Shown one piece after another: positions 1-64,000 of a stretch of 64,000 bases of DNA. The notes below the pieces were generated by a model. The model was not told the DNA's origin. It made no database searches and worked only from the letters and a program-made list of their open reading frames with translations. The stretch lies in contig JBFWLW010000004.1 in assembly GCA_050251945.1 (NCBI GenBank), forward strand, positions 203,821-267,820. Direction: 5' to 3'. Both the position numbers and the translations under genes were made by a program. Every line of letters begins with the position of its first letter. Positions within the stretch are counted from its first letter, which is position 1. The DNA comes from Deferribacterales bacterium (GTDB taxonomy: Bacteria > Chrysiogenota > Deferribacteres > Deferribacterales > Geovibrionaceae).

Positions 1-563
1 TTTGAATGTACCGCAACGTTCAGCTTATCCGCATCGCTCTCAAGCCATCTCGGGATATGCTCGCATATGATCTCAAGGCTTTTGTATCCGCCCCTCATCA
101 GGAAGGGCAGAAGTATTTCCCTTGAGTTCAGTTTCGTATAGGTCTTAAGTGTTTCCACAAGATTTATGTGGTATTTTCCGGCGCACTCGCTGCCTTGCAG
201 TACGGGTTCCGGAGCCACAGCCATGGACTCCAGCAGCTCTCTTTCCTCTTCCGAGGCGATGTAGCCGAGAACGTCGTAAACGTTTCCTTCGGAGCGCCAC
301 GTTTTTATGCCGACGCTTTCAAGTATGGCGTTCATAACGCCTGTCATGTCCTCTGCGATGAGGACGGAACAGCCGCCGAACATCCCGACGGTATCTTTAA
401 GTATGGACTGGAGCTGTTCAAGGTCTTCCGCCTCGTTCACATCCATAGAGAGGTCTGCAACCTCTGTCCATTCTTCCTCAATCTGATCATAGAGCCTGAC
501 GCTCCCTTTCTGTTTCAACCCTGTAATGATGTTTTCGGGGTCAACGTATGCCGCAAGACGCAT
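1..563 (-). CDS. anfO: Fe-only nitrogenase accessory protein AnfO (3' end runs off the window)
   Basis: Not in the ORF track. Manual translation from ATG at 563 (RBS GAGGTG) gives MRLAAYVDPENIITGLKQKGSVRLYD...EIICEHIPRWLE, open to the window edge. The N-terminus and C-x-HxPRW motif resemble AnfO, and it lies downstream of anfK. Confidence 0.8.
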   Translation of the reverse strand, partial: MRLAAYVDPENIITGLKQKGSVRLYDQIEEEWTEVADLSMDVNEAEDLEQLQSILKDTVGMFGGCSVLIAEDMTGVMNAILESVGIKTWRSEGNVYDVLGYIASEEERELLESMAVAPEPVLQGSECAGKYHINLVETLKTYTKLNSREILLPFLMRGGYKSLEIICEHIPRWLESDADKLNVAVHS

Positions 564-576
564 GTGTCACCTCGCA

Positions 577-1035
577 TTAAACGCCGTGTTTCTTACCCTT
601 AATGGATTCTATGTCGATGCGTATCACCGCTGTGCCTTTAAGGCTGTTCAGAGGGTACTCGAACTTTTTGTCGGTGAAGAGCGCAACTATCATATCCAGC
701 GCTTTTATTTTTTCCGCCTCGTCCTCAACGAAAACTGCGTTTCCAAGACCGATGACGGTTCTGTGTTTTGCTTCAAAATCGCACGCCTTGTCGCTTTCGA
801 TCACTCCATTGTCAATTGAAACGCTGAAGCAGACGAGGCTGTTCTTTTTCATTATTTCTATCTTCGTTCCTGCCATGGCAGAGTGGAAATATATTGCTGC
901 GCCGTCGTAGGCATAGAAAACAGGAACGGTGAACGGGACGTTGTTGTCCGCAAGGGCAAGGTTCATCACCTGTCCTTTCTTAAGTATCCCGGCTATCTCC
1001 GCCATGTCGGTTATCTCGCGCTGTTTTCTTCTCAT
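577..1035 (-). CDS. Pyridoxamine-5'-phosphate-oxidase-like (NimA/Anf3-like) flavin-binding split-barrel protein
   Basis: MRRKQREI start, IYFHSAMAGTKIE and VCFSV...ACDFEAKHRTVIGLG match the NimA/PNPOx-like family pattern. Start chosen at the second Met. Confidence 0.8.
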   Translation of the reverse strand: MRRKQREITDMAEIAGILKKGQVMNLALADNNVPFTVPVFYAYDGAAIYFHSAMAGTKIEIMKKNSLVCFSVSIDNGVIESDKACDFEAKHRTVIGLGNAVFVEDEAEKIKALDMIVALFTDKKFEYPLNSLKGTAVIRIDIESIKGKKHGV

Positions 1036-1124
1036 AGGTCCGTGGTTGGGGTGCATAACAATTCCTCCGATAATAATTTAAAAGAGCGGCATCCGGTGGT
1101 AAAAGGGATGCCGCAAAGCAAACC

Positions 1125-2516
1125 TTACCACATGGCGAGAATCCACTCTCTGTCTTTTTTATACTCCATGTCGGTGAAAAGTACATTAGCCATCTCTTCC
1201 GCAAGCCAGACAGCGCCGTTGTAACCCACTTTTGGGTGGCGGTAGTAACCTGCTCTGTCGTACACGGGGAAGCCCACTCTTACCATGGGAATATTGTTGT
1301 CCACCGGTATGTAGCGTCCTTTGGAGTGACCGAGGATGAGGTCAATCTCAAGCCCTCTGTTTTTTATTCTGTCTTCAAGTTCCCAGAGGTCGGCATTAGT
1401 TATGACCTCCATGTCAAACTCCGCGTGTTCTTTGATAGCGAGCAGACGCGGGTCTTTGGCATAGTTGGGGTTCTCGTCGCCTATCAGCAGAAGAACGGGT
1501 TTCATGAAGAGGTCGAGGCAGAACTCCGCAAGACCGATGGCAAGATCCGGATGTCCGTATATTGCAACCTTTTTGTCTGCGAAGAACATGTGTGCGAGAT
1601 CCTGAAGCGCGTCGATAGCTTTTCCGCGTTCACGCACCAGCGATTCGGGTATGGGTTTTCCGGTGAGTTTTGAAACGTTCTTAAGGAACGTGTCCGTGTT
1701 TCTGATGCCGATAGGCGTCGGACCTATTATCGTGGGTATCTCAAACTTGTCGCGGAGGTATTCCGCGGCTTTTCCGCCTTCGTATTTGTTCAGCGCGATT
1801 GTGCCGATGGCGTTTGCGGTACCCTGCATATCTTCAATTGTCGTGTTGCCGTGGGAGACAGCGCTCTTGTCGGGCATAAGGGGAGAGTCGAAATTCTCTA
1901 TCTCGAAAAGGACGGTGGCATCCACATCCATCATTTTAAGCAGGTGTTTCAGTTCCTTAACGTCGCCCGGATCGACCCAGCCGGTGATAAGGTTCAGCTT
2001 GCCGTTGCACTCGTCAGTTTTAGCCGCGAAGTGTTTAATAAAGGCTGTGACCGCAGCGTCGTAGCCGGACGTCTGGGAACCTTTGAAACTGGGCGTATGC
2101 ACGGGGATAAGGTGAACTTCCCTGTCGGCATATTTAGTCGCCAGAATAGTCTTTTTAAGTTTTCGCACAACACCCTCAACGTCGTCACCGATGATCTCTG
2201 TTGAACAGGTGGTGATGATGGGTACGACTTTGACGTGGGGGTAGCGCTCGAGAAGAACGTCAACCGCTCCCTCGATACGGTGTACCGCGCCGAGCACCGC
2301 CGCATCTTCGTGAAGTGAAGAGGATGCGATGTCAAAGTTTTCGTTAAGATGCTGTGAGAACAGCAGACGGACAAACATAACACAGCCCTGTCCGCCGTGA
2401 ACTATTGCTGTGCAATCCTCAATGCCTATGCTGGCGTATTGTGCGCCTGCCGGCTGGCAGGTCACCATAGGGTTGATTATACCTACCCTTTCTTTGCTTT
2501 TTATTTCACATGACAT
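1125..2516 (-). CDS. anfK: Fe-only nitrogenase beta subunit
   Basis: P-cluster Cys motifs TCQPAG, GQGCVMFVRL and IITTCSTEIIGDD; C-terminus EWILAMW; 463 aa. Confidence 0.95.
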   Translation of the reverse strand: MSCEIKSKERVGIINPMVTCQPAGAQYASIGIEDCTAIVHGGQGCVMFVRLLFSQHLNENFDIASSSLHEDAAVLGAVHRIEGAVDVLLERYPHVKVVPIITTCSTEIIGDDVEGVVRKLKKTILATKYADREVHLIPVHTPSFKGSQTSGYDAAVTAFIKHFAAKTDECNGKLNLITGWVDPGDVKELKHLLKMMDVDATVLFEIENFDSPLMPDKSAVSHGNTTIEDMQGTANAIGTIALNKYEGGKAAEYLRDKFEIPTIIGPTPIGIRNTDTFLKNVSKLTGKPIPESLVRERGKAIDALQDLAHMFFADKKVAIYGHPDLAIGLAEFCLDLFMKPVLLLIGDENPNYAKDPRLLAIKEHAEFDMEVITNADLWELEDRIKNRGLEIDLILGHSKGRYIPVDNNIPMVRVGFPVYDRAGYYRHPKVGYNGAVWLAEEMANVLFTDMEYKKDREWILAMW

Positions 2517-2538
2517 AATTAGCTCCTATTAGCTGAAA

Positions 2539-2606
2539 AGATCGCTTCGTCACCTTGTTCCTCGCGAAGACGTCTCTGCGAGGAAGTGAAACTGACGAAG
2601 CAGTCT
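2539..2606. repeat. REP-like inverted doublet, copy 1 (anfG-anfK intergenic)
   Basis: AGATCGCTTCGTCACCTTGTTCCTCGCGAAGAC joined directly to GTCTCTGCGAGGAAG...CTGACGAAGCAGTCT; same unit pair as six other loci. Confidence 0.85.
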
Positions 2607-2613
2607 GATCTTA

Positions 2614-2958
2614 TTAATACAGTTTCACCGTGAGTTCTTCGTTGAGCGAGCCGTGGATAGTAACGTAGTCAATACGCTCTTTCAGCCCGTCCATCATAAC
2701 GGCGATGTCCTCTTTGCCCATTTCGTTCACCCACGGAAACTTGGTCTTAAAACCGTCCGCAAGGAACTTGGCGTCCACCCAGTAGCATTTCAGTTCGGGT
2801 GTGCTGAGATCCGGCTGTTCGCCCAGAAGCATCGTTTTTGTTATCCCGAGTATGCCGTTGTTCTGGTTTTCCCTGTCCCATGCTCTTGAGTGGAACTGCC
2901 AGAGGCACCTTTGCATGATATAGTTTTCAAGAATTGCGATTCTTTCTTTCATTTCCAT
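2614..2958 (-). CDS. anfG: Fe-only nitrogenase delta subunit
   Basis: YIMQRCLWQFHSRAWDRENQN and CYWVDA motifs; ends SLNEELTVKLY; ATG at 2958 with RBS GAGGAG; lies between D and K. Confidence 0.95.
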   Translation of the reverse strand: MEMKERIAILENYIMQRCLWQFHSRAWDRENQNNGILGITKTMLLGEQPDLSTPELKCYWVDAKFLADGFKTKFPWVNEMGKEDIAVMMDGLKERIDYVTIHGSLNEELTVKLY

Positions 2959-2968
2959 GTTGTTCTCC

Positions 2969-5401
<2,433 letters not shown>

Positions 5402-5451
5402 TTACCGATTTGTAATTTGTTACCGGTATTATGTTTTACGGAAGATATAAA

Positions 5452-5467
5452 AGCAGTATGTGTGCCA
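5452..5467 (-). promoter_or_regulatory. sigma54 -24/-12 promoter of the anf operon
   Basis: Minus strand reads TGGCAC-ACATA-CTGCT, with GG-N10-GC spacing, about 70 nt upstream of anfH. Confidence 0.8.
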
Positions 5468-5550
5468 CATAACGTACACAAATTAGGAGCTTTTTGGTGT
5501 GAAATAACGCTTTAGACTTGCATGTCAATGAGTTGAAAAATTGCAGAAAT

Positions 5551-5566
5551 TGTAATGTTTGTTACA
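5551..5566. promoter_or_regulatory. Upstream activator site 1 (TGT-N10-ACA)
   Basis: TGTAATGTTTGTTACA, palindromic TGTAA/TTACA, about 85-100 bp upstream of the sigma54 site. Confidence 0.6.
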
Positions 5567-5633
5567 AATCAGACGGGTATCGAAGTGTTTTATCGTAAGG
5601 TTTATTCCGTTTTGGTACATTCTCTGTTTTTTC

Positions 5634-5649
5634 TGTACATAAATGTACA
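5634..5649. promoter_or_regulatory. Upstream activator site 2 (fits TGT-N10-ACA, GTAC-N6-GTAC and TAC-N6-GTA)
   Basis: TGTACATAAATGTACA fits the published NifA-, VnfA- and AnfA-type motifs at the same time. Confidence 0.65.
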
Positions 5650-5699
5650 AAATCAAACTTAGGTCATATATCATGAATAATGCCGCATATCAAAGACTG

Positions 5700-5812
5700 A
5701 GACTGCTTCACCCTTATGGGGTTCGCAGAGACTTGACCTTTGCCCCGTCTTCGCGAGGAGCGGAGCGACGCGGCGATCTCTTTTTAAACCTCCCTTTAGT
5801 TAAAGGAGGGGG
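5700..5812. repeat. REP-like doublet, copy 2 (reverse orientation), plus an extra hairpin CCTCCCTTTAGTTAAAGGAGG
   Basis: AGACTGCTTC...TTCGCAGAGAC (5700-5732) and CGTCTTCGCGAGGAGCGGAGCGACGCGGCGATCTC (5746-5780); hairpin at 5789-5812. Confidence 0.85.
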
Positions 5813-5840
5813 TAAGACGGCATGACATGTGAAAAATGCT

Positions 5841-6527
5841 CTAGCGGAGAAGTGCCTCCACCAGAGGCGCCGCAAGTACGTTCACCGCGCCCACAAGTAC
5901 CATAGTGAGACCGGATATGGCACCCACCTCGCTGTCGATCTGGTGCGCTTTCGCGGTTCCGACGGCGTGCGCGCCCATGCCGAAAAGACTGCCTTTGGCT
6001 ATGGTTGACCGCAATGGGAGGGATTTGAGCAGTATTTCGCCTATGGTTGCGCCGAACAGTCCTGTTATTATCACAAACACGGCGGTAAGCCCGGGGACAC
6101 CGCCTATTTCACCTGAAACTATCAGCGCGAAAGGGGTGCTGAGGGAACGGGGCAGAAGACTGATACGGAGCTGGTCGCTGAGTCCGAACATGTCTGCGAG
6201 GAACCAGCTTGAAAGCATGGCGGTCACACTGCCCACCAGTACGCCGCCCATGAGTATGAGCCAGTGTTTCCTTATCAGTTCACGCTGTTCGTATATTGGA
6301 ATGGCAAACGCAACCGTTGCGGGAGCGAGCATAGCGAGCATCCAGTGGGTACTGCTGATGTATTCCCTGTATGGTACCCTGAAAACCAGCACCACGATTA
6401 TGAGCAGGATGGGCGCTGTCATAAGCGGCGATGACCACCACGCATGAAAACGTCGGTTGACCAGTTTTCCCGCATGATAAAGCGCAATGGTGAGCGCCGA
6501 CCAGAATATTATGTGAACGATGTACAT
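5841..6527 (-). CDS. lrgB: LrgB/CidB family membrane protein
   Basis: LAPATVAFAIPIYEQRELI, LLPRSLSTPFA and GMGAHAVGTAKA motifs; multiple transmembrane segments. Confidence 0.9.
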   Translation of the reverse strand: MYIVHIIFWSALTIALYHAGKLVNRRFHAWWSSPLMTAPILLIIVVLVFRVPYREYISSTHWMLAMLAPATVAFAIPIYEQRELIRKHWLILMGGVLVGSVTAMLSSWFLADMFGLSDQLRISLLPRSLSTPFALIVSGEIGGVPGLTAVFVIITGLFGATIGEILLKSLPLRSTIAKGSLFGMGAHAVGTAKAHQIDSEVGAISGLTMVLVGAVNVLAAPLVEALLR

Positions 6528-6538
6528 ATATGTTCTCC

Positions 6539-6940
6539 TTAACCCTGCCCGCGTGCCAGATACCGGTAGACCATGTCCACAAACAGAGCCGTTACCGCCA
6601 TCACTATTGCAGTGCTTAGCAGTATCACAGCAATAATCTTAAATCCCAGAGTGCCGAAAAGCTCAGGATGGTCAAGCACCACGGGAACAGCCGGAACGAA
6701 GAACAGGAGCATTTCGCCAAGAAACCATTTTGCGCCCAGTCGCACGCTGTGGACGCTAATCTGTTTTGTGACGAGAAGCGCCACGACAATAAACAGACCT
6801 ATGATACTTCCCGGAACGCTGATGCCCGTCGCTTTTGCGGCGGCAGTGCCCATGAGCCAGAAGAGCATTATTATGCCTATCTGGGTGAGCATATTTGTGC
6901 GGCAGTGCCTGCGAAGCACTATTGAACCTGTTCTGAACAT
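6539..6940 (-). CDS. lrgA: CidA/LrgA family holin-like protein
   Basis: VPGSIIGL and EMLLFFVPA motifs; adjacent to lrgB. Alternative start at 6892. Confidence 0.88.
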   Translation of the reverse strand: MFRTGSIVLRRHCRTNMLTQIGIIMLFWLMGTAAAKATGISVPGSIIGLFIVVALLVTKQISVHSVRLGAKWFLGEMLLFFVPAVPVVLDHPELFGTLGFKIIAVILLSTAIVMAVTALFVDMVYRYLARGQG

Positions 6941-6993
6941 CTTTTTTCCCTCTGTCCTTTTGAATATCCTTGAAATATAGTCCTTGAAGATGT

Positions 6994-7008
6994 ATTCGTA
7001 AAATGAAT
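6994..7008. promoter_or_regulatory. LysR-type operator ATTC-N7-GAAT (T-N11-A)
   Basis: ATTCGTAAAATGAAT lies between the divergent lrgA and lysR genes. Confidence 0.5.
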
Positions 7009-7043
7009 TATAAGAATATAATTAAGTCATAAAAGGAATAGTT

Positions 7044-7925
7044 ATGGAGCTTAGAAATATCAGGGCGTTTGTGGAGGTTGTCAGACAGGGCGGATTTTCA
7101 AACGCCGCAAAAAAAGTCTTTGCAACTCAGTCAACCGTGAGCAAGGCTGTGAAACAGCTTGAGGACGAGCTTGGCGTTCTGCTTCTGGACAGGATAGGAC
7201 ACAGCTTTAAGCTGACGCAGGCAGGGGAGGTTGTGTTCAGACGCGGATGCACCATGCTTGATCAGGGCATTGAGATGCAGTCGGAGCTTGAGGAACTGAG
7301 CGGCATGAAGCGCGGCACACTGCGCATGGGTTTTCCGCTTCTGGGGAGCAACACACTTTTCGCGGATATTTTTGCAGTGTTCCGTCAGAAGTACCCTCAT
7401 ATCGAGATACAGATGGTTGAACAGGGCGGAAAAAGACTGGAAGAGATGCTCCTTGCGGGCGAGCTTGATCTTGCCGCGTCGCTTCTGCCTGTGGACAGTG
7501 CCGAACTGGACTGGCAGGAGGTTAGGAGCGAGCCTATGGATCTGCTTGTTGCGGACGATCACCCGCTGGCGGACAGTAAAAAGGTCGGTTTTGCAGACAT
7601 GAAAGAGTTTCCGTTCATACTGTACGCTCAGGGGTTCGCACTCAACCCCATGATACTGGAAGCCTGCAGAAGTAAGGGGTTTTCTCCTGCGATAGCGGCG
7701 CAGTCCAGCCAGATCGAGTTTATCATAGGTCTTGTGGCGGCGAAGCTTGGAATCGCTCTTCTGCCAAGAATGATAGCTGTTCAGCATCCGCACCCGAAGA
7801 CCGTGCTTATCCCCGTGGACAATCCTTCCGTTTTCTGGCGCATGGCTCTGATGTGGAGGAAAGGTGCTTATCTGCCGCCTGCCGCCCGTGCATGGCTTGA
7901 GCTTACGAAAACTCACTGGGGATAA
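7044..7925 (+). CDS. LysR-family regulator (CidR-like)
   Basis: N-terminal HTH FSNAAKKVFATQSTVSKAVKQLEDELG; 293 aa; divergent from lrgAB. Confidence 0.92.
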   Translation: MELRNIRAFVEVVRQGGFSNAAKKVFATQSTVSKAVKQLEDELGVLLLDRIGHSFKLTQAGEVVFRRGCTMLDQGIEMQSELEELSGMKRGTLRMGFPLLGSNTLFADIFAVFRQKYPHIEIQMVEQGGKRLEEMLLAGELDLAASLLPVDSAELDWQEVRSEPMDLLVADDHPLADSKKVGFADMKEFPFILYAQGFALNPMILEACRSKGFSPAIAAQSSQIEFIIGLVAAKLGIALLPRMIAVQHPHPKTVLIPVDNPSVFWRMALMWRKGAYLPPAARAWLELTKTHWG

Positions 7926-8328
7926 GTGTCACTGTCGTATTCCGGTTCCTATTAAGTAATGCAGAATTGGTTATATCTATAGATAAAATATGACTATAAA
8001 AATATATTTTATATTTGGAAGTGCAAAAAATATATTGCATAACCTATTAATACATTACGCTCATATGTTAATAATGCCTACCATTAATAGTTGCGGACAA
8101 ACATTAAATCTTTTCACATGCGTTATACCGGCATCCGTGATTCTCTGGTTTTCGGGTATGAGCAATAGGAAAACACAATATAAATTCTTGACAAATGGTT
8201 GAAATAAATATAACTAAAAATGAAGATAGTTCTTTAATATAAGTAATTCTGAGCATATGCTTTTTTAGTTTAAAAGCGTAACAATTTATTTGTTTTTTTA
8301 TTGGTAATCCACTTTTCAGAGGACTTTT

Positions 8329-9768
8329 ATGTCTAACTTATTGTCTGTTGACCCCGTCAGCCGTATTGAGGGACACATGAGTGTCAGCACGGCTGTTGAA
8401 GGAGGAAGGGTCTCAAAGGTTCGTATTGCCGGAAATATGTACCGCGGGCTTGAAAGACTCCTTTTGAACCGCCATCCTGTGGATTCGGCGCGCATTGCCC
8501 AAAGGGTCTGCGGAGTCTGCCACGAGGTGCACGGCATCTCCTCCATCACTGCATTGGAGCAGATATACAGAGTTGTGCCTCCCCACAACGGGCAGGTTCT
8601 GAGGGATATGATACTCGGACTGCACATCGTTACCGATCACCTTCTCCACTTTTACAATCTCTGTTCCCCCGACTACATAGACTACTCAGCCGCCGCCGGA
8701 TATTCCGGAAGGGATGCCGAAATGAAGAATATATCCGATTGGATAAGTTCTTCCGGCACAAAGTTTGTCATCAACAAGACCCCCGGCGACTACATAAAGG
8801 ACAAAGGAACCGCGAGGCGCTTTGCCCTGCATTATTTTCAGGCGCTTAAAATACGCGCGGAGGCGGCTTCCGGTCTGGCGCTCATCGGCGGAAAGGTTCC
8901 CTTTATCCACGCGCTTTTGCCGGGCGGGATCACAACGGAGATAACTCCCGACACGCTCATGAGATACTACCGAGTTCTTACGGAAACGACGGATTTTGTG
9001 AACAACGCGCTCATCCCCGACGTTATGGAACTTGCGGAGCGTTATCCTGAGTATTTCAAAATCGGCGGCGCATACGATACATTTTACGCGCACGACTCCC
9101 TTAAATATAAGAAAGGATACCTTTTCGCATCCGGTGTCATGATCGGCGGCGAAAAGCGTACTTTTGACTATAAGATGGTGAAGGAGCTTCTGAATTCTTC
9201 CTATTACAATCCCGACGGCAGCCCTAACGAATCCGCAAAGGGCGCATACAGCTGGATAAAGTCACCGCGCTATAACGGGTATCCCCTTGAAACTGGTCCC
9301 ATCGCCCGCGCGGCGTTGTCGAACGATGCAGGTTTCAGACAGCTTATCGCCAGATACGGTCAGAAATCCATCCGTTCATCGGTTATGACGAGACTTCTCG
9401 CCCGCGCATACGAATCGCGCAGAATATGCAACTATCTGTTTGAGCGTTCAGAGGATTTTGTTATAGGCAAACCCACCATAGCCCACGTTGACCTTCAGAA
9501 GAAGCTGACGGGTGAGGGCATCGGTTTTTCACTTGCCGCCCGCGGCGCGCTCATTCACCACATAAAGGCGTATGACGGAAGGGTCACAGATTATAAAATG
9601 ATAGTGCCGTCCACATGGAACTTCGGTCCCACGGCGGCAGGAAAGCACGGTGTTGCGGAGAAGGCGGTTCTTGGAACCCCTGTGCGTTTCGGCGGCGACA
9701 GCGGCTCAATAGAGGTCGGCAGGGTCATAAGAAGTTTTGACCCCTGCACGGCGTGTTCAGTTCATTGA
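8329..9768 (+). CDS. [NiFe]-hydrogenase large subunit, group 1a (HysA)-like, no C-terminal extension
   Basis: SRIEGH, RGLE, L1 motif QRVCGVCHEVH, ARGAL, PSTWN, and L2 motif FDPCTACSVH followed immediately by TGA. Confidence 0.93.
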   Translation: MSNLLSVDPVSRIEGHMSVSTAVEGGRVSKVRIAGNMYRGLERLLLNRHPVDSARIAQRVCGVCHEVHGISSITALEQIYRVVPPHNGQVLRDMILGLHIVTDHLLHFYNLCSPDYIDYSAAAGYSGRDAEMKNISDWISSSGTKFVINKTPGDYIKDKGTARRFALHYFQALKIRAEAASGLALIGGKVPFIHALLPGGITTEITPDTLMRYYRVLTETTDFVNNALIPDVMELAERYPEYFKIGGAYDTFYAHDSLKYKKGYLFASGVMIGGEKRTFDYKMVKELLNSSYYNPDGSPNESAKGAYSWIKSPRYNGYPLETGPIARAALSNDAGFRQLIARYGQKSIRSSVMTRLLARAYESRRICNYLFERSEDFVIGKPTIAHVDLQKKLTGEGIGFSLAARGALIHHIKAYDGRVTDYKMIVPSTWNFGPTAAGKHGVAEKAVLGTPVRFGGDSGSIEVGRVIRSFDPCTACSVH

Positions 9769-9778
9769 GGTGCGAAAG

Positions 9779-10738
9779 ATGCTGAGCAGAAGAGATTTCA
9801 TCAAAAGATGCAGAGATATATCGGTAGCGGTCATCGGAGCGGAAGTTTTTGCTGCGGATATAGCCGAAGGCTTTATGAGGATAGCGGCTTCAAAACGCCC
9901 TCAGATAGTTTTCGTTCAGGGGCAGAGCTGTACGGGCTGTTCCGTCTCCATGACATACGGCAACGAATCGGATTTTATAGATTTTGTGACGAGGCTTGTG
10001 AGGGTGCAGGTGCATCCGAACCTGTCGTTCAGTCAGGGACACGGCTACATACAGCAGCTTGAAGAGGTTACATCCGCAGGCGGTCACATTCTTGTGCTTG
10101 AGGGGAGCATCCCTCAGCGCATGAAAAAGGCATGCCTTCTGGGTGAAAAACCGCTTTATGATGCGCTTAAAAAACACATTCAGAAAGCTTATGCCGTTGT
10201 TGCCTGCGGAACCTGCGCGGTTTCCGGAGGGATACCCGCATCCGGCAGAAACGAGACCGGAGCCATAGACATCGAACAGTATATGCGCCAGTGCGGCATA
10301 AGCAAGCCGCTGATAAAGATTCCCGGCTGTCCGGCACACCCCGACAGGCTCATGGGAACGGTGGCATACATTCTGGGCAGCGGCAAGATGCCTCCCATGA
10401 AGGACGGCGTACCACAGCAGTATTTCGGAAACCTCATCCACAACAACTGCGGGCGATTTCAGTATTTTTCACAGGATATCTACCTTAAAGATTTTGAGAC
10501 CGATAAACACTCCTGTCTTCTGAAAAAAGGATGCAGAGGCACCATAACAAAATCCGACTGCCCCACTAGGCGCTGGAACGGAGGCGTCAGCGTCTGCGTT
10601 GAAAGCAACGCCCCCTGTGTCGGCTGTACGCATAACGGATGGCCTTTCAAAGAGAATATCTATTACGAATCGCGGAACATAGAAGACCTTCCGTGGACAG
10701 ACTTCAAAAAGAACGTGCTGGGGATGGGTAAGAAATGA
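9779..10738 (+). CDS. [NiFe]-hydrogenase small subunit with Tat signal peptide
   Basis: ATG at 9779 after RBS GAGGTG; MLSRRDFIK twin-arginine motif; CTGCS, GTC, PGCP, HNNC, CLLKKGC and [23 protein letters not shown] cluster motifs; no C-terminal TM helix. Confidence 0.93.
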
Positions 10739-12654
10739 TAAACATGGCTAAAAAATACCGCTTATCTCTTAAACACAAGATGGCGATAGCAACCGTTTTG
10801 ATCATTGCGTTCACCATCTTAGGCACCATCATCTTTGAGAATATTAAACTCAGGATGATTGAGAAATCCCTCAACAGATACATGAACTACCTCAAGGACA
10901 TGATATATATGTCCACCTTTGATGCTCTTAAAAAGGGAAACATGATGACGTTCAACAATCTTATTGAGGAGATTGGAAAATATGAGGACGTCACCGAGTT
11001 TTCACTGATAAAGCCTGACGGAACAATCACCTATTCGTCACAGGGTAACCGGGTCAACACAAAAGTGGATACCGCTATCCTTACCGACAGAGAGGACATG
11101 CACCCTGAAGGCGACAACAACGTCTATCTGTTTCCTGTAAAAACCATCGGTTACTGCATGCGCTGTCATACGGAATGGGAAGAAGGCGGAATTAATTCGT
11201 ATTATTACGTTAAACTCAGCAGGAAATCACTGAACAACGTTCAGAACATGTCTATGGTATCGGACATATTCGTGATAATAAGCGGCTGTCTGATGATATT
11301 CATCATATATTTCCTCGTGTCGAAACTTGTCATACGCAACGTCGGCAAACTTCAGGACACTATTGTACAGGCGGCGGAAAACCTTGACCTCAGCCTTGAA
11401 TCGGATATCAGAACCAACGACGAGATGGGCGAGATATCCGACAGGTATAACAAGTTCATGCGCGTTATAGGAAACGATATACTGCATACGTTCAGATCTA
11501 TTTCAAATATGATGGAACAGGCGCTTCCGCTGACGCTGACCACCATGCAGATAAAAGAGATGAACACCGAAACCATGCGTCTTGCCGGAGAGGTTGCGAC
11601 CGCCAGCGAGGAAATAAGCGCTACCGTGCGGGATTCTGCGGAGAACATAAGCGATTCGTCGGTTAAGGCGGAACGAACCCTTGAAATGTCCAAGAAAGGA
11701 CTTGAGGTTATGCTGGAGACCACGGCGATATCAACCGAGGTTGGAAATATAGTCAGTCTGCTCGCAGGGGAAATGAACGAGCTTCTCGGTTCCTCCAAAG
11801 AGGTGGGGGATATCGTTATGGTTATTACCGATATTACGGAGCAGACAAATCTTCTGGCGCTTAACGCCGCCATAGAAGCTGCAAGAGCCGGCGAAGCGGG
11901 ACGCGGATTCTCTGTTGTTGCGGACGAGGTTCGCAAACTGGCAGAGAAAACGAACGAGTCGGCTTCCAACATATCAAGCGTTGTTAAGGCTATGCAGACG
12001 AAGGTTCAGAGCGCAGTCAACAACGCCGATGACGTAATGAAAAAGGTCAGCGTTCAGCTTGAAAGGGTTAACGATGCCAACGATAAATTCATGACAATAC
12101 AGTCTTCCGTGGAAGACCTCAGCGCCAATATGACACACATATCATCTTCCGTTCAGCAGCAGTCTGCGGCAATGACCCAGATAGCGGCGAATATCGACGA
12201 GGTTGCCCGCATGAGCGACGCCAACTCAGGCAGCATAGACGCTATGGTGGGCGGTGTTGAAACGGTTGTGGGGCTTCTTGACGAATCGGAGAAAGAACTT
12301 AAAAAATTCACTCTCCAGTCTGTCGTTCTGCCGGTGATACATGCGAAGGTAAGTCATGTGCTTATGACCAAGAACATATATCACGGAGCGATGTATAAAA
12401 AACCTGTGAGCCTTGATAGTTATGATAACTGTGCTTTCACGGAGTTTTATAAAGGACGCGGTCGTGAGACGTTCGGAAGCGATCCTGAATACAGAGAGAT
12501 AGAGACGGTTCACAGATCCCTGCATGACACTGCGGAAAAGATCCGCGGCAGGATATCCAGAGGGGAGTCTGTATCGGATGATCTGGAGACCCTGCAAAGG
12601 CTTACGGAAAAGCTGGTTTCTCTTATGAACGGATTGATTGATAGATATATGTAA
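10735..12654 (+). CDS. Methyl-accepting chemotaxis protein: TM - periplasmic CxxCH heme-c sensor - TM - HAMP - MCP signal - CZB
   Basis: ATGA overlap with the small-subunit stop; CMRCH at 11155-11169 between two TM helices; [32 protein letters not shown] hairpin; C-terminal H...C...HxxxH CZB ligand pattern. Confidence 0.9.
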
Positions 12655-12663
12655 AGAACTCTA

Positions 12664-12701
12664 AGGGCAGTCGGCAGGAAACACCGATTGCCTTTTTTTT
12701 T
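12664..12701 (+). terminator. Intrinsic terminator closing the hydrogenase-MCP operon
   Basis: AGGGCAGTCGG/CCGATTGCCTT hairpin followed by a T-run. Confidence 0.75.
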
Positions 12702-12704
12702 CAG

Positions 12705-14099
12705 CTAATTATTAGGTTTGTCAATGTTTTTCAGGAGCTTGTGGAGGGTTTGGCGGGTGATGCCCAGAATCCTTGCGGCATCGGTTATATTCCCCTTGCT
12801 GTGGTTTAAGGCGGAGGAGACCAGAATAGATTCCATCTTTTTTATAGTGGGGAAGTCTCCCGCGTAATAAAACGGTTCAAAGAGGTGTTCTTTTGCCCCT
12901 GTACGCGGATTTATATCGTGTCTGCGCATGAAGGATATCATGTCGCGGCTGCCGAGTTTTCTGCCGCGCGTAATCATCGCGAGGTCATTCATTATAGCCT
13001 GTAACTGGCGCACGTTTCCCGGAAAGCTGTAGTTTCTCAGAATATCGCCGATCCCCTGCGGCAGTGCCGCCGCCATCTGACATCCCGATTCCAGAAGCGC
13101 CTTGTTGTAAAAATTCAGCGCCAGAAGCTCTATGTCGTCCTTTCTGTCGCGCAGAGGCGGTATTGTTATGCAGTGGGTTGATATCCGGAAAAGCAGGTCT
13201 TTTCTGAATTTTCCGGCTTTAACGTTGTTTTTAAGGTTAACACTAGTTGCGGCTATGATACGCACGTTGGCTTTGACGTTGCGGTCGGTTCCCAGCGGCA
13301 TGTAGACCTTTTCCTGAAGGAGACGCAGAAGTTTTATTTGCGCAGATTCGTTAAGGTCGCCGATTTCGTCCAGAAAAAGAGTTCCGTTCTCAGCCTCAGC
13401 CACAAGCCCTCTGCGGGTCTTGTCCGCCCCCGTGAAGGCTCCTTTTGCATGACCGAAGAGAGTGTCGGTGAACATGTTGTCGTCCAGACCGGAGATGTTT
13501 ACGGCGACGTAGGGACCTTTCTGCCCGCTTGCCTTATGAACCGCCTCCGCAAAAAGTTCCTTGCCTGTTCCGGTTTCTCCCGTGATAAGAACGGGGAAGG
13601 TACTTTCAGAGACGAAGTTCAGATACCTGAATATTTCAAGCATCTTGCTGTTGCATGTTATTATATTGTCGAAAAAGGAATTGCGTTCGATGTCGCCTAC
13701 GTTTTGTACCGTGGGTTCTGAGCTGTATCTTTTGTAAACCTCAAGCGCTCTGAGTATCACTTCGGCAAAGCTGTCCTTCTCCACAGGTTTGACAACGAAG
13801 CTTACCGCGCCCTTTTGAAGGCATCGCACTGCTGATTCGGTCTCGTTCTTTTCTATCATCATCACAACAGATGTTTGCTGAAACCGATGCGCAATGATGC
13901 CAAGCATTTCTTCACCATTCTGATGCGGCATATTCATATCGAGAAGAATAATGGCAGGATCAATCTTATCAGAGCTTTTAAGAAATTCTCTCGGATCATT
14001 GTAAGTTAGTATGTCTGTCACCCCTAACTGTCTGAGGTAACGGACATACATGTCGGTCAGTTCTTTTTCATCGTCAATTATAACAACTTGTGAGATCAT
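12705..14099 (-). CDS. sigma54-dependent response regulator (REC-AAA+-HTH, NtrC family)
   Basis: IDD...LLDMNMP...VKP receiver, GETGTGKE Walker A, GAFTGA, LFLDEIGD Walker B, Fis-type HTH. Confidence 0.92.
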   Translation of the reverse strand: MISQVVIIDDEKELTDMYVRYLRQLGVTDILTYNDPREFLKSSDKIDPAIILLDMNMPHQNGEEMLGIIAHRFQQTSVVMMIEKNETESAVRCLQKGAVSFVVKPVEKDSFAEVILRALEVYKRYSSEPTVQNVGDIERNSFFDNIITCNSKMLEIFRYLNFVSESTFPVLITGETGTGKELFAEAVHKASGQKGPYVAVNISGLDDNMFTDTLFGHAKGAFTGADKTRRGLVAEAENGTLFLDEIGDLNESAQIKLLRLLQEKVYMPLGTDRNVKANVRIIAATSVNLKNNVKAGKFRKDLLFRISTHCITIPPLRDRKDDIELLALNFYNKALLESGCQMAAALPQGIGDILRNYSFPGNVRQLQAIMNDLAMITRGRKLGSRDMISFMRRHDINPRTGAKEHLFEPFYYAGDFPTIKKMESILVSSALNHSKGNITDAARILGITRQTLHKLLKNIDKPNN

Positions 14100-14786
14100 G
14101 TAAAGTCACGACAGAGGAAAATATTCTGCTCCTCATACCCCTATTTATATTGCATCTATCTGATACAGTTTTATTAAATCAAAACCGCATATGCTGGTCA
14201 CTTAATAATCCTAATAAGGTGAACTTGCTCTTAAATTGACTTGTATGCATATTAGCAGAAGCCAGAAAAAAAAGCAGTTTTATCAGGGTTGCAATTGTTC
14301 TTACTACCAAACATTATGCCAATATTGCCAGAAGACCATCATTCAGTAGTTTAATTAGTTATATAATCGTCTGTAATGAGGCGTTAACAAAGTTTTTAGA
14401 TTGTTCAGTTAATTCAAAAAATGCATAAACCGGTCACACACCGTGCTGAACAAGGCGGGATTTTTTGTCTGAATGAGATTTTCATTACAAACAGCATTGC
14501 ATAATTGAATAGTGGTTCTTTGTCTGATACTGATTTTTTTTCTGCATTTTTCTGTGAGATATTTGATATTGTTTCTGAAATTCTGAAATAGCTTATAAAT
14601 AAAATAATCGCTGTCTGCGCACCCGGAGGTGCGTAAATAGTGCCTTTTTGTGTCATTTTCTGCATTCTCCGCGGGGATTCCGGTTCCATGAAAATATTGA
14701 TACTGATTTCACTGTATATCCATAATTATTAGTTGAAATTTATATTATACGCAACGGATTATTTGATGGATTCTGTTTTGTGTAAC

Positions 14787-14862
14787 TGTAAATTATTTTT
14801 ACACACTATGATTTTACCTGTGTTGTCTGATGATTAGATAAGTACTGTATCATATTTTTACA
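14787..14862. promoter_or_regulatory. Two candidate enhancer sites TGTA-N9-TACA
   Basis: TGTAAATTATTTTTACA (14787-14803) and TGTATCATATTTTTACA (14846-14862), both followed by CAC, upstream of the sigma54 promoter. Confidence 0.45.
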
Positions 14863-14914
14863 CACATGGACATTTTGAAAACACGGAACACCCTCTAAAC
14901 AATGTCCAATGGTT

Positions 14915-14930
14915 TGGCACTGTTATTGCA
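14915..14930 (+). promoter_or_regulatory. sigma54 -24/-12 promoter of the chemosensory operon
   Basis: TGGCAC-TGTTA-TTGCA, a perfect match to the consensus. Confidence 0.88.
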
Positions 14931-15121
14931 TGGAAATATGGATACTAAATGGAGGGTTTTATTAATAGGCTGTGAACCGGATATTCAAACAGGGTGAATA
15001 AGCAGTTGTAGGCTTTTTTGATATTAATTATTCTATTGTACTTATTTTATAAGGCTGATTAAAAAACCTGTCCGGCATCAAGAGTTTATTTATGAGACCA
15101 CGCGATAATGGAGTCTTATTG

Positions 15122-16336
15122 ATGAGTCTGTTTGACAGAAAAAAACTTGCGCTGCTGGTCATTCTTATAATCATTCAGGCAGCGGTAATTTGCCTTGATA
15201 CCCTGCATATCCGTCTTTTGGCGAGTATCCCTGTGCTTATTCTTACTGCGTTCATGCTGCACGCTGTTGCGAAGGATGCGCTTGAAAACGTGAAGACCGA
15301 CCGCGAAAACAATCTTGTGGGTCAGCTGGAAGTTATAAACAAAGGTCTGGTGCCTGTAAGTTCAATAGTGGCTGATTATTCGTCCATAATAACTGTTTTT
15401 CAGGAACAGATGAAAAAGGTCATTGCCGACAGCGAGGAAGCTAACAATATCATTTCCGGAAATTTCGGCAGGATAGCGGAAAAAGCAACCGAGCAGTCAG
15501 ACGAAGCCGGACGCGCACTTGACAGCTTTACTTCTGAGAAAACCGGGAAGCGGGGCGGTAATTTTGTAGATATCAGCCGTAAAGCTCTGATTTCTGTCAT
15601 AAGTGAACTGGAACAAACGGGAGAATACGCAATAGAAACCAACATCCAGCTTTCGGGTGTTATTGATGAGATACAGGGAATAAAAGAGATAGTTTCCAAT
15701 GTCGAATATATAGCCGATCAGACAAACCTCCTTGCGCTGAACGCCGCTATCGAGGCGGCGCGTGCAGGCGAACACGGCAGAGGCTTTGCCGTTGTTGCCG
15801 ACGAGATACGCAAGCTCTCTGAAAAATCAAATAAATTTGCATATGAAATACGCGTGGCAGTGGACGATATCGCCGGAAAGATAAACCACATACACGATAA
15901 ATCCGTTGAGGATGCGGACAGTATTAAGGTCACATCCGCCAAATCCCATGAAGATGTGGATAACGCACTGAACATTCTGGACAGAGCCATTGAAAATGCC
16001 AATTCCATAATGGCAGGGCTGAAACAAAGCTCTATCAAGCTTGCAGGGGATATCAACGACATGGTGGTCTCCATGCAGTATCAGGACATCAACAGACAGC
16101 GTCTTGAACACGTCATCGACCCCATGGATATCATGAAGAATGATCTCGGAAGGATATCGGTGGGACTGCGCGATGTTTCAAACATGGATTTCAGTTCGGA
16201 GCTTAAGAGTCTGAGTGATCATGTGAAAATGCTCTATACCATGGAATCGGAAAGAAAGGTTATGAAAGACAGGTCGGCAGGACAGGCAGGGGTTATATCC
16301 GCCTCGTCAAGAGACGACAATGTCGAACTATTTTAA
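15122..16336 (+). CDS. Methyl-accepting chemotaxis protein (short N-terminal TM hairpin, C-terminal pentapeptide NVELF)
   Basis: [30 protein letters not shown] signal hairpin; MQYQD motif; ends DDNVELF. Confidence 0.9.
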
Positions 16337-16353
16337 GTCTGCGGGGGATCAAA

Positions 16354-16701
16354 GTGAATATAGAAACAACAGTTAACGACGGCAAAACAGTTATTGATAT
16401 CTCAGGAAACCTGACAGTCAGCTATGTAGTTGAACTGCATTCACATTTACGGGAGGCGCTTCAGGAATCCGATGCTGTGGAGATAAGGATAGGGAAGGTG
16501 GATAATGCCGACCTTACGCTTCTGCAGCTGCTCTGTTCCGCGCACAGGGCTGCGCTTTCCAAAGACAAACGCTTTGATGTCACAGGCAATAAGAACGAGC
16601 TTCTAAGCATGGACTGTTTCGCCGGATTCACCAGAGAAAAAGGCTGTGTGATTGATAAATACAACAACTGCGCACTGGTCAAGGAGAGATCAAATGTCTA
16701 A
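16354..16701 (+). CDS. STAS-domain protein of the chemosensory operon
   Basis: 115 aa; ISGNLTV...VDNADLTLLQLLCSAHR STAS pattern; directly upstream of cheY. Confidence 0.82.
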   Translation: MNIETTVNDGKTVIDISGNLTVSYVVELHSHLREALQESDAVEIRIGKVDNADLTLLQLLCSAHRAALSKDKRFDVTGNKNELLSMDCFAGFTREKGCVIDKYNNCALVKERSNV

Positions 16702-17059
16702 AACAATTCTGTCTGTTGATGATTCCGCCAGCATCCGCCAGATGGTGAAATTCACCCTTGTTAAAGAGGGCTACAACGTCTTGGAGGCGTGCGACGGAAA
16801 GGACGCTCTGGCAAAGACCGCAGGCGTAAAATGCGACATGGTGATAACCGACCTTAACATGCCGAACATGGACGGCATTACACTCATAAAAGAGCTTCGG
16901 CAGAAGCCGGAGTTTCGTTTCGTTCCCATCATAATGCTTACAACCGAATCACAGGATTCAAAAAAACAGGAGGGCAAATCCGCCGGCGCAACCGGATGGA
17001 TAGTTAAGCCGTTCAAACCCGAACAGCTTGTTTCAGTAGCAAAAAAGGTTCTGGGGTAA
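16694..17059 (+). CDS. cheY: Chemotaxis response regulator CheY
   Basis: Single receiver domain: VDDS, ITDLNMPNMDG, MLTTES, WIVKPF. Confidence 0.92.
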   Translation: MSKTILSVDDSASIRQMVKFTLVKEGYNVLEACDGKDALAKTAGVKCDMVITDLNMPNMDGITLIKELRQKPEFRFVPIIMLTTESQDSKKQEGKSAGATGWIVKPFKPEQLVSVAKKVLG

Positions 17060-17062
17060 GAT

Positions 17063-19126
17063 ATGTCATTGGATTCCAACCAGCAGGTATTCATAAATGA
17101 GGCTACGGAGCTTTTGCAGGAGCTTGAGGAGTCCCTTCTGGAGCTTGAAAATACTCCGGACAGCTCAGACCTGATAGCCCGTGTGTTCCGTGCCATGCAC
17201 ACTATAAAAGGTTCCGGCGCAATGTTTGGCTTTGACAATATTGCGTCGCTGGTTCACAGCATCGAAACGGCATACGATATGGTGCGCAATAACACCATGT
17301 GCGTGACAAAGCCGATGCTGGATTATTCGCTGAAAGCGTGCGACATAATCCGCGAGATGCTCGCAGACCCTGATATAAAAGCTGATTCTCCGCTGGCGGT
17401 GGAAATAACAGGTTATTTCAGCCGCGCGGCAAACATACAGGATCAGAAACAGCCTGATGTGCAGCCGGAGAGGGATTGCACCGCCCGGGGGGAGCTGCAC
17501 ACCTTCAGGATAACTTTTAAACCTTCCCTGAACGTCTTCATGAACGGCACCAATCCCGCTCTGCTTCTTAAAGAACTGCGCGAGATGGGTTCCGCAACCA
17601 TTGTCACCCACGTTTCCGATATCCCCGGTTTAGACGAGATTGAACCGGAGAAATGCTATTTATCGTGGGACATAATACTGACAACCGACAAAACAGAGAA
17701 TGACATACTGGACGTTTTTATATTTGTGGAAGACGACGCGGTGATAAACATAAGTGCCGTGGACGAGGCGTTTGACGACCGCGAAAAGAAGCTCGGCGAG
17801 ATTCTTCTGGAGCGCGGATGTCTCACGGAAAGCCAGCTTGGCGATGTTCTGAACGAAAAGAAGCGTCTGGGCGAGATAATGGTCGAAAAAGGGCTTGTCT
17901 CCGCAGAGGCTGTTGACACTGCTCTTATGGAACAGGCACATGTGAAGAACATGCAGGAGAAAAAGGCACACGCTTCGGAGACGGCATCTTCAATCAGGGT
18001 GCCTTCGGAAAGGCTTGATTCTCTGGTGGATCTCGTTGGCGAGCTTGTAACGGTGCAGGCGAGATTAAGTCAGGTTGCGGCGCATAAAAACGATGCGGAT
18101 ATGCTTAAGGTGGCTGAGGAGGTTGAACGCCTCGTCTGGGAACTCAGAGACAACACCATGAGCATCAGGATGCTTGAGATAGGTTCAACTTTCAACAGAT
18201 TTAAGAGACTGGTTCGCGATCTGTCGATTGAACTGGGCAAAGAGATCGAGCTTGTCACTTTCGGCGGCGAGACTGAAATCGACAAGACCGTTATAGAAAA
18301 GCTGGGCGACCCGCTGGTGCATCTTATAAGAAACAGCATTGACCACGGAATCGAAAAGCCGGAGGAGAGGATTGCGGCAGGCAAACCCGCCAAAGGGCAT
18401 ATCACCCTTCAGGCAAGCCATTCCGGCGACAGCGTGCTTATCGAAATAACGGACGACGGCAGAGGAATAAACAGGAAAGCCGTACTTGAAAAAGCAAAGT
18501 CAAAAGGGCTTGTTGCTGAAAATGCGGAGCTTTCCGACAGAGAAATATATGAACTGTTATTCGCTTCGGGTTTTTCAACGGCGGCGAGCGTTTCCAGTGT
18601 TTCCGGAAGGGGCGTGGGGATGGACGTTGTGCGGAGGAACATCGAGGCTTTGCGGGGCGCGATTGAGATAAACAGCTCGGAGGGAGCGGGAACGACAATC
18701 GTTCTTAAACTCCCGCTGACGCTGGCGATCATCGACGGCCTTCTTGTGACCATCGGCGGACAGTTCTTCATACTTCCGCTGTCCATTGTCAACGAGTGCA
18801 TCGAATTCAACCGCTCCGAGAACAAAAGCGGTTCGGGGCGCAAGATTATCATGGTGCGCAACGAACTTGTTCCCTATGTCCCGCTTCGCAGTTTTTTCAA
18901 TATCAAAGGCGATGAACCGGAGATACAGCAGATCGTTATTATCAGCGTCGACGGCAGACGCGTGGGATTTGTTGTGGACAGTGTGGTGGGCGACCACCAG
19001 ACGGTTATCAAATCTCTGGGTAAAGCGTTCAAGGATATCGACTGCATATCCGGCGCATCGGTTCTCGGCGACGGCTCGGTGGCTCTGATCATAGATATTA
19101 TGAAAATCTACAATGATATAGGTTAA
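17063..19126 (+). CDS. cheA: Chemotaxis histidine kinase CheA with a tandem MshEN-like insert
   Basis: Hpt FRAMHTIKGS, LVHLIRNSIDHG, DDGRG, SGRGVGMDVV and a C-terminal CheW domain. Confidence 0.95.
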   Translation: MSLDSNQQVFINEATELLQELEESLLELENTPDSSDLIARVFRAMHTIKGSGAMFGFDNIASLVHSIETAYDMVRNNTMCVTKPMLDYSLKACDIIREMLADPDIKADSPLAVEITGYFSRAANIQDQKQPDVQPERDCTARGELHTFRITFKPSLNVFMNGTNPALLLKELREMGSATIVTHVSDIPGLDEIEPEKCYLSWDIILTTDKTENDILDVFIFVEDDAVINISAVDEAFDDREKKLGEILLERGCLTESQLGDVLNEKKRLGEIMVEKGLVSAEAVDTALMEQAHVKNMQEKKAHASETASSIRVPSERLDSLVDLVGELVTVQARLSQVAAHKNDADMLKVAEEVERLVWELRDNTMSIRMLEIGSTFNRFKRLVRDLSIELGKEIELVTFGGETEIDKTVIEKLGDPLVHLIRNSIDHGIEKPEERIAAGKPAKGHITLQASHSGDSVLIEITDDGRGINRKAVLEKAKSKGLVAENAELSDREIYELLFASGFSTAASVSSVSGRGVGMDVVRRNIEALRGAIEINSSEGAGTTIVLKLPLTLAIIDGLLVTIGGQFFILPLSIVNECIEFNRSENKSGSGRKIIMVRNELVPYVPLRSFFNIKGDEPEIQQIVIISVDGRRVGFVVDSVVGDHQTVIKSLGKAFKDIDCISGASVLGDGSVALIIDIMKIYNDIG

Positions 19127-19138
19127 AAGGAGGGTTTT

Positions 19139-21031
19139 ATGTTTAAAAATCTGAAGATCGGCGTAAAGCTGATGCTCGGGTTCGGTCTTGTCATTGCTCT
19201 TACGCTTATCGTGGGACTTGTGGCATACAACGGACTTAATGTTGTTCTTAACGGCGCAAAATATTCAGACGCTCTGGCAACAATGTCCGGCACTCTGAAA
19301 GACGCCAGGCAGCAGGAGAAAAACTACATAATCAGACACGACGAAGCTGCTGCGGAAAAGGTTTCATCCAGTATTGAAGATATCAGGAAACTGGCTGAGG
19401 AAACAAAAGCATTTTCCAATGAAAAACAGGATGCCGCTGTTGCATCCATAGTCAAAAGCACTGAAGACTATCTGGCAGCCTTCACGGAATATGTGAAAGT
19501 TCAGAAAGACCTTGAAAAAAGCTGGAACGTGATGGCGCAGGACGCCGTAAAGGTTCTGGACAAGCTGAAAGGTCAGAGCGTTGATGCGAAAGTGTCCATG
19601 GATATATGGGCGATACGTTCTCTGGTAAGGGATATCTATTACAACAACCAGCTTGAGAAGGCTTCGGAAGTCAACAGCATCTACGATGATATAGAGCGCA
19701 GATTGACGGAACTTGAAGACAAGTCGGTTCTTGAATCAATAAATTCTTACAGAAATGGGCTTGGCGACGTTATAAACGGCAAAAAGCTTCAGGTTACTCT
19801 CGACGAAAAAATGGTTAATGCCGCACGGGAAGCCGGCGATGCCACAAACAAGGAGAACACAGCCAGCACGGAAGCTATGCTTGCCGCGTTTAAATCCGTC
19901 ACTACTATGATAATTATTATAATCCTCGGTGCCGTGATAATCGGTATTATTGCCGCAATAGTCATAACGAAAGGCATCACAGGACCCGTTTCAAAAGGCG
20001 TCGGTTTTGCGATAGAACTTTCCGGCGGAAATCTGGATGCGAAACTGGATATCGACCAGAAAGATGAGGTCGGTCAGCTTGCCGAAGCACTTAAAAACAT
20101 GGTTGATAAGCTGAGAAGCATCATAACAGACGTGCGCGTATCGGCAGACAACGTTGCCATAGGAAGCCGCGAACTTTCAAGCGCCGCACAGGATATGTCT
20201 CAGGGCGCAACGGAACAGGCGGCAAGTGCGGAAGAAGCCTCTGCATCTATGGAAGAGATGGCATCAAACATCAACCAGAACGCCGACAATGCACTTCAGA
20301 CTGAAAAGATAGCACTTAAAGCGTCCGGCGACGCGAAAGAGGGCGGCGATGCTGTTCAGAAGACCGTAAAAGCTATGAAGGATATAGCCGACAAGATATC
20401 CATCATAGAAGAGATAGCCCGCCAGACAAACCTTCTGGCGCTCAACGCGGCTATCGAAGCGGCAAGAGCCGGCGAACACGGCAAAGGATTCGCCGTTGTG
20501 GCATCCGAGGTTCGCAAACTTGCAGAACGCAGTCAGGAAGCGGCGCGTGAGATAAGCGACCTTTCCTCATCCAGCGTGGACATAGCAGAGAAAGCAGGCG
20601 GACTGCTTATGCAGATACTTCCGGACATCCAGAAAACGTCCGAGCTTGTTCAGGAGATAACTGCATCCAGTGCCGAAATGCGCACAGGCGGCGAGCAGAT
20701 AAACACTGCCATCCAGCAGCTTGATCAGGTGATACAGAAAAATGCGGGCGCATCAGAAGAGATGGCGGCAACTGCGGAAGAACTTTCCAGCCAGTCAGAG
20801 GCGCTTCAGCAGGCTGTTTCGTTCTTTAAAATGAAATCAGACAGCGGTGCGAAAAGTGTTCAGGCTCCGAAAACAGCCAAAAAACCTTCGTCCGCACCCG
20901 TAAAGCATTTTGAAAAACCTGTTTTTCCGCACCACGGCAAGAAAAACGGAGGAAAAGAGGGAGAGGGTATAAACCTCGACATGACCGACGGTAAAAAAGA
21001 CCGCCTCGACACAGATTTTGAAAGCTTCTAA
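19139..21031 (+). CDS. Methyl-accepting chemotaxis protein with helical (HBM-like) periplasmic sensor and pentapeptide DFESF
   Basis: Two TM helices, ARQQEKNY motif, HAMP, signal hairpin; ends DTDFESF. Confidence 0.9.
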
Positions 21032-21042
21032 GGCGGTGTGCA

Positions 21043-21552
21043 ATGGAAGATAGAATTAACGGAAATGACAATATAAGTCAGGTGCTTACGTTCCAACTGG
21101 CGGAAGAGGTATACGGAGTGGACATTATGTCTGTTCGCGAGGTGCTGGATTTTTCCAGTGTTACCAAAGTGCCTCACACCCCCGATTTTATGGTGGGGGT
21201 GATAAACCTGCGCGGGAACGTTGTTCCGGTTGTTGACCTTAAAAAGAAATTCCGTCTGGGCGACACGGAAAGAACAGTAAACACCTGTATCATCATCGTT
21301 GAGGTGGTGATAGACGATGAATCCACCGTACTCGGCGCACTTGCCGATTCCGTTCAGGAGGTCGTCGAGTTTGAACATGAAACCATTGAGGATGCGCCGC
21401 GTATAGGGACGCATCTCAACACAGCCTTCATCGCGGGAATGGCGAAGAAGGACAACGGTTTCGTAATAATTCTTGATGTGAACGCCGTTTTCTCCATGAC
21501 GGAGATAGGAACCTACAACGGCGTTGCGGCAGAGCTTGCCGCGGGACAATAG
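21043..21552 (+). CDS. cheW: CheW coupling protein
   Basis: YGVDIMSVREV and GVINLRGNVVPVVDL motifs. Confidence 0.95.
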   Translation: MEDRINGNDNISQVLTFQLAEEVYGVDIMSVREVLDFSSVTKVPHTPDFMVGVINLRGNVVPVVDLKKKFRLGDTERTVNTCIIIVEVVIDDESTVLGALADSVQEVVEFEHETIEDAPRIGTHLNTAFIAGMAKKDNGFVIILDVNAVFSMTEIGTYNGVAAELAAGQ

Positions 21553-21559
21553 AACGGCA

Positions 21560-22423
21560 ATGGACACCACTGTATATTCTGATGCAGACATCTACGGACA
21601 AAAACTGACATCCGCCGAGTTCACCAGAATACAGGCGTTCATTCATGATAACTGCGGAATAAAACTCCCCGTCACCAAAAAAAACATGGTGGAGGGGAGA
21701 CTCCGCAAACGGCTTAAAACGCTTGGTTTAGGCTCATATACGGAATATCTGTCTTTTGTATTTGAAAGCTCCGATCCGGCTGGAGACGACGAAAAACTGA
21801 GGCTCATTGACGCCATCACTACCAATAAGACGGATTTCTTTCGTGAGCCTAACCATTTTGCCTATCTCACTGAAAAACTGCTTCCGCTTTTTACAGCGGA
21901 GGGCGCCGGAATAAAGCGCTGTCTGAACGTCTGGAGCAGTGCATGTTCCACAGGCGAGGAACCCTATACCCTTGCAATGGTTCTTGCAGAATTTTTCGGT
22001 ATCGACGGCAATTTCCGCGTATATGCCAGCGACATAAACTGCACGGTGCTTGAAAGGGCAGTCAGCGGAATCTATCGCATGGAAAAGATAGCGACTGTGC
22101 CTGCCGACCTTAAAAAAAAGTATCTCATGCGCTCAAAAACCGACAGAACTCTGGTGCGTATAAGACCTGAGCTGCGTGAAAAAGTCTCCTTCGGTCGTCT
22201 GAATCTGATGGACGACGTTTACCGTTTGCCTGTTCAGATGGATATCTCATTCTGTCGTAATGTCATTATATATTTCGACACTGAGACCCAGCAGAATATC
22301 ATAAACAGGATATGCGCCGCCACCGCGCCTGACGGCTATGTTTTTCTTGGTCATTCGGAATCGGTACACGGCATGAAGATAGCCGCCAGACCCATTGCCC
22401 CGACCATACTCAAAAGGATATAA
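21560..22423 (+). CDS. cheR: CheR methyltransferase
   Basis: TTNKTDFFRE, WSSACSTGEEPYT, FCRNVIIYF and LGHSES motifs. Confidence 0.95.
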   Translation: MDTTVYSDADIYGQKLTSAEFTRIQAFIHDNCGIKLPVTKKNMVEGRLRKRLKTLGLGSYTEYLSFVFESSDPAGDDEKLRLIDAITTNKTDFFREPNHFAYLTEKLLPLFTAEGAGIKRCLNVWSSACSTGEEPYTLAMVLAEFFGIDGNFRVYASDINCTVLERAVSGIYRMEKIATVPADLKKKYLMRSKTDRTLVRIRPELREKVSFGRLNLMDDVYRLPVQMDISFCRNVIIYFDTETQQNIINRICAATAPDGYVFLGHSESVHGMKIAARPIAPTILKRI

Positions 22424-22424
22424 A

Positions 22425-22958
22425 ATGCTTTACAGCATAGGCTGTGTCTATCTCAAACCGGGTGAAATCTATTTCAGCGATGTTCCTGCCGTGGTCAATA
22501 CGGTTCTGGGTTCGTGCGTAAGCGTTACTATGTATGCTCCGCGTCTGCGGGCTGGAATAATAAGTCACTGTGTTCTTCCCACGGCTCTGGGCAGCATCAG
22601 GCGCGGTGAGGACGCAATGAAATACGTCGACTGTGCGCTTCTCTATATGCACAAAAAGATGACCTCAACCGGAGCTGACAAGCGCGAGACAGAGGTGAAG
22701 ATGTTCGGCGGAAGCACCATGTTCGGTATTGAAAACGGAGAGAACAGCATTGGAACGAAAAATGTTTCAGCCTCCGTGTCGCTGCTTCGTGGTCTTGGTT
22801 ACTGTATCGTGAAAAGCGATACCGGAGGCAACTTTACAAGAAATCTTTCCTTCAATGTCGGAAGCGGCGTTGTTAATATCAAAAGAACAACCAACTTTTC
22901 TGACGATTCTCACCACAGTTCAATAGGCGTCAAAAGGCTTTCTGCTTTTCCTGAATGA
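22425..22958 (+). CDS. cheD: CheD glutamine deamidase
   Basis: TVLGSCVSV (catalytic Cys), HCVLP, KMFGG and DTGG motifs. Confidence 0.9.
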   Translation: MLYSIGCVYLKPGEIYFSDVPAVVNTVLGSCVSVTMYAPRLRAGIISHCVLPTALGSIRRGEDAMKYVDCALLYMHKKMTSTGADKRETEVKMFGGSTMFGIENGENSIGTKNVSASVSLLRGLGYCIVKSDTGGNFTRNLSFNVGSGVVNIKRTTNFSDDSHHSSIGVKRLSAFPE

Positions 22959-23163
22959 TTCCATAGTTTTGTCACATTGTAAATATTGATGATGTCAAAT
23001 TTTCAACACATTCGCGACAAGCGTTATGCTTGCAGATAATAACGCATGAATAACCGGATGGTCTACGGCTGTAAGATTTTATCAAATAAGCAAAATATGT
23101 TATTGCATTTTCATGGCATGTCCACTATAACCGTTGTGTATAATCTTATATAACGGGTGGAAT

Positions 23164-25035
23164 ATGAAACTATTTGACATGGGAAAAACACTGTTCAGAC
23201 ATGCAGGCACACTGCTTGTCGTAATGGCTATCTCTGTTCTGCTTTACAGCTGCGGTTCCAGCAGCAGCAGCGACGGAGGCACAGAAAGCATACCTCTTTC
23301 AAGCCCTAAAAACTTTGTGATCACTCCTAAAAGCGCATCTCTTGACATTGCATGGACAAAACTTGCGTCTGTTCTGGATGTTGATGCAACGTATGAAGTG
23401 TATATAGGCACAACAGCCGACAACACACAGAAACTCGATCTTACCCCCACAATTGCTGGTAATCTCGTTTCCTGTACAGTTTCCGCACTTGCCGACGGAA
23501 CAGCACTGGTAAACGGTCAGACATATTACGTCAGACTGCGCGCCATATATGACGGCGTAGGTTCGGCTGACCTCAGCGACGCTATGGAAGGAATGCCTGT
23601 TCCGCCCCCTGCAACACCTGTAATATCTTCTCAATTGGGATATGAGGAGATGCTTGAGGTAGTTTGGAGCGATGTTCAGTACGCCGTTAACTATAAAGTG
23701 TACTGGAAAGCAGGTTCAACTGAAACAACTCCCGACGATGATGCCGAAGTTGAGATAGTAACAAATCCCAGAGCTCTCATTAAAGATGTTACGAACGGTT
23801 CCGCCTATCGTGTATGGATACAGGCGATGAACAACGCGGGTGAATCAGGCTATGACTTTGAAGATATCACCCCTGCTGCGGCAACAGTTGTTCCTGATAC
23901 GCCCACATCCACAGGCTTCACAGCTGTAAGCAGCAGCCAGACTGTTACCGTGAGCTGGGCTGCAGTTGCAAACGCAAGAAGCTACGTTCTGAAATATTCC
24001 ACAGTTTCCGGCAACTCAAAAGCAGCCGGCTATACGGAAGTTGCTGTTGACGCCGAGAGCGGCACTGTTACTCAGATGGTGACAGGGCTTACAAACGGCA
24101 CCACTTACTATTTCTCTGTTAAAGCTGTCAACAGTATCGGTGAAACCGCATATACATCTTTAGGCTCTGCTGTTCCCGCTTCAAAAGCGGCAACAACACC
24201 CATAGACTTTTCAGATATCGACTTTGAACTCGGCACTGCAAACTCAGAATACATCTTTGCAGAAGACGTTCCCGCAAGTGCGTTCTTCCCCACCGGAAGA
24301 TCCAGCGACCGTCTCACCAGATTCAAAGAAGCAGCTATAGGCAACCTGTTCTGCGACGGCACTGCATGGTATGTCGCCGACAAATATGAAGATGTTGACT
24401 TCGTTTTCCTTAACGGCGGATATATCGAAGGAGCCATAGCACAGGGGACTGTGACTGTGGGTTCCATCATGCGTATCATCCCTTCCGATTCTCTTGAAGA
24501 CACTCTTACTGTAATATCTCTTACAGGCGAGCAGGTTATCGACCTCTTCCGCAGAGCGGCGGCAGTTGTCCACACAGGACGCGGAAGCAAGAACACAGGC
24601 TCATTCGCCATGGTATCATCTCCCGTTAACTATACTATCCAGTATAAAACATGGGACGATACGACATGGGACGGCACAACAGCCCTCACTTCAACTGAAT
24701 CAAGCGAATATCAGTACGGCTGGATAAAAGAGGACACCCTGAAAATCAACGGTGTCGCTATAGACCCCACTGCAACATACAGAGTTGCGACAACATCCTA
24801 TCTGGCTGACGGAAACGAAGGCTACATAACATTCCTCAGCGGAACAGACAGGGTTGATCACACTGAATATCTCTGGGAAGCGGTTTCAAACTACATCTAT
24901 GAGATGGGTTCAATCACACCCTACCTTGACGGACGTATGTCTCTGATAGGCGGCGTACCGCTTCAGGCTCCCGGCTGGAAAAAAGGCGCACTCGACTGGG
25001 TTGCTCCCTACGACCAGACGACTTATATGCAGTAA
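23164..25035 (+). CDS. Lipoprotein with three FN3 domains and a stand-alone 5'-nucleotidase C-terminal domain
   Basis: Lipobox LLYSC followed by a Ser-rich linker; three W...Y...LxNGxxYyxxxxA FN3 repeats; RFKEAAIGNLFCD, FLNGGYI, LTGEQV and YRVATTSYLADG; no metallophosphoesterase domain. Confidence 0.8.
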   Translation: MKLFDMGKTLFRHAGTLLVVMAISVLLYSCGSSSSSDGGTESIPLSSPKNFVITPKSASLDIAWTKLASVLDVDATYEVYIGTTADNTQKLDLTPTIAGNLVSCTVSALADGTALVNGQTYYVRLRAIYDGVGSADLSDAMEGMPVPPPATPVISSQLGYEEMLEVVWSDVQYAVNYKVYWKAGSTETTPDDDAEVEIVTNPRALIKDVTNGSAYRVWIQAMNNAGESGYDFEDITPAAATVVPDTPTSTGFTAVSSSQTVTVSWAAVANARSYVLKYSTVSGNSKAAGYTEVAVDAESGTVTQMVTGLTNGTTYYFSVKAVNSIGETAYTSLGSAVPASKAATTPIDFSDIDFELGTANSEYIFAEDVPASAFFPTGRSSDRLTRFKEAAIGNLFCDGTAWYVADKYEDVDFVFLNGGYIEGAIAQGTVTVGSIMRIIPSDSLEDTLTVISLTGEQVIDLFRRAAAVVHTGRGSKNTGSFAMVSSPVNYTIQYKTWDDTTWDGTTALTSTESSEYQYGWIKEDTLKINGVAIDPTATYRVATTSYLADGNEGYITFLSGTDRVDHTEYLWEAVSNYIYEMGSITPYLDGRMSLIGGVPLQAPGWKKGALDWVAPYDQTTYMQ

Positions 25036-25043
25036 ATCCTTTT

Positions 25044-25083
25044 CAGCCCTCTGCACACGCTTGCGGGGGGCTGATCTTTTTTT
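25044..25083 (+). terminator. Intrinsic terminator/attenuator between the lipoprotein and TBDR genes
   Basis: CAGCCCTCTGCA/TGCGGGGGGCTG hairpin plus a T-run. Confidence 0.65.
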
Positions 25084-25167
25084 AGAAATGAATCAGTTAT
25101 TTATAAAAGGGAGAGTTTTCATTGCGGAGCGTCTCCCCTTTTTAAATACAGTTTTGAGGGGGTAAAT

Positions 25168-27189
25168 ATGAAGAGACTGATAATTGTGACGCTGTTATTG
25201 TTTTCATTCGCTGCCTATGCAGACGACACGCCCGTTGCCGCGGACGAACCCGTTTATAACCTTGAGATAAACAAGGAAGGAAAGAGGGAGAGTACGGCGG
25301 ATAAGGGCAATGTGATTACAAAGGATGAAATGGAGCGCGACAACGCCCACGACCTTTGGGAAGCTGTGCGTTATACTCCGGGGATAATCCTTTCCGGCGG
25401 CGGCAGCCGCAACGAATCATCTTTCACCGTCAGGGGTTTCGGTGCGGACAGCGTGCCGATATTCGTGGACGGCGTTATCATGGCAAACCCTTACAAAGGG
25501 GAAGGCGATGCGGCAAGGATACTCACAGGAGACCTTGAGAGCGTTACCATACAGAAGGGTTACAGCTCCATGCTTCTCGGTGCGAACACTCTGGGCGGCG
25601 CCATCCTTATGAAGACCGCAAAACCTCAGAAAGAATTTGAGGCTCAGCTTGACACCACAATTGAGTTTGACAGCATATACAAACGTGCCTCCAATTATTA
25701 TCTCGGCAGTATCGGAACCAAACAGGACAAGTTTTATTTCAAAGGCACTGTTCAGCACAGGGACGTGGATCACTTCAGACTTTCAGACGACTTTGAACCC
25801 ACATCCGTTAACCCGCAGGGAAAGGGCGAAAGGCTGTTTTCCGATTCAAAAGATTCCAAATACACACTGGTTGCGGGTATAACCCCGTCTTCAAATCTTG
25901 ATATCTGGGCAACGTACATCTATCAGGACGCGGACAAAGGCGTTTCTCCGCCTGAAACCACCATCGCCGGGGCATCAATCTGGGACTGGCCCGTATGGAA
26001 ACGCAGAAGTTATTCTCTTGCAAGCACATACCATTCAGGCAAGTTCTCGCTGGACACCCTGATACATTACGACAAATACGACAACACTCTGCACGAGTAC
26101 TACAACCTTGCATCATATAATGCAGGCGTACACAAATCGCCGTCCGATTACGATGAATACTCCGCAGGCGGACGCGTGACCGCAGGCTGGACATTCAATC
26201 CCGAAAATAAGATAGAGTTTGCGGCAACCTATAAAAGGGAACAGCATAACAGTCTTACCAAAGACATTAAGGATATGTCCATCAAAGAGGACACCTATTC
26301 CATCGGTACTGAATATACCTACATCCCTGTGAAAAAACTTACCATCGTGGGCGGTATAGGATACGACGCACTGCATCCGGTGAGCTACTGGAGCAAATCG
26401 GATGATTTTGCACAGTTCGTAGGTTCCGAGGAATTTACAGTTGATACAGACAGCGAATGGCTCATAAAAGGTCAGCTCGGTGCGTTCTATGAGGTGGTTG
26501 ACAACCATGAACTGCGTCTTACCTACGCGCGTAAGAACCATTTCCCCAACATGTCTCAAAGATACTCCACCAGATTCGGTTCCGAGCTTCCAAACCCCCA
26601 GCTCCAGCCGGAGATAGCTGACCATTATGAGCTTGGATATAAAGGTGATTTCGGAAGAATTAAGCTGAACACAGCGCTTTACTACAGCGTGCTTAAGGAT
26701 AAGATAACCACCATTGAGATACCCGACCCCACATATCCGACTACATCCGTGGATTTTTCACTGAACATTGACGAGGTTACATTCTACGGGTATGAACTCT
26801 CTGCCGACGCTTCGCTGAACAGATATCTCTCCGGCGGCGTTGCATTCTCTGTCAACAAATACGAAATAGGCAGAAACGCCGACGAGACAGTGGAAGTTAT
26901 AAACTACTATCCGGAGATAACATCCAGCGGATACCTTGTCATAGCTCCTTTCAGAGATTTTACACTGACTCCCAGAGTTGAATATATAGATTCAAGATAT
27001 GCCGACGTTGAGGGCAACGAAAAACTCAGCAGCTATGTTCTTGTGGGACTTAAAGCAACGTACGACATCAACAGAAATTTCGCGGTTTCAGTTGGTGCGA
27101 GCAACATCCTTGATGAGAACTATGAAATAAAAGAATACTATCCGCTGGCGGGAAGAACATTCTACGCGACACTCTCTGCCAGATACTGA
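25168..27189 (+). CDS. TonB-dependent receptor
   Basis: Signal peptide; plug motifs GSRNESSFTVRGF...FVDG and IQKGYSSMLLGANTLGGAI; C-terminus GRTFYATLSARY. Confidence 0.92.
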   Translation: MKRLIIVTLLLFSFAAYADDTPVAADEPVYNLEINKEGKRESTADKGNVITKDEMERDNAHDLWEAVRYTPGIILSGGGSRNESSFTVRGFGADSVPIFVDGVIMANPYKGEGDAARILTGDLESVTIQKGYSSMLLGANTLGGAILMKTAKPQKEFEAQLDTTIEFDSIYKRASNYYLGSIGTKQDKFYFKGTVQHRDVDHFRLSDDFEPTSVNPQGKGERLFSDSKDSKYTLVAGITPSSNLDIWATYIYQDADKGVSPPETTIAGASIWDWPVWKRRSYSLASTYHSGKFSLDTLIHYDKYDNTLHEYYNLASYNAGVHKSPSDYDEYSAGGRVTAGWTFNPENKIEFAATYKREQHNSLTKDIKDMSIKEDTYSIGTEYTYIPVKKLTIVGGIGYDALHPVSYWSKSDDFAQFVGSEEFTVDTDSEWLIKGQLGAFYEVVDNHELRLTYARKNHFPNMSQRYSTRFGSELPNPQLQPEIADHYELGYKGDFGRIKLNTALYYSVLKDKITTIEIPDPTYPTTSVDFSLNIDEVTFYGYELSADASLNRYLSGGVAFSVNKYEIGRNADETVEVINYYPEITSSGYLVIAPFRDFTLTPRVEYIDSRYADVEGNEKLSSYVLVGLKATYDINRNFAVSVGASNILDENYEIKEYYPLAGRTFYATLSARY

Positions 27190-27198
27190 TTGAAGCAG

Positions 27199-27227
27199 CC
27201 GCCGCGAAGAGTTTTCGCGGCGGTTTT
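27199..27227. terminator. Terminator between the convergent TBDR and tonB genes
   Basis: CCGCCGCGAA/TTCGCGGCGG hairpin plus TTTT. Confidence 0.7.
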
Positions 27228-27255
27228 AAATCCTTTCAAAAAATTATCTGATTAA

Positions 27256-27984
27256 TCAGCCCTGAAGTTTGTACATGACTGGTACGACAACTGATATCTG
27301 CTTATCTGCGTTGTGCTTGATAGGAAAAACAGAACGAACGAGCTTCATGGCTTCGCTGTCGAGAATATCGTAACCGCTGGAAGAGACTATCTCGGAGTTT
27401 AGAAGAGCGCCGCTGGGAGATATGACGAGCTTCATTTTAACTATCCCCTCCATGCCTCTGCGCCTTGCCATCATTGGGTAGGTTTTGTTTTTTTCCAGTC
27501 TGGAACTGAGCGTGGACTGGTATGCGGAGTAATCGAACGAAGGCTTTGCCGCCGCCTGAGCCACCGGTGCCGACACCGGAGCTGAGACCGGAACCGCCGT
27601 GGCGGCTGCGGTTTGTACTGCGGGAGCGGGGGCGGCAGGTTCCTGCGCAGGGGGTGCCGCTGGAATCGCCGCCTCTGCCACTGCCGCAGAATTAACGGAT
27701 TCAAACACTTTATTTTCAACAGGTTTCGGTTTCGCAATCTGTTTCTGAACCGGTTTCGGCACAACCGGAGCGGGTGCTTCGGTCTTCTGCTGCTGAACGG
27801 GTTCAGGCGCGGGAGGAAGAACCTCCTGCACAGGGGGAGGCGGAGCCGTCTCTTTGAAATAGGCGGACAGGTCTATTACCTGTGTTTCCGGTTCCGGAAC
27901 CAGTCCGGTTATTGTTGATGCGTAAAACAGCGCGCCCAAAAGAAGACCGTGGATGGCGACTGACTGAACTGCTGCCTTTCTCAT
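27256..27984 (-). CDS. tonB: Energy transducer TonB
   Basis: N-terminal TM with SxxxH, Pro/Ala-rich linker, YPMMARRRGMEG C-domain. Confidence 0.92.
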   Translation of the reverse strand: MRKAAVQSVAIHGLLLGALFYASTITGLVPEPETQVIDLSAYFKETAPPPPVQEVLPPAPEPVQQQKTEAPAPVVPKPVQKQIAKPKPVENKVFESVNSAAVAEAAIPAAPPAQEPAAPAPAVQTAAATAVPVSAPVSAPVAQAAAKPSFDYSAYQSTLSSRLEKNKTYPMMARRRGMEGIVKMKLVISPSGALLNSEIVSSSGYDILDSEAMKLVRSVFPIKHNADKQISVVVPVMYKLQG

Positions 27985-27987
27985 ATC

Positions 27988-28362
27988 TTATTCCTTCTCT
28001 GTTTCGAGGTTTACGTTTTTAAAGCCCGCCAGTTTTAGCATATTCATAATATCGACGAAGTTCTGTATCACAGAGTTTCTGTCTGCCCTGAGAACGACGG
28101 GGCTCTCTTTGTCCAGAACGGAGATCGTTTCGGAAAGCCCCTGAATTGAGTAGGTTTTTCCTTCATAGTAATATTTTCCGTCCTTTGAAACGTCTATCGT
28201 TATCCCCTGTTTCGCGCTTTCCGTCTTCGACGCTTTCGGAAGCTCCACAGGGATAGAGCCTTTGGCTATGAATGTTGCCGTTGCCAGCACTATCGTGAGA
28301 AGCACCAGCATGATGTCGATGAAGGGAACAACGTTTATGGTATCAAAGCTTTTTTCTTTCAT
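27988..28362 (-). CDS. exbD: ExbD
   Basis: INVVPFIDIMLVLL and VVLRAD motifs. Confidence 0.93.
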   Translation of the reverse strand: MKEKSFDTINVVPFIDIMLVLLTIVLATATFIAKGSIPVELPKASKTESAKQGITIDVSKDGKYYYEGKTYSIQGLSETISVLDKESPVVLRADRNSVIQNFVDIMNMLKLAGFKNVNLETEKE

Positions 28363-28777
28363 TCTGAGCCTCTTTCGCGAGCATCAGCACGTTGACCCTT
28401 CTGTGGAGCAGGTTGTAAAGCACGATGGAGGGGATCGCCACCAGAAGTCCCGCCGCGGTTGCCTTAAGCGCCAGCGCAAGACCCGCCATGATGTCGTTAA
28501 CGTTTGTCGTGCCTCCGGTACCCATGGAGTAAAACGTCTGCATGATACCGAGAACAGTTCCAAGAAGACCGATGTACGGTGCGTTGCTGCCGATAGTGGC
28601 AACGATGTGCAGACGCCCTGTCAGAGCGGACTCCAGCTCCTGCGCCGTCTGATATGACTCAACGTCGGTATTTTTGTAAAAGCGGTATCTTTCAATAGCG
28701 ACGGCAATCGCCACGATGCTTAACACAACGAGTAATCCTATTATGCCGTAATCAACCATATGTCCGAGCATATTCAT
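28343..28777 (-). CDS. exbB: ExbB (short form)
   Basis: TIGSNAPYIGLLGTVLGIM and ALKATAAGLLVAIP motifs. Confidence 0.93.
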   Translation of the reverse strand: MNMLGHMVDYGIIGLLVVLSIVAIAVAIERYRFYKNTDVESYQTAQELESALTGRLHIVATIGSNAPYIGLLGTVLGIMQTFYSMGTGGTTNVNDIMAGLALALKATAAGLLVAIPSIVLYNLLHRRVNVLMLAKEAQNERKKL

Positions 28778-28798
28778 TATATCATCTCCGAAATAAGC

Positions 28799-28817
28799 GA
28801 TAACGATATTCGATATC
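28799..28817. promoter_or_regulatory. Fur box (exbB side)
   Basis: GATAACGATATTCGATATC matches 15/19 positions of GATAATGATAATCATTATC. Confidence 0.75.
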
Positions 28818-28898
28818 AGATATTAAAGCAGTAGTCAACTCAAAATTAAAAATGCAATGAACGCTTGACAAAAAAAGATAATACGGTAAGTATTGCCT

Positions 28899-28917
28899 GA
28901 AATTGAATATCAATATC
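28899..28917. promoter_or_regulatory. Fur box (ABC-transporter side)
   Basis: GAAATTGAATATCAATATC, 14/19 match; a TTGACA -35 element lies at 28865-28870. Confidence 0.65.
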
Positions 28918-28931
28918 CGGTGATTTATCAA

Positions 28932-29885
28932 ATGAAATTTATTGTTTTATCGGCGGCGGTTATCCTTCTGGGGTGCTGTTCACTCTTTCTCGGATACACC
29001 GAAATTTCCGTTTCAGATATTTTTGATATGTCGGACAGGCAATCCCTGGTTATGGTCGCAAGCCGGATCCCGCGGCTGGCGGCTGTCATAATAGCGGGTG
29101 CGTCAATGAGCATCTGCGGGGTCATCATGCAGCAGATGTCACACAACAGGTTCGTTTCGCCCACGACAGCGGGCACAATGGACGCAGCGGCGCTGGGCAT
29201 AATGCTCTCCATGCTGATATTTCCGGACGGCGGCACATATCAGCGCCTGTCGATATCGCTGGGCGTGACGCTTGCGGCTTCTGCGGTCTTTATGACCATT
29301 GCCGAACGCATAAAATTCAAAAATCTGGTGTTCGTGCCTCTTCTGGGCATAATTTTCGGCAACATACTGGATTCGGTGACCACCTTCATCGGTCTTCAGT
29401 TCAATGTGGTGCACAGCATGGCTTCGTGGCTTCACGGCGACTTTTCGTCGGTGATGCAGGGGCGTTATGAGATAATGTATATCAGCATCCCGCTTCTGGC
29501 GGCGGCGTATATCTATGCCGACAGGTTCACCCTTATGGGGATGGGCAGGAGCTTTGCCGTGAATCTCGGCATGAACTACAGCACCATGTTTCGTCTGGGG
29601 CTGGTGATAGTCTCATGCGTGACGGCGGTGATAGTGCTTACAGTCGGTATGATACCCTTCGTCGGGCTTATCGTGCCGAACATAGTAAGCATGCTTTACG
29701 GCGACAACCTGCGCAGGACACTTCCAATAACGGCACTTTCGGGGTCTTTGTTTCTGCTGGTGTGCGATATTCTCGGCAGAACCTTAATGGCTCCGTATGA
29801 AATATCCGTCAGCGTTATGGTGGGGATAATCGGTGGCGCGATCTTCCTTTATCTGATACTTGGGAGGCGCGTAAATGCGGGATAG
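28932..29885 (+). CDS. FecCD-family siderophore ABC permease (CeuB/YclN/FatD-like)
   Basis: SRIPRLAAVIIAG and MQQMSHNRFVSPTTAGT motifs. ATG at 28932 preferred because the upstream TTG overlaps the Fur box. Confidence 0.9.
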   Translation: MKFIVLSAAVILLGCCSLFLGYTEISVSDIFDMSDRQSLVMVASRIPRLAAVIIAGASMSICGVIMQQMSHNRFVSPTTAGTMDAAALGIMLSMLIFPDGGTYQRLSISLGVTLAASAVFMTIAERIKFKNLVFVPLLGIIFGNILDSVTTFIGLQFNVVHSMASWLHGDFSSVMQGRYEIMYISIPLLAAAYIYADRFTLMGMGRSFAVNLGMNYSTMFRLGLVIVSCVTAVIVLTVGMIPFVGLIVPNIVSMLYGDNLRRTLPITALSGSLFLLVCDILGRTLMAPYEISVSVMVGIIGGAIFLYLILGRRVNAG

Positions 29886-30822
29886 CGTAAAACTTGCCGT
29901 ACTTTTTGCGGTGTCAGTCTGCTGTGTTCTCCTTTTCATGTTTTACGACGCGGGGAGCGACCTCTCATTCATCCTGCCCGAACGCGGGGCAAAGGTGGCG
30001 GCGATGGTGCTTACGGGGGTTGCAGTGGCTTATTCGTCGGTGATTTTTCAGACAATAACATTCAACCGCATACTCACGCCTTCGGTGATGGGATTTGACG
30101 CCGTATATCTGTTTTTGCAGACGACGGCACTTTTTCTTTTCGGCGGCGGCGGGCTTATGATGGTCAACGAGGTCTTCAATTTCTCAGTTTCGGCTTTATC
30201 ACTGATGCTGTTTACTTTTTTTCTGTATAAGCTGGTGTTTGTACGCAAGGGGAACGTCTTTTTCCTTATGCTGGTGGGTGTGGTGATGTGGACACTGTTC
30301 AGAAGCCTGACAGTTTTCATGCAGATGCTCATAGACCCGAACGAATATGCAATTGTACAGGACACGATGTTCGCGAGTTTCAATAACGTCCGCGGAGATC
30401 TGATAGGCGTTTCTTCGGTTATAATCGCCGCAGTGGCGATATTCTGTGTGCCGATGCTCAGAAAGCTGGACGTGATGCTTCTGGGCAGGGAGCATGCGAT
30501 AAACCTCGGCATATCGTACGACTCGCTGGTGAAAAGGGTGCTTATCATAATCACCCTGCTGGTGGCGGTACCCACAGCGCTTGTGGGGCAGATGACCTTT
30601 CTGGGAATAATCGTGAGCAATCTCGCATATGAAACAATGAAGACCTACAGACATGCATACGTCATAACGTGCGCCTCTCTCATATCGGTAATAGCCATAA
30701 CCGGCGGGCAGTTTATTCTGGAGCGGGTCTTCTACTTTAACATAACAATTTCGGTGATCATCAATTTTGCCGGAGGAATCTACTTTATCTATCTTCTTAC
30801 AAGGGAGGGTAAAAGATGCTGA
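29875..30822 (+). CDS. FecCD-family siderophore ABC permease (CeuC/YclO/FatC-like)
   Basis: FQTITFNRILTPSVMGFD motif. Confidence 0.9.
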   Translation: MRDSVKLAVLFAVSVCCVLLFMFYDAGSDLSFILPERGAKVAAMVLTGVAVAYSSVIFQTITFNRILTPSVMGFDAVYLFLQTTALFLFGGGGLMMVNEVFNFSVSALSLMLFTFFLYKLVFVRKGNVFFLMLVGVVMWTLFRSLTVFMQMLIDPNEYAIVQDTMFASFNNVRGDLIGVSSVIIAAVAIFCVPMLRKLDVMLLGREHAINLGISYDSLVKRVLIIITLLVAVPTALVGQMTFLGIIVSNLAYETMKTYRHAYVITCASLISVIAITGGQFILERVFYFNITISVIINFAGGIYFIYLLTREGKRC

Positions 30823-31574
30823 AAACGGAGAATATTTCAAAATATTATGACGAAAAAGCAGTCGTGGAGAACGTAAGCGTTGAGATACCGAAGGGAAAGA
30901 TAACTTCCTTCATCGGTTCAAACGGTGCAGGCAAAAGCACTCTGCTCTCTATAATAAGCCGGCTTATTAAACAGTCGGGCGGCGGCGTATATCTTGAGGG
31001 AACACCAATCACCGACATAGCTGACAGCGAACTTGCAAAGCGGGTCTCTATCCTGAAACAGTCCAGTCATGTCAATATACGCCTCACCGTGCGGGAGCTG
31101 GTTTCGTTCGGAAGATTTCCGTACAGCGGCGGGCGGCTTACGGCAGAGGACGGGGAGATGATATCCCGCGCAATAGGTTATATGGATCTTGAAAGTTCGG
31201 AGAACAAATATATCGACACTCTAAGCGGCGGACAGCGACAGAGGGCTTTTATCGCAATGATAATAGCACAGGATACGGACTACGTTCTTCTGGACGAGCC
31301 GCTGAATAATCTGGACATGAAACATTCGGTGCAGATTATGAAAACCCTGCGCAGGCTCACCGACGAGCTTGGAAAGACCGTCGTGCTTGTTATCCACGAT
31401 ATAAACTTCGCCTCCTGCTATTCGGATTACATTGCCGCTCTGAAAGACGGAAAGCTTGCCGGATTCGGCACTGTAAAGGAGATGATAGACGGCGGAATCC
31501 TGAAAAACGTTTTTGGAATGGAATTTGACGTCCGCGAAATGAACGGCAGCAGGATATGTCTTTATTACACATAA
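30816..31574 (+). CDS. Siderophore ABC transporter ATPase (CeuD/YclP-like)
   Basis: GSNGAGKST, LSGGQRQR and LLDEP motifs. Confidence 0.93.
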   Translation: MLKTENISKYYDEKAVVENVSVEIPKGKITSFIGSNGAGKSTLLSIISRLIKQSGGGVYLEGTPITDIADSELAKRVSILKQSSHVNIRLTVRELVSFGRFPYSGGRLTAEDGEMISRAIGYMDLESSENKYIDTLSGGQRQRAFIAMIIAQDTDYVLLDEPLNNLDMKHSVQIMKTLRRLTDELGKTVVLVIHDINFASCYSDYIAALKDGKLAGFGTVKEMIDGGILKNVFGMEFDVREMNGSRICLYYT

Positions 31575-31587
31575 ATGAGGTGAAAAG

Positions 31588-32502
31588 ATGAAAAAACTAT
31601 TTGTCACAGCACTGTTTCTGCTGGCGGCGCAGGCACTGTTTGCGGCGGATTACACGCTGATGATCAAGGGAAAGACGACGGTTCAGTTCCCGCAGAACCC
31701 TAAAAAGGTCGTCGTGATGGATTACAGTTCGCTGGATACCATGCAGGAACTCGGATTGGCATCTTTCGTGGCGGCAGTGCCGAAGGGAAATCTGCCGAAA
31801 TACCTGTCAGTGTTCACCGATAAAAAATACGCGGACGTTGGCGGCGTGATGGATTTTGATATCGAAAAGATATACAGACTGGCACCCGATCTGATAATAA
31901 TCAGCAACAGACAGGCGCGGATGCAGGAGAAACTTTCAAAGATAACCCCCACCGTGAATATCAACATCGACAGCACAAGATACGTCGATTCCTTTAAAGC
32001 AAACACATTACTCCTCGGCAGAATATGGAACAGAGAGGCGCAGGCGAAACAGATAGCCGATAAATTTGACGCGGAAGCGGACAAACTGCGCGCGGACATA
32101 GCGAAGGAGCAGGGCAAAGGGCTTATCACCATGTATAACGCGGGCAAGTTCAGCGCATACGGAAGCGGTTCCAGATTCGGCATAGTACATGACGTTTTCG
32201 GCGTTAAGCAGGCTGACGGACATATCCAGATATCCACCCACGGAAAGAGCGTTAATAGTGAATACATAGCCAAACTGAACCCCGATTATCTGTTCATCAT
32301 CGACAGGGATTCTGTTGTGGGCGGCAAAACCGCTTCAAAGAAAGATATCGAGAACAGGCTGATACGCACCACGAATGCGTTTAAATCAAAAAAAATAGCA
32401 TATCTCCCCGCAGACTACTGGTACCTCGCTAACGGCGGCGCAAAGTCCATGATGCTTATGCTGAAAGACATCCGCAGCGTTGTCGGCAAGGTTTCCGCCT
32501 GA
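31588..32502 (+). CDS. Siderophore-binding periplasmic protein (CeuE/YclQ/FatB-like)
   Basis: PKKVVVMD, PDLIIISNRQ, SRFGIVHD and STHG motifs. Confidence 0.9.
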   Translation: MKKLFVTALFLLAAQALFAADYTLMIKGKTTVQFPQNPKKVVVMDYSSLDTMQELGLASFVAAVPKGNLPKYLSVFTDKKYADVGGVMDFDIEKIYRLAPDLIIISNRQARMQEKLSKITPTVNINIDSTRYVDSFKANTLLLGRIWNREAQAKQIADKFDAEADKLRADIAKEQGKGLITMYNAGKFSAYGSGSRFGIVHDVFGVKQADGHIQISTHGKSVNSEYIAKLNPDYLFIIDRDSVVGGKTASKKDIENRLIRTTNAFKSKKIAYLPADYWYLANGGAKSMMLMLKDIRSVVGKVSA

Positions 32503-32588
32503 CGTAAAGTTTCAGGAATAATCCATGTAAATTTAAGGAAAGTTCCATTCCCATGTTTAAAACAATTTGATATACTTCGCCGCAAGTT

Positions 32589-32607
32589 GATACTGATTAT
32601 CAATACC
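32589..32607. promoter_or_regulatory. Fur box upstream of the catecholate TBDR
   Basis: GATACTGATTATCAATACC, 15/19 match. Confidence 0.75.
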
Positions 32608-32627
32608 GAATCGTTTTTGGAGGAAAG

Positions 32628-34682
32628 ATGAAGCCTAGGAATTTATTCAGACGCGGAAGTTTTATACTCTCCGTGTCTATGGCGCTCGGTTCGCTTACGG
32701 CGGCACATGCCGAGGAAACCGTTGAGATCAAGCCCGTCGTCGTTACGGCGACAGGATACGAACAGTATATCGCGGATGCTCCGGCAAGCATCAGCGTGAT
32801 AACGAAAGAGGACATCGCAAAGGAACCCGCTGCGAGCGTCACGGACCTGCTTAAAAAAGTTGAGGGCGTGAGCATCACAGGTTCTTCGCCAAATGATACC
32901 GATATCGTTATCAGAGGTATGCCGGGCGAGTATACGCTGATTCTGGTGGACGGTAAACGCCAGAACACCAGAGAGACAATGAACAGAGGCACAGGCGGAG
33001 TTCAGGCGAATATGATACCGCCTCTGGAGGCAATTGAGCGCATTGAGATTGTAAGAGGTCCCATGTCTGCCGTGTATGGTTCCGAAGCAATGGGCGGTGT
33101 TATCAACATAATAACCAAAAAGGTTCCCGACGAATGGCACGGCTCGCTCACTCTTGGAACAATACAGCCCAAGGATGGCGATATCGGAACTACGTTCAAC
33201 AGACAGTTCTGGATAGGCGGTCCCATCGTTAAAGACAAGGTCGGTTTCCAGCTTTACGGTCAGATGAACGACCGCAATGAGGATGATGTTTATTATCCCG
33301 GCTCTTCCACAAGCGGAAGCAACGGAAAAGAGGATGAGAACATCACTGCAAAATTCACCGTCACGCCCGACAAAAATAACGAGATAAACGTTGAGGGCGG
33401 ATACGATACGCTCACATACACCAGAACAGGCGGAAAATCCCTCGCCGACACAGCTTCCGACACCAAAACGGAACACACCAGAAAACACTGGTCTGTCAGC
33501 CACGATGGAAAATACGGCAGCGCTTCAACAAGCATCGCTCTTTTTCAGGAGATAGCTGATAAGGAGGACTGGACAAACGGCGTTAAAAGCTCAACGAAAC
33601 CGGAGCTGACAAATACGACACTTGATGCCGGACTCTCTTATATGTTCTCAAAACATTCTCTGCGCACAGGCGGTCAGATAGCGAAAGCGGAGATAGAAGG
33701 CATCGGAAGTCAGGATTCCATTTCTGGATATCCGGCGAATACTGACGATGTTTCCGTGGATTCTTACGCACTTTATCTGGAAGACGAATATTTCCTGACT
33801 GATAAATTTGCCATAACAGCCGGAGTCCGTATGGACGACGACGAGAGATACGGTTCAAACTGGACGCCCAGACTTTACGGCGTATATAAGCTGACCGACA
33901 GATGGACTCTCAGAGGCGGCGTTGCGATGGGCTTCAAGGCTCCTACGATACGTCAGACCACCGAAGGTTATTGCATGACCACAGGCGGAGGAGCACAGGT
34001 AGCGGGAACGCTTTGCGGTAACCCCGACCTTGACCCTGAAACAAGCACAACCGAAGAGATGGGTATCAGATATGATGCCCCGGGCGGAATGACTTTCGGG
34101 TTCACTGTTTATAACAACGACATAAAAGACAAAGTATCAAGTTATGCCACGGATGCTGTGGATTCGCTGAACAGATATATCTATGAATACGAAAACATAG
34201 ACGACGTGAATCTGAGAGGCGTTGAGGTTTCTTTCGATATGCCTTTCACAAAAACGCTGGATTTCAAAGCCAACTATACCTACACCGACTCAGAACGTAG
34301 CGGCGGCGAACCCGCATACGACGGAAGCTCCCTTGACGGAAAACCTCTGGACAAAACGCCGGAACACATGTTCAACGCACAGCTTGACTGGCAGGCGGCT
34401 AAACCCCTTCTGCTTTACACAAGGGCAAATGTTGTGAGCAAACAATACTGGTCGGCATTCAGAAACGGCGCTATGCGCTCGAGAGTGCGCCCCGGAACGG
34501 AAACTTTTGACATCGGCGGTGTTTACGACGTGAACAAAGCGCTCTCGTTCAAACTTGCGGTGCTTAACATCTTTGATAAAAAGGTTTCAGTCGATAACCG
34601 TTCGCGCACAGGCGGACTGGACGGCAACTGGATGGTTGACGAAGGTCTGACGGTTGCAGCGGATATGACGCTCAGATTCTGA
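32628..34682 (+). CDS. TonB-dependent receptor, CirA/IrgA/CfrA-like
   Basis: VVVTATGYEQ, APASISVI, IRGMPGEYTLILVDGKRQ and RGPMSAVYGSEAMGGVINIITK motifs; ends LRF. Confidence 0.92.
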   Translation: MKPRNLFRRGSFILSVSMALGSLTAAHAEETVEIKPVVVTATGYEQYIADAPASISVITKEDIAKEPAASVTDLLKKVEGVSITGSSPNDTDIVIRGMPGEYTLILVDGKRQNTRETMNRGTGGVQANMIPPLEAIERIEIVRGPMSAVYGSEAMGGVINIITKKVPDEWHGSLTLGTIQPKDGDIGTTFNRQFWIGGPIVKDKVGFQLYGQMNDRNEDDVYYPGSSTSGSNGKEDENITAKFTVTPDKNNEINVEGGYDTLTYTRTGGKSLADTASDTKTEHTRKHWSVSHDGKYGSASTSIALFQEIADKEDWTNGVKSSTKPELTNTTLDAGLSYMFSKHSLRTGGQIAKAEIEGIGSQDSISGYPANTDDVSVDSYALYLEDEYFLTDKFAITAGVRMDDDERYGSNWTPRLYGVYKLTDRWTLRGGVAMGFKAPTIRQTTEGYCMTTGGGAQVAGTLCGNPDLDPETSTTEEMGIRYDAPGGMTFGFTVYNNDIKDKVSSYATDAVDSLNRYIYEYENIDDVNLRGVEVSFDMPFTKTLDFKANYTYTDSERSGGEPAYDGSSLDGKPLDKTPEHMFNAQLDWQAAKPLLLYTRANVVSKQYWSAFRNGAMRSRVRPGTETFDIGGVYDVNKALSFKLAVLNIFDKKVSVDNRSRTGGLDGNWMVDEGLTVAADMTLRF

Positions 34683-34691
34683 TGATATAAT

Positions 34692-34770
34692 GAGATCGCC
34701 GCGTCGCTGCGCTCCTCGCGAAGACATATACGTCTCTGCGAGGAAGAAGTCATGCTGACGCGGCAATCTC
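34692..34770. repeat. REP-like doublet, copy 3
   Basis: GAGATCGCCGCGTCGCTGCGCTCCTCGCGAAGAC...GTCTCTGCGAGG...GACGCGGCAATCTC; the two ends pair into a long stem. Confidence 0.9.
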
Positions 34771-34789
34771 ATATTTATTTGGAGTACCT

Positions 34790-35689
34790 ATGAAATATGC
34801 TGTTTTTCTTTGTGTTCTTATGACCGTTTGCAGTGCGTGGGCGGAACCTGTGTTTGAAAAAGCGAAATACACCGACGGGCGTCAGTCACCGTTTTATACT
34901 TTCTATTACGACAAAGCTGTGTCCGCAGACGGCGAAAGAACATACAGAATAATAACCGGAGTGCCGAAAACTCCTGCTCCCGAAAAGGGCTACAGAGCCG
35001 TTTATGCCGTTGACGGCAATGCCGTTATACACCATATAAAGGACGCACAGCTTGAAAAACTGGCAAAAAACGACCCGCCTGTGATAGTGGCGATAGGTTA
35101 CGACGCCGATGTGCTTTTCCACATGCCTTCAAGAACTTACGACTTCACACCGTCCGCGGACGGCAAACCGGTGAAAGACGGACTTGACCCGTCGCGTATT
35201 GGAGGCGGAGCCGTACAATTCATAGATTTCATAGAAAAAACGGTTTTCCCCCTGTCGGAGACAAGGGCGCACATAGACAGGGACAGAAGGACGCTTTTCG
35301 GTCATTCATACGGAGGACTGTTCGTTCTTTCTGCCCTGTCGGAGCGTCCCCGGCTTTTCAGCCGCTACGTCAGCGCCGATCCATCGCTCTGGTGGCAGGA
35401 GGGCGCGTTTTTTAAAAAGATAATGCAGGCAAAGGACGTGTCGGGCATCAGTCTTATCATGATGAAAGGTGCCTCCGCCGAAGGGTATTTGCCGACGAAA
35501 GGCGACAGCGAAAGGGTGAGACTTAGAAAAAAACTGTATACCCATGCGCCGAAAGATGCCGCCCTTGAGGTGGTAAGAAAACTTTCCGCAGAAGGCATGA
35601 AAACGCAGTACAGGGAATACGGATATCTTTCCCACGGTCCGCTGTTTCCAGTTTCGCTGGATGCGGCGCTGTCATCCGAAAAGGAGTAG
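34790..35689 (+). CDS. IroE-like alpha/beta hydrolase (siderophore esterase)
   Basis: Signal peptide, YAVDGNA, RTYDFTP, GHSYGG nucleophile elbow and SHG. Confidence 0.85.
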   Translation: MKYAVFLCVLMTVCSAWAEPVFEKAKYTDGRQSPFYTFYYDKAVSADGERTYRIITGVPKTPAPEKGYRAVYAVDGNAVIHHIKDAQLEKLAKNDPPVIVAIGYDADVLFHMPSRTYDFTPSADGKPVKDGLDPSRIGGGAVQFIDFIEKTVFPLSETRAHIDRDRRTLFGHSYGGLFVLSALSERPRLFSRYVSADPSLWWQEGAFFKKIMQAKDVSGISLIMMKGASAEGYLPTKGDSERVRLRKKLYTHAPKDAALEVVRKLSAEGMKTQYREYGYLSHGPLFPVSLDAALSSEKE

Positions 35690-35692
35690 GTC

Positions 35693-36544
35693 ATGGAAGT
35701 TTCATACAGCGATCTGGTAAACTATTTTTCAAATGTTTCATATAAAGTTATGGGTGTGCATCACCACACTAAAGGGGCGGGCTGTTCGCACAGTCAGATG
35801 TCGGCACCGTTCCCTGTATTCGTGTTTCCGCTTTCAGGTAAAGCAAAATTCACCTTTAACGGCACGCCTTATATCATTTCTCCCGGAACCGTCGTTCACG
35901 GCGGCGCTGATATGAGCCTCGATAAGGTTGTTCTGGGAAAGACAAGATGGGAATACATCATCGTTTTTTATGAAGCTGTCACGCAGGAACCTGACAACAT
36001 GTGCATGGCTGATCTGCATTTTGAGCTTTCGGCGGGCAGCAGTCCCCGACTGACGGAATTGCTCTGGCGGCTCTGGCGGGCTTATACACACCCTGATACG
36101 CTGTCGCTTTTCCGCACGGAGATGCTTTTCCGCTGTGTTCTGGAAGAACTGCTGGTTTGCGCCGGAGGGAGGCATAGCGGAAACGCTAAGGAGCTTTTCG
36201 ATCAGGTCTCGCTTTACATTCAGGAACATTACACAGACCCGCTCTCTGTGAGGGAGCTTGCGGAGCAGTACGGTGTGACCGAAAACAGGCTTTTTTATAT
36301 ATTCAACAAATATGCGGGGATAGGTCCGGGGGACTATCTGACCACTTATCGGCTGAACAGGGCGCGCGATCTGCTTATCACCGGAGACGCCAACGTCAGC
36401 GAGGTCGCGAAGAGTGCCGGATATCCCGACCCGCTGTATTTCAGCCGGATGTTCAGAAAACGCTTCGGCTCATCGCCAAGCGCCATCCGCGAAAGATACA
36501 GACAGGATCAGTTCAGCCAGCCGCTTTGCCGCACAACCGGATGA
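35693..36544 (+). CDS. AraC-family transcriptional regulator
   Basis: C-terminal double HTH ...VAKSAGYPDPLYFSRMFRKRFGSSP. Confidence 0.92.
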   Translation: MEVSYSDLVNYFSNVSYKVMGVHHHTKGAGCSHSQMSAPFPVFVFPLSGKAKFTFNGTPYIISPGTVVHGGADMSLDKVVLGKTRWEYIIVFYEAVTQEPDNMCMADLHFELSAGSSPRLTELLWRLWRAYTHPDTLSLFRTEMLFRCVLEELLVCAGGRHSGNAKELFDQVSLYIQEHYTDPLSVRELAEQYGVTENRLFYIFNKYAGIGPGDYLTTYRLNRARDLLITGDANVSEVAKSAGYPDPLYFSRMFRKRFGSSPSAIRERYRQDQFSQPLCRTTG

Positions 36545-36545
36545 A

Positions 36546-39500
36546 TCATCCGCCGGAAGTGAGCTTTTCCATGCGGTCGATAGCGAGCAGGTGGTCAAGC
36601 TTTGCGCTCAGATTATCCGCCAACGCTTTTTTTACAGCCGCCTGCGCCTTTGCGTATGCCGCTTTGCTTATCACGCCCGCTGCGTATCTGTCGGAATTTA
36701 TTCGTAACTGCTCTTTGTAAAGTTCAAGCGCTTCGTTGGCAACGTCTTTCATCTGTGCAGTCTGCTTAATCGAGTTGAATGTCTTTATAACGTCCGTTTC
36801 AGTCTGTTCCCGCACCCTGAGAAGATTCTGGGAAGCCTGAGCCGCCTGTGAATCCCGCGAAATCCTGTTGCCCTTCTTTTTGCCCCAGTCGAGAATGTTC
36901 CAGTCGAGTTTCAGACCGACCACGGTTATGTTGTCGTTCAGATACGACACTCCGTCGGTGTATATTTCCGCCGCGAACAGAGTAACGTCGGGGATGTATT
37001 CGTAAACTGCCGCTTTCTGTCCGTGGCGCGCTTTTTCCAGTGTCTGTTTTGCAGAGATGATGTCAGTATTCGATACTGAAGCTTTTTCAACGTACTGCTG
37101 ACGTGTCAGTGTTTCCGCGCTGTCTGACGGTATTTCAGCAGGAATTATGATTGTTCCCGCCGGCTGTCCGGTCAGGGTGTTCAGGTCTGCGTTATAGTTT
37201 TCATAGCTGTTCTGCGCTGCCATAAGGTTCTGTCTGCTTTGCAGAAGCGCCGCTTTTGCCTCTATCACCGAAACTTCAAGCACACTGCCGGAGCTTACGC
37301 CGTCCTGCGCTTCCTTAACGGCGAGTTGTGCCGCTCTCTGCGCCGCCTGCGCCGCATCCTCCTGCGCCCGCGCTATCAGCAGACCGTAATAAAGGCTTTT
37401 CACTGCATAGGCAATTTCATCCTGTGCTTTTTTCATATCGGCTTCGGATATCTTTCTGTCCGCCTTCGCCGCGCCCACGTTCTCTTTTATCCTGAGAAGC
37501 TGTGTCAGCGGCTGGGCTATTATACCGTACGCCATTGCGGTTCCGCCGGATGTCTTTATGTCATAGTCCGATGAGGGCAGTGAAAACCCCGCCACGGAAC
37601 CAAGATCGCCCGCAGGAATTACCGCCAGATTGTCCTGTAATGTATCAGAGTATGAACCTGATATCTTAACCTGAGGGAAGTAGTCCGCCTTTGCACCCGT
37701 AACTTTGCCCTCCGCCTCGTCTATGCGCGCCTGCGCAATTTTTATTACGCGGCTGTTGTCCATTGCGGCGCTGAGTGCCTGTTCAATGGTCATGTTCACC
37801 GTTTCGGCATGTGCAGCTGACGCAAAAAGAAACAGTGCAAGAACTGCCGCGGCTGTGCCTTTGACGCGCCTTCCCATGACAATTACATAAAGCACTGGAA
37901 CCACCAGAAGGGTGAAAAACATTGAGAATATCAAACCCACAGCCATAACGCTTGCAAGGGGACTCCAAAGGGTCGAGCCTGAGAGTATCATGGGTATAAC
38001 GCCGACTGCCGCCGCCATAGTTGTAAGGAAGATGGGGCGCAGTCTGCGCTGTCCCGCTTCCATAGCCGCAAGCTCAATGGGGTGTCCTTCCGCTATCTTT
38101 TCTTTTATGTAATCCACCAGTATGATGGAGTTCCTGACAACTATGCCGCTGAGGCTTATCACGCCCATGAAAGCGGTGAACCCGAACGGATTGCCCGTTA
38201 TGTAAAGTCCCGCCATGGCACCCAGTATGGAGAGCGGTATGGATGACATAACGATGAGCGGTTCGCTGAAATTGCGAAACTGCACCAGCAGGACTATGAA
38301 TATCGCCAGAAGGCTTATGCCCAGCGCCTTTATCATCATGGGCATGGTCTCTTCCTGATTGGAATTTTCTCCGCCGTAGCTGACTGTGTAGCCTTCGGGC
38401 AGGTCGAGCTTTTCTATCTCAGGTCGTATCTCGTTCAGCATGGCGGATGCGTAATGTCCTTTTTTGATGAAAGCGTTGACGGTTATCGTCCGCACGCCGT
38501 TGCGCCGCACGAGACGGCTTGTCTGCCACTGGGGTTTGATGTCCGCAAAGGCTTTTACAGCTATGCCTTTTCCCGTTACGGAAGATGCGACGTATGAATC
38601 CTCAATGTCGCTGAAGTTTTTGCGTTTATCCTCCGGCAGTCTGAATATGATGGGGATGCTTCTGTCGCCTTCGTGGTATATGCTGATTGTCTGTCCGTCC
38701 AGTGCCGCATCCAATGTGCCTGATACTCCGTAATTAGTAATTCCCAGACGGTTAGCCAGCTCATTATTAACTTTCACGTCCACCATTCCTGAGTCATTGA
38801 AATAGTTTGTGTAGATGTTCCTGCTGTAAGGCACCTCACGCATGATGGTCATAACGTCGTCCGCCGCTTTCTTAAGGGTGGGGACGTCATAACCTGATAT
38901 CCGCACCTCTATTGGTGCCTCCATCTGCTGACCCTGCTGTAGTTCCTTCACAAGAACAATCGCCTCCGGTATCTCTTTGCCCAGCCGCGAACTCAGCGAA
39001 CCGACCAGTTTTTTCGTAGCCTCAACGGATTGCGTGTTTACGATTATCTGCGCATAGGCAGTGTCCGGCTGCTGTGGGTTGACGTTATAGTAAAACCTCG
39101 GTGCGCTCTGACCTATGAATGATGCGTAATGCAGGACCCCTTTGGTGTCTTTCAGAGTATTTTCTATACGGGCAACTGTGCTGTCGGTGCTGTCGGTCTT
39201 TGTCCCCTGCGGCATCCACACGTCAATGGTGAACTGGTTGCGTTCCGCAGACGGGAAAAATTCCTGCGGGATATGCATATAAAGATACAGCCCGCAGACA
39301 AACGACAGGATACCTATGCCTATGGCAAGGGTTTTGTACTTCATGAAAAACTTCATATTATGTCCGTATGCCGTCTGGAGGAAATCCAGCAGACTGAACT
39401 TTTTTTCTTTAGTTTCGCTGTGCAGTCCCTTTTTGATGAAAAAGCGGCAGATAATCGGCGTAAGCAGTGTCGCCACTATGAACGATGTGGAAAGGGCTAT

Positions 39501-40907
39501 AGTCACGGTGAGCGGGAGCGCCCTGATGAACTCGCCCACGGAACCTGTCAGAATCAGCATGGGCAGAAACGCGCAGATGATAGTCACCGTGGCTGTCAGA
39601 ACAGGTATCAGAACTTCGCCCACAGCCCGCCATCCGACCTCTTCGCCGGTTACTTTTCTGTCCAAAAGATCGACGAAGTTGTCCGCAATGACAATCGCGT
39701 CGTCGACCACGATGCCAAGCACCAGAATCAGCGATGCGATGGACACCTGATGCAGTTCTATGCCGAAAAAGTTCATCACGGCGAGGGTTGAAAGGAGCGT
39801 GACCGGAATTGCCAGCGCCGCTATCACCGCCACCCGTATGGGAAGCAGTATGATCGTGACTATTATTACCGAGGTTATCGCCAGCAGAAATTCATGGGTG
39901 AGCGATTCCATCCTGTCAGACACCACCTGCGGCTGATCGGCTATCATATCGAGCTTAATGTCCGGCGGCAGTATGTTGTTCAGCTTAGTGAAAACACCGG
40001 AAAGGCTTTCGCCAAGCTGTACAATGTTATTTCCTTTCTGCATCTCGACGGAGATTATAATGCTCGGTTTTCCGTCGTAACGCACCTTGAAGTCGGAATC
40101 TTCATAGGTCCTTGTCACATCGGCGATATCCCGCACGTATAGCGGCTGTCCCGTTTGTGATACGTTTATCAGGGTATTCCGTATGGCGTCCAGAGAAGTG
40201 TATTCGCCCGTTGTTTTGACTGGTACGGACGTTGTATCCGTGTCCAGAGTTCCTGCGCCGCCCGTAACGTTTTGCGCCTGAACGGTCTGTATCATGCCGG
40301 AGGGTGTAACGGAGAACTGAGCCATCCTTTTCAGATCGCCCGTGATCTGTATCTGTTCCTCTTTATCGCCGTAAAGCGCCAGTTTACCAACCTCACGCAC
40401 AGTACGCATCTCATCCTCTATCCTTTCGGCATAGTCTTTAAGCTGTGCATAGGTGTAGTTTTCTCCGTGTACCGCAAGAAGCATTGCCACTGTGTCGCCG
40501 AAGTCGGAGACCACCATAACGCCGCGAACGCCTTTTGGAAGTTCGGTGTGCAACGCTTCGTTCATTTCGTGGCGCAGTTTTGCCCAGAACAGGTCGGCAT
40601 CTTTAACGTTGTCTTCAAGCTCGACGTTTATTATCGCGATGCCCGGTCTGCTGGTGGAATAGGTCTTGCTCTTATAGACTTCCTGATATTTGAAAATATG
40701 TTTTTCAAGCACCTTTGTGACCTGTTTTTCCACCTCTTCGGTAGTTGCGCCCGGATAGGACGCCATAACAAGTCCGGTGCGGATGGTTATTGAAGGGTCT
40801 TCCGTCTTCGGCATGGTGAAGAAGGCATGAAGACCTATGGTGAGCATAAGAAGCGCCATAAAAATTGCGACTGCGGGATATTTAAGCGAAGCTTTAACAA
40901 GGTTCAT
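36546..40907 (-). CDS. RND (AcrB-family) permease fused to a TolC-like outer-membrane factor
   Basis: VDDAIV and RRLRPIFLTT RND motifs in the first ~1010 aa; then an internal signal-like segment and OEP repeats (AKADYFPQV..., YEYIPDV, LDWNILDWG); no stop codon between the two parts. Confidence 0.88.
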   Translation of the reverse strand: MNLVKASLKYPAVAIFMALLMLTIGLHAFFTMPKTEDPSITIRTGLVMASYPGATTEEVEKQVTKVLEKHIFKYQEVYKSKTYSTSRPGIAIINVELEDNVKDADLFWAKLRHEMNEALHTELPKGVRGVMVVSDFGDTVAMLLAVHGENYTYAQLKDYAERIEDEMRTVREVGKLALYGDKEEQIQITGDLKRMAQFSVTPSGMIQTVQAQNVTGGAGTLDTDTTSVPVKTTGEYTSLDAIRNTLINVSQTGQPLYVRDIADVTRTYEDSDFKVRYDGKPSIIISVEMQKGNNIVQLGESLSGVFTKLNNILPPDIKLDMIADQPQVVSDRMESLTHEFLLAITSVIIVTIILLPIRVAVIAALAIPVTLLSTLAVMNFFGIELHQVSIASLILVLGIVVDDAIVIADNFVDLLDRKVTGEEVGWRAVGEVLIPVLTATVTIICAFLPMLILTGSVGEFIRALPLTVTIALSTSFIVATLLTPIICRFFIKKGLHSETKEKKFSLLDFLQTAYGHNMKFFMKYKTLAIGIGILSFVCGLYLYMHIPQEFFPSAERNQFTIDVWMPQGTKTDSTDSTVARIENTLKDTKGVLHYASFIGQSAPRFYYNVNPQQPDTAYAQIIVNTQSVEATKKLVGSLSSRLGKEIPEAIVLVKELQQGQQMEAPIEVRISGYDVPTLKKAADDVMTIMREVPYSRNIYTNYFNDSGMVDVKVNNELANRLGITNYGVSGTLDAALDGQTISIYHEGDRSIPIIFRLPEDKRKNFSDIEDSYVASSVTGKGIAVKAFADIKPQWQTSRLVRRNGVRTITVNAFIKKGHYASAMLNEIRPEIEKLDLPEGYTVSYGGENSNQEETMPMMIKALGISLLAIFIVLLVQFRNFSEPLIVMSSIPLSILGAMAGLYITGNPFGFTAFMGVISLSGIVVRNSIILVDYIKEKIAEGHPIELAAMEAGQRRLRPIFLTTMAAAVGVIPMILSGSTLWSPLASVMAVGLIFSMFFTLLVVPVLYVIVMGRRVKGTAAAVLALFLFASAAHAETVNMTIEQALSAAMDNSRVIKIAQARIDEAEGKVTGAKADYFPQVKISGSYSDTLQDNLAVIPAGDLGSVAGFSLPSSDYDIKTSGGTAMAYGIIAQPLTQLLRIKENVGAAKADRKISEADMKKAQDEIAYAVKSLYYGLLIARAQEDAAQAAQRAAQLAVKEAQDGVSSGSVLEVSVIEAKAALLQSRQNLMAAQNSYENYNADLNTLTGQPAGTIIIPAEIPSDSAETLTRQQYVEKASVSNTDIISAKQTLEKARHGQKAAVYEYIPDVTLFAAEIYTDGVSYLNDNITVVGLKLDWNILDWGKKKGNRISRDSQAAQASQNLLRVREQTETDVIKTFNSIKQTAQMKDVANEALELYKEQLRINSDRYAAGVISKAAYAKAQAAVKKALADNLSAKLDHLLAIDRMEKLTSGG

Positions 40908-40917
40908 GACAAAACCC

Positions 40918-42108
40918 CTATTTGACAGGGCTGACATCCAGCCCGTCGGAAAGTTTGTTCTGTCCTGCGGTGACTATCATTTCGCCGCCTTTCAGTCCCG
41001 ACTTTATAACAGTCTCCTGTCCGTATACCGAACCTGTTTCAACCCGTTTGGAGTATGCCTTCTTTTTGTCGGGGAAATAGACGTATACTATTGTCGCTCC
41101 CTGCGGGTCGCGCAGAACTGATTCGACAGGAACCGTCATAACCTTTATGGGCTGTTTCGTATCTATTGACATCTCCGCAACCATTCCCAGACGGATCGTA
41201 TGGTCGGGGTTCGATACGGTTATCCTTGTCATGTATGTTCTGGTGGCGGGGTCAGCCGAAACGTTTATCACTCGTACTGTGCCGGAATATTTTCTGTCTG
41301 GCAGGGCGGGAACGGATACGTCAGCCGTTTGTCCTGTGGCGGCAAAACGGATATCTGTTTCAGCTATGCCTGCGTTAACCTCCACAGGGTCAAGGGGAGA
41401 TATTTCAAATACGGGATAGCCCGCCTGTACGGTTTCGCCCGCTTCGCAGAGGCGCTTTGTCACAAATCCGCTGACAGGAGCTTTTAAAACCGTGTCGTTC
41501 AACGCTTTTTCTGCCAGTTTGACGTATGCCTGAGCCTGTTCGTATCCTGCCTTTGCCTGTGCCTTGTCTTCGGGCTGCGCACCTGTCTGTGCCATCCCGT
41601 ACTGCTGTTTTGCGGATTCGTATGCCGCTTTAAACTTTTCAAAATCGTTCGGGGCGAGGCTTTTGTTGTCGTAAAGCATCTTCATCCGTCCGTACTCGTC
41701 CGCTGCTCTGTCGTAAGCTATTTTTGCCTGTGCAAGCTGTTCGGAACGGGCGGGGGATTTCGCCTTCATATACGCGGCGTTCGCCATTCCGGCTGCCGCT
41801 TCCGCCTTGTCCAGATTGCTTTTGTAGTCCGTGCTGTCAAGCTCCGCAAGCACCTGACCCGCCTGAACGTAGTCGCCCTCTCTGGGAATGGCCTTAACAA
41901 CCCGTCCGCTGACAAGGAACGAAACCTTTGACGGGTTGTCCTGCGCTGTGACGACACCTGACGCTGTTATTTTATATGTATCATCAATATGTTTTACCTG
42001 TGACACCTTAACGGATATCGGTTCGCGTTTCAGCTGTTCTTCTTTTCCTTTGCAGCCGACCAGTGAAATAATGAAAATTGCGATTAAAAAATATCTGATG
42101 ACTTTCAT
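40918..42108 (-). CDS. Periplasmic adaptor (membrane fusion protein), lipoprotein
   Basis: Lipobox LVGC, VSGRVVK...EGDYVQAGQVLA, LKAPVSG and ADPATRTY motifs. Confidence 0.92.
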   Translation of the reverse strand: MKVIRYFLIAIFIISLVGCKGKEEQLKREPISVKVSQVKHIDDTYKITASGVVTAQDNPSKVSFLVSGRVVKAIPREGDYVQAGQVLAELDSTDYKSNLDKAEAAAGMANAAYMKAKSPARSEQLAQAKIAYDRAADEYGRMKMLYDNKSLAPNDFEKFKAAYESAKQQYGMAQTGAQPEDKAQAKAGYEQAQAYVKLAEKALNDTVLKAPVSGFVTKRLCEAGETVQAGYPVFEISPLDPVEVNAGIAETDIRFAATGQTADVSVPALPDRKYSGTVRVINVSADPATRTYMTRITVSNPDHTIRLGMVAEMSIDTKQPIKVMTVPVESVLRDPQGATIVYVYFPDKKKAYSKRVETGSVYGQETVIKSGLKGGEMIVTAGQNKLSDGLDVSPVK

Positions 42109-42701
42109 TTTGCGCTCCCTGTGAATCCTTTGATAAAGGTGTCTATAGCTAAGTGTATCAATTTATCCGCCTGTTCCCACGGGAAATTGTGATTTTGTAT
42201 CAGGTTGGAAACTATGCCGTGCATGGAACCCCACATCACCTGAACGGCCGCCTGCGGTTCTTCCGATACCTGTGAGGCTATTTCAAGCACCATTCCGTAT
42301 GCTCTCATCCCGTTCGCGCCGCTCTCAAGAAAACGGAAAAATGTCTTTTCATTGCGCGGGGTCATAAAGGCTATTTTGTAGCTGTCCTGATTTTCCAGTC
42401 CGAATTTTGCATAGGCGAGCATGCACTTTTTCAGGTTTTCTTCCGGAGTGCTGTTCTTGTCGACCGCGGCGGCGATCAGCTCTGCAACCTGCGCGAATAT
42501 TTCATCGCATACACAGAAGATTATCTCGTCCTTGCTTTTGAAATAAGTGTATATCGCGGTGGGGGAATAACCTATCTCCGCCGCCATGCGCCGCATGGAG
42601 AGATTTGCTATGCCTTCTTTCAGAATGGTTCTGCGGGCAACAGCGAGTATCTTTTCTTTCAAGGGTTTATTGGCGTTCTGTCTTATCTTTTTTGCATACA
42701 T
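42105..42701 (-). CDS. TetR-family regulator
   Basis: LSMRRMAAEIGYSPTAIYTYFKSKDEI HTH; ATG at 42701. Confidence 0.92.
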   Translation of the reverse strand: MYAKKIRQNANKPLKEKILAVARRTILKEGIANLSMRRMAAEIGYSPTAIYTYFKSKDEIIFCVCDEIFAQVAELIAAAVDKNSTPEENLKKCMLAYAKFGLENQDSYKIAFMTPRNEKTFFRFLESGANGMRAYGMVLEIASQVSEEPQAAVQVMWGSMHGIVSNLIQNHNFPWEQADKLIHLAIDTFIKGFTGSAK

Positions 42702-42718
42702 ATATGCGCCTCGCGTGG

Positions 42719-42745
42719 TTAACACTGTTAAGTTAACAGTGTTAA
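42719..42745. promoter_or_regulatory. Perfect 13-1-13 palindrome, likely TetR operator
   Basis: TTAACACTGTTAA-G-TTAACAGTGTTAA immediately upstream of the tetR-mfp-rnd operon. Confidence 0.85.
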
Positions 42746-42790
42746 GTTAGCGCGTAAAATAAAATCAGTCAACGGAGAATAGAAAAAATA

Positions 42791-44473
42791 TCAGTTAACA
42801 GCGGGGAGTATTATCTCGAAATTCGCACCCAGAGAGGTGTTAGCGACTGTTATTGTTCCGTTCATGTGATTGTGGATGATAAGCTTTGCCAGATAAAGCC
42901 CCAGACCCGTTCCTTTTCCCTCCTCTTTGGTGGTGAAATACGGGTTGAAAATGTGCGGCTTGACATCCTCGCCGATGCCGCCTCCCGTATCTTCAATGTT
43001 TATTATCACCTGATTGCCGGTCTTGTTCATCCTGACGTGGATATGTCCTTCGGTCTTTTCGCCCGCCTTAATCCGTTCTTCGATGGCGAATATGGAGTTG
43101 TACACCAGATTTGTTATGACCTGCTTAAACTCTCCTCTGTAGCCTTTTACAACGGTTTCGTTGTTGTGCGAGCGGGGTATTTCCGCGATGTTTGCGTTTT
43201 TGATGTTTCTGGTGGGGCTGGAGTAAGATACGAAAGGTTTTATATTCTTCGCCAGCATCTGTATTTCCACAAGACGCAGAAGGGCAACTATCTCGTTGCT
43301 TACGTCAAATTCGCTCTCTTTGTCGTCGGGTTTGAAGAACGTTCTGAAATCGTCGATGGTGGACGACAGATAGTCCAGAGTGCTCATCTGTTTCTCTTCA
43401 AATTCGGCTATCTCTTCATCGTTCAATGTTTTGTCGCGGTAGCTGTCGGCAATGTTCTGCGTACGCAGACCGATTATGTTCAGAGGCTGCCGCCACTGGT
43501 GGGCGATTGCGTTTATCATCATGCCCATATCCGCAAGCTTCTTCTGTTCAAATATTATTTCCTGCTGTTTGCGGATCATGGCGACCTCTTCCTCAACTCT
43601 GGTTGTGAGCTTGGTGTTCAGGTCTTTAAGCTCGTTTTCGAGCCTTTTTATCTTCGTTATATCCTTTGAAACGTTCAGAAGAACCTTTTTGCCTCTGTAT
43701 TCGTGTATGCTGGCAGACATGATTCCGTGAACTATTGTCCCGTCTTTGCGTAAAAAGTCCGCCTCGTAATTATGGCAGAATCCGTATTTTTTCACAGTGT
43801 CGATGAGGTGGTGTCTTGCTTCAGGATTTTTCCAGATGTTGAGGTCGAGTGAGGATTTGCCGACAACCTCTTCCGGAGTGTAACCCATTATCATAGAGAA
43901 TCCGTTATTGATCTGGATATACACACCGCTGTCGATATCGTTAAGGTTTATGGCATCCTGACTGGTTCTGAAAGCGTTTATGAACATTTCTTCGTTCTGG
44001 CGTGCCAGCTCTTCTGATTTTTGCAGTTCATCAACCTTTTTTGAAAGCGCCGCCGTTTTTTCGTCAACAGTTTTTAAAAGATTTTTTTCCAGCTTTACTT
44101 TTTCTGAGATATCAAAGATATAGTTAATCGAAAACTCTTCGCCGTCAATTTTGTGATAGCCTGAGATAATTTCAACGTCTATAACTTTTCCGTATTTGTT
44201 CCTGTGCTGGGTCGCAAACCTGTTCACCATTTTGGTGCGCAGGTATTTTATAAAATTTCCAACCTCTTCCGGAGAGTATGCCGCGTCTATGAAGCTGACA
44301 TGTTTACCCGTCAGCTCATCTTCGGTATAGTCAAGATATTTGGTCACGGCATCGTTGATTTTGAAAATACAACCGCCGGCATCGACCCAGAAAACAGGAA
44401 GATACGGGTTGGACTGAAGAGCTTCAAAATACAGTTTACGGAACGCGTCGTTGTTCTCTATTTTGCTTTTCAC
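42791..44473 (-). CDS. Cytoplasmic PAS-PAS sensor histidine kinase
   Basis: Two PAS domains; H-box AIAHQWRQPLN; N-box NLVYNSIFA; DTGGGI, FTTKEEGKGTGLGL. Confidence 0.9.
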   Translation of the reverse strand: MKSKIENNDAFRKLYFEALQSNPYLPVFWVDAGGCIFKINDAVTKYLDYTEDELTGKHVSFIDAAYSPEEVGNFIKYLRTKMVNRFATQHRNKYGKVIDVEIISGYHKIDGEEFSINYIFDISEKVKLEKNLLKTVDEKTAALSKKVDELQKSEELARQNEEMFINAFRTSQDAINLNDIDSGVYIQINNGFSMIMGYTPEEVVGKSSLDLNIWKNPEARHHLIDTVKKYGFCHNYEADFLRKDGTIVHGIMSASIHEYRGKKVLLNVSKDITKIKRLENELKDLNTKLTTRVEEEVAMIRKQQEIIFEQKKLADMGMMINAIAHQWRQPLNIIGLRTQNIADSYRDKTLNDEEIAEFEEKQMSTLDYLSSTIDDFRTFFKPDDKESEFDVSNEIVALLRLVEIQMLAKNIKPFVSYSSPTRNIKNANIAEIPRSHNNETVVKGYRGEFKQVITNLVYNSIFAIEERIKAGEKTEGHIHVRMNKTGNQVIINIEDTGGGIGEDVKPHIFNPYFTTKEEGKGTGLGLYLAKLIIHNHMNGTITVANTSLGANFEIILPAVN

Positions 44474-44555
44474 AAATCACTCTGTATGGATGCATATAAA
44501 TTGATTATATATCAAATTCACAAATATCACAACAAAGCGATTTTAATGCAATTTT

Positions 44556-45605
44556 TCAGCGTGTCTGTTCAAATTTAGATACTTTCTCCATGGGGTAAAA
44601 AGCGTGAAGCAGTTCCGAAACGTAGGGTGTTATTCCGTTTTTCGGATCCTGCGTATATCTTTCAAACCAGAGACCTGCGACCTTGTTTCTGCCTTCATAA
44701 ACTTTTCTGCTGTTTCTGTCGGCGTACCTTTCGCAGAGTTCCGCAAGGGAGGGAAGTTTCACATATTCAGCCTTAAAGGCTTCCGCTCTGGATTCAAACA
44801 CCTCGCCGCAGTCTTTTGAAAGAATGCTGTTTATATTTTCAGGTTCGAAATAGATGAACATGCCGATATTTTCAGGGTTCTTTTCATCGCATGACGCAAG
44901 CCTGTCTGCCCACTGCCTTTCGGAAAGCAGTTCCTCCGGCATCATATACTGCATTACGCTTGCGGGTATCTGCTTAACATCGTTTTCATCTATCCTGATA
45001 TTTTCCAGCTCCATGGCATTTCCTCTGAAATGGAGCGGATAAACGCTCCTTCTTTGCGGTTTTCCGATATTGTCCAGATCACTGCATAGTTCCTCTATGC
45101 TGTCCAAGTTCTCTTTTGTTATGAAGATCCGCTGTTCAACATTCAGTCCGAGGGCGAAAGCCGCACGCTGTGCGCCGAGCAGATATTCCAGATCGCCTTT
45201 TCGCCTGTTCATATCGTCGTGGAACTGCGCCGTACCGCTCATGGAGAAGATTACCTTCTTAAGCCCGAGTTCCTTGCGCTGTGCCAGCCAGTCGAACATC
45301 TCCGCTTCATTTCTCATTTTCATTCCGCCCATAAGGAGGCTTTCGGAGAGCTTTCCGCACTCTTTGGTCATTTCCAGATACCATTTGTACCGATCAATTG
45401 TCAGGTCATAGTTGCTGGCAAGTTCAAAGCTCACAGCCATACCGTTCGGTTTACTCCATTTCGCATATTTCTCGACTGCTTTTGTGTAGTCTTCCCATTG
45501 GAGAGCCGGCTGGGACTGTTCGCCCTGCAAACAATACCTGCATCTGTGGGCGCATTTCGTAACCCTTCCCCAGACAGTGATCCTTCTGATATTTGTCATG
45601 CTCAT
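44556..45605 (-). CDS. Radical SAM protein of unknown function
   Basis: N-terminal CAHRCRYC (CxxxCxxC) and HDDMNRRKG motif; no C-terminal Cys-rich SPASM domain. Confidence 0.78.
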   Translation of the reverse strand: MSMTNIRRITVWGRVTKCAHRCRYCLQGEQSQPALQWEDYTKAVEKYAKWSKPNGMAVSFELASNYDLTIDRYKWYLEMTKECGKLSESLLMGGMKMRNEAEMFDWLAQRKELGLKKVIFSMSGTAQFHDDMNRRKGDLEYLLGAQRAAFALGLNVEQRIFITKENLDSIEELCSDLDNIGKPQRRSVYPLHFRGNAMELENIRIDENDVKQIPASVMQYMMPEELLSERQWADRLASCDEKNPENIGMFIYFEPENINSILSKDCGEVFESRAEAFKAEYVKLPSLAELCERYADRNSRKVYEGRNKVAGLWFERYTQDPKNGITPYVSELLHAFYPMEKVSKFEQTR

Positions 45606-45811
45606 TTTCCCCCGTTGCATACATCTTGCCGCCGTTTTATTACCGCGTCAAGTACCTGCGGACATTCAATAACGCGATAATAATGTGACGGCTGGAAAAC
45701 CGCCGCTATATGGTATTTGAACAATAACGCATTAAATCTCAGTCCTTTTTTTGTTGAATATTCTACATAATACATATATCTTGTTGGCTGAAAGGTAAAA
45801 GGACGGGCGAT

Positions 45812-46273
45812 ATGTTCTCAATGAAAACGGTATACGGACTTAAAGCATTGCAGTTTCTGGCATCAAAGGGTGCCAGTGAACATGTTCTCATATCAGAGAT
45901 AGCGGAACACGAGAAGATACCTAAAAAATTCCTTGAGACCATCCTGCTCACCCTGAAAAACGAAGGGCTGCTCACCAGCAAGATAGGAAAAGGCGGCGGA
46001 TATCAGCTTGCATTTCCGCCTTCGTCCGTGACGATGGAACGCATCGTTTCTGCCCTTGAAGGTCCTCTGGCGCTTGTACCCTGTGTTTATGAAGAAACAG
46101 GTTCCAAGTGCGAATACTGCGACGACAGCTCTGTCTGCGGAGTGCGCCTTGTCATGTCCGGACTTACGGACGAATTCATCGCCTCATTGCGCGGCAAGAC
46201 GCTTCAGGATATGCAGACTATGACCGACGAGGCGATTCAAAATTCCAACGGTCTGATAAACTATACTATTTGA
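45812..46273 (+). CDS. Rrf2-family regulator (CymR/IscR-like)
   Basis: EIAEHEKIPKKFLETIL, SKIGKGGGYQLA and Cys cluster CVx7CxxCx5C. Confidence 0.88.
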   Translation: MFSMKTVYGLKALQFLASKGASEHVLISEIAEHEKIPKKFLETILLTLKNEGLLTSKIGKGGGYQLAFPPSSVTMERIVSALEGPLALVPCVYEETGSKCEYCDDSSVCGVRLVMSGLTDEFIASLRGKTLQDMQTMTDEAIQNSNGLINYTI

Positions 46274-46742
46274 CTGATCTCATGAATGCTTTCAGATATT
46301 TCATACTGTCCGCGTCTTTAACTGCCACCCAATAGTTGCCTGTATCTTTCATAAAGTAATAGTTGTCCATGCCCATTCCCTGAACCTGTGTAACGCTTAT
46401 GCCGTTAATATTCATTTTCTTCATGTTGCTGAATACCTTGCTCTGAGGCATACTGACGTCCATATCCTTGTAAAGCTGCTGTGCTTTCAGTTTGTTTTCC
46501 GAGAACGACGCCCAGACATAGACGCTTCCGTCGGCACATTTATATTCCGCAGAATAGGCGTCCTTCGCGTCTATCTGCTTTCTGTGGAGATAGGATATCT
46601 CCGTAATCGCTGTTCTGCCTGATCTTTCTGCTATTATGGAACATCCTGCAACGGAAGGTATTTCCGGTTCTTTTTGTGCCGCCTGCGCCGCCCATGCGCA
46701 TAACATCATCATAACTGCAATAAATGAAGCTTTTAAGGTCAT
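46266..46742 (-). CDS. Exported hypothetical protein
   Basis: 158-aa ORF with an AQA-type signal peptide and an upstream GGAGGAG RBS. Confidence 0.7.
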   Translation of the reverse strand: MTLKASFIAVMMMLCAWAAQAAQKEPEIPSVAGCSIIAERSGRTAITEISYLHRKQIDAKDAYSAEYKCADGSVYVWASFSENKLKAQQLYKDMDVSMPQSKVFSNMKKMNINGISVTQVQGMGMDNYYFMKDTGNYWVAVKDADSMKYLKAFMRSVK

Positions 46743-46878
46743 TTCTCCTCCTAAACATTTGTTTTATGCAGATATGACACCGGCTCAATGTAATAGTTCA
46801 CTGAACCTTGACAGCATGGGAGGGCGTATATATTATCTATAAATGCTATCAAAATTCTGATATTTTATTGGTGATCAC

Positions 46879-48003
46879 ATGATCTATTTTGACAACAACG
46901 CAACAACTCCTCTTGCAAAAGAGGTCAAGGAAGAAATGGCGTCCTGTTTCGACATATTCGGCAACCCTTCCAGCCTCCACATCGAGGGGCAGCGATCACG
47001 ACAGGTTATAGACAGAGCGAGAAAACGTGTGGCAGACTTCATTGGCGCGCGTCCCGAAGAGATAGTTTTTACAGGAAGCGGAACCGAGGCGGACAATATA
47101 GCCGTTTCTGGCTTTGCGTTCTCCGAACCGGAGGGTGGTTTCATTACCGCTGCCATAGAACATTCCGCTGTCCTGAAACCGATATGCAGGCTTGAGGACG
47201 AAGGGCGAACAGTGATAAAGCTTCTGCCTGACGACAACGGTAGAATTAACGCGGAACACGCCATGGGAGCCATCAGAAGCATAGACAAGGGGCTTCTTAC
47301 CATCATGACGGCGAATAATGAAACGGGAGTTATTCAGCCCATCAGGGAGCTTGCGGCGGCGGCAAAGGCGAAAGGGCTTCTTGTGCATACCGACGCAGTT
47401 CAGGCGGCAGGGAAGATTCCGCTGAACGTTGACGAACTTGGTGTTGATATGCTGAGTATCTCTGCCCATAAATTCCACGGACCAAAGGGCATAGGCGCTC
47501 TTTATATCAGAGGCGGCGTAAAGATTTCCCCCGTCCATCTTGGCGGAACACAGGAACACGCCATGCGCCCCGGTACGGAAAATATAATCGCCATAGCCGG
47601 AATCGGAATGGCTTGTGAGCTTGCAGGACAAAGCATGTGCAACAGCAGGCTCAGGGATATGTTTGAGGAGATGATCCTTGCATCGGTGCCGGATTCGTTC
47701 GTTAACGGCAAAGACGCACCCCGCGTGCCGAACACATCCAACATCGGTTTCAGAGGGCTTGAAAATCAGGCGATAGTTATAAATCTCGACCTTGAGGACA
47801 TAGCCGCCTCCACGGGCGCGGCTTGCAGCGCGGCGAAAAAGGAAGCGTCACACGTTCTGACGGCGATGTGCATGTCGTCTGAGGAGGCTCGCTCATCGGT
47901 TCGCTTCTCTTTCAGCAGATACAACACCGAAGAGGAGATCGTGACTGCCGTCGAAAAGATACGCGCAACAGTTGAAAGAATGAGGAAAAGACTTGCAAAA
48001 TAA
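46879..48003 (+). CDS. iscS: Cysteine desulfurase (IscS/NifS family)
   Basis: IYFDNNATT, HTDAVQ, SAHKFHGPKG (PLP Lys) and STGAAC (catalytic Cys). Confidence 0.92.
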   Translation: MIYFDNNATTPLAKEVKEEMASCFDIFGNPSSLHIEGQRSRQVIDRARKRVADFIGARPEEIVFTGSGTEADNIAVSGFAFSEPEGGFITAAIEHSAVLKPICRLEDEGRTVIKLLPDDNGRINAEHAMGAIRSIDKGLLTIMTANNETGVIQPIRELAAAAKAKGLLVHTDAVQAAGKIPLNVDELGVDMLSISAHKFHGPKGIGALYIRGGVKISPVHLGGTQEHAMRPGTENIIAIAGIGMACELAGQSMCNSRLRDMFEEMILASVPDSFVNGKDAPRVPNTSNIGFRGLENQAIVINLDLEDIAASTGAACSAAKKEASHVLTAMCMSSEEARSSVRFSFSRYNTEEEIVTAVEKIRATVERMRKRLAK

Positions 48004-49066
48004 ACGTGTTATAGCCGCCATGAGCGGCGGTGTGGATTCTTCTGCGGCGGCTTCAATGCTGGTTGAACAGGGCTACGATGTGATAGGCGTCACAATGAAG
48101 CTCCGTGAATGTTCAGAAACGGAGGAAAGCCCTTCCTGTTGCGGCGTGGACGGCATACTGAAAGCATCCGCCGCATGTGCGAAGCTAGGCATCAGACACT
48201 ATGTCTATGACTGCGTGAAGGATTTCGAGGAGATGATACTCAAGCCCGCATGGGAGGAGTATTCAAACGGCAGAACACCCAGCCCGTGCCTTAACTGTAA
48301 CGAAAAGGTGAAGTTCGGTCTTCTGATGAAATTTGCAGACGAACTCGGTGCCGATTGCATAGCAACGGGTCATTATTCAGGAACGGTCACTGATGAAAAC
48401 GGTGTTATTTGTCTCGTGCGCGGAACAGACAGAAACAAGGATCAGTCTTATTTTCTTGCGGGGCTTTCCCGTGAACAGCTTAAAAGAGTGCTGTTTCCGC
48501 TTGGCGAAATGGTTAAGCCGCAGGTACGGGAGTATGCGAGGATACACGATATTCCCAGTGCTGAAACTCCGGACAGTCAGGACGCGTGCCTTGTGGGCGC
48601 ATTCGGCAGTTTCTCCGAAATGCTCCGCCACAGATTCACTGGCGCTGCGCTTAAAGGGGACGTTGTGGACGAGCAGGGCGTTAAGATAGCCCCCCACGAG
48701 GGCATCCACAGATTCACCGTCGGACAGCGGCGCGGACTCAATCTGAATACCCATAAGAGCTACTGGGTCAAAAATATCTCAGGCAATACGGTAACGGTCA
48801 CTGACACCAGTGAAAATCTTTTCGGCAATTCCCTTATGGCGGATAACATGTCCACCGTATATGACTACGCAGAGGGCGAAACCGTTCGATGTCAGGCACA
48901 GGTGCGCTACAGACAGAAGCCCGTTGACGCTTCATACACATATCTTGGCGGGGGGAAGGGCAGTGTTATCTTTGACGAGCCTGTTTCAGCAATCGCCCCA
49001 GGGCAGGCTGTTGTTATTTACGACGGCGAAAAGGTTCTGGGTCGCGGGCGCATAATCTCTTCTTAA
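47993..49066 (+). CDS. mnmA: tRNA-specific 2-thiouridylase
   Basis: SGGVDS, TPSPCLNCNEKVKF, ATGHY, KDQSYFL, DSQDAC and TVGQRRGL motifs. Confidence 0.95.
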   Translation: MQNKRVIAAMSGGVDSSAAASMLVEQGYDVIGVTMKLRECSETEESPSCCGVDGILKASAACAKLGIRHYVYDCVKDFEEMILKPAWEEYSNGRTPSPCLNCNEKVKFGLLMKFADELGADCIATGHYSGTVTDENGVICLVRGTDRNKDQSYFLAGLSREQLKRVLFPLGEMVKPQVREYARIHDIPSAETPDSQDACLVGAFGSFSEMLRHRFTGAALKGDVVDEQGVKIAPHEGIHRFTVGQRRGLNLNTHKSYWVKNISGNTVTVTDTSENLFGNSLMADNMSTVYDYAEGETVRCQAQVRYRQKPVDASYTYLGGGKGSVIFDEPVSAIAPGQAVVIYDGEKVLGRGRIISS

Positions 49067-49085
49067 CGATCAATTTCAATATAAT

Positions 49086-49168
49086 GAGATTGCTTCGTCA
49101 GTCTGTCGGCTTCCTCGCAATGACTCTATCTGATGTCTTCGCGAGGAGCTGAGCGACGCGGCGATCTC
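49086..49168. repeat. REP-like doublet, copy 4
   Basis: GAGATTGCTTCGTCAG...CTCGCAATGAC and GTCTTCGCGAGGAGCTGAGCGACGCGGCGATCTC. Confidence 0.9.
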
Positions 49169-49198
49169 TTGATTTCCTGCCTTTCTCGTATGCCCTGA

Positions 49199-49223
49199 CA
49201 CGGTTTTCACCGTGCCTTTTTTT
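49199..49223 (+). terminator. Terminator downstream of mnmA
   Basis: CACGG/CCGTG hairpin plus a T-run. Confidence 0.6.
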
Positions 49224-49435
49224 GTCTGAAAACAGTGTCGAAAATTATACATCGGCACGTTCCCCTATGCAGAATAGTCGGCATGGCAACATGCTGAATC
49301 ACCCCTTCGCCATCTCTTTGCTCATCTGCTAAAGTTCTTATATTTAAATCTTTTCGTGCTTCCGGTGCCGTTTTGGAACTACTTGGCATGTTTAATGTTA
49401 ATGTTCAGGAAGAATTAATTTCAGGAGGCGATCTT

Positions 49436-49828
49436 ATGAGAAAGATCATCATGACACTGTCCCTTATCATTTGCGTTGCGGCACTCGCTTTTGCGGCTCC
49501 CCTCAGCATCACCAAGAAAACAGGCAACTACACTGTTGTTTCCGTTTTCGACAAAAATTCTGCGACAACGGGTAAAAACAAGGTGAACATCACCATCAAG
49601 GACGGCGGCAAGGTCGTTGACGGTGCAAAGGTTGCAGTTTATTACTCCATGCCCGCCATGGCAGGTATGCCCGCAATGGAATACAAAGTGATAGCAGACG
49701 GCAAAGGCGGTTTTTATTCCGCAGTGCTTGATCTGGGCATGTCAGGTCCCTGGAACGTGGATGTCAAGTTCGTTCTGCCCGGTTCAAAAGCAGTACAGCA
49801 GGCATCTTATTCAATCGACGCCAGATAA
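49436..49828 (+). CDS. YtkA/FixH-like periplasmic Met-rich protein
   Basis: Signal peptide AFA, YSMPAMAGMPAM and LGMSGPWNV motifs. Confidence 0.8.
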   Translation: MRKIIMTLSLIICVAALAFAAPLSITKKTGNYTVVSVFDKNSATTGKNKVNITIKDGGKVVDGAKVAVYYSMPAMAGMPAMEYKVIADGKGGFYSAVLDLGMSGPWNVDVKFVLPGSKAVQQASYSIDAR

Positions 49829-49879
49829 TCATGCATAGAGGGGAGGGGGATCTCTCCCCTTCTTTTGCGGAGGAAAAAC

Positions 49880-51241
49880 GTGAAGATACAACTTTTTAAC
49901 ATAACAGATTTAACAGATGAGATCGCCGCGTCGCTCTGCTCCTCGCGAAGACGCATAGCCGTCTCTGCGAGCCGGAGGCGAAGCAGTCTGGCTTCTGCTT
50001 TATTATTAGCGGCATTAATTTTAACGGCAGGTGCGGCGAATGCCGAAACGGTGGACGTTGACGCTCTCACCGAAACAGCCGTTTCAAAAAACATAAAACT
50101 GGAATCCATGAAATATGACGTGCGTGCGTCAGAGAGTGCAGAAATCTATTCGGGAAGTCTTACCGACCCTATGGTGAGCCTCGGCTTAGTTAACGAAGGA
50201 ACAAATTATACTGTCGGTCAGGCGGGCATGTCCCGTTATACGGTGATGGTGAGCCAGATGTTTCCGTTCTTCGGAAAACTGGACACAAAACAGACAGAGG
50301 CGAAATACAAAACTCAGGCTCTGCGCGAAAGCGTACGGGCTGAGAAGCTGGAAGTTATCCACGCCGTCAGGTCTCTGTATCTCGACCTTTACACTATTCA
50401 GGAATCGAAAAAACTGCTGAACACAAAGATGAGGCTGATACAGATGACGGAAAGCTCCGCGCAGGCGAAATACAGTTCCGGCATGATGGATTCTAAAGAT
50501 GTCATTATGGTTCAGCGTGAGAAATATATGGTGATGGAAGCCCTTGAGATGATGAACGGGAAAGAGCGTATGCTTAAGACCTCTCTTGCACACATCACCG
50601 GAAAGGATTCTGACGATTTCGGCGAGTTTTCGCTTCTGCCCGAAAAGGATACTGAGCTTGATGTCCAGACGCTTTATAAGATGGCAGTGGAAAGTTCCGT
50701 CACCCTTAAAAGCATGGAGAACGAGGTCAATGCAATGGCGGCGAACGTGAAGATGAAGGAGCTTGAAAAGTATCCCGATTTCACCGTCACACTCGGCTAT
50801 GAACCACGCCCCGGCTACGCCATGTCCGACGTATATTCGGCGAGCATCGGGTTCAATATACCGCTCTATTACAGCACCCGTCAGCTTCCCGCCATAAACG
50901 AGGCGAAGGCTCGGAAGCTGAAAGCGGACACTGTTTACTACAATATGCGCCACGAGCTTAGAAGCATGCTCACGGAGCTTGTTGCCGCGGCAGATTCTTC
51001 AAAACATATAATGGATATATATCAGTCGGGCATATCCGCCAAAGCTGACCAGTCAAGAGACGCCGCCCTTGCCGCGTATAAACAGGGCAGAGGCAACGCA
51101 TCGGACGTTATAGCGGCGGTTGACACGTCTGTTGAATACAAAATGAAATATCTCGAAAAATATTCCGAGAGACAAAAGAGCCTCAGCAGGCTCAACGTAC
51201 TTACTGGAGGAAAGCTCTATGGAACGGTCATCCATGATTAA
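49880..51241 (+). CDS. TolC-family outer-membrane factor (CusC-like)
   Basis: GTG start after a GGAGG RBS; OEP motifs (SQMFPFFGKL, KYPDFTV, FNIPLY); first efflux gene after ytkA. Confidence 0.88.
   Translation: MKIQLFNITDLTDEIAASLCSSRRRIAVSASRRRSSLASALLLAALILTAGAANAETVDVDALTETAVSKNIKLESMKYDVRASESAEIYSGSLTDPMVSLGLVNEGTNYTVGQAGMSRYTVMVSQMFPFFGKLDTKQTEAKYKTQALRESVRAEKLEVIHAVRSLYLDLYTIQESKKLLNTKMRLIQMTESSAQAKYSSGMMDSKDVIMVQREKYMVMEALEMMNGKERMLKTSLAHITGKDSDDFGEFSLLPEKDTELDVQTLYKMAVESSVTLKSMENEVNAMAANVKMKELEKYPDFTVTLGYEPRPGYAMSDVYSASIGFNIPLYYSTRQLPAINEAKARKLKADTVYYNMRHELRSMLTELVAAADSSKHIMDIYQSGISAKADQSRDAALAAYKQGRGNASDVIAAVDTSVEYKMKYLEKYSERQKSLSRLNVLTGGKLYGTVIHD
49919..49989. repeat. REP-like doublet, copy 5, in frame inside the cusC signal peptide
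   Basis: GAG ATC GCC GCG TCG CTC TGC TCC TCG CGA AGA CGC encodes EIAASLCSSRRR (codons 14-25). Confidence 0.88.
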
Positions 51242-52469
51242 GATATACGCGCTGACGCTCAGATCGAAACTCAATGAGGTCGCCGTGTCGCTCCGCTCCT
51301 CGCGAAGACGCAAATTGATGTCTCTGCGGGGAAGCCGCAGGCTGACGCGGCAGTCTGGTGTTTTTATACAGGTTTCGTCAGTCTGCATGCTTCTGGCACT
51401 GCTTGCGCTGGCTATGCCCGCGTTTGCGGACGAGTTTGACATATTTGACGAACAGAAACTGCTTGAAATAAAGCCTGCCATTCTGCAGAAGATGGGTGTA
51501 CGCCTTACAAAAGTTAAATACGGTGACAGTACAAAATCCATCAAACTGCCCGGTATAGTGAACACAGACGAGACGTCAACATTCACCGTCAATACTAAGT
51601 TCGGCGGCTGGATAGAGAGGCTCTATCTGGATTATACAGGCAAAACAGTGGGCAAGGGCGCGAAGATAGCCGAAATATACAGCCCAGAAATGGTCGCAGC
51701 TCAGGAGGAATATCTTTCTTTCCTGCGCCATGCGAACGGATTTAAAACTCAGCAGGATGCATACGGCGGCGTGTTTGCAGATGATGCGAAACAGCTTGCC
51801 GCCGGAGCGCGCTCAAGGCTTAAATATTGGGATATGAGTGATGCTCAGATACGCGAACTTGAGCGCACGGGCAAAACCCGCCGCACGGTTTCAGTCTACA
51901 GCCCGTCAAACGGCTACGTTCTGGCGAAGAACGTTTCCGCAGGGATGATGGTTCAGTCCGGAATGGCTCTTTTCACTCTGGCATCCACCGACAGAATGTG
52001 GGTTATTGCCGACGTATATGAAGAGGATATGAAATTCATCCGTCAGGGAGCAACAGCAAAATTTACACTGGCAAATCAGCCTGACGTCACTTTTGACATA
52101 AAGGCGGATTACATATATCCCGAAATGTCCCCCAACACAAGAACGCTCAAGGTGCGCTTTCCCGTGCTGAACCGCGGCAGTAAACTTAAACCTGCGATGT
52201 ACGGCGATATAATCCTTAAAGTTAAATCAGGGAAGATACTTAAGGTTGAGGAGGACGCCGTCATTGACGACGGAAAGCGTAAGATAGTTTTCCTCTCAAA
52301 AGGCGGAGGTAAGTTTGAGCCGCGAGAGATCGTTACCGGAGCGAAGAGCGACGGTTATTACGAGATACGCCGCGGGCTTAAAGCTAACGACGTTGTTGCC
52401 AGAGGTGCAAATTTCCTTCTGGATTCCGAGGCGCAGCTTAAAGGTATCAACCCTGTCAAGGTGCAGTAA
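51219..52469 (+). CDS. cusB: CusB/CzcB-family periplasmic adaptor
   Basis: KFGGWIERLY, IYSPEMVAAQEEYL, WVIADVYEED, YIYPEMSPNTRT and LKPAMY motifs. Start at 51219 or 51234. Confidence 0.88.
   Translation: MERSSMIKIYALTLRSKLNEVAVSLRSSRRRKLMSLRGSRRLTRQSGVFIQVSSVCMLLALLALAMPAFADEFDIFDEQKLLEIKPAILQKMGVRLTKVKYGDSTKSIKLPGIVNTDETSTFTVNTKFGGWIERLYLDYTGKTVGKGAKIAEIYSPEMVAAQEEYLSFLRHANGFKTQQDAYGGVFADDAKQLAAGARSRLKYWDMSDAQIRELERTGKTRRTVSVYSPSNGYVLAKNVSAGMMVQSGMALFTLASTDRMWVIADVYEEDMKFIRQGATAKFTLANQPDVTFDIKADYIYPEMSPNTRTLKVRFPVLNRGSKLKPAMYGDIILKVKSGKILKVEEDAVIDDGKRKIVFLSKGGGKFEPREIVTGAKSDGYYEIRRGLKANDVVARGANFLLDSEAQLKGINPVKVQ
51276..51356. repeat. REP-like doublet, copy 6, in frame inside the cusB N-terminus
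   Basis: GAG GTC GCC GTG TCG CTC CGC TCC TCG CGA AGA CGC encodes EVAVSLRSSRRR; a further remnant GTTTCGTCAGTCTG lies near 51372. Confidence 0.85.
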
Positions 52470-55400
52470 TGATAGAGAAACTTATCGGTTTTTCCGCCAG
52501 AAACAAGTTTCTGGTGATACTGTTCATTCTGGCGGCAGTGGGCGCAGGGCTGTGGTCTGCCAAAAAGACCCCTCTGGATGCGATACCCGACCTGAGCGAC
52601 GTTCAGGTCATAGTTTTCACCGAATGGACGGGACGCTCTCCAGACCTTATTGAAGACCAGATAACCTATCCCATCGTAAGCAGCCTGCTCGCCGCTCCGA
52701 AGGTCAAAGTTGTCAGAGGATACTCGTTCTTCGGGTTCTCCTACGTTTATGCCATATTCGACGATGGAACTGACATCTACTGGGCGCGCAGCCGTGTGCT
52801 TGAGAACATCAGCAAGATAAGCGGGAAGCTGCCGCCTAACGTCAGTCCTGCTCTGGGACCAGACGCAACGGGTGTCGGCTGGGTGTACCAGTACGCACTG
52901 GTGGACAAATCCGGCAAGCACAACCTCAGCGAACTGCGGTCATATCAGGACTGGTATCTGAAATACGCACTGGAAGAGGTTAAAGGCGTTGCGGAGGTTG
53001 CATCCGTCGGCGGACACGTAAAAGAGTATCAGATAAACATAGATCCGGACAAACTGCGCGGATACGGCATAAGCCTGAACCAGCTTGTTAAAGCGGTGCG
53101 CGACAGCAACCGCGACACGGGCGGACGCTCGGTTGAGCTTTCCGGACGCGACTTCATGGTCAAAGGTATCGGATATATCAAAAATCTGGACGATATCCGC
53201 AATATAGTTATAAAAAACGACGGAATGGGCGTTCCGGTGCTTGTCGGCGACGTAGCGTCAGTTGAGACGGGACCCACCATGCGAAGAGGCATAGCCGACT
53301 TTAACGGTGACGGCGAAACCGTCGGCGGCGTTGTGGTTATGCGCTACGGAGAAAACGCACTTAACGTAATTAACAATGTTAAAGCTAAAATAGAGACCCT
53401 GAAATCGTCGCTTCCTGACGGTGTTAAGATAGTGCCGGTTTACGACCGCTCAACCCTCATCGTTGATTCCATAAAGACACTGCGCGACAAGCTCATTGAG
53501 GAGATAATCATTGTCAGCCTTGTGTGCATAGTGTTTCTGTTCCATTTCCGTTCGGCGCTGGTGGCGATACTCACACTTCCTGTGGCAATCCTGATGTCGT
53601 TCATCATGTTCCGCTGGCTGGGCATCACATCAAACATCATGTCGCTTGGCGGTATAGCCATAGCCATCGGCGCTATGGTGGATGCGGCAATCGTTATGGT
53701 TGAGAATGCCCACAAACAGCTTGAGCATAACCCCGACGCGGACAGGGTGGAAGTTATTATCGCCGCCGCGCAGAAGGTGGGCAAGCCGCTCTTCTTCTCG
53801 CTTCTGATAATAACCGTGTCGTTCCTTCCCGTTTTCGCTCTGGAGGCGCAGGAAGGCAGGCTGTTCAAACCACTTGCATATACAAAGACCTTTTCAATGC
53901 TGTTTGCGTCCATCCTTTCGGTGACGCTGGTTCCGGCACTGATGGTCATTTTCATAAAAGGGAAGATACGCCACGAGCAGGACAACCCCATAACAAAGGC
54001 GCTGGTGTTCCTGTATAATCCGTTCGTGCAGTTCGCACTGAAATACAGGTTCGTCGTAATGGCGCTGGCGGTGGTATCTCTTGCCGCGACCTATCCCATA
54101 GTCAAAAAGTTAGGTTCGGAGTTTATGCCCGTGCTGAACGAAGGCACCATATTCTATATGCCCACCACTCTGCCGGGTATCTCCGCATCCGAGGCGGCTA
54201 AGAGCCTGCAGGCGCAGAACGGGTTGATAAAGAGCGTTCCAGAGGTTGACACCGTTTTCGGTAAAGCTGGCAACGCCACCACTGCCACAGATCCCGCGGG
54301 TCTCTCAATGGCTGAGACGGTCATAACCCTGAAACCCCGCGACCAGTGGCGCAAGGGCATGACGTTTGAAAAGCTCGTTGATGAGATGAACGAAAAGGTG
54401 AAAGTCGCCGGATGGGTGAACTCGTGGACCATGCCCATTAAGGCGCGTATAGACATGCTTTCAACAGGTATCAAAACACCTGTAGGTATAAAAGTGTTCG
54501 GTCCCGACCCTGCGAAGCTTCAGGAGATAGGACAGCAGCTTGAAACGTCGCTCATGAAGGTTGACGGCACCAGAAGCGTCTATTCCGAGCGTGCAGACGG
54601 CGGATATTATCTGTATATCGAGCCTGACATGTTCAAAATGTCCAGATATGGCATAACCGTTGAGGATGTGAACATGGTTATTGAATCCGCTATCGGCGGT
54701 ATGCCCGTTACGAAAACCGTAGAGGGCAGGGAGCGTTATCCCGTTGCAGTGCGCTATAAAAAGGCGTTCAGAAATGACGTTGAGTCCATAAAGAACGTCC
54801 TTGTTCCCGTGGGCGGCATGGGCGGACAGGCTAACTATATACCGCTCGGTGACATAGCGAACGTCTATCTGAAATCCGGTCCCGATATGCTGAAAGAGGA
54901 GAACGGAATGCTGGTTTCCTATGTGTACGTCGATCTGCAGCAGGGGCTTGACGTGGGCAGCTATGTGAAACGAGCCATCACGGAAGTAGACAGCACTATA
55001 AAGCTTCCGCAGGGCTACACCCTCAAATGGAGCGGTGAATACGAGTCAATGCAGAGGGTTAAGGAGAAGCTGAAACTCGCCGTTCCGCTCACGCTGGGAC
55101 TGATATTCATGCTTCTGTATCTCAACTTCCGCTCGGTGACAAAAACGGCGATAGTTATGCTTTCTGTGCCTTTTGCACTGGTGGGCGGATTCCTCTATCT
55201 GTATTTTCTTGGCTATAACATGTCCGTTGCGGTCTGGGTGGGACTGATAGCCCTTGCGGGGGTGTCAGCCGAGACGGGTGTAGTTATGATAGTTTATCTG
55301 GACGAGGCGTTTGACGAATGGAAGGCGCGCGGACAGATGAATAATGACGAAGACCTCAAGGCGGCTGTGGTTTATGGCGCTGTGCAGAGGGTTCGCCCGA

Positions 55401-55597
55401 AAATAATGACCGTCGCCACTCTCATCATCGGTCTGGTGCCTATCATGTGGGCTACCGGAAGCGGTGCGGACGTTATGAAACGCATCGCGGCACCTATGAT
55501 CGGCGGTATGGTGACGTCAACCATACTGACACTCATAATAATACCTGCTCTATATTTCTCATGGAAAAAGTGGGAAATTAAAAAGCAAACAGTATAA
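52469..55597 (+). CDS. cusA: CusA-type Cu(I)/Ag(I) heavy-metal RND pump
   Basis: [13 protein letters not shown]; Met triad in [15 protein letters not shown] and IDMLSTG; [13 protein letters not shown]. Confidence 0.93.
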
Positions 55598-55604
55598 ATC
55601 ACTT

Positions 55605-55634
55605 GCCCCTTTTGTATTTGCAAAAGGGGCTTTT
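55605..55634 (+). terminator. Terminator after cusA
   Basis: GCCCCTTTTG/CAAAAGGGGC hairpin plus TTTT. Confidence 0.75.
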
Positions 55635-55731
55635 CTTTAAAAATAATCTGTTGACACAAACCGTTTCGGGGAGTATTGTTCATTCATCTAGTAAATCTAT
55701 GGGTAATATGATAAATAGAGGAGAGGATAAT

Positions 55732-56667
55732 ATGGCAAGGATAGCGAACACACTGACAGACCTGATAGGAAACACCCCCCTGCTTAAGATAAACAGAGCG
55801 GCAGAGGGAGCCGGAGCGGAGATAGTTGCGAAGGTTGAATCTTTCAACCCCGGCGGAAGCGTTAAAGACCGCATTGGTTTCGCAATGATCGAAGACGCGG
55901 AGAAGAAAGGTCTTATCACAAAGGACACGGTCATCATCGAACCCACGAGCGGTAACACAGGTATCGCCCTCGCTCTTGTTTCAGCGGCAAGAGGCTACAG
56001 GCTTATACTGACTATGCCCGAAACAATGAGCGTTGAACGCCGTTCACTGCTCAAGGCTTACGGTGCCGAGATAGTTCTCACTCCCGGCGCGCTGGGTATG
56101 AAAGGTGCTGTTCAGAAAGCGGAAGAACTTGCGGCGGAAACACCGAATTCGTTCGTGCCTCAGCAGTTCAACAACCTCGCCAACCCCGCGATACACAGGG
56201 CTACCACAGCGGAAGAGATATGGAGAGACACTGACGGCAGAGTTGACATAGTTGTGGGCGGCGTGGGTACAGGCGGAACCATCACTGGTATCGGTCAGGT
56301 GCTTAAAGGACGCAAAGCGGAGCTTCAGGTCGTTGCAGTTGAACCCGTCGAATCACCCGTTCTTTCAGGCGGAAACCCCGGTCCCCACAAAATTCAGGGT
56401 ATCGGAGCAGGTTTTGTACCCGGCGTACTGGACAGAGAAGTTATATCCGAAATCTATCAGGTGCAGAGTGAAGAAGCACTTGTTGCGGCACGCAAACTGG
56501 CGAAAGAGGATGGTCTTCTGGTGGGTATCTCATCTGGTGCGGCTTTCCATGCGGCATACGAGATATCAAAAAGACCTGAAAACAAAGGCAGGCTGATAGT
56601 GGTTATTCTTCCCGATACAGGTGAAAGATATCTCTCCACAGTCCTTTTCAACGAGGTAACTGCGTGA
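55732..56667 (+). CDS. cysK: Cysteine synthase A
   Basis: NPGGSVKDR (PLP Lys), [13 protein letters not shown] and PHKIQGIG motifs. Confidence 0.95.
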
Positions 56668-56721
56668 TAGAGTGTCCGAGCAGTAGTTTATAACTTTTGA
56701 CATCATGTTTTGGGGATATAT

Positions 56722-57366
56722 ATGGCAGAGAAAGAGATAGTAAAAGATTGCTCCGTTTGCGGCTCGCTTAATTGCTATAAAAGGGATAAGAACTTCGCGA
56801 AGAACTGTCCTACGGAGAATCTTGACCCTGATCTGAATGACAGTTCGTTCAGAGAGTATTTTGATGATGAGTTCACGGCGAAAGCGTCAAGAGTTTCGGC
56901 GGAGGTTGAGGGGAAGTTTTACGGGAAGATAACCCGTATTGAAGAGATAGCAGAATTTGCGTCCCGTATGGGATACAAAACTCTCGGTGTAGCCTCCTGT
57001 GTGGGGCTGGCGAAAGAGACGGCAGTGTTCGCCAAGTTTCTCAGGGGCAAAGGTTTTACAGTGCATGATTTCGTGTGCAAGGTGGGTTCCAGAGACAAGA
57101 CGGAAAGCGGTATTCCCGAAGAACACAAAATAGCGCCAGGAAATTTTGAGGCGATGTGCAATCCGGTGCTTCAGGCTCAGCTTCTGGCTGAACACGGTAC
57201 GGAGTTTAATATAATAGTGGGGCTTTGCGTGGGGCATGATTCAATATTCATACACCACTCCAAGGCTCCCGTGACATACTTTATTGTGAAAGACCGCGTG
57301 CTGGCGCACAATCCGGCGGCGGCGATATATACCTGCGGCTCGTATTATAAAAGAATTTTTGATTGA
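56722..57366 (+). CDS. DUF1847 family Cys-rich putative metal-binding protein
   Basis: CSVC...C...CP N-terminus, SCVGL, CKVG, MCNPVLQA, GLCVGHD and KDRVLAHNP motifs. Confidence 0.85.
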   Translation: MAEKEIVKDCSVCGSLNCYKRDKNFAKNCPTENLDPDLNDSSFREYFDDEFTAKASRVSAEVEGKFYGKITRIEEIAEFASRMGYKTLGVASCVGLAKETAVFAKFLRGKGFTVHDFVCKVGSRDKTESGIPEEHKIAPGNFEAMCNPVLQAQLLAEHGTEFNIIVGLCVGHDSIFIHHSKAPVTYFIVKDRVLAHNPAAAIYTCGSYYKRIFD

Positions 57367-57384
57367 AAAAAAACGGGGAAAAAT

Positions 57385-58536
57385 ATGAATATCGAAACGA
57401 GGCTTGCCCAGTCGGGCAGCAGACGCGATCCCGCCACCGGAGCCGTGACGGTACCGGTGTATAATTCGGCGACATACAGGCATCCTGCGCTGGGGCAGAG
57501 TACGGGATATGACTATTCCCGCTCGAAAAACCCCACCAGACAGGCGCTTGAGGACGTTATCGCAGATGCGGAGAACGGGGCTAGAGGGCTTGCTTTCTCT
57601 TCCGGTCTGGCGGCGATAGACAACGTGATAAGACTGCTTAAGCCGAACGACAGGATAATCGTTACGGAAGACCTTTACGGCGGAACCTACAGGCTGTTTC
57701 AGCAGGTTTACTCCGTTTACGGGATTCAGGCGGTATACGTTGACACTTCCGACATTGCGGCTGTTGAAGAGGCGCTGAAAGACAGCGCCGTAAAGATGAT
57801 ATTCATAGAAAACCCCACAAATCCCATGCTTAAAGTTGCTGATATAAAAGCTATTTCGGCGGCGGCATCCGCAAGTGGGGTGCTGACTGTGGTGGACAAT
57901 ACCTTTTTGTCCCCCTGCCTGCAAAATCCGCTCAATCTCGGTGCGGATGTCGTTCTGCACAGCGCAACAAAATATCTCGGCGGTCACAACGATGTTGTGG
58001 CTGGCGTTCTGGTGGCAAAGGATGCGGAGATAGGCGAAAAACTGGCGTTCTTTCAGAACGCTGTCGGTTCCATCCTCGGACCCAACGACGCGTGGCTTGT
58101 TCTTCGCGGGATGAAGACACTGCATCTCCGTGTCAGACAGCAGGAGCAGAACGCACTTGAGGTTGCAAAGTTTCTTGAGCAGCATCCGCTGGTGACGAAA
58201 GTGAATTATCCGGGGCTTAAGACCCACGTCGGTCACACGCTTCTGAAGAGTCAGGCGAAAGGATTCGGCGCTATGGTCTCTTTTGAAGTGAAAGATGCCG
58301 CGCTTGTTCCGTCTGTGCTTGAGCGGGTAAATGTGTTTCTGTTTGCGGAGAGCCTTGGCGGTGTGGAATCGCTGATAACGTTCCCTGCGGTGCAGACCCA
58401 TGCTGACATTGAGCCTGAGATACGCGAAAGGCTTGGTGTTACAGACAGACTTTTAAGAATATCCGTCGGTGTGGAGAACGCCGAAGACCTTATAAACGAC
58501 CTTGCACAGGCGCTTCAGGGAGGCATAGATGGCTAA
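57385..58536 (+). CDS. PLP-dependent transsulfuration enzyme (cystathionine gamma-synthase, MetI/MetB-like)
   Basis: YSRSKNPTR, FSSGLAA, DLYGGT, HSATKYLGGHND and ESLGGVESL motifs. Confidence 0.9.
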   Translation: MNIETRLAQSGSRRDPATGAVTVPVYNSATYRHPALGQSTGYDYSRSKNPTRQALEDVIADAENGARGLAFSSGLAAIDNVIRLLKPNDRIIVTEDLYGGTYRLFQQVYSVYGIQAVYVDTSDIAAVEEALKDSAVKMIFIENPTNPMLKVADIKAISAAASASGVLTVVDNTFLSPCLQNPLNLGADVVLHSATKYLGGHNDVVAGVLVAKDAEIGEKLAFFQNAVGSILGPNDAWLVLRGMKTLHLRVRQQEQNALEVAKFLEQHPLVTKVNYPGLKTHVGHTLLKSQAKGFGAMVSFEVKDAALVPSVLERVNVFLFAESLGGVESLITFPAVQTHADIEPEIRERLGVTDRLLRISVGVENAEDLINDLAQALQGGIDG

Positions 58537-59695
58537 GAAGAAAGCCGGAAAAAACACCAGACTGGTTCATAACGGATTCGGCATTGATCCCGCAACGGGG
58601 GCGCTGAGCGTGCCGCTTATTCATGCATCCACCTTTGCGCAGGTTTCAGCGGACAGCTTCGGACGGTATGACTATTCCCGTTCGGGAAACCCCACCAGAG
58701 AGGCGCTTGAAACCATCATAGCCGAGCTTGAGAGTGGTACCCACGGGTATGCGTTCGCTTCGGGAATGGCGGCTATATCTGCCGTTCTGATGATCTTTTC
58801 TCCCGGCGACCACATAGTCGTTTGCGAGGACGTTTACGGCGGTACATGGCGCGTGCTGACAGGGCTTCTGTCCAGATTCGGCATAGAGGCGACCTTTGCA
58901 GACGCAACTTCCGCCGAAGCTTTCGAGGCGGCAATAAAGCCAAATACGAAAGCGCTTTATCTGGAAACGCCGTCCAACCCCCTTCTTAAGATAACAGACC
59001 TCAAGGTTATGGCGAAGCTGGCGAAGAAACACAAACTGATATCCATTGTGGATAACACGTTCATGAGCCCGTATCTGCAAAGACCAATTGAGCTTGGATG
59101 CGATATCGTCGTCCACAGCGGAACAAAGTTCATCAACGGTCACAGCGACGTACTTTGCGGGTTTGCGGTGACAGCGGACAAAGAGCTTGCCAAACGCATT
59201 AAATATATACAGAACTCCGTCGGCTCTGTTCTGCCTCCCAACGACTGCTGGCTGGTGATACGCGGACTTAAAACTCTGGGTGTGCGTATGGAGGCGGGAC
59301 AGCGTTCCGCGGGTATCATTGCCGAAGCACTGTCTAAGCATCCGAAAATTAAAAAGGTATATTACCCCGGGCTTGAGAGCCATACTGGATATGAGATAAA
59401 CAAAAAACAGGCTGACGGCGCGGGAGCAGTGCTTTCGTTTGAGCTTGAAACGCCTGAACTTGCCCATAAACTGCTTGAAAATGCAAAATATGCGGCGTTC
59501 GCGGTGAGCCTTGGCGGTGTGGAGAGTATTATCTCCTATCCCGCGAAGATGTCCCATGCGGCTATGCCCCCACAGGAACGCGCGGCAAGGGGCATAAGCG
59601 ACAGTCTTGTGCGTTTGTCACTGGGCGTTGAGGACGCGGAAGACGTTCTTGACGATATCGTCGGTATCATAGAATTGTACTGCAAAAAGAAATGA
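58529..59695 (+). CDS. PLP-dependent transsulfuration enzyme (cystathionine beta/gamma-lyase, MetC/MccB-like)
   Basis: YSRSGNPTR, FASGMAA, HSGTKFINGHSD and SLGGVES motifs. Confidence 0.9.
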   Translation: MAKKKAGKNTRLVHNGFGIDPATGALSVPLIHASTFAQVSADSFGRYDYSRSGNPTREALETIIAELESGTHGYAFASGMAAISAVLMIFSPGDHIVVCEDVYGGTWRVLTGLLSRFGIEATFADATSAEAFEAAIKPNTKALYLETPSNPLLKITDLKVMAKLAKKHKLISIVDNTFMSPYLQRPIELGCDIVVHSGTKFINGHSDVLCGFAVTADKELAKRIKYIQNSVGSVLPPNDCWLVIRGLKTLGVRMEAGQRSAGIIAEALSKHPKIKKVYYPGLESHTGYEINKKQADGAGAVLSFELETPELAHKLLENAKYAAFAVSLGGVESIISYPAKMSHAAMPPQERAARGISDSLVRLSLGVEDAEDVLDDIVGIIELYCKKK

Positions 59696-60639
59696 TAGAA
59701 AAAATATACGAAAAAGCGCGGGCGGGCGGGCTTATATGTCTCAGTGACGCCTGCGCACTGATAGACGGCGACCTCGAAGAGATCATGGGTTATGCCCGTA
59801 AACTGCGCGACAGATTCACCGGAAAAGCGGTGAAAACATGCGCTATTGTCAACGCCAGAAGCGGACATTGCAGTGAAGACTGCGTTTTCTGCGCTCAGTC
59901 TTCGCATTACGGCACTAAAGCCCCAGTGTTTCCGTTTATTGATATCACAGAGATCAAAAAAGCGGCAAAGCGTGTCAAAGAGCTTGGCGTGGAGCGGTTC
60001 AGTATAGTTTCAAGCGGACTTTCGCCTACGCCGGAAGAGTTTTTGAAGATAAAACAGGCTGTGGCGCTGGTTTCCTCAATTGGTCTGCAAACTGATATAT
60101 CTGTCGGGTGTCTGTCATATGAACAGCTTAAGGAACTCAAACAGGCGGGGCTTGATTCGTATCACCACAACCTTGAGACATCCGGAAGTTTTTTTCCGGA
60201 GATATGTACCACCCACAGCTACGACGACGACGTGAACGCTGTGAAAGAGGCTCTGCGGGCTGGGATAGACGTATGCAGCGGCGGAATATTCGGTATTGGC
60301 GAGAACTGGGAACACAGATACGAGCTTGCGGTGCTTCTGCGGGAACTGGGGGTTCAGTCGGTTCCGATTAACTTTCTCAATCCGGTTGCCGGAACTCCGA
60401 AAGAGGGTGCGGAAGTGCTTTCGGAAGAGGAGGCGATGCGTATAATCGCAGTTTACAGATTTATTCTGCCCGACCGTACGCTTCGCGTATGCGGCGGACG
60501 CAACGCAGTGTTTAAGTCGGAAGGCGCCCGAAAGGTTTTCTCCGCTGGAGCCAGCGGAATGATGGTCGGCGACTATCTCACCGTTAAAGGAACGGATATT
60601 TCTGAAGATATGGATTTCATTCACGGTAAACTCGATTGA
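59692..60639 (+). CDS. bioB: Biotin synthase
   Basis: NARSGHCSEDCVFCAQS, YHHNLET, CSGGIFG, VPINFL, RVCGGR and GDYLT motifs. Confidence 0.93.
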   Translation: MIEKIYEKARAGGLICLSDACALIDGDLEEIMGYARKLRDRFTGKAVKTCAIVNARSGHCSEDCVFCAQSSHYGTKAPVFPFIDITEIKKAAKRVKELGVERFSIVSSGLSPTPEEFLKIKQAVALVSSIGLQTDISVGCLSYEQLKELKQAGLDSYHHNLETSGSFFPEICTTHSYDDDVNAVKEALRAGIDVCSGGIFGIGENWEHRYELAVLLRELGVQSVPINFLNPVAGTPKEGAEVLSEEEAMRIIAVYRFILPDRTLRVCGGRNAVFKSEGARKVFSAGASGMMVGDYLTVKGTDISEDMDFIHGKLD

Positions 60640-60692
60640 CAAAGATAACCCCCTGAAATAGAATTGTCTTATAGTCAAACTTTTTCAGCGGG

Positions 60693-62069
60693 GTGATTGT
60701 GTTGCGAAAGACTCTTTTTTTCCTTTTTTTTATCATTTTTCCGCTTTTTTCATTCGCAGGCGGGATTTCAGCGGTGCAGAAAAATTATATAAAAAACCAC
60801 GGGACGGTTAAAGTCTGCGTGGATCCCGACTGGTATCCGTTTGAGATGCTGAACGAAAAAGGCGAACACGTCGGAATTGCGGCCGATCTTTTGCGGCTTG
60901 CGGCAAAAAAGGCGGGCGTTACGCTTGAAATAGTACCAACGGCAAACTGGGACGAAAGCCTTGCGTTTTCCCAGAACGGCAGATGCGAGGTCTTAAGTTT
61001 TCTTAACAGCACCCCCGAACGCGACACATGGCTCAATTTCACCAGTCCTGTATTTACGGACATCAACGTATTCGTAACCCGCGAAGAACACAGATATATT
61101 CCCGATCCCTCGGAGCTTTCCGGCGAAACCATAGTGTTTCCCAAAGGCACCGCCATGGAAGAGCTTATCCGCAGGGATTATCCTGAACTGCGTGTGCTGA
61201 CATGCGAAAGCGAGAGGGACGCTTTTCAGATGGTTTCCGACAGAAAAGCCGACATGACCATGCGTTCGCTCATAATGGCGGCGTATACCATTAAAGAGGA
61301 AGGACTTTTTAACCTCAAGATATCAGGTCAGCTCCCTGATTATACGAACGAGCTGAGGATAGGCGTTATAAAGAGCGAACCTGCGCTGGCGGAGATACTC
61401 GATTTCGGCGCAGGACATATAACAAACGCGGAAAGGCAGGAGATAGTCAACAGATATATCCATATTAAGGCGGAGACAGGCACGGATTATGAACTTGTCG
61501 GTATAATTCTTGGAATCTTCGCTATCGCGGCAGTTCTGGTTGGCTTCTGGGTTGCAAGCATCCGCAGACTGAATCGCGAGCTGGTGCGCATCTCTCAGGT
61601 GGACAGCCTTACCCAGATAAGCAACCGCACAAGACTGGACGCTATATTTGAACAGGAGCTTGACAGAGCGCGAAGGTATGATAGAGAACTTTCTATTTTA
61701 CTGCTGGATATAGATTATTTTAAACGGATTAACGACGGGTTCGGGCATCTTGCAGGCGACCGTGTGCTGAAAGATTTTGTTAAGGCGGCGAAAGACAGCA
61801 TCCGCACAACCGATTTCATAGGCAGATGGGGCGGTGAGGAATTTCTTGTGATATGTCCGGAAACGGGCAGAGAGCAGGCAGAGGTGATAGCGGAAAGGAT
61901 TAGGGTAGCCGTCAGAAATTTCATGTTTTCCACTGGTAGACAGCATACGGTGAGTATCGGAGTGACCTCCTACACCGATGGCGATACGGCTGATATGATG
62001 CTTATGCGGGCGGATGCGGCGATGTACTGTGCAAAGAATTCAGGCAGAGACAGAATCTGCAGTAAATAG
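60693..62069 (+). CDS. Diguanylate cyclase with periplasmic solute-binding (PBPb) sensor
   Basis: VCVDPDWYPFE sensor domain, a TM helix, GRWGGEEF active site and an RTTD I-site. Start may be the GTG at 60699. Confidence 0.9.
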   Translation: MIVLRKTLFFLFFIIFPLFSFAGGISAVQKNYIKNHGTVKVCVDPDWYPFEMLNEKGEHVGIAADLLRLAAKKAGVTLEIVPTANWDESLAFSQNGRCEVLSFLNSTPERDTWLNFTSPVFTDINVFVTREEHRYIPDPSELSGETIVFPKGTAMEELIRRDYPELRVLTCESERDAFQMVSDRKADMTMRSLIMAAYTIKEEGLFNLKISGQLPDYTNELRIGVIKSEPALAEILDFGAGHITNAERQEIVNRYIHIKAETGTDYELVGIILGIFAIAAVLVGFWVASIRRLNRELVRISQVDSLTQISNRTRLDAIFEQELDRARRYDRELSILLLDIDYFKRINDGFGHLAGDRVLKDFVKAAKDSIRTTDFIGRWGGEEFLVICPETGREQAEVIAERIRVAVRNFMFSTGRQHTVSIGVTSYTDGDTADMMLMRADAAMYCAKNSGRDRICSK

Positions 62070-62079
62070 ATATAAAAAA

Positions 62080-62255
62080 AGCACGCTGATGCGTGCTCAA
62101 ACTGATGACAAAGTCAGGAAAATGTGAGATCGCGTCGTTGCGTGCGCTCCTCGCGAAGACAAAAAAAGTCTCTGCGAGGGTTTTAACCCTAAGCAGTCTA
62201 ATGCGGGTCTGTGTAAATTTAGTTTGTCAACAACCTGAGCACGCTGATGCGTGCT
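62080..62255. mobile_element. 140-bp MITE-like insertion (62098-62237) with imperfect TIRs and an 18-bp direct repeat
   Basis: AGCACGCTGATGCGTGCT occurs at 62080-62097 and 62238-62255. Element ends CAAACTGATGACAAAGT and (reverse complement) CAGGTTGTTGACAAACT match at 12/17 positions. Confidence 0.65.
62126..62199. repeat. REP-like doublet, copy 7 (inside the MITE)
   Basis: GAGATCGCGTCG...CTCCTCGCGAAGAC then GTCTCTGCGAGGG...AAGCAGTCT. Confidence 0.85.
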
Positions 62256-62284
62256 TAAAATTAGTCTTAATACGTTTTTACAGC

Positions 62285-62686
62285 TTAGTTGCTGCAGTTT
62301 TTGCAGACACCCTGAAGCATCACGGCGATGCGCTCATATTTGTGTCCGCTCTGTGTTTCAGCTTCTTTAAGCATGGGCGCTGTGTCGATATCCATGATAT
62401 CAGAGACCTCCCCGCATTTTGTACAGCAAAGATGTACGTGGTCGCCTATGTTGATTTCATAAACGGGTTTTCTTCCGTGGATGGGAACCTCTCTGAGGAT
62501 GTTTTCCTCAACAAGAATATGTATGTTCTTGTAGATTGTGGCAAGGCTGACGGAGGAATAGACCTCTTTAACCCTCTCGTGCAGGTCTTCTATGCCTGCG
62601 TGTCCCATTTTTCTGATCTCTTCAAGGATGAAGATCCTCTGAGGTGTGACCTTGAGCTCTTTGTCTCTTAAAATTCTGTCGTACAT
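62285..62686 (-). CDS. Fur-family regulator, PerR-like
   Basis: KVTPQR, SLATIYKN, HVHLCCTKCG and CKNC motifs; ATG at 62686 after GGAG. Confidence 0.9.
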   Translation of the reverse strand: MYDRILRDKELKVTPQRIFILEEIRKMGHAGIEDLHERVKEVYSSVSLATIYKNIHILVEENILREVPIHGRKPVYEINIGDHVHLCCTKCGEVSDIMDIDTAPMLKEAETQSGHKYERIAVMLQGVCKNCSN

Positions 62687-62803
62687 TATTATTCTCCGCA
62701 AATAATTAATTAAACCTCGAAAGCCAAGCAAAAAACTTGTATATTGGGTAATAGCTATAATATTCTATGATAATAAAAAATATCAATAGTTTTTTTTGCG
62801 GAG

Positions 62804-63694
62804 ATGACTATGTTTATCAGAATTATAATTCTTTTATCTTTGTTTTTTTATTCTTTTTCCGCATATGCTCAAAAGGCTGTGACGGTGTCCACCACACAGA
62901 TATATGACATCACTAAAAACATTGCCGGCGACGATGTGCGCGTGTCATCAATATTGGCTCCCGGGCAGGATCCGCACACATATACTCCTGTGCCTGCCGA
63001 TATGGATAAGGTTAAATCCAGCGACCTGCTGATCGAGAACGGTTTTCACCTCGAGGGCAAAAACTGGATGAGGTCGCTGGCGATTGACGCGAAAAAGCCT
63101 ATTATCACAGCCACTGACGGAATTCAACCCCTTACCCTTGAGACCGGCGGCGAAAAGATAAAAGATCCCCATTCATGGTTCACCCCCGCGAACGCCGCAG
63201 TGTATGTCAACAACATAACGCGCGCACTCATTAAACTTTCCCCCGAGCATAAAGATAATTTTATAATGCGTGCCAAACTCTATCTTGCACAGCTTCGCGC
63301 ACTTGATTCGTGGATACGCAAAGAAGTGTCGGTGATTCCTCCTGCCAGACGGATACTTGTTACTAACCACGATGCGTTCGGGTATTTTGCCCACGAGTAC
63401 GGATTTGTGAACACTGCGCCTGTTGGCTGGTCTACAGGTGGTGAGGTCGGCGGCGGCGTTACGCCCCAGAGACGCGAGGCGGCGGTGAACTCCATCAGAC
63501 AGCATAACGTCAAGACCATTTTTGTCGAAAGCACTATCAATCCGAAACTCATTCGCGAGATAGCAAAGGATGCGGGAGTCACAGTCGGCGGGACGCTCTA
63601 TTCCGATTCCATGGGCGATGCGGGAACACCCGGCGAAACATACATCGGCATGATGCGCGAGAATGTGTTAAAAATAGTGAGGGGGCTTAGATGA
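62804..63694 (+). CDS. Cluster A-I metal ABC substrate-binding protein (TroA/ZnuA/MntC-like)
   Basis: GQDPHTY, DPHSWF, NHDAFGYF and LYSDS (His/His/His/Asp ligand set). Confidence 0.9.
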   Translation: MTMFIRIIILLSLFFYSFSAYAQKAVTVSTTQIYDITKNIAGDDVRVSSILAPGQDPHTYTPVPADMDKVKSSDLLIENGFHLEGKNWMRSLAIDAKKPIITATDGIQPLTLETGGEKIKDPHSWFTPANAAVYVNNITRALIKLSPEHKDNFIMRAKLYLAQLRALDSWIRKEVSVIPPARRILVTNHDAFGYFAHEYGFVNTAPVGWSTGGEVGGGVTPQRREAAVNSIRQHNVKTIFVESTINPKLIREIAKDAGVTVGGTLYSDSMGDAGTPGETYIGMMRENVLKIVRGLR

Positions 63695-64000
63695 AGTTCT
63701 TACTCACAATTGCCGTATGGATCGTTACTGCGTGCATAGTTCTGTTCTTTTTCGTATACAGAGGCACCCAGCGCACCGAAACCGACCGCACGCAGTTTTC
63801 TGCGGAGCGGGAAATAACTATGGATATCACGACGACTTTTGCTACGGCGAAAGACCCGTTCGCACTTGATATAGGTGAGAAAACGAAAGGATTTTCCGTT
63901 CTTCTGGACGGCAAAAAGATATATGAAACCGACAGCGGCATAGCCAAAGGTGTTCCGCTGGAACTCAAGGCTGCGCACATCACAGACGGAAAACACGAGA
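63691..64000 (+). CDS. Membrane-anchored hypothetical protein (truncated by the window end)
   Basis: Not in the ORF track. ATGA overlap with the SBP stop; MKFLLTIAVWIVTACIVLFFFVYRG... stays open to the edge. Confidence 0.7.
   Translation, partial: MKFLLTIAVWIVTACIVLFFFVYRGTQRTETDRTQFSAEREITMDITTTFATAKDPFALDIGEKTKGFSVLLDGKKIYETDSGIAKGVPLELKAAHITDGKHE

Follow-up and report, generated by a model that had tools for sequence, protein, structure and literature searches.

A conserved hydrogenase–chemoreceptor operon as a candidate periplasmic H2-sensing module

Three adjacent genes in the 64,000-nucleotide stretch of Deferribacterales DNA analysed here (hereafter referred to as the window) encode the two subunits of a [NiFe]-hydrogenase and a methyl-accepting chemotaxis protein (MCP) with a heme motif, and probably form an input module that senses H2 in the periplasm and signals to the chemotaxis machinery. 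Gene anatomy, sequence motifs, the fold of the sensor domain and a linkage that is conserved in both search directions while the outputs are swapped are shown by the sequence and model data, and from them we infer export of the enzyme, heme attachment, direct electron transfer, a heme-ligand switch and taxis. The locus has the following features.

7044–7925, upstream of the operon: LysR-type regulator (ORF list and Pfam).
7926–8328, + strand: AT-rich intergenic region, probable promoter region (sequence read upstream of the operon).
8329–9768, + strand: [NiFe]-hydrogenase large subunit, 479 residues (NiFeSe_Hases, PF00374; 1e-91, 308.7 bits).
9779–10738, + strand: hydrogenase small subunit, 319 residues (Oxidored_q6, PF01058; NiFe_hyd_SSU_C, PF14720).
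10735–12654, + strand: MCP, 639 residues (Pfam; AF2 model).
10840–11259, + strand: periplasmic sensor domain of the MCP, residues ~36–175, single-Cache/PDC fold (AF2, Foldseek).
11737–12213, + strand: MCP signalling domain, residues 335–493 (MCPsignal, PF00015; 7e-44, 150.2 bits versus a cut-off of 34.6).
12355–12543, + strand: C-terminal CZB (chemoreceptor zinc-binding) domain, residues 541–603 (PF13682).
12663–12701, + strand: intrinsic terminator at the operon end, between convergent genes (fold of −18.9 kcal/mol, U-run).
12705–14099, convergent, downstream of the operon: sigma-54 response regulator (ORF list and Pfam).

The three genes lie on the same strand and are tightly packed, as the preliminary description had stated: ten nucleotides (9769–9778) separate the large- and small-subunit genes, the small-subunit and MCP genes overlap by an ATGA read directly at 10735–10738, and a strong terminator follows. 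The genes are probably co-transcribed. The terminator is a 12-bp hairpin (12663–12695) with a U-run to 12701 (z = −3.96; 0 of 200 shuffles as good), which a consensus terminator scanner overlooked because its loop measures 9 nt. Within positions 7926–8328, three sigma-70-like matches at 7980–8075 did not exceed chance expectation, and no sigma-54 consensus was found. ORF and Pfam checks of the flanks, which hold the LysR-type regulator and the sigma-54 response regulator, showed that none of the adjoining genes encodes a cytochrome, a membrane-anchor subunit, an endopeptidase or a Hyp protein, in agreement with the initial claim that the hydrogenase has no cytochrome b or c partner, anchor or maturation protease. 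No electron-transfer or anchor partner gene (cytochrome b, HybA/HybB or cytochrome c3) was found in the window or in the Denitrovibrio acetiphilus locus, nor was a protease gene found near the hydrogenase in either.

The large subunit contains the Ni–Fe ligands C61/C64 (nucleotides 8509–8520) and C473/C476 (nucleotides 9745–9756); these cysteines and H479 are invariant among homologues, as are the RIEGH, RxCGxC and DPCxxCxxH motifs and R405. The ORF stops directly behind its C-terminal DPCTACSVH, right after H479, and there is therefore no C-terminal extension to cleave. The entire clade ends at DPCxxCxxH; the next relatives and outgroups have an extension of about 15 residues. A large subunit without the extension is reported to be still able to acquire its cofactor (PMC7294309). 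Among PDB sequences, the best match is to the large subunit of the D. vulgaris [NiFeSe] enzyme (241 bits). Assignment to the [NiFeSe] type was rejected (399 bits versus a cut-off of 600 for NCBIfam NF033181, and 302 versus 780 for NF045518), and selenocysteine at the DPUxxC position was ruled out, the codon being TGC (Cys).

The small-subunit ORF runs from an ATG at 9779, with the Shine–Dalgarno sequence GAGGTG 6 nt 5′ of the start, to a stop at 10738. Its N terminus, MLSRRDFIK, contains a twin-arginine signal (SRRDFIK, nucleotides 9785–9805), the alignment reveals full sets of Cys/His ligands for three Fe–S clusters, and the C-terminal tail is hydrophilic and without a membrane anchor. The alignment to the D. 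vulgaris HysB precursor starts at residue 2, so that the signal peptide is covered. The arginine pair is present in 27 of 27 homologous small subunits with a displayed N terminus, and the other 3 of the 30 show it in a further alignment; RRxF[LI]K with a hydrophobic stretch is kept in all readable small subunits, down to 33% identity. On these sequence features, the hydrogenase dimer is predicted to be exported to the periplasm by the Tat pathway.

The MCP consists of TM1, the heme-motif sensor, TM2, a HAMP-like segment, the signalling domain and the CZB domain. Its CMRCH motif (residues 141–145, nucleotides 11155–11169) lies between two hydrophobic segments (about residues 16–35 and 176–198), and because of this position and the Lys/Arg-rich N terminus, the motif-bearing domain should face the periplasm, as originally described. 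A public gene call (P0121, 624 residues) places the start at Met16 instead of at 10735; we favour 10735 because the basic N terminus is conserved in homologues. The motif is not a chance occurrence, since CxxCH is found in 145 of the 150 best representatives of the sensor family, and both sensor clades invariably have G68, M70 (nucleotides 10942–10944), F73, C141, C144, H145 and W148. The domain is predicted to carry one covalent c-type heme. The HAMP of the proposed signalling route corresponds in this MCP to a HAMP-like segment below threshold (17.1 bits against a cut-off of 25; E = 0.007); in many homologous transducers, HAMP is above the cut-off. The CZB assignment is marginal (30.2 bits versus 29.4), with an H...C...HRSLH pattern in the translation, and the domain is found in the closest MCP orthologues too.

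An AF2 model of the sensor domain (pLDDT 83) has a single-Cache fold, in which the CxxCH is on a short helix (residues 141–144) between strands (residues 121–136 and 153–162), and Foldseek matched it to WalK, CitA, DctB and GSU0935/GSU0582. In sCache_heme domains, a short CXXCH helix is inserted between beta strands of the Cache fold (PMC12889525), and the window sensor shares with Geobacter GSU0582/GSU0935, PF11845 and PF21563 a periplasmic domain of Cache/PDC fold whose short helix bears a single CxxCH. GSU0935 has C140/C143/H144 and Met60, and its heme switches from high spin to low spin with its redox state (PMC8396549); the window MCP has the Cys/Cys/His at nearly the same positions (141/144/145) and, like GSU0935, a methionine (Met70) on its N-terminal helices. 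Sequence similarity to the heme-c Cache families remains below Pfam cut-offs, at 13–18 bits (13.3–18.1 bits versus a gathering score of 27 for PF21563, Mcp40H-20_sensor, and 13.4–16.1 versus 24.1 for PF11845, sCache_heme/Tll0287-like). An hhalign comparison with Tll0287-like MCP sensors gave 85% probability over 42 columns only, and the sensor family profile had no match among PDB sequences.

The association between hydrogenase and sensor was surveyed at 80 genome loci of hydrogenase homologues, scored for gene order, extension and downstream gene. At 23 of the 27 assessable loci with the large-then-small order and no extension, the downstream gene encodes a domain of about 140 residues with one CxxCH between two transmembrane segments (13 of 13 assessable loci in clade A, 5 of 5 in clade B and 5 of 9 in clade C); loci L024, L032, L040 and L050 have the same order and no extension, but unrelated downstream genes. 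The sensor domain had no match at any of the 45 ordinary loci with a readable gene order, all of which have the small-then-large order and the extension. In reverse, a sensor-only search of metagenomes found a hydrogenase immediately upstream at 16 of 17 assessable loci, and one sensor protein (L084) had no hydrogenase within 6 kb upstream. To the question, raised at the outset, of whether homologues mostly lack an adjacent MCP, the survey thus answers that most loci with the large-then-small order and no extension have a heme-motif transducer downstream. The outputs attached to the sensor are mostly MCPs, alongside PAS–HisKA–HATPase histidine kinases and PAS–GGDEF proteins; a census of the best 150 sensor representatives counted 108 MCPs, 4 histidine kinases and 6 GGDEF proteins. 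One input module, the hydrogenase plus the CxxCH domain, is thus connected to three output types, which argues for a sensory rather than a respiratory role. At locus L010, in one MAG, the module is followed directly by genes for a respiratory hydrogenase of the Hyb type, which has an anchored small subunit and a HybA-like protein, so that the module and respiratory hydrogenase types coexist. Carriers of the module belong to at least five phyla (Deferribacterota, several Desulfobacterota orders, Thermodesulfobacteriota, an Aquificales MAG and Verrucomicrobiota), and cultured carriers include Denitrovibrio acetiphilus DSM 12809, Seleniivibrio woodruffii, Thermosulfurimonas and Desulfurivibrio.

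Both subunits find their best sequence- and structure-database matches among the Desulfovibrio periplasmic group 1a/1b [NiFe(Se)] enzymes (190–240 bits), with which they share a Tat-signal small subunit, three Fe–S clusters and a soluble periplasmic dimer (here predicted). The Desulfovibrio enzymes, unlike that of the window, have the small-then-large order and an extension that a dedicated protease removes, and they pass electrons to cytochrome c3. The label 'group 1a-like' in the preliminary description holds as a statement of similarity, but not as a class assignment, given the NCBIfam NiFeSe score of 399 bits versus 600 and a crude neighbour-joining tree of large subunits that places HoxC beside clade A with 49% support only. 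The twin-arginine motif is a group 1 trait; a typical group 1 respiratory uptake operon was rejected on the absent extension, the reversed gene order and the lack of an electron-transfer or anchor partner gene. In the group 2b systems (HoxBC–HoxJ of Cupriavidus necator; HupUV), as here, a heterodimer, serving there as a sensor, is coupled to a signal transducer without a respiratory partner subunit, and the large subunit (HoxC ends in ...CTVH; 30.6% identity to the window subunit over the full length) needs no endopeptidase step because it has no C-terminal extension. However, HoxBC is cytoplasmic, has no Tat signal, a small-then-large gene order and the L2 motif DPCMVCTVH, and it is paired with a soluble, heme-free PAS histidine kinase, whereas the enzyme here is encoded with a membrane transducer whose periplasmic domain bears a heme motif; group 2b was rejected on the conserved Tat motif and the transmembrane MCP. 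Group 2c, a cytosolic, diguanylate-cyclase-linked putative sensor with the L2 consensus SFDxCLVCTVH and hupSL order (PMC4853749), was rejected because the window L2 is RSFDPCTACSVH and the order is large-then-small. In the putative sensory [FeFe]-hydrogenases of group C2 ('chemotactic'), the H2 signal is likewise proposed to pass through MCPs (PMC5037454), but these belong to another enzyme superfamily, are cytoplasmic and have no heme-c receptor domain. The HydDB table in the same source agrees with the background given earlier for the group 2b/2c and [FeFe] group C sensory hydrogenases. The range of outputs (MCP, histidine kinase and GGDEF) is common to sCache_heme-type sensors and the window sensor family, but known heme-c Cache sensors are not reported beside hydrogenases, whereas the window family almost always adjoins one. 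In the literature searched, we found no description of a module that combines a hydrogenase with a heme-motif transducer.

In the mechanism that we propose, the large subunit would mature in the cytoplasm without proteolysis, since nothing follows its final Ni-ligand motif, and would bind the small subunit, on whose twin-arginine signal the dimer would be exported. In the periplasm, the dimer would work with the single-Cache domain of the MCP, in which C141/C144 would hold one covalent heme with H145 as the proximal ligand, and electrons from H2 oxidation would pass through the three Fe–S clusters to this heme. Its reduction would alter spin and ligation, probably via the invariant Met70 on N-terminal helices that continue into TM1, a ligand switch of the kind described for the Geobacter sensors GSU0582/GSU0935. 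By way of TM2 and the HAMP-like segment, the resulting movement would reach the MCP signalling hairpin, which would relay it to CheA/CheY; elsewhere among the carriers, this input module would act on a histidine kinase or on a diguanylate cyclase instead. Since hydrogenase catalysis is reversible, H2 partial pressure could be mirrored in the redox state of the heme. Against H2 sensing, a single heme is a dead-end electron acceptor unless re-oxidised, by a back-reaction or by another acceptor, and electrons could also be delivered to soluble periplasmic cytochromes, since all catalytic and Fe–S ligands are kept.

Those intact residues would also suit a conventional uptake enzyme of respiration, delivering electrons to the cytochrome pool of the periplasm, with a co-regulated heme MCP, a general redox or energy-taxis receptor of the DcrA or GSU0582/0935 kind, reading that pool and not the enzyme. 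The nearest solved relatives are indeed respiratory periplasmic group 1 enzymes, and redox-responsive heme-c MCP sensors occur without hydrogenases (PMC8396549). We nevertheless consider this reading unlikely: the operon is without a cytochrome, HybA/HybB-type or anchor subunit; the reversed order and lost extension set it apart from 45 of 45 ordinary loci; the sensor family is almost only hydrogenase-adjacent (16 of 17), with outputs swapped while the hydrogenase is kept; and a separate Hyb-type enzyme adjoins the module at L010. Still less probably, the hydrogenase serves as a dedicated reductase to maintain the receptor heme in the ferrous state for binding NO, CO or O2 as the true signal, with H2 only the reductant, given that related sCache_heme domains bind NO (PMC12889525) and that GSU0582/0935 bind CO only if reduced and NO in both states (PMC8396549). 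For anaerobes whose periplasm is reducing, a dedicated [NiFe] enzyme would be a costly means of keeping one heme reduced, the signal would hinge on H2 availability anyway, and the loci examined gave no sign of NO or CO metabolism. It is very improbable that the twin-arginine motif is vestigial and that a cytoplasmic, group 2b-like hydrogenase, HoxC-like in lacking the extension and in its weakly supported tree position, interacts with the transducer on its cytoplasmic side while the heme domain senses something unrelated, because the motif and its hydrophobic stretch persist in every readable homologue, HoxB-type sensors have no such motif, and it is the periplasmic domain that is the conserved partner element, whereas the cytoplasmic parts vary.

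Anaerobic communities depend centrally on H2 as a currency, and the known H2 sensors of group 2b are cytoplasmic transcription switches; we know of no account of how motile bacteria locate H2. In the literature searched, the only taxis towards H2 that was found is reported for a methanogen (PMC3817446). The pairing of an exported enzyme with a periplasmic heme-motif receptor is most likely a hitherto undescribed means by which bacteria sense H2 beyond the cytoplasm. The evidence tips modestly towards an unrecognised class of H2 receptor in at least five phyla, in which an exported, protease-independent [NiFe]-hydrogenase reports H2 partial pressure through the redox state and ligation of a c-type heme in a Cache-fold receptor domain, with MCP, two-component and c-di-GMP outputs. 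The class would be an addition without an entry in the HydDB 2016 table (PMC5037454), and its genes may at present be grouped with the respiratory uptake enzymes. Because the module occurs in cultured strains, the H2-sensing hypothesis is directly testable. If correct, it would provide a molecular receptor for H2 taxis, the first dedicated bacterial H2 chemoreceptor and the first sensory hydrogenase to act outside the cytoplasm, and would offer both a natural case of sensing by electron transfer from an enzyme to a receptor and a compact part for engineered H2 biosensors.

The large subunit, small subunit and chemoreceptor (MCP) form a compact operon, set out here with its surroundings in window coordinates.

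7044–7925: flanking gene, upstream; LysR-type regulator
8329–9768, forward: large subunit, 479 aa; PF00374, E 1e-91
9779–10738, forward: small subunit, 319 aa; ATG at 9779; PF01058 and PF14720
10735–12654, forward: MCP, 639 aa; MCPsignal 150 bits; C-terminal CZB
12663–12701: terminator, 12-bp hairpin then U-run; −18.9 kcal/mol, z −3.96, 0 of 200 shuffles as stable
12705–14099, reverse: flanking gene, downstream; convergent NtrC-type sigma-54 response regulator
14915–14930, forward: perfect sigma-54 promoter consensus, TGGCACTGTTATTGCA; precedes the che-type cluster and adjoins the convergent sigma-54 regulator
15092–22958, forward: che-type cluster, MCP-STAS-CheY-CheA/W (CheA-CheW fusion)-MCP-CheR-CheD; 2.4 kb downstream of the hydrogenase operon

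The small-subunit ATG, preceded by a GAGGTG Shine–Dalgarno sequence, lies 10 nt from the large-subunit stop, and the MCP start at 10735 overlaps the small-subunit end as ATGA. The ORFs, Pfam matches and folding thus agree in every particular with the layout in the preliminary description (large subunit, Tat small subunit and MCP, with the 10-nt gap, ATGA overlap and terminator). Inspection of the neighbouring genes upheld its statement that the operon contains no cytochrome, anchor or maturation protease: the genes adjoining the operon in the window include none for a cytochrome, an anchor subunit or an endopeptidase, and no hyp gene. The CMRCH motif of the MCP (residues 141–145) lies between two hydrophobic segments, after a Lys/Arg-rich N terminus, and is predicted by the positive-inside rule to be periplasmic, as had been proposed. 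The CZB domain scores 30.2 bits, barely over its Pfam cut-off.

For both subunits the best matches are periplasmic group 1a/1b enzymes: the large subunit matches the D. vulgaris [NiFeSe] large subunit (241 bits), and the small subunit aligns with the D. vulgaris precursor (192 bits) from residue 2, so that the signal peptide is covered. The earlier label 'group 1a-like' stands for this best similarity and does not extend to curated family membership, as the subunits fall well under the NCBIfam cut-offs (399 bits versus 600). The large subunit ends directly behind the last Ni-ligand motif (...DPCTACSVH), with no C-terminal extension. Its homologues form about 100 protein clusters (39–92% identity, mostly 475–490 aa) from Deferribacterales, Desulfuromonas and Thermosulfurimonas/Thermosulfuriphilus, including Seleniivibrio woodruffii (85%) and Denitrovibrio acetiphilus (71%). 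The extension-less end recurs in 11 of 11 aligned homologues, whereas the next relatives (~35% identity) have the usual extension of ~15 residues; one study indicates that maturation remains possible when the large subunit lacks the extension (PMC7294309). Because the catalytic residues (RIEGH, RxCGxC, the conserved Arg and DPCxxCxxH) are all kept and the small-subunit alignment contains all ligands for three Fe–S clusters, the enzyme should, judging from these motifs, split H2.

We surveyed gene neighbourhoods in one genome per species, calling ORFs at 80 loci and comparing them with the window proteins. By gene order and large-subunit extension, the loci fall almost cleanly into two kinds. 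The ordinary kind has the small subunit first and a C-terminal extension, and none of the 45 such loci with readable order matched the sensor domain; nor did a further six extension-less loci with the small subunit first. In the second kind, the large subunit comes first and lacks the extension, and the next gene encodes TM1, ~140 residues with a single CxxCH (nearly always CxRCH) and TM2. These loci belong to three large-subunit clades, in which the anticipated synteny was recovered as follows.

Clade A (including the window): Deferribacterales, Geobacteraceae/Desulfuromonadales, an Aquificales MAG, Thermodesulfobacteriota; sensor gene at 13/13 loci
Clade B: Desulfurivibrio, Desulfobulbaceae, Desulfobacula; sensor gene at 5/5 loci, one with an extra MCP gene between
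Clade C: Desulfarculus, Desulfococcaceae, Desulfobacteraceae, Verrucomicrobia and others; sensor gene at 5/9 assessable loci, leaving out two on contigs that end too early

At four clade C loci (L024, L032, L040 and L050), the downstream neighbours are unrelated to the sensor. In a Verrucomicrobia MAG (L056:7068–15777), two large–small pairs lie on opposite strands, back to back, and one of them is followed downstream by two sensor MCPs in tandem, with the motifs CLRCH and CIRCH. At L085:3464–4906, the large-subunit match is split into four frames in an otherwise intact large–small–sensor locus, owing either to pseudogene decay or to an error in the assembly. At L010:9992–16886, a large–small–sensor MCP module directly precedes a Hyb-type uptake operon, which begins with a 367-aa Tat small subunit that has an anchor at its C terminus, followed by a HybA-like ferredoxin, also with a Tat signal; in this MAG a hydrogenase of the sensor type thus adjoins a respiratory one. 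The small subunits of clade A have in common a hydrophilic tail at the C terminus, ...E[DV]LxW[ST]x[FM]-K... (window 10670–10735, residues ~298–319), that is missing in clades B and C and in ordinary enzymes and might serve to dock the sensor. In L009, L011 and L013 (Aquificales MAG, Thermodesulfobacteriota), the proximal-cluster CxGC reads CSGD, with Asp in place of the second Cys, a change that points to a modified proximal Fe–S cluster in the thermophilic clade A branch.

In the reverse direction, metagenome contigs were searched with the sensor-only motif D[SA]L[KR]KGNM, yielding 18 loci. Of the 17 loci with enough upstream sequence, 16 have a small subunit immediately upstream of the sensor, accompanied by the large subunit if the contig extends that far. 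The forward and reverse counts together make the hydrogenase–sensor linkage tight both ways. At the one exception, L084, a sensor-PAS-GGDEF-EAL protein is encoded beside pyruvate kinase; this orphan gene (L084:5890–8566) has an apparent frameshift at ~6975 and no hydrogenase within 6 kb upstream, and its sensor might work with a hydrogenase encoded elsewhere.

Most of the downstream sensor proteins carry MCP signalling domains (Pfam), but the transducers of L007 and L008 (Geobacteraceae/Desulfuromonadales) are PAS-HisKA-HATPase_c proteins and that of L012 (Denitrovibrio sp.) is PAS-PAS-GGDEF. When 1.84 billion representative proteins were searched exhaustively with a HMMER profile, the sensor domain turned up in 258 clusters; local phmmer with domain queries assigned the best 150 to MCPs (108), histidine kinases (4) and GGDEF proteins (6), the remainder being fragments. 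Since one conserved input, hydrogenase plus heme motif, is joined to interchangeable outputs, the architecture read from these genes is that of a sensory module and not of a respiratory complex. A respiratory enzyme with a co-regulated redox-taxis receptor, a reading favoured by the complete catalytic machinery of the window enzyme and by its nearest relatives, is unlikely: the gene order is reversed, the large-subunit extension is lost, partner subunits of any sort are absent, the linkage to the sensor is near-exclusive while the outputs are swapped, and L010 keeps a respiratory operon directly beside its sensor module.

The sensor domain scores below threshold against PF21563 Mcp40H-20_sensor (13–18 bits) and PF11845 Tll0287-like (13–16 bits), and its family profile gave no meaningful match among PDB sequences. 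A word-indexed search for homologues that used only the 210-aa sensor gave none, a limit of the method given the 258 clusters found by HMMER. Among the best 150 of these, 145 have CxxCH within the first 300 residues. In the AlphaFold2 model (mean pLDDT 83), a long helix running on from TM1 and a second helix are followed by a five-stranded sheet, with CxxCH in a short helix (141–144) between strands and a C-terminal helix running into TM2. Foldseek matched this predicted fold to the extracytoplasmic PAS/Cache sensors WalK (E 1e-5), CitA, DctB and KinD and, more weakly, to the Geobacter heme-c sensors GSU0935 and GSU0582 (3b42 and 3b47; E ~0.01); hhalign against Tll0287-like MCP sensors gave 85% probability over 42 columns around the heme motif. 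The modelled topology is the same as that recently defined for sCache_heme (PMC12889525). In GSU0935, heme is attached through C140/C143 with H144 and Met60 as axial ligands, and its reduction, proposed as the signalling step, converts a high-spin His/water to a low-spin His/Met state (PMC8396549); the window MCP has C141/C144/H145 in place of C140/C143/H144. G68, Met70, F73 and W148 are also invariant across both sensor clades. Related domains bind NO and CO, and the hydrogenase could instead be a reductase that holds the heme ferrous for sensing these gases, a reading to which we give little credence.

The small subunit begins MLSRRDFIK. The Tat signal predicted for it earlier proved to be conserved: every one of the 27 small subunits with a correctly displayed N terminus has the motif [ST]RRxF[LI]K and, behind it, a hydrophobic stretch, and in the alignment clades A, B and C all retain the twin-arginine motif, even at 33% identity. 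A signal without a function would have been lost to neutral drift over this distance; with the conserved partner element also periplasmic, a cytoplasmic sensor with a vestigial Tat signal is highly improbable.

The window enzyme shares the Tat signal and its best similarity with group 1, but it lacks the extension, protease and partner subunit, and its gene order is reversed. It shares the missing extension with group 2b but differs from it in carrying a Tat signal and in having a membrane heme transducer where that group has a HoxJ-type kinase; identity to HoxC is 30.6%. Membership of group 2c was rejected on L2 motif, gene order and localisation, and no point of agreement with that group was found. 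Distance trees supported clades A (100%), B (100%) and C (75%) but became unstable after the addition of HoxC and HoxG (ABC split 4%, A+HoxC 49%), and we therefore make no claim on whether A, B and C are monophyletic or where they fall with respect to groups 1 and 2b.

The window genome, a member of the Deferribacteraceae, was assembled from landfill metagenomes; the sequencing runs matching the window are landfill and other metagenome DNA runs, with no RNA runs among them. A consensus scan found no sigma-54 promoter upstream of the hydrogenase operon, so the neighbouring sigma-54 regulator is left unassigned to it and may control the che-type cluster instead. That neighbourhood is common only to the closest relative, L002, and lies outside the conserved hydrogenase–sensor module. 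On the reverse strand, a NifH-like ORF (4553–5380) and two large ORFs downstream (1125–5380 in all) resemble, from their translations alone, a nifHDK cluster, with a one-mismatch sigma-54 promoter match upstream (5452–5467, reverse); an LrgA/LrgB pair (5841–6940, reverse) lies between these candidate nif genes and the LysR regulator gene.

Building on the observed anatomy, motifs and two-way conserved linkage with swapped outputs, and on the modelled sensor fold, we propose a mechanism for H2 sensing. A pre-assembled large–small subunit dimer would be exported by Tat, and heme would be attached to the sensor in a Ccm-dependent manner. The distal cluster would pass electrons on to the heme of the receptor, and a redox-linked ligand switch, relayed through the N-terminal helices and TM2, would control CheA. 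Since hydrogenases work in both directions, this heme could come to equilibrium with the H2/H+ couple and so serve as a gauge of H2 partial pressure.

The HydDB scheme places MCP-linked sensors only in [FeFe] group C2, in accord with the preliminary description, and contains no periplasmic sensor (PMC5037454). Our search of the literature on sensory hydrogenases, H2 taxis, hydrogenase–MCP linkage and heme chemoreceptors found no description of such a system, although coverage was incomplete and an earlier account is possible; a neighbourhood-mining paper includes MCPsignal, uncommented, among gene clusters near [NiFe]-hydrogenases (PMC12727194), and the sole report of H2 taxis found concerns Methanococcus (PMC3817446). 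Sensory hydrogenases and heme-c Cache receptors are already known; we rate the proposed compartment and coupling principle as new. Some genomes carry two or three paralogous hydrogenase–sensor modules with differing transducers (MCP with CZB, shorter MCP, PAS-GGDEF), as in L001 and L004 (~200 kb apart on contig JBFWJS010000002), P0002 and L006 of S. woodruffii, and P0017 and P0097/L012 of Denitrovibrio sp., which suggests parallel H2 inputs to different behaviours.

What the first reader, a model, noticed from the sequence alone, without database searches (positions are those of the whole stretch)
9736..9805. Hydrogenase large subunit ends at DPCTACSVH with no cleavable extension, yet its partner is Tat-exported
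Seen: TGA directly follows the L2 His and overlaps the small-subunit RBS; the gene order is large then small. Established: exported group 1 enzymes normally carry a C-terminal extension removed by a specific endopeptidase, while extension-less large subunits are typical of regulatory (HupV/HoxC) and some energy-converting enzymes. Inference: the group 1 framework has converged on a regulatory-type architecture, which supports a sensory role. Also unusual: the L1 motif reads CGVCHEVH (usually CPxxH) and the canopy segment reads LAARG (usually EAPRG).
Basis: partly seen in the sequence, partly recalled or inferred. Interest (0 to 1): 0.65.

Follow-up and report, generated by a model that had tools for sequence, protein, structure and literature searches.

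The report
Periplasmic hydrogen sensor wired to chemoreceptor
The oddly truncated hydrogenase is real and belongs to a conserved three-gene module (hydrogenase large subunit, exported small subunit, haem-carrying chemotaxis receptor) that most likely lets the bacterium sense hydrogen gas outside the cytoplasm and swim accordingly, a kind of receptor I could not find described.

Summary
The large subunit (8329-9768) ends at DPCTACSVH-TGA. The small subunit (9779-10738) follows it and carries a twin-arginine signal. L1 reads CGVCHEVH and the canopy reads LAARG. Contigs from four metagenomes show the same TGA.

The missed part is the third gene (10735-12654), which overlaps the small-subunit stop (ATGA). 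It is a methyl-accepting chemotaxis protein. Its roughly 140-residue periplasmic domain, between two membrane helices, carries one CxxCH haem-c motif.

Large subunit, then small subunit, then this sensor domain recurs in 26 of 26 complete related loci from three phyla. A reverse search starting from the sensor motif found the hydrogenase pair directly upstream in 31 of 33 loci where it could be scored. The output end varies: chemoreceptor, PAS-GGDEF or PAS-histidine kinase. All 95 relatives at 41% identity or more that contain L2 lack the tail. Of the 21 nearest conventional relatives, 19 have a 14-15-residue tail.

Best reading: a Tat-exported hydrogenase derived from the group 1 lineage oxidises periplasmic H2 and reduces the receptor's haem, which sets chemotaxis signalling. 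This is inferred, not shown. It is not HydDB group 2b or 2c. I found no prior description.

The parts
8329..9768 (+). [NiFe] hydrogenase large subunit, 479 aa, no C-terminal extension
   Evidence: PF00374 at 1.1e-91. The best NCBIfam match is NiFeSe_hydrog at 399 bits, below its cutoff of 600. RIEGH, the four Ni-Fe cysteines and the canopy Arg are kept.
8509..8532 (+). L1 motif CGVCHEVH
   Evidence: Verified. It is conserved in the tail-less clade. 1a-like relatives read CPxxH.
9532..9546 (+). Canopy segment LAARG (Arg kept, Glu and Pro replaced)
   Evidence: HoxC reads EAARG.
9739..9768 (+). L2 motif DPCTACSVH followed directly by TGA
   Evidence: The same stop is seen in contigs from four metagenome runs.
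9767..9772 (+). Shine-Dalgarno-like GAGGTG for the small subunit, overlapping the large-subunit stop
9779..10738 (+). [NiFe] hydrogenase small subunit, 319 aa
   Evidence: PF01058 plus PF14720. All proximal and distal cluster ligands are present. An extra Cys in the medial motif predicts a [4Fe-4S] cluster. There is no C-terminal membrane anchor.
9779..9871 (+). Predicted Tat signal peptide: SRRDFIK, h-region, and A-E-G before the predicted cleavage site
   Evidence: The twin Arg, h-region and A-x-[AG] are conserved in all 29 family small subunits read. They align with the HoxK signal. HoxB has none.
10735..12654 (+). Methyl-accepting chemotaxis protein, 639 aa; its start overlaps the small-subunit stop (ATGA)
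   Evidence: MCPsignal at 6.9e-44 and CZB at 6.1e-07. The overlap was verified.
10840..11259 (+). Periplasmic sensor domain between TM1 (about aa 16-35) and TM2 (about aa 176-197)
   Evidence: Hydropathy. There are 15 invariant residues across 21 homologues. Pfam matches to Tll0287-like and Cache are weak. A low-confidence model resembles extracytoplasmic PAS/Cache sensors.
11155..11169 (+). CMRCH, the single haem-c attachment motif
   Evidence: Present at the same position in all 26 complete partner proteins and in L036-L038. The two other MCPs in the window have none.
11737..12213 (+). MCP signalling domain
12355..12543 (+). C-terminal chemoreceptor zinc-binding (CZB) domain; cytoplasmic, a possible second input
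   Evidence: Found only in the window's sub-clade.
15092..22958 (+). Nearby chemotaxis operon (MCP, STAS, CheY, CheA-CheW, MCP, CheW, CheR, CheD); the likely downstream pathway
   Evidence: A perfect sigma-54 box lies at 14915-14930. Its link to the module is inferred from proximity only.

Best explanation
The three genes encode a periplasmic hydrogen receptor.

1. The large subunit matures in the cytoplasm without the usual proteolytic checkpoint. It binds the small subunit and is carried across the membrane on the small subunit's twin-arginine signal.
2. In the periplasm the soluble heterodimer docks on the PAS/Cache-like domain of the chemoreceptor. That domain carries one covalently bound c-type haem.
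3. H2 oxidation sends electrons through the three Fe-S clusters to that haem.
4. The haem's redox or ligation state changes the conformation of the sensor domain. The change passes through TM2 to the MCP signalling domain and sets CheA activity, giving taxis along H2 gradients.
5. Re-oxidation of the haem by periplasmic acceptors would reset the sensor.

Sister modules put the same sensor domain on a diguanylate cyclase or a histidine kinase.

Shown by sequence: the gene anatomy, the conserved synteny, the Tat and haem motifs, and the intact catalytic and Fe-S ligands. Inferred: export, haem loading, electron transfer as the signal, and the behavioural output.
For: - **Forward synteny.** LSU-SSU-transducer is found in 26 of 26 complete family loci from Deferribacterota, Thermodesulfobacteriota and Aquificota.
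- **Reciprocal test.** Scanning genomes for the sensor motif alone gave 35 loci. 33 could be scored for both subunits, and 31 of them have LSU and SSU directly upstream. L064 is cut within SSU. The two orphans sit in genomes that also hold a full module.
- **One sensor, three outputs.** The same sensor domain is fused to MCP, PAS-GGDEF or PAS-HisKA outputs.
- **Topology.** The CxxCH motif and 15 invariant residues, including Met70, lie between two TM helices.
- **Tat signal.** The twin-arginine motif, h-region and A-x-[AG] site are conserved in all family small subunits down to 41% identity.
- **Translational coupling.** The small-subunit stop and the MCP start overlap as ATGA.
- **No respiratory or maturation partners.** The 64 kb window has no cytochrome b, HybA, endopeptidase or hyp gene. 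Tail-bearing relatives have an endopeptidase gene nearby, and those checked by gene calls also have a catabolic partner.
- **Second-sphere changes shared with HoxC.** These are the canopy Pro to Ala change and the Pro before the conserved Asp.
- **Neighbourhood.** A che operon starts about 2.4 kb downstream.
Against: - There is no experimental or transcript evidence, and no RNA runs were found.
- The sensor fold rests on a pLDDT-57 model and on sub-threshold Pfam hits. The window's own domain hits nothing. The profile finds no solved haem sensor by sequence.
- The catalytic machinery and the Val/Leu gas-channel residues look like those of a working uptake enzyme, so turnover for energy cannot be excluded.
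- How a tail-less large subunit acquires nickel and passes Tat proofreading is not known to me.
- The deep phylogenetic position is unresolved.
Confidence: 0.65

Rival explanations
1. It is an ordinary periplasmic uptake (energy-conserving) hydrogenase of the 1a lineage. It hands electrons to soluble periplasmic cytochromes. The neighbouring haem MCP only monitors periplasmic redox state (energy taxis) and is not a dedicated partner.
For: The best matches are catabolic NiFeSe/1a enzymes. The catalytic residues, Fe-S ligands and open gas channel are intact. Deferribacterota have many c-type cytochromes (my own knowledge).
Against: The sensor domain is found almost only directly behind this hydrogenase: 31 of 33 scorable loci. 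The genes overlap. The partner switches between MCP, GGDEF and HK while the hydrogenase stays. No membrane or cytochrome partner gene is present in the window, unlike the tail-bearing relatives checked by gene calls.
Confidence: 0.15
2. The hydrogenase signals by protein contact rather than by electron transfer. H2 binding or the redox state of the hydrogenase changes its conformation. That change is read by the sensor domain, while the haem senses a different cue such as redox potential, O2 or NO.
For: The RH-HoxJ sensor works as a stable complex (my own knowledge). The haem-c MCP domains of DcrA and GSU0582/GSU0935 are thought to sense redox state or gases (my own knowledge). The window MCP also has a second sensory domain, CZB.
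Against: A complete three-cluster wire with the surface-exposed distal His ligand is kept in every member read. That would not be needed for contact signalling. The haem motif is invariant in all partners.
Confidence: 0.12
3. The twin-arginine motif is a relic. The complex is cytoplasmic, like group 2b sensors, and touches the cytoplasmic part of the receptor.
For: Extension-less large subunits are otherwise known from cytoplasmic enzymes (my own knowledge). HoxC ends at the His.
Against: RR, the h-region and the A-x-[AG] site are conserved across three phyla and down to 41% identity. A relic would decay, and HoxB has lost the signal entirely. The conserved family-specific domain of the partner is the periplasmic one, and haem c is attached only outside the cytoplasm.
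Confidence: 0.04
4. It is an artefact: the TGA is a sequencing or assembly error, or the gene is a pseudogene.
For: None found.
Against: The stretch is identical in contigs from four runs, one at about 185x. All 95 relatives that contain L2 end at the same His. The downstream RBS and ATG are correctly spaced.
Confidence: 0.01

Closest known systems
Group 1a periplasmic [NiFe]/[NiFeSe] uptake hydrogenases (e.g. Desulfovibrio vulgaris HysAB, PDB 5jsu)
   Same: Closest in sequence: 241 bits by phmmer, with the best NCBIfam models NiFeSe_hydrog and HysA. It shares the Tat signal on the small subunit, the group-1-type L2 (DPCxxCxxH with A/S-V/I), and the extra Cys that predicts a [4Fe-4S] medial cluster.
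   Different: It has no C-terminal extension and no endopeptidase gene. The gene order is reversed. There is no respiratory partner. L1 reads CHEVH, the canopy reads AARG, and GHW is replaced by IHH. It scores below the curated family cutoffs (399 against 600). Its partner is a signal transducer.
Group 2b regulatory hydrogenases (HoxBC of Cupriavidus necator, HupUV)
   Same: It has an H2-sensor logic, with a hydrogenase coupled to a signalling protein. The large subunit ends at the L2 His. It shares the canopy Pro to Ala change and the Pro before the conserved Asp.
   Different: HoxB has no Tat signal and has a long C-terminal peptide. HoxC has L2 DPCMVCTVH, L0 RVEGD, L1 CGICSVSQ and a Phe in the gas channel. 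Its order is SSU then LSU. Its partner is a soluble PAS kinase without haem c. Identity is only 30.6%, and there is no bootstrap support for a sister relationship.
HydDB [NiFe] group 2c, 'diguanylate cyclase-linked (putative)'
   Same: It is a putative H2 sensor coupled to c-di-GMP enzymes. One sub-clade of the present family is GGDEF-linked.
   Different: As quoted by Flood et al. 2016 (PMC4853749), group 2c has the L2 consensus SFDxCLVCTVH. It is described as cytosolic, written hupS-hupL, and found in methylotrophs and sulfate reducers. The present family has DPC[TL]AC[SA][VI]H, a Tat signal and LSU-then-SSU order.
Haem-c periplasmic sensor MCPs (Desulfovibrio DcrA; Geobacter GSU0582/GSU0935, PDB 3b42/3b47; Pfam Tll0287-like and Mcp40H-20_sensor)
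   Same: It has the same architecture: two TM helices, a periplasmic PAS-like domain with one CxxCH motif, and an MCP output.
   Different: Sequence similarity is only sub-threshold. The known examples are not reported next to a hydrogenase (my own knowledge). They are thought to sense redox state or gases directly.
[FeFe] hydrogenase group C2, 'chemotactic (putative)' (HydDB, PMC5037454)
   Same: It embodies the same idea of a hydrogenase feeding a methyl-accepting chemotaxis protein.
   Different: It is an unrelated enzyme class and is cytoplasmic. No periplasmic haem relay is involved.

Membership tests
[NiFe] hydrogenase heterodimer | Large subunit with L1 and L2 cysteine pairs; small subunit with ligands for three Fe-S clusters | tested here: met
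   PF00374, PF01058 and PF14720 all match. The motifs and ligands were read in alignments.
Group 1 (1a) respiratory uptake hydrogenase | Tat signal peptide on the small subunit | tested here: met
   SRRDFIK, an h-region and A-E-G are present, conserved in all family members read, and align with the HoxK signal. No dedicated Tat predictor was available.
Group 1 (1a) respiratory uptake hydrogenase | C-terminal extension on the large subunit, removed by a dedicated endopeptidase | tested here: not met
   The tail has zero residues. There is no endopeptidase gene in the 64 kb window. Conventional loci have one.
Group 1 (1a) respiratory uptake hydrogenase | Operon partner that feeds the respiratory chain (cytochrome b, HybA/B, cytochrome c3) | tested here: not met
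   The third gene is an MCP. No cytochrome b homologue is present. The relative P0100 has Ni_hydr_CYTB.
Group 1 (1a) respiratory uptake hydrogenase | Score above the curated family thresholds, or robust phylogenetic placement | tested here: inconclusive
   NF033181 scores 399 against a cutoff of 600, and HysA scores 302 against 780. The clade itself has 100/100 bootstrap support, but its position among the groups is unresolved. The HydDB classifier was not available.
Group 2b regulatory hydrogenase | Large subunit without a C-terminal extension | tested here: met
Group 2b regulatory hydrogenase | Cytoplasmic small subunit without a Tat signal and with a C-terminal peptide for kinase binding | tested here: not met
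   The Tat signal is present and the C-terminus is short.
Group 2b regulatory hydrogenase | Group 2 L2 (CxVCTVH) and narrowed gas channel (Ile/Phe) | tested here: not met
   The window reads CTACSVH, with CGVC (Val) and HFYNL (Leu). HoxC reads CMVCTVH, with CGIC and HFYLF.
HydDB group 2c | L2 consensus SFDxCLVCTVH | tested here: not met
   The window reads SFDPCTACSVH. The consensus is taken from PMC4853749. The primary paper (Greening 2016) was not held.
Haem-c PAS-like periplasmic sensor domains (Tll0287-like / GSU0582-0935 type) | Single CxxCH motif in a periplasmic domain between two TM helices | tested here: met
Haem-c PAS-like periplasmic sensor domains (Tll0287-like / GSU0582-0935 type) | Significant profile match or PAS-like fold | tested here: inconclusive
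   PF11845 matches 8 of 21 homologues at best 1.7e-4, and the window's own domain matches nothing. There is no PDB sequence hit. The pLDDT-57 model best matches WalK, KinD and CitA sensors; 3b42 ranks 18th with TM 0.30.
Haem-c PAS-like periplasmic sensor domains (Tll0287-like / GSU0582-0935 type) | Covalently bound haem | not testable with these tools
   This needs a haem stain or mass spectrometry of the expressed domain.

The most novel reading that the evidence does not exclude
This is an unclassified clade of [NiFe] hydrogenases derived from the periplasmic group 1 lineage. It has lost the C-terminal maturation checkpoint and serves only as the H2-detecting head of membrane transducers, to which it is wired through a covalently bound c-type haem. 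The MCP-linked members, including this one, would be the first molecularly defined hydrogen chemoreceptors in Bacteria. The HK- and GGDEF-linked sisters would be periplasmic H2 sensors controlling transcription and c-di-GMP.
Probability: 0.55. Interest if true: 0.9.

Novelty: new variant of a known kind. Interest (0 to 1): 0.8.

Why it matters
- **An open question becomes testable.** The papers I could search report H2 taxis only in Methanococcus maripaludis, with no receptor identified (PMC3817446). A 2025 study of a sulfate reducer still calls for work on how cells sense H2 (PMC12004927). This module is a concrete receptor candidate, and it occurs in cultured strains.
- **The picture of sensory hydrogenases changes.** Sensory hydrogenases are described as cytosolic in the sources I could read and, to my knowledge, generally. 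This family would place H2 sensing in the periplasm.
- **Maturation rules may need revising.** A Tat-exported [NiFe] enzyme would be able to mature without the C-terminal extension and its endopeptidase.
- **A signalling principle.** One redox sensor head would be reused for three signalling outputs.
- **Possible application.** The enzyme and its haem domain could serve as a compact H2 biosensor.

Tried and rejected
- **Homology searches with the sensor domain.** Two searches, one with the single sequence and one with the 21-sequence profile, returned nothing at E <= 0.001. The domain's spread in the large protein database is therefore unknown. The genome scan replaced them.
- **Structure prediction from the alignment.** The single-sequence model is weak, at pLDDT 57.
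- **Profile search against PDB sequences.** It gave only chance hits.
- **Promoter and terminator scan of 7900-15100.** It was at chance level. No sigma-54 box lies upstream of the large subunit.
- **RNA runs.** None were found.
- **Primary literature on the classification.** Greening et al. 2016 is not held. The HydDB supplements do not list these organisms.
- **Literature searches.** Ten searches, including protein accession numbers, found no description of a [NiFe] hydrogenase-MCP module. An 11th attempt failed on a query-syntax error. A 2025 neighbourhood survey lists MCPsignal among genes near [NiFe] hydrogenases in a table and does not discuss it in the passages retrieved.
- **Idea that the family equals HydDB group 2c.** Rejected on the L2 motif and gene order.
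- **Idea that HoxC is its sister group.** Rejected; bootstrap support is 1-2 of 100.
- **Idea that the L1 and canopy changes define the sensor role.** Rejected because of P0105, P0107 and P0154.
Full report
**1. The observation.** The ORF at 8329-9768 encodes a 479-residue [NiFe] hydrogenase large subunit (PF00374, E 1.1e-91). Its last nine codons (9739-9765) read DPCTACSVH and are followed at once by TGA (9766-9768). GAGGTG at 9767-9772 overlaps the stop, and an ATG at 9779 opens the small subunit (PF01058 plus PF14720). The order is therefore large subunit then small subunit.

The small subunit begins [31 protein letters not shown]|[23 protein letters not shown]. This lines up position for position with the Tat signal of the membrane-bound hydrogenase subunit HoxK of Cupriavidus necator, which ends in AHA before the mature N-terminus. 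The cleavage of the HoxK signal is from my own knowledge. The cytoplasmic sensor subunit HoxB has no such region. L1 is CGVCHEVH (8509-8532) and the canopy segment is LAARG (9532-9546). Every element of the finding is present at the stated place.

**2. Not an error and not chance.** Contigs of a landfill-metagenome run, at about 185x word depth, are identical to the window over 9300-9817. Three further runs from landfill, groundwater and wastewater cover the stop without any change or indel. These are assembler contigs, not raw reads, so rare variants cannot be excluded. A consensus error can be.

The family evidence is stronger. Among the 120 best database relatives, the 97 proteins at 41% identity or more form one group. 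Two of them are truncated. The other 95 all end at the L2 His. All that cover the motifs read C-H-E-[VA]-H in L1 and A-[ASG]-R-G in the canopy. At about 35% identity the picture switches to CPxxH and x[PA]RG, and 19 of 21 proteins have a 14-15-residue tail. This tail-less clade has 100/100 bootstrap support in a neighbour-joining tree.

The small-subunit stop overlaps the start of the next gene (ATGA at 10735-10738). That gene (10735-12654) is a methyl-accepting chemotaxis protein with an MCPsignal domain (E 6.9e-44) and a C-terminal CZB zinc-binding domain.

The protein has a basic N-terminus, then TM1 (about residues 16-35), a roughly 140-residue external domain, and TM2 (about residues 176-197). 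The external domain holds the only CxxCH motif of the protein, CMRCH at residues 141-145. The whole 639-residue protein has just four cysteines. CxxCH is the attachment site for c-type haem, which is attached only outside the cytoplasm (established knowledge). The two other MCPs in the window have no such motif.

**4. The triad is conserved, in both directions.**

- *Forward test.* A scan of one genome per species with the large subunit gave 30 family loci from Deferribacterota, Thermodesulfobacteriota and Aquificota. L001, a Seleniivibrio MAG, is 99% identical, so the window comes from that or a very close lineage. Every locus with enough contig has large subunit, small subunit, then a partner: 26 of 26 complete partners. 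Each partner has two TM helices and one CxxCH about 35 residues before TM2.
- *Sensor alignment.* Twenty-one sensor domains share 15 invariant positions: L65, K67, G68, N69, M70, F73, E88, L91, Y100, S101, S102, C141, C144, H145 and W148.
- *Reverse test.* Scanning the same collection with only the sensor motif [TAS]xD[SA]L[KR]KGNM gave 35 loci. One of them (L064) is cut by its contig end within the small subunit. One more (L027) was not re-run, but one search had already shown it to carry the pair, with its large subunit cut at the contig end. Of the 33 loci scorable for both subunits, 31 have the pair immediately upstream. The two orphans are a sensor-PAS-GGDEF-EAL protein and a sensor-HAMP stub. 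Both lie in genomes that also hold a complete module.
- *Variable output.* The output end is MCP in most lineages, PAS-GGDEF in a Denitrovibrio sub-clade (L026), and PAS-HisKA-HATPase in Desulfuromonadales (L036, L058, L060-L065).
- *Distant tail-less relatives.* More distant tail-less large subunits with ordinary active-site motifs are also followed by a small subunit and then an MCP (P0105) or a kinase (P0107). P0098, which has a 6-residue tail, is followed by an MCP. The partner next to P0105 and the one next to P0098 were read and carry CxRCH.

**5. The nearest relatives with a tail are conventional.**

- P0100 has small subunit, large subunit, cytochrome b, HycI endopeptidase and HypA.
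- P0113 and P0117 have small subunit, large subunit, DUF5981 and MTHFR. P0113 also has a faint HycI endopeptidase match, and P0117 has divergently placed hypC, hypD and hypF genes.
- L031, L033 and L035 each have an endopeptidase gene just after the large subunit.
- The 64 kb window has no endopeptidase, hyp, cytochrome b or HybA-type gene.

Loss of the tail, reversal of gene order and gain of a transducer therefore go together.

**6. The enzyme looks competent.**

- *Large subunit.* RIEGH (the proton-transfer Glu), the four Ni-Fe cysteines, the canopy Arg and the Asp of xPD are all present.
- *Small subunit.* It keeps four proximal ligands, the distal His plus three Cys, and a medial motif with an extra Cys ([12 protein letters not shown]). 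That predicts a [4Fe-4S] cluster, as in NiFeSe enzymes and HoxB. It lacks the C-terminal anchor of HoxK.
- *Family-specific second-sphere changes.* These are CHEVHG in place of CPxxH, HFY(N/Q/T/H)LxxPDY in place of HFYHLxALD, AARG in place of EAPRG, and RGALIHH in place of RGxLGHW. Two of them are shared with the regulatory hydrogenase HoxC: the canopy Pro to Ala change and the Pro before the Asp.
- *Gas channel.* The residues stay Val and Leu, where HoxC has Ile and Phe.

The idea that these changes tune the enzyme for sensing is an inference. They are also not strictly tied to the sensor role. P0105 and P0107 lack them. P0154 has CHEVH together with a 17-residue tail and a ferredoxin-type neighbour.

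**7. Mechanism proposed.** The heterodimer is exported by Tat hitch-hiking. It docks on the haem-c domain of the receptor, oxidises H2 and reduces the haem. The haem's state is then transmitted through TM2 to the MCP signalling domain.

The sequence shows the topology, the motifs and the conserved coupling. Export, haem loading, electron transfer and the taxis output are inferred.

A low-confidence model of the domain (pLDDT 57) has a long N-terminal helix followed by a sheet. It best matches the extracytoplasmic PAS/Cache sensors WalK (E 8.6e-5, TM 0.51), KinD and CitA. The Geobacter haem-c sensor 3b42 ranks only 18th. Pfam gives sub-threshold matches to Tll0287-like (8 of 21 homologues), dCache_1 and Mcp40H-20_sensor.

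In the window a complete che operon starts about 2.4 kb downstream. It contains MCP, STAS, CheY, CheA-CheW, MCP, CheW, CheR and CheD, and is preceded by a perfect sigma-54 box. The nifHDK genes, whose product evolves H2, lie 3 kb upstream. Both links rest on proximity only.

**8. Comparison with known groups.**

- *Group 1a.* The enzyme is nearest to 1a/NiFeSe enzymes. phmmer gives 241 bits to D. vulgaris HysA. NCBIfam NiFeSe_hydrog gives 399 bits, below the cutoff of 600. Identity to 1a-like relatives is 35-36%. It fails three defining features of respiratory group 1 enzymes: the tail, the endopeptidase and the respiratory partner.
- *Group 2b.* HoxC is 30.6% identical and has a different L2 (DPCMVCTVH). 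HoxB has no Tat signal. There is no support for a sister relationship.
- *HydDB group 2c.* Its L2 consensus is SFDxCLVCTVH, and it is described as cytosolic and written hupS-hupL (PMC4853749). The present family does not fit.
- *HydDB classes.* The HydDB scheme lists a chemotactic class only for [FeFe] hydrogenases, group C2 (PMC5037454).

Ten full-text searches, including accession numbers, found no description of a [NiFe] hydrogenase-MCP module. A 2025 neighbourhood survey lists MCPsignal among genes near [NiFe] hydrogenases, in a table and without discussion in the passages retrieved. The corpus is open-access only, so a prior mention elsewhere cannot be excluded.

**9. Verdict.** The most likely identity is a periplasmic H2 receptor. 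Its core is a hydrogenase derived from the group 1 lineage that has lost its C-terminal extension, coupled through a haem-c sensor domain to a chemoreceptor. Sister modules drive a histidine kinase or a diguanylate cyclase. I rate it a new variant of a known kind (sensory hydrogenases) and of high interest. It gives a testable receptor for bacterial hydrogen taxis, and it is a natural case of a Tat-exported [NiFe] enzyme that does without the proteolytic maturation step.

Noticed in passing
window 14915-14930 (+), 12705-14099 (-), 15092-22958 (+): A perfect sigma-54 -24/-12 box (TGGCACTGTTATTGCA) sits just upstream of a che operon (MCP, STAS, CheY, CheA-CheW, MCP, CheW, CheR, CheD). An NtrC-type response regulator is encoded divergently next to it. 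A 1-mismatch box lies upstream of nifH at 5452-5467 (-).
   Followed up: partly
window 1125-5380 (-): nifK, nifD and nifH lie 3 kb upstream of the hydrogen-sensor module. Nitrogenase releases H2, so the proximity may or may not be meaningful.
   Followed up: no
window 36546-40937 (-): A single 1463-residue ORF fuses an AcrB-type RND pump (residues 14-1020) to an outer-membrane efflux protein (OEP) domain (residues 1052-1257). To my knowledge this fusion is unusual.
   Followed up: no
L016, L018-L020, L022-L024, L027-L030 (small subunits): Family small subunits from Thermodesulfobacteriota and Aquificota read C-[ST]-G-D in place of CTGC. The second proximal-cluster cysteine is replaced by aspartate.
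   Followed up: no
L053:3905-6583; L067:3388-4146: These are orphan copies of the haem-c sensor domain with no adjacent hydrogenase. One is a sensor-PAS-GGDEF-EAL protein; the other is a 252-residue sensor-HAMP stub beside a dCache kinase. Both genomes also hold a full module, so one hydrogenase may serve several transducers.
   Followed up: partly
L002+L013; L003+L007; L009+L026 (paralogues in one genome): Several genomes carry two copies of the module, about 50% identical, sometimes with different outputs. Denitrovibrio BM701 has one MCP-linked copy and one GGDEF-linked copy.
   Followed up: partly
window 12355-12543 (+): Only the window's sub-clade of partner MCPs (639 aa) adds a C-terminal CZB zinc-binding domain with an intact His/Cys pattern. 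This suggests a second, cytoplasmic input to the same receptor.
   Followed up: partly
L041:234-1670 (P0154); L040:2082-3533 (P0130): P0154 has the CHEVH L1 motif but keeps EAPRG, a 17-residue tail and a ferredoxin-type neighbour. P0130 is tail-less but sits in an SSU-then-LSU operon with MTHFR and FTHFS genes. The L1 motif and loss of the tail have therefore each arisen outside the sensor clade.
   Followed up: partly

Follow-up and report, generated by a model that had tools for sequence, protein, structure and literature searches.

To our knowledge, the families of Rickettsia palindromic elements (RPE-1 to RPE-10) are restricted to Rickettsia. These RPEs are palindromic repeats that lie in frame within genes still encoding functional proteins (Ogata et al.; reviewed in PMC10969869), and intragenic REP dimers carrying GTAG or CGTC tags encode 20–30 amino acids, many of them at the N-termini of open reading frames (Di Nocera et al. 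2013, PMC3733652). ERIC, BOX and Correia are bacterial MITEs that make in-frame fusions (PMC10969869).

Here we describe palindromic repeats within cusC and cusB of Seleniivibrio (Deferribacterota), in a 64 kb stretch of DNA that was analysed as a whole and is referred to as the window. The explanation that we consider probable is that two REP/MITE-like copies have become fixed in the signal-peptide coding part of these genes, where they are translated as passengers from the ancestral start codons. The preliminary description of this DNA had likened the inserts to RPEs, and RPEs together with intragenic REPs are indeed the closest known kind (PMC3733652, PMC10969869).

The ytkA-cusCBA cluster

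The cluster is headed by a ytkA-like gene (49373–49828, + strand), whose Met-rich periplasmic product matches Pfam YtkA (PF13115, E 1.2e-15), and its synteny is kept across orthologous loci. The gap between ytkA and cusC contains a terminator-like hairpin followed by a T-run (49840–49857, + strand), identified by consensus scan and conserved in orthologs. cusC (49880–51241, + strand, GTG start), assigned by homology and by ortholog start alignment, encodes a TolC-family outer-membrane factor of 453 residues with a match to PF02321 and a weak TolC match. cusB (51219–52469, + strand), whose ATG and the cusC stop overlap by 23 nt, encodes a periplasmic adaptor of 416 residues, placed in the CusB/CzcB family by subfamily match, and cusA (52469–55597, + strand) encodes a CusA/CzcA-family heavy-metal RND pump (TIGR00914, 1166 bits). 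Outer-membrane factor, adaptor and pump thus lie in one operon, as in CusCBA-type heavy-metal RND efflux systems. Copper or silver may be the pump substrate, the two pointers being the CusB-like best match and the Met-rich YtkA neighbour.

A family of imperfect palindromes

An nhmmer profile finds exactly seven copies of the palindrome in the window, with cores of 68–82 nt; two are intragenic (71 nt in cusC, 81 nt in cusB) and five are intergenic. The 23-mer TCGCTCYGCTCCTCGCGAAGACG has five matches in the window at up to three mismatches, against 0.00 expected. The element had initially been called a REP doublet and is better described as a single imperfect palindrome with two arms of about 30–38 nt, which in most copies carry CGTC/GACG at their inner ends, reading GACG...CGTC. 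It has terminal inverted repeats (GAGATCGC...GCAGTCTC) and the termini GAGATCGCC...GGCAGTCTC, is small and contains no open reading frame of its own, as is the case for MITEs. Like REPs and REPINs, which frequently form inverted pairs, it is a palindrome of high copy number found mainly outside genes; the REP/REPIN unit of 20–40 nt that forms its own short stem-loop with a GTAG- or CGTC-tagged end was not found, and the GTAG tag was absent from the element copies.

The intergenic copies lie at 2539–2606 (+ strand), 5700–5780 (− strand), 34692–34769 (+ strand), 49087–49168 (− strand) and 62126–62199 (+ strand), all located by nhmmer. The third is the nearest paralog of the cusB copy and sits in the spacer that separates a TonB-dependent receptor gene from the following one, ending 21 nt 5' of the latter's ATG. 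The fourth, in the mnmA-ytkA spacer, is missing at every orthologous locus, and the fifth, between convergent genes, is flanked by 18-nt perfect direct repeats that do not adjoin the core.

Read depth rises 20–30-fold on the arms, which indicates that these are multi-copy. Unrelated bacteria share the conserved arm sequence, and exact copies of the arm motif turn up in many unrelated metagenomes; among about 120 arm-1 copies sampled from metagenomes, none lay convincingly within a real gene. A protein-level census with a 45-residue query gave no candidate, and a HMMER search with the 40-residue cusB insert peptide, insensitive because each cluster is represented by one member, gave no match among 1.84 billion representative proteins. 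A 15-mer scan of genome contigs, swamped by chance matches in high-GC genomes, returned at least two Seleniivibrio loci (L108, L115). Across the window Rfam 15 has no match at gathering score, and around the copies only chance-level matches at E≤10.

Two inserts between the start codon and the hydrophobic core

Alignment with insert-free alleles (L001, L004, L245) delimits, to within a few nucleotides at each boundary, a block of 105 nt (35 codons; 49892–49996, + strand) inserted after codon 4 (MKIQ) of cusC and a block of 129 nt (43 codons; 51249–51377, + strand) inserted after codon 10 of cusB. The palindromic core in cusC (49919–49989, + strand; nhmmer E 1e-16) comprises arm 1 (49919–49952), a loop of 8 nt (49953–49960) and arm 2 (49961–49990), and that in cusB (51276–51356, + strand; E 4e-19) comprises arm 1 (51276–51309), a loop of 10 nt (51310–51319) and arm 2 (51320–51357). 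Both copies have the same orientation, as had been noted from the first, and arm 1 has a common frame in the two genes, being translated to EIAASLCSSRRR in cusC and EVAVSLRSSRRR in cusB; the same claim does not extend to the second arms, which are read in different frames because the loops differ in length (VSASRRRSSL versus SLRGSRRLTRQS in the two genes). The element is open in about four of the six reading frames, so its in-frame survival is not improbable.

An imperfect 9-nt candidate for a target-site duplication, CTGACGCT(T), is present at the cusB insert. A long target-site duplication that regenerates the hydrophobic core finds no support, as no relationship between the left flanks and the target was detectable (shuffle p 0.16–0.8).

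Filled and empty alleles

The comparison with insert-free relatives that had been proposed for this locus was made across 11 orthologous loci, and empty sites with short leaders and the same start codons were found. Both inserts are present, in frame, in four assemblies representing three lineages (the window, L002/L003 and L007), and neither is present in four lineages (L245/L246, S. woodruffii L001, L004/L005 and the outgroup L006). Leaders of the empty alleles are about 19–26 residues long (MKIQAYLLTIFILMAGVAQA|ET and MERTSGIKIYALTLFALFALALSAFA|DEF) and keep the start codons and Shine-Dalgarno sites of the filled alleles. More distant homologs also have short leaders, which makes the insert the derived state.

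The two sites agree, both filled or both empty, in 7 of 7 lineages; these states do not follow the gene tree, and when sister lineages are compared, divergence has its peaks at the two insert sites alone. Repeated independent insertion and repeated precise excision were both rejected: the filled alleles have orthologous non-core flanks in common, and a stretch of about 21 nt (GCATAT.T...) common to the empty alleles is missing from the filled ones. Allele exchange by recombination would fit the patchy distribution better.

That the window and most of the loci come from metagenome assemblies, and that read depth spikes on the multi-copy arms, speaks for the structure being an assembly artefact at a repeat or for the filled genes being decaying pseudogenes. 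Either is very improbable. The same filled structure recurs in independent JGI, ENA and Logan assemblies, and independent assemblies from different studies have identical junctions. Both junctions of the cusC copy are crossed by a single Logan contig (X1 record 1, 49700–50764) and both junctions of the cusB copy by two (X1 record 4, 50735–51600; X2 record 13, 50477–51409), in each case with 0 differences. In all three filled lineages the open reading frames are full-length and non-synonymous divergence is low, and the amino-acid identity of filled genes (0.82/0.87/0.95), set against an identity of only 0.55–0.58 at four-fold sites between filled species, indicates that they are constrained.

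Probable translation through the repeats

The GTG at 49880 had been put forward as the cusC start with a strong ribosome-binding site, and it does align with the ATG of orthologs and lie downstream of a GGAGGA (49869–49874, + strand) that forms a −9.5 kcal/mol duplex with the 16S tail and has the same position in empty alleles. The cusB Shine-Dalgarno sequence, also GGAGGA (51206–51211, + strand; duplex −9.3 kcal/mol), lies within the 3' end of cusC and is kept in both filled and empty alleles. Duplexes at the ancestral starts range from −9.3 to −10.8 kcal/mol, and those of all in-frame starts from the repeat to the cleavage site are −3.7 kcal/mol or weaker. In the window cusC there is no ATG, GTG or TTG over that interval, in agreement with the earlier statement that no later ATG precedes the core.

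The preliminary description had named starts downstream of the repeats, such as the cusB ATG at 51387, as what would overturn its account, turning the repeats into 5'-UTR elements. Such downstream starts, which would leave the repeats as 5'-UTR or intercistronic elements that are never translated, are quite unlikely, even though every filled lineage has some in-frame cusB ATG past the repeat (51387–51389 on the + strand in the window; MRFSS/MQFSS in L002 and L007), and automatic gene callers chose downstream cusB starts in two assemblies (P0030, 360 residues, equal to the 51387 start, and L007, 361 residues). Di Nocera et al. also warn that N-terminal 'intragenic' REPs are often misannotations (PMC3733652). 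Against this, the downstream candidates are weak and not conserved in position: the ATG at 51387 has a Shine-Dalgarno duplex of −3.7 kcal/mol and its codon is ACA in L002. Export of an outer-membrane factor requires a leader, and cusC in the window offers no start codon from the repeat to the cleavage site. Every allele keeps the ancestral start and Shine-Dalgarno sequence, and the frame stays open, with no stop or frameshift in the inserts, through non-core insert DNA that is about 50% identical and loops identical at 8 of 18 positions, which is decay at a neutral level.

The start and Shine-Dalgarno sequence shared with empty alleles, together with the lack of a later cusC start, argue for translation through the repeat; on this sequence evidence the support is strong for cusC, and for cusB such translation is likely. 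The central claim that the repeats are translated inside signal peptides is thus upheld: they lie downstream of the true starts and upstream of the hydrophobic cores, and the empty alleles use the same starts.

The predicted leaders

Signal peptides of the Sec/SPase I type combine an n-region of positive charge with a hydrophobic core some 10–20 residues long and a small-x-small cleavage motif. With cleavage sites read by eye and from alignment to the orthologs, this organisation is seen in CusC (...SRRRSSL-ASALLLAALILTAGA-ANA|E; core and cleavage region at 49990–50044, + strand) and in CusB (...RQSGVFIQVSSVC-MLLALLALAMP-AFA|D), and both core and cleavage motif line up with their counterparts in the empty alleles. 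The predicted leaders are 55 residues (CusC, to ANA|E) and 70 residues (CusB, to AFA|D) long, in agreement with the first estimate of about 55 and 65–70.

Tat signals carry S/T-R-R-x-F-L-K before a weakly hydrophobic core. The suggestion that the leaders are loosely Tat-like is not supported, as this motif is absent, SRRRSSL and SRRLTRQ lacking its F-L-K part, and NCBIfam and Pfam Tat-signal models give no match at E≤10. In autotransporters and two-partner secretion proteins the extended signal peptide region (ESPR), a motif conserved at the protein level, has been proposed to function in targeting; neither ESPR models nor any other Pfam leader model matches the two leaders.

In the passenger explanation, a high-copy non-coding repeat with a 71–81-nt core would have been fixed ahead of the hydrophobic core, a few codons into each gene. 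The inserts, whose lengths with non-core flanks (105 and 129 nt) are multiples of three and which contain no stop in the frame used, would be read through from the ancestral start to give leaders of 55 and 70 residues, not 20 and 26. The added residues, hydrophilic and rich in Arg and Ser, would suit the positively charged n-region, and the segment would be removed on export and leave the mature proteins unchanged, which would explain why the inserts persist in genes under purifying selection. We infer that the cell makes and cleaves the long leaders and that the inserts are near-neutral in their effect on the pump. The proposal that leaders are permissive landing sites for such repeats is plausible.

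Conservation, folding and possible regulation

Between the window and L002 the arms are identical at 127 of 136 positions (93%), and four-fold sites inside the arms at 23 of 29 (p about 0.01). The most likely source of this arm conservation is constraint acting on the element family, or else gene conversion by other copies, and not selection at the protein level. Near-neutrality sits uneasily beside it and beside the perfect co-occurrence of the two inserts.

A strong hairpin just after the start codon had also been proposed. The cusC copy folds no better than shuffled sequences (−31.1 kcal/mol, z −0.45) and the cusB copy only modestly better (−40.9 kcal/mol, z −2.1), and the hairpins begin 39 nt (cusC) and 57 nt (cusB) 3' of the start codons, outside the initiation footprint, which leaves the proposal weak. 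Strand-specific RNA structure, suggested by a conserved G.T apposition in the stem, was rejected, as sense and antisense energies were favoured in 5 of 10 cases each.

The cusB leader also contains a putative terminator-like feature (51338–51367, + strand; consensus scan and alignment), in which the distal hairpin of arm 2 is followed by GTGTTTTTAT; L002 and L007 carry a T7 run there, and the right flank is 83% conserved. This feature, the excess of arm identity over that at four-fold sites and the paired filled or empty state of all seven lineages, at odds with the gene tree and with sister divergence peaking only at the two sites, would be expected if the inserts were not passengers and instead were adaptive regulatory modules acting on mRNA or DNA and selected as a pair. 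In that role they could determine CusC:CusB:CusA output, either as conditional terminators coupled to translation or as stability elements. We consider such modules rather unlikely. Few lineages were sampled, and they are not independent of one another; with 1.35 kb between the sites, linkage alone can account for co-occurrence. Since unrelated bacteria have the same arm sequence, its conservation may come from the element family or from gene conversion and not be particular to these two copies. Neither strand is favoured in folding, shuffled sequences fold as well as the cusC hairpin, and the empty alleles are evidently functional too.

A fuller form of the same idea, also improbable, would have the filled and empty states as two old haplotypes maintained or exchanged through short-tract recombination among co-occurring Seleniivibrio species, with co-selected inserts and cis-acting leader hairpins. 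Were it true, the signal-peptide coding region would hold a repeat-derived regulatory element that could determine how much of each of the three pump components is made relative to the others, one possible action being a terminator overridden only by a closely following ribosome.

Significance and relation to known systems

The passenger explanation would mean that the signal-peptide n-region is a place where selfish palindromic DNA can stay in frame over the long term with the mature protein unchanged. The locus offers a clean natural experiment, with the same operon occurring with and without leader extensions of 35 and 43 residues in lineages that share 95–99% protein identity, and its filled and empty leaders are matched pairs with which to study the influence of n-region length and charge on Sec export. 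The locus also serves as a warning that automatic gene callers mis-set such starts, with three inconsistent calls here. The conservation of arms within coding sequence and the verbatim arm motif in unrelated metagenomes point to an undescribed, widely distributed repeat family.

ESPR-containing proteins resemble CusC and CusB in having leaders of 50–70 residues, with a long charged N-terminal extension before a normal hydrophobic core and cleavage site; the extension here differs in being repeat-derived, unmatched by Pfam leader models and dispensable in sister lineages. Bacterial MITEs such as ERIC, BOX and Correia are likewise small and non-coding, with terminal inverted repeats and presence or absence between close relatives, but the only signs of duplication here are the 18-nt direct repeat at one copy and the imperfect 9-nt candidate in cusB.

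Intragenic REP dimers (PMC3733652) share with this element the high copy number, the mostly intergenic location of often inverted pairs and inner arm ends that here read GACG...CGTC. They consist of 8–9-bp stem-loops with 4–5-nt loops and a CCA tail, whereas the units of about 34 nt here pair with each other, and the N-terminal site is supported here by empty-site orthologs and not by annotation alone.

In the limited literature collection searched, no precedent for a palindromic repeat in a signal peptide was found. As in RPEs, a repeated non-coding palindrome lies in frame in genes that are still functional, adds a peptide at a tolerated place and has insert-free orthologs. Unlike RPEs, it is hosted outside the Rickettsiales, has a core of 71–81 nt as opposed to about 100–150 nt, lies in a predicted cleaved leader that leaves the mature protein unaltered, and is intragenic in two of its seven window copies. 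By this analogy the inserts may work as RPEs do, with no membership of those families claimed, and they are a new example of a known phenomenon, that of intragenic REP/RPE-type inserts, and not a new kind of system.

Probable translation of repeats in the cusC and cusB leaders

The efflux genes belong to a conserved cluster that opens with a ytkA-like gene (49373–49828) and continues with cusC, a TolC-family outer-membrane factor (49880–51241), cusB, a CusB/CzcB-family adaptor (51219–52469), and cusA, a CusA/CzcA-family RND pump (52469–55597). Best protein matches place the host in or beside Seleniivibrio (Deferribacterota), and the window sequence was found repeatedly in landfill metagenomes. 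The CusB-like match and the Met-rich YtkA neighbour suggest Cu/Ag as the pump substrate. The YtkA-like protein contains the stretch MPAMAGMPAM and gives a weak, sub-threshold match (E 0.007) to ExtJ, a selenite/tellurite reduction operon protein.

Orthologs retrieved in a CusC search fell into two lengths, and their locus DNA was then compared. Both inserts are present in frame (filled alleles) in four assemblies from three lineages (the window, L002/L003 and L007), and neither is present (empty alleles) in four lineages, namely L245/L246, which is the closest relative of the window (CusB identity 95%), S. woodruffii (L001), L004/L005 and the outgroup L006. Empty cusC reads ATG/GTG-AAG-ATA-CAA and passes directly into the hydrophobic core (MKIQAYLLTIFILMAGVAQA, then ET); the empty cusB leader is MERTSGIKIYALTLFALFALALSAFA, then DEF. 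In filled alleles the first 4 codons of cusC and the first 10 of cusB are unchanged, and 105 and 129 nt, respectively, are added ahead of the hydrophobic core and the cleavage site. Leaders are short in all of the more distant homologs, which makes the long leader the derived form.

The Shine-Dalgarno sequences at the ancestral starts persist in every allele and form predicted duplexes of −9.3 to −10.8 kcal/mol. The proposal of the preliminary description, that the repeats are translated inside both leaders, is upheld by the orthologs without the insert, which use the same starts and Shine-Dalgarno sequences; comparison of the alleles strongly supports translation through the repeat in cusC and makes it likely in cusB. 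The opposing case that it named, initiation downstream of the repeats, finds no canonical start between repeat and cleavage site in window cusC. In cusB such starts exist, and one internal to the leader is the alternative there; in-frame starts in this stretch have duplexes of −3.7 or weaker at positions that are not conserved. Gene callers conflict on these leaders: P0030, a record from another assembly, is the window CusB called from a downstream ATG (window 51387; 360 aa), L007 cusB is likewise called from a downstream ATG (L007:1860), and the call for the empty L004 cusC (L004:6001) is 13 codons too short.

The palindromic element

Searching the 64-kb window with a profile made from the copies recovers seven and no others, and the arm-1 core 23-mer has five matches there at ≤3 mismatches (0.00 expected). 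Every copy forms an imperfect palindrome, 68–82 nt long, running from GAGATCGCCGCGTCGCTnnGCTCCTCGCGAAGAC through a loop of 0–15 nt to GTCTCTGCGAGGAAG...GACGCGGCAGTCTC, with predicted RNA folds of −31 to −41 kcal/mol and z-scores from −0.45 (cusC copy) to −4.3; no Rfam family matches it. Five of the seven are intergenic, packed between genes beside terminators or a short way 5′ of ribosome-binding sites. The copies within cusC (49919–49989) and cusB (51276–51356) had been described as the same doublet in one orientation and frame, which holds for orientation and for arm 1, whereas the arm 2 frames differ because the loops are of unequal length.

A perfect 18-nt direct repeat, AGCACGCTGATGCGTGCT (62080–62097 and 62238–62255), lies on either side of the copy at 62126–62199, separated from it by non-core DNA of 28 and 38 nt. 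This repeat forms a 7-bp hairpin of its own; it may have arisen by duplication of a terminator or as a long duplication of the target. The 12-mer TGACGCTCAGAT has just two occurrences in the window, against 0.01 expected: one makes up the last codons (MTLRF and stop) of a TonB-dependent receptor gene (34666–34677) and the other is within the cusB leader (51253–51264), and both precede a copy of the element in matching orientation by 11–14 nt. The copy at 34692 is also the paralog most similar to that in cusB. The copy in the mnmA–ytkA spacer (49087–49168) has a mixed second arm, GTCATTGCGAGG instead of GTCTCTGCGAGG, and is missing from every orthologous locus, so that turnover is faster for intergenic copies than for the two within genes. 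In the outgroup, two half-elements, arm 2 then arm 1, lie in the ytkA–cusC spacer (L006:5888–5968) at the position of a terminator hairpin in other lineages, and from this the cusC 5′ end seems to be a repeated target.

Conservation and frequency of the arms

Between the window and L002, the arms are identical at 127 of 136 positions (93%), compared with 8/18 in the loops, 27/54 in the left non-core insert DNA and 0.55–0.58 at four-fold sites of the three genes, and are thus conserved far above neutral. The cusCBA genes of the filled lineages, which by sequence comparison are under purifying selection, have amino-acid identities of 0.82–0.95, with four-fold sites near saturation. Four-fold sites within the arms are identical at 23 of 29 (window versus L002, p about 0.01), which places the constraint on nucleotides and not on the peptide. 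Exact matches to arm 1 are also found in more than 120 metagenome contigs, which come from many datasets and unrelated habitats; there the arm is often or usually solitary and embedded in other, locally repeated sequence families, and its conservation may therefore be that of the whole element family, through some recognition factor or gene conversion. The arm-1 motif in the metagenome loci L125–L244 is GATCGCC[AG]CGTCGCTnnGCTCCTCGCGAAGAC. In the landfill run X1, summed contig depth rises from ~180 to 3,500–5,200 over the arms (49892–49955 and 51300–51363), so that they are highly multi-copy in that community.

None of ~120 arm-1 copies sampled from metagenomes lies convincingly within a real gene, the candidates being in 5′ UTRs or at the ends of genes, and a search of 1.84 billion representative proteins with the insert peptide gave no match. 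About 4 of the 6 frames are open through the element, and hence about 1/5 of insertions into coding DNA would keep frame; the rare step is the protein's tolerance of the insert.

Two proposed allele classes

The filled and empty states conflict twice with the gene tree, in which the filled window has the empty L245 as its sister and the filled L002 has the empty L001. L001 and L002 share 93–99% nucleotide identity over most of the region and ~73–76% only in windows that span the insert sites; for cusC, the L001 site is nearer that of L004 (91%) than that of L002. Repeated insertion or repeated precise excision is excluded by non-core flanks that are orthologous among filled alleles, together with ~21 nt common to empty alleles and missing from filled ones. 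These features suggest that the alleles form two old classes, which short-tract recombination has moved about. A single assembly contains several of these populations together, and contigs from other metagenomes carry further empty and filled alleles. The cusC and cusB sites are in the same state in every lineage seen; since these lineages are few and non-independent and the sites only 1.35 kb apart, co-selection of the two inserts is offered as a hypothesis only.

Possible consequences for export and translation

The insert-encoded segments are hydrophilic, rich in Arg and Ser, and stand directly before normal hydrophobic cores and A-x-A sites. Their SRRR segments had been called loosely Tat-like, a view that finds no support: the leaders match no Tat-signal or other leader model in NCBIfam and Pfam at E ≤ 10, and both lack the twin-arginine consensus. 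Sec is the expected route for a TolC-type protein, and the leaders are best described as putative Sec leaders with repeat-derived n-region extensions.

A strong hairpin had been suggested just after the start codon; the predicted hairpins lie 39 and 57 nt past the start codons, and the cusC copy has a z-score of −0.45. Such distances are outside the stretch that the ribosome covers at initiation, which makes it unlikely that the hairpins block initiation directly. Downstream of the distal cusB hairpin comes GTGTTTTTAT (T7 in L002 and L007), giving a predicted terminator-like site with a flank that is 83% conserved.

Comparison with known systems

The in-frame repeats in the leader regions of the two genes are confirmed as an observation, with their earlier interpretation partly supported; the strong arm conservation and the constant agreement between the two sites call for an explanation. 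No report of a palindromic insert within a signal peptide was found in the limited literature collection searched. The leaders are similar in length to autotransporter ESPR leaders, yet unrelated, and the element does not have the structure that defines GTAG/CGTC REP units. Rickettsia RPEs are established as palindromic repeats in frame inside functional genes, as are in-frame intragenic REP dimers of 20–30 aa, although many intragenic REPs were placed by their authors at N-termini and considered possibly misannotated (PMC3733652, PMC10969869). The cusC and cusB inserts work in the same way as these dimers and as the RPEs, a likeness of mode, and are a well-documented new case of an established phenomenon.
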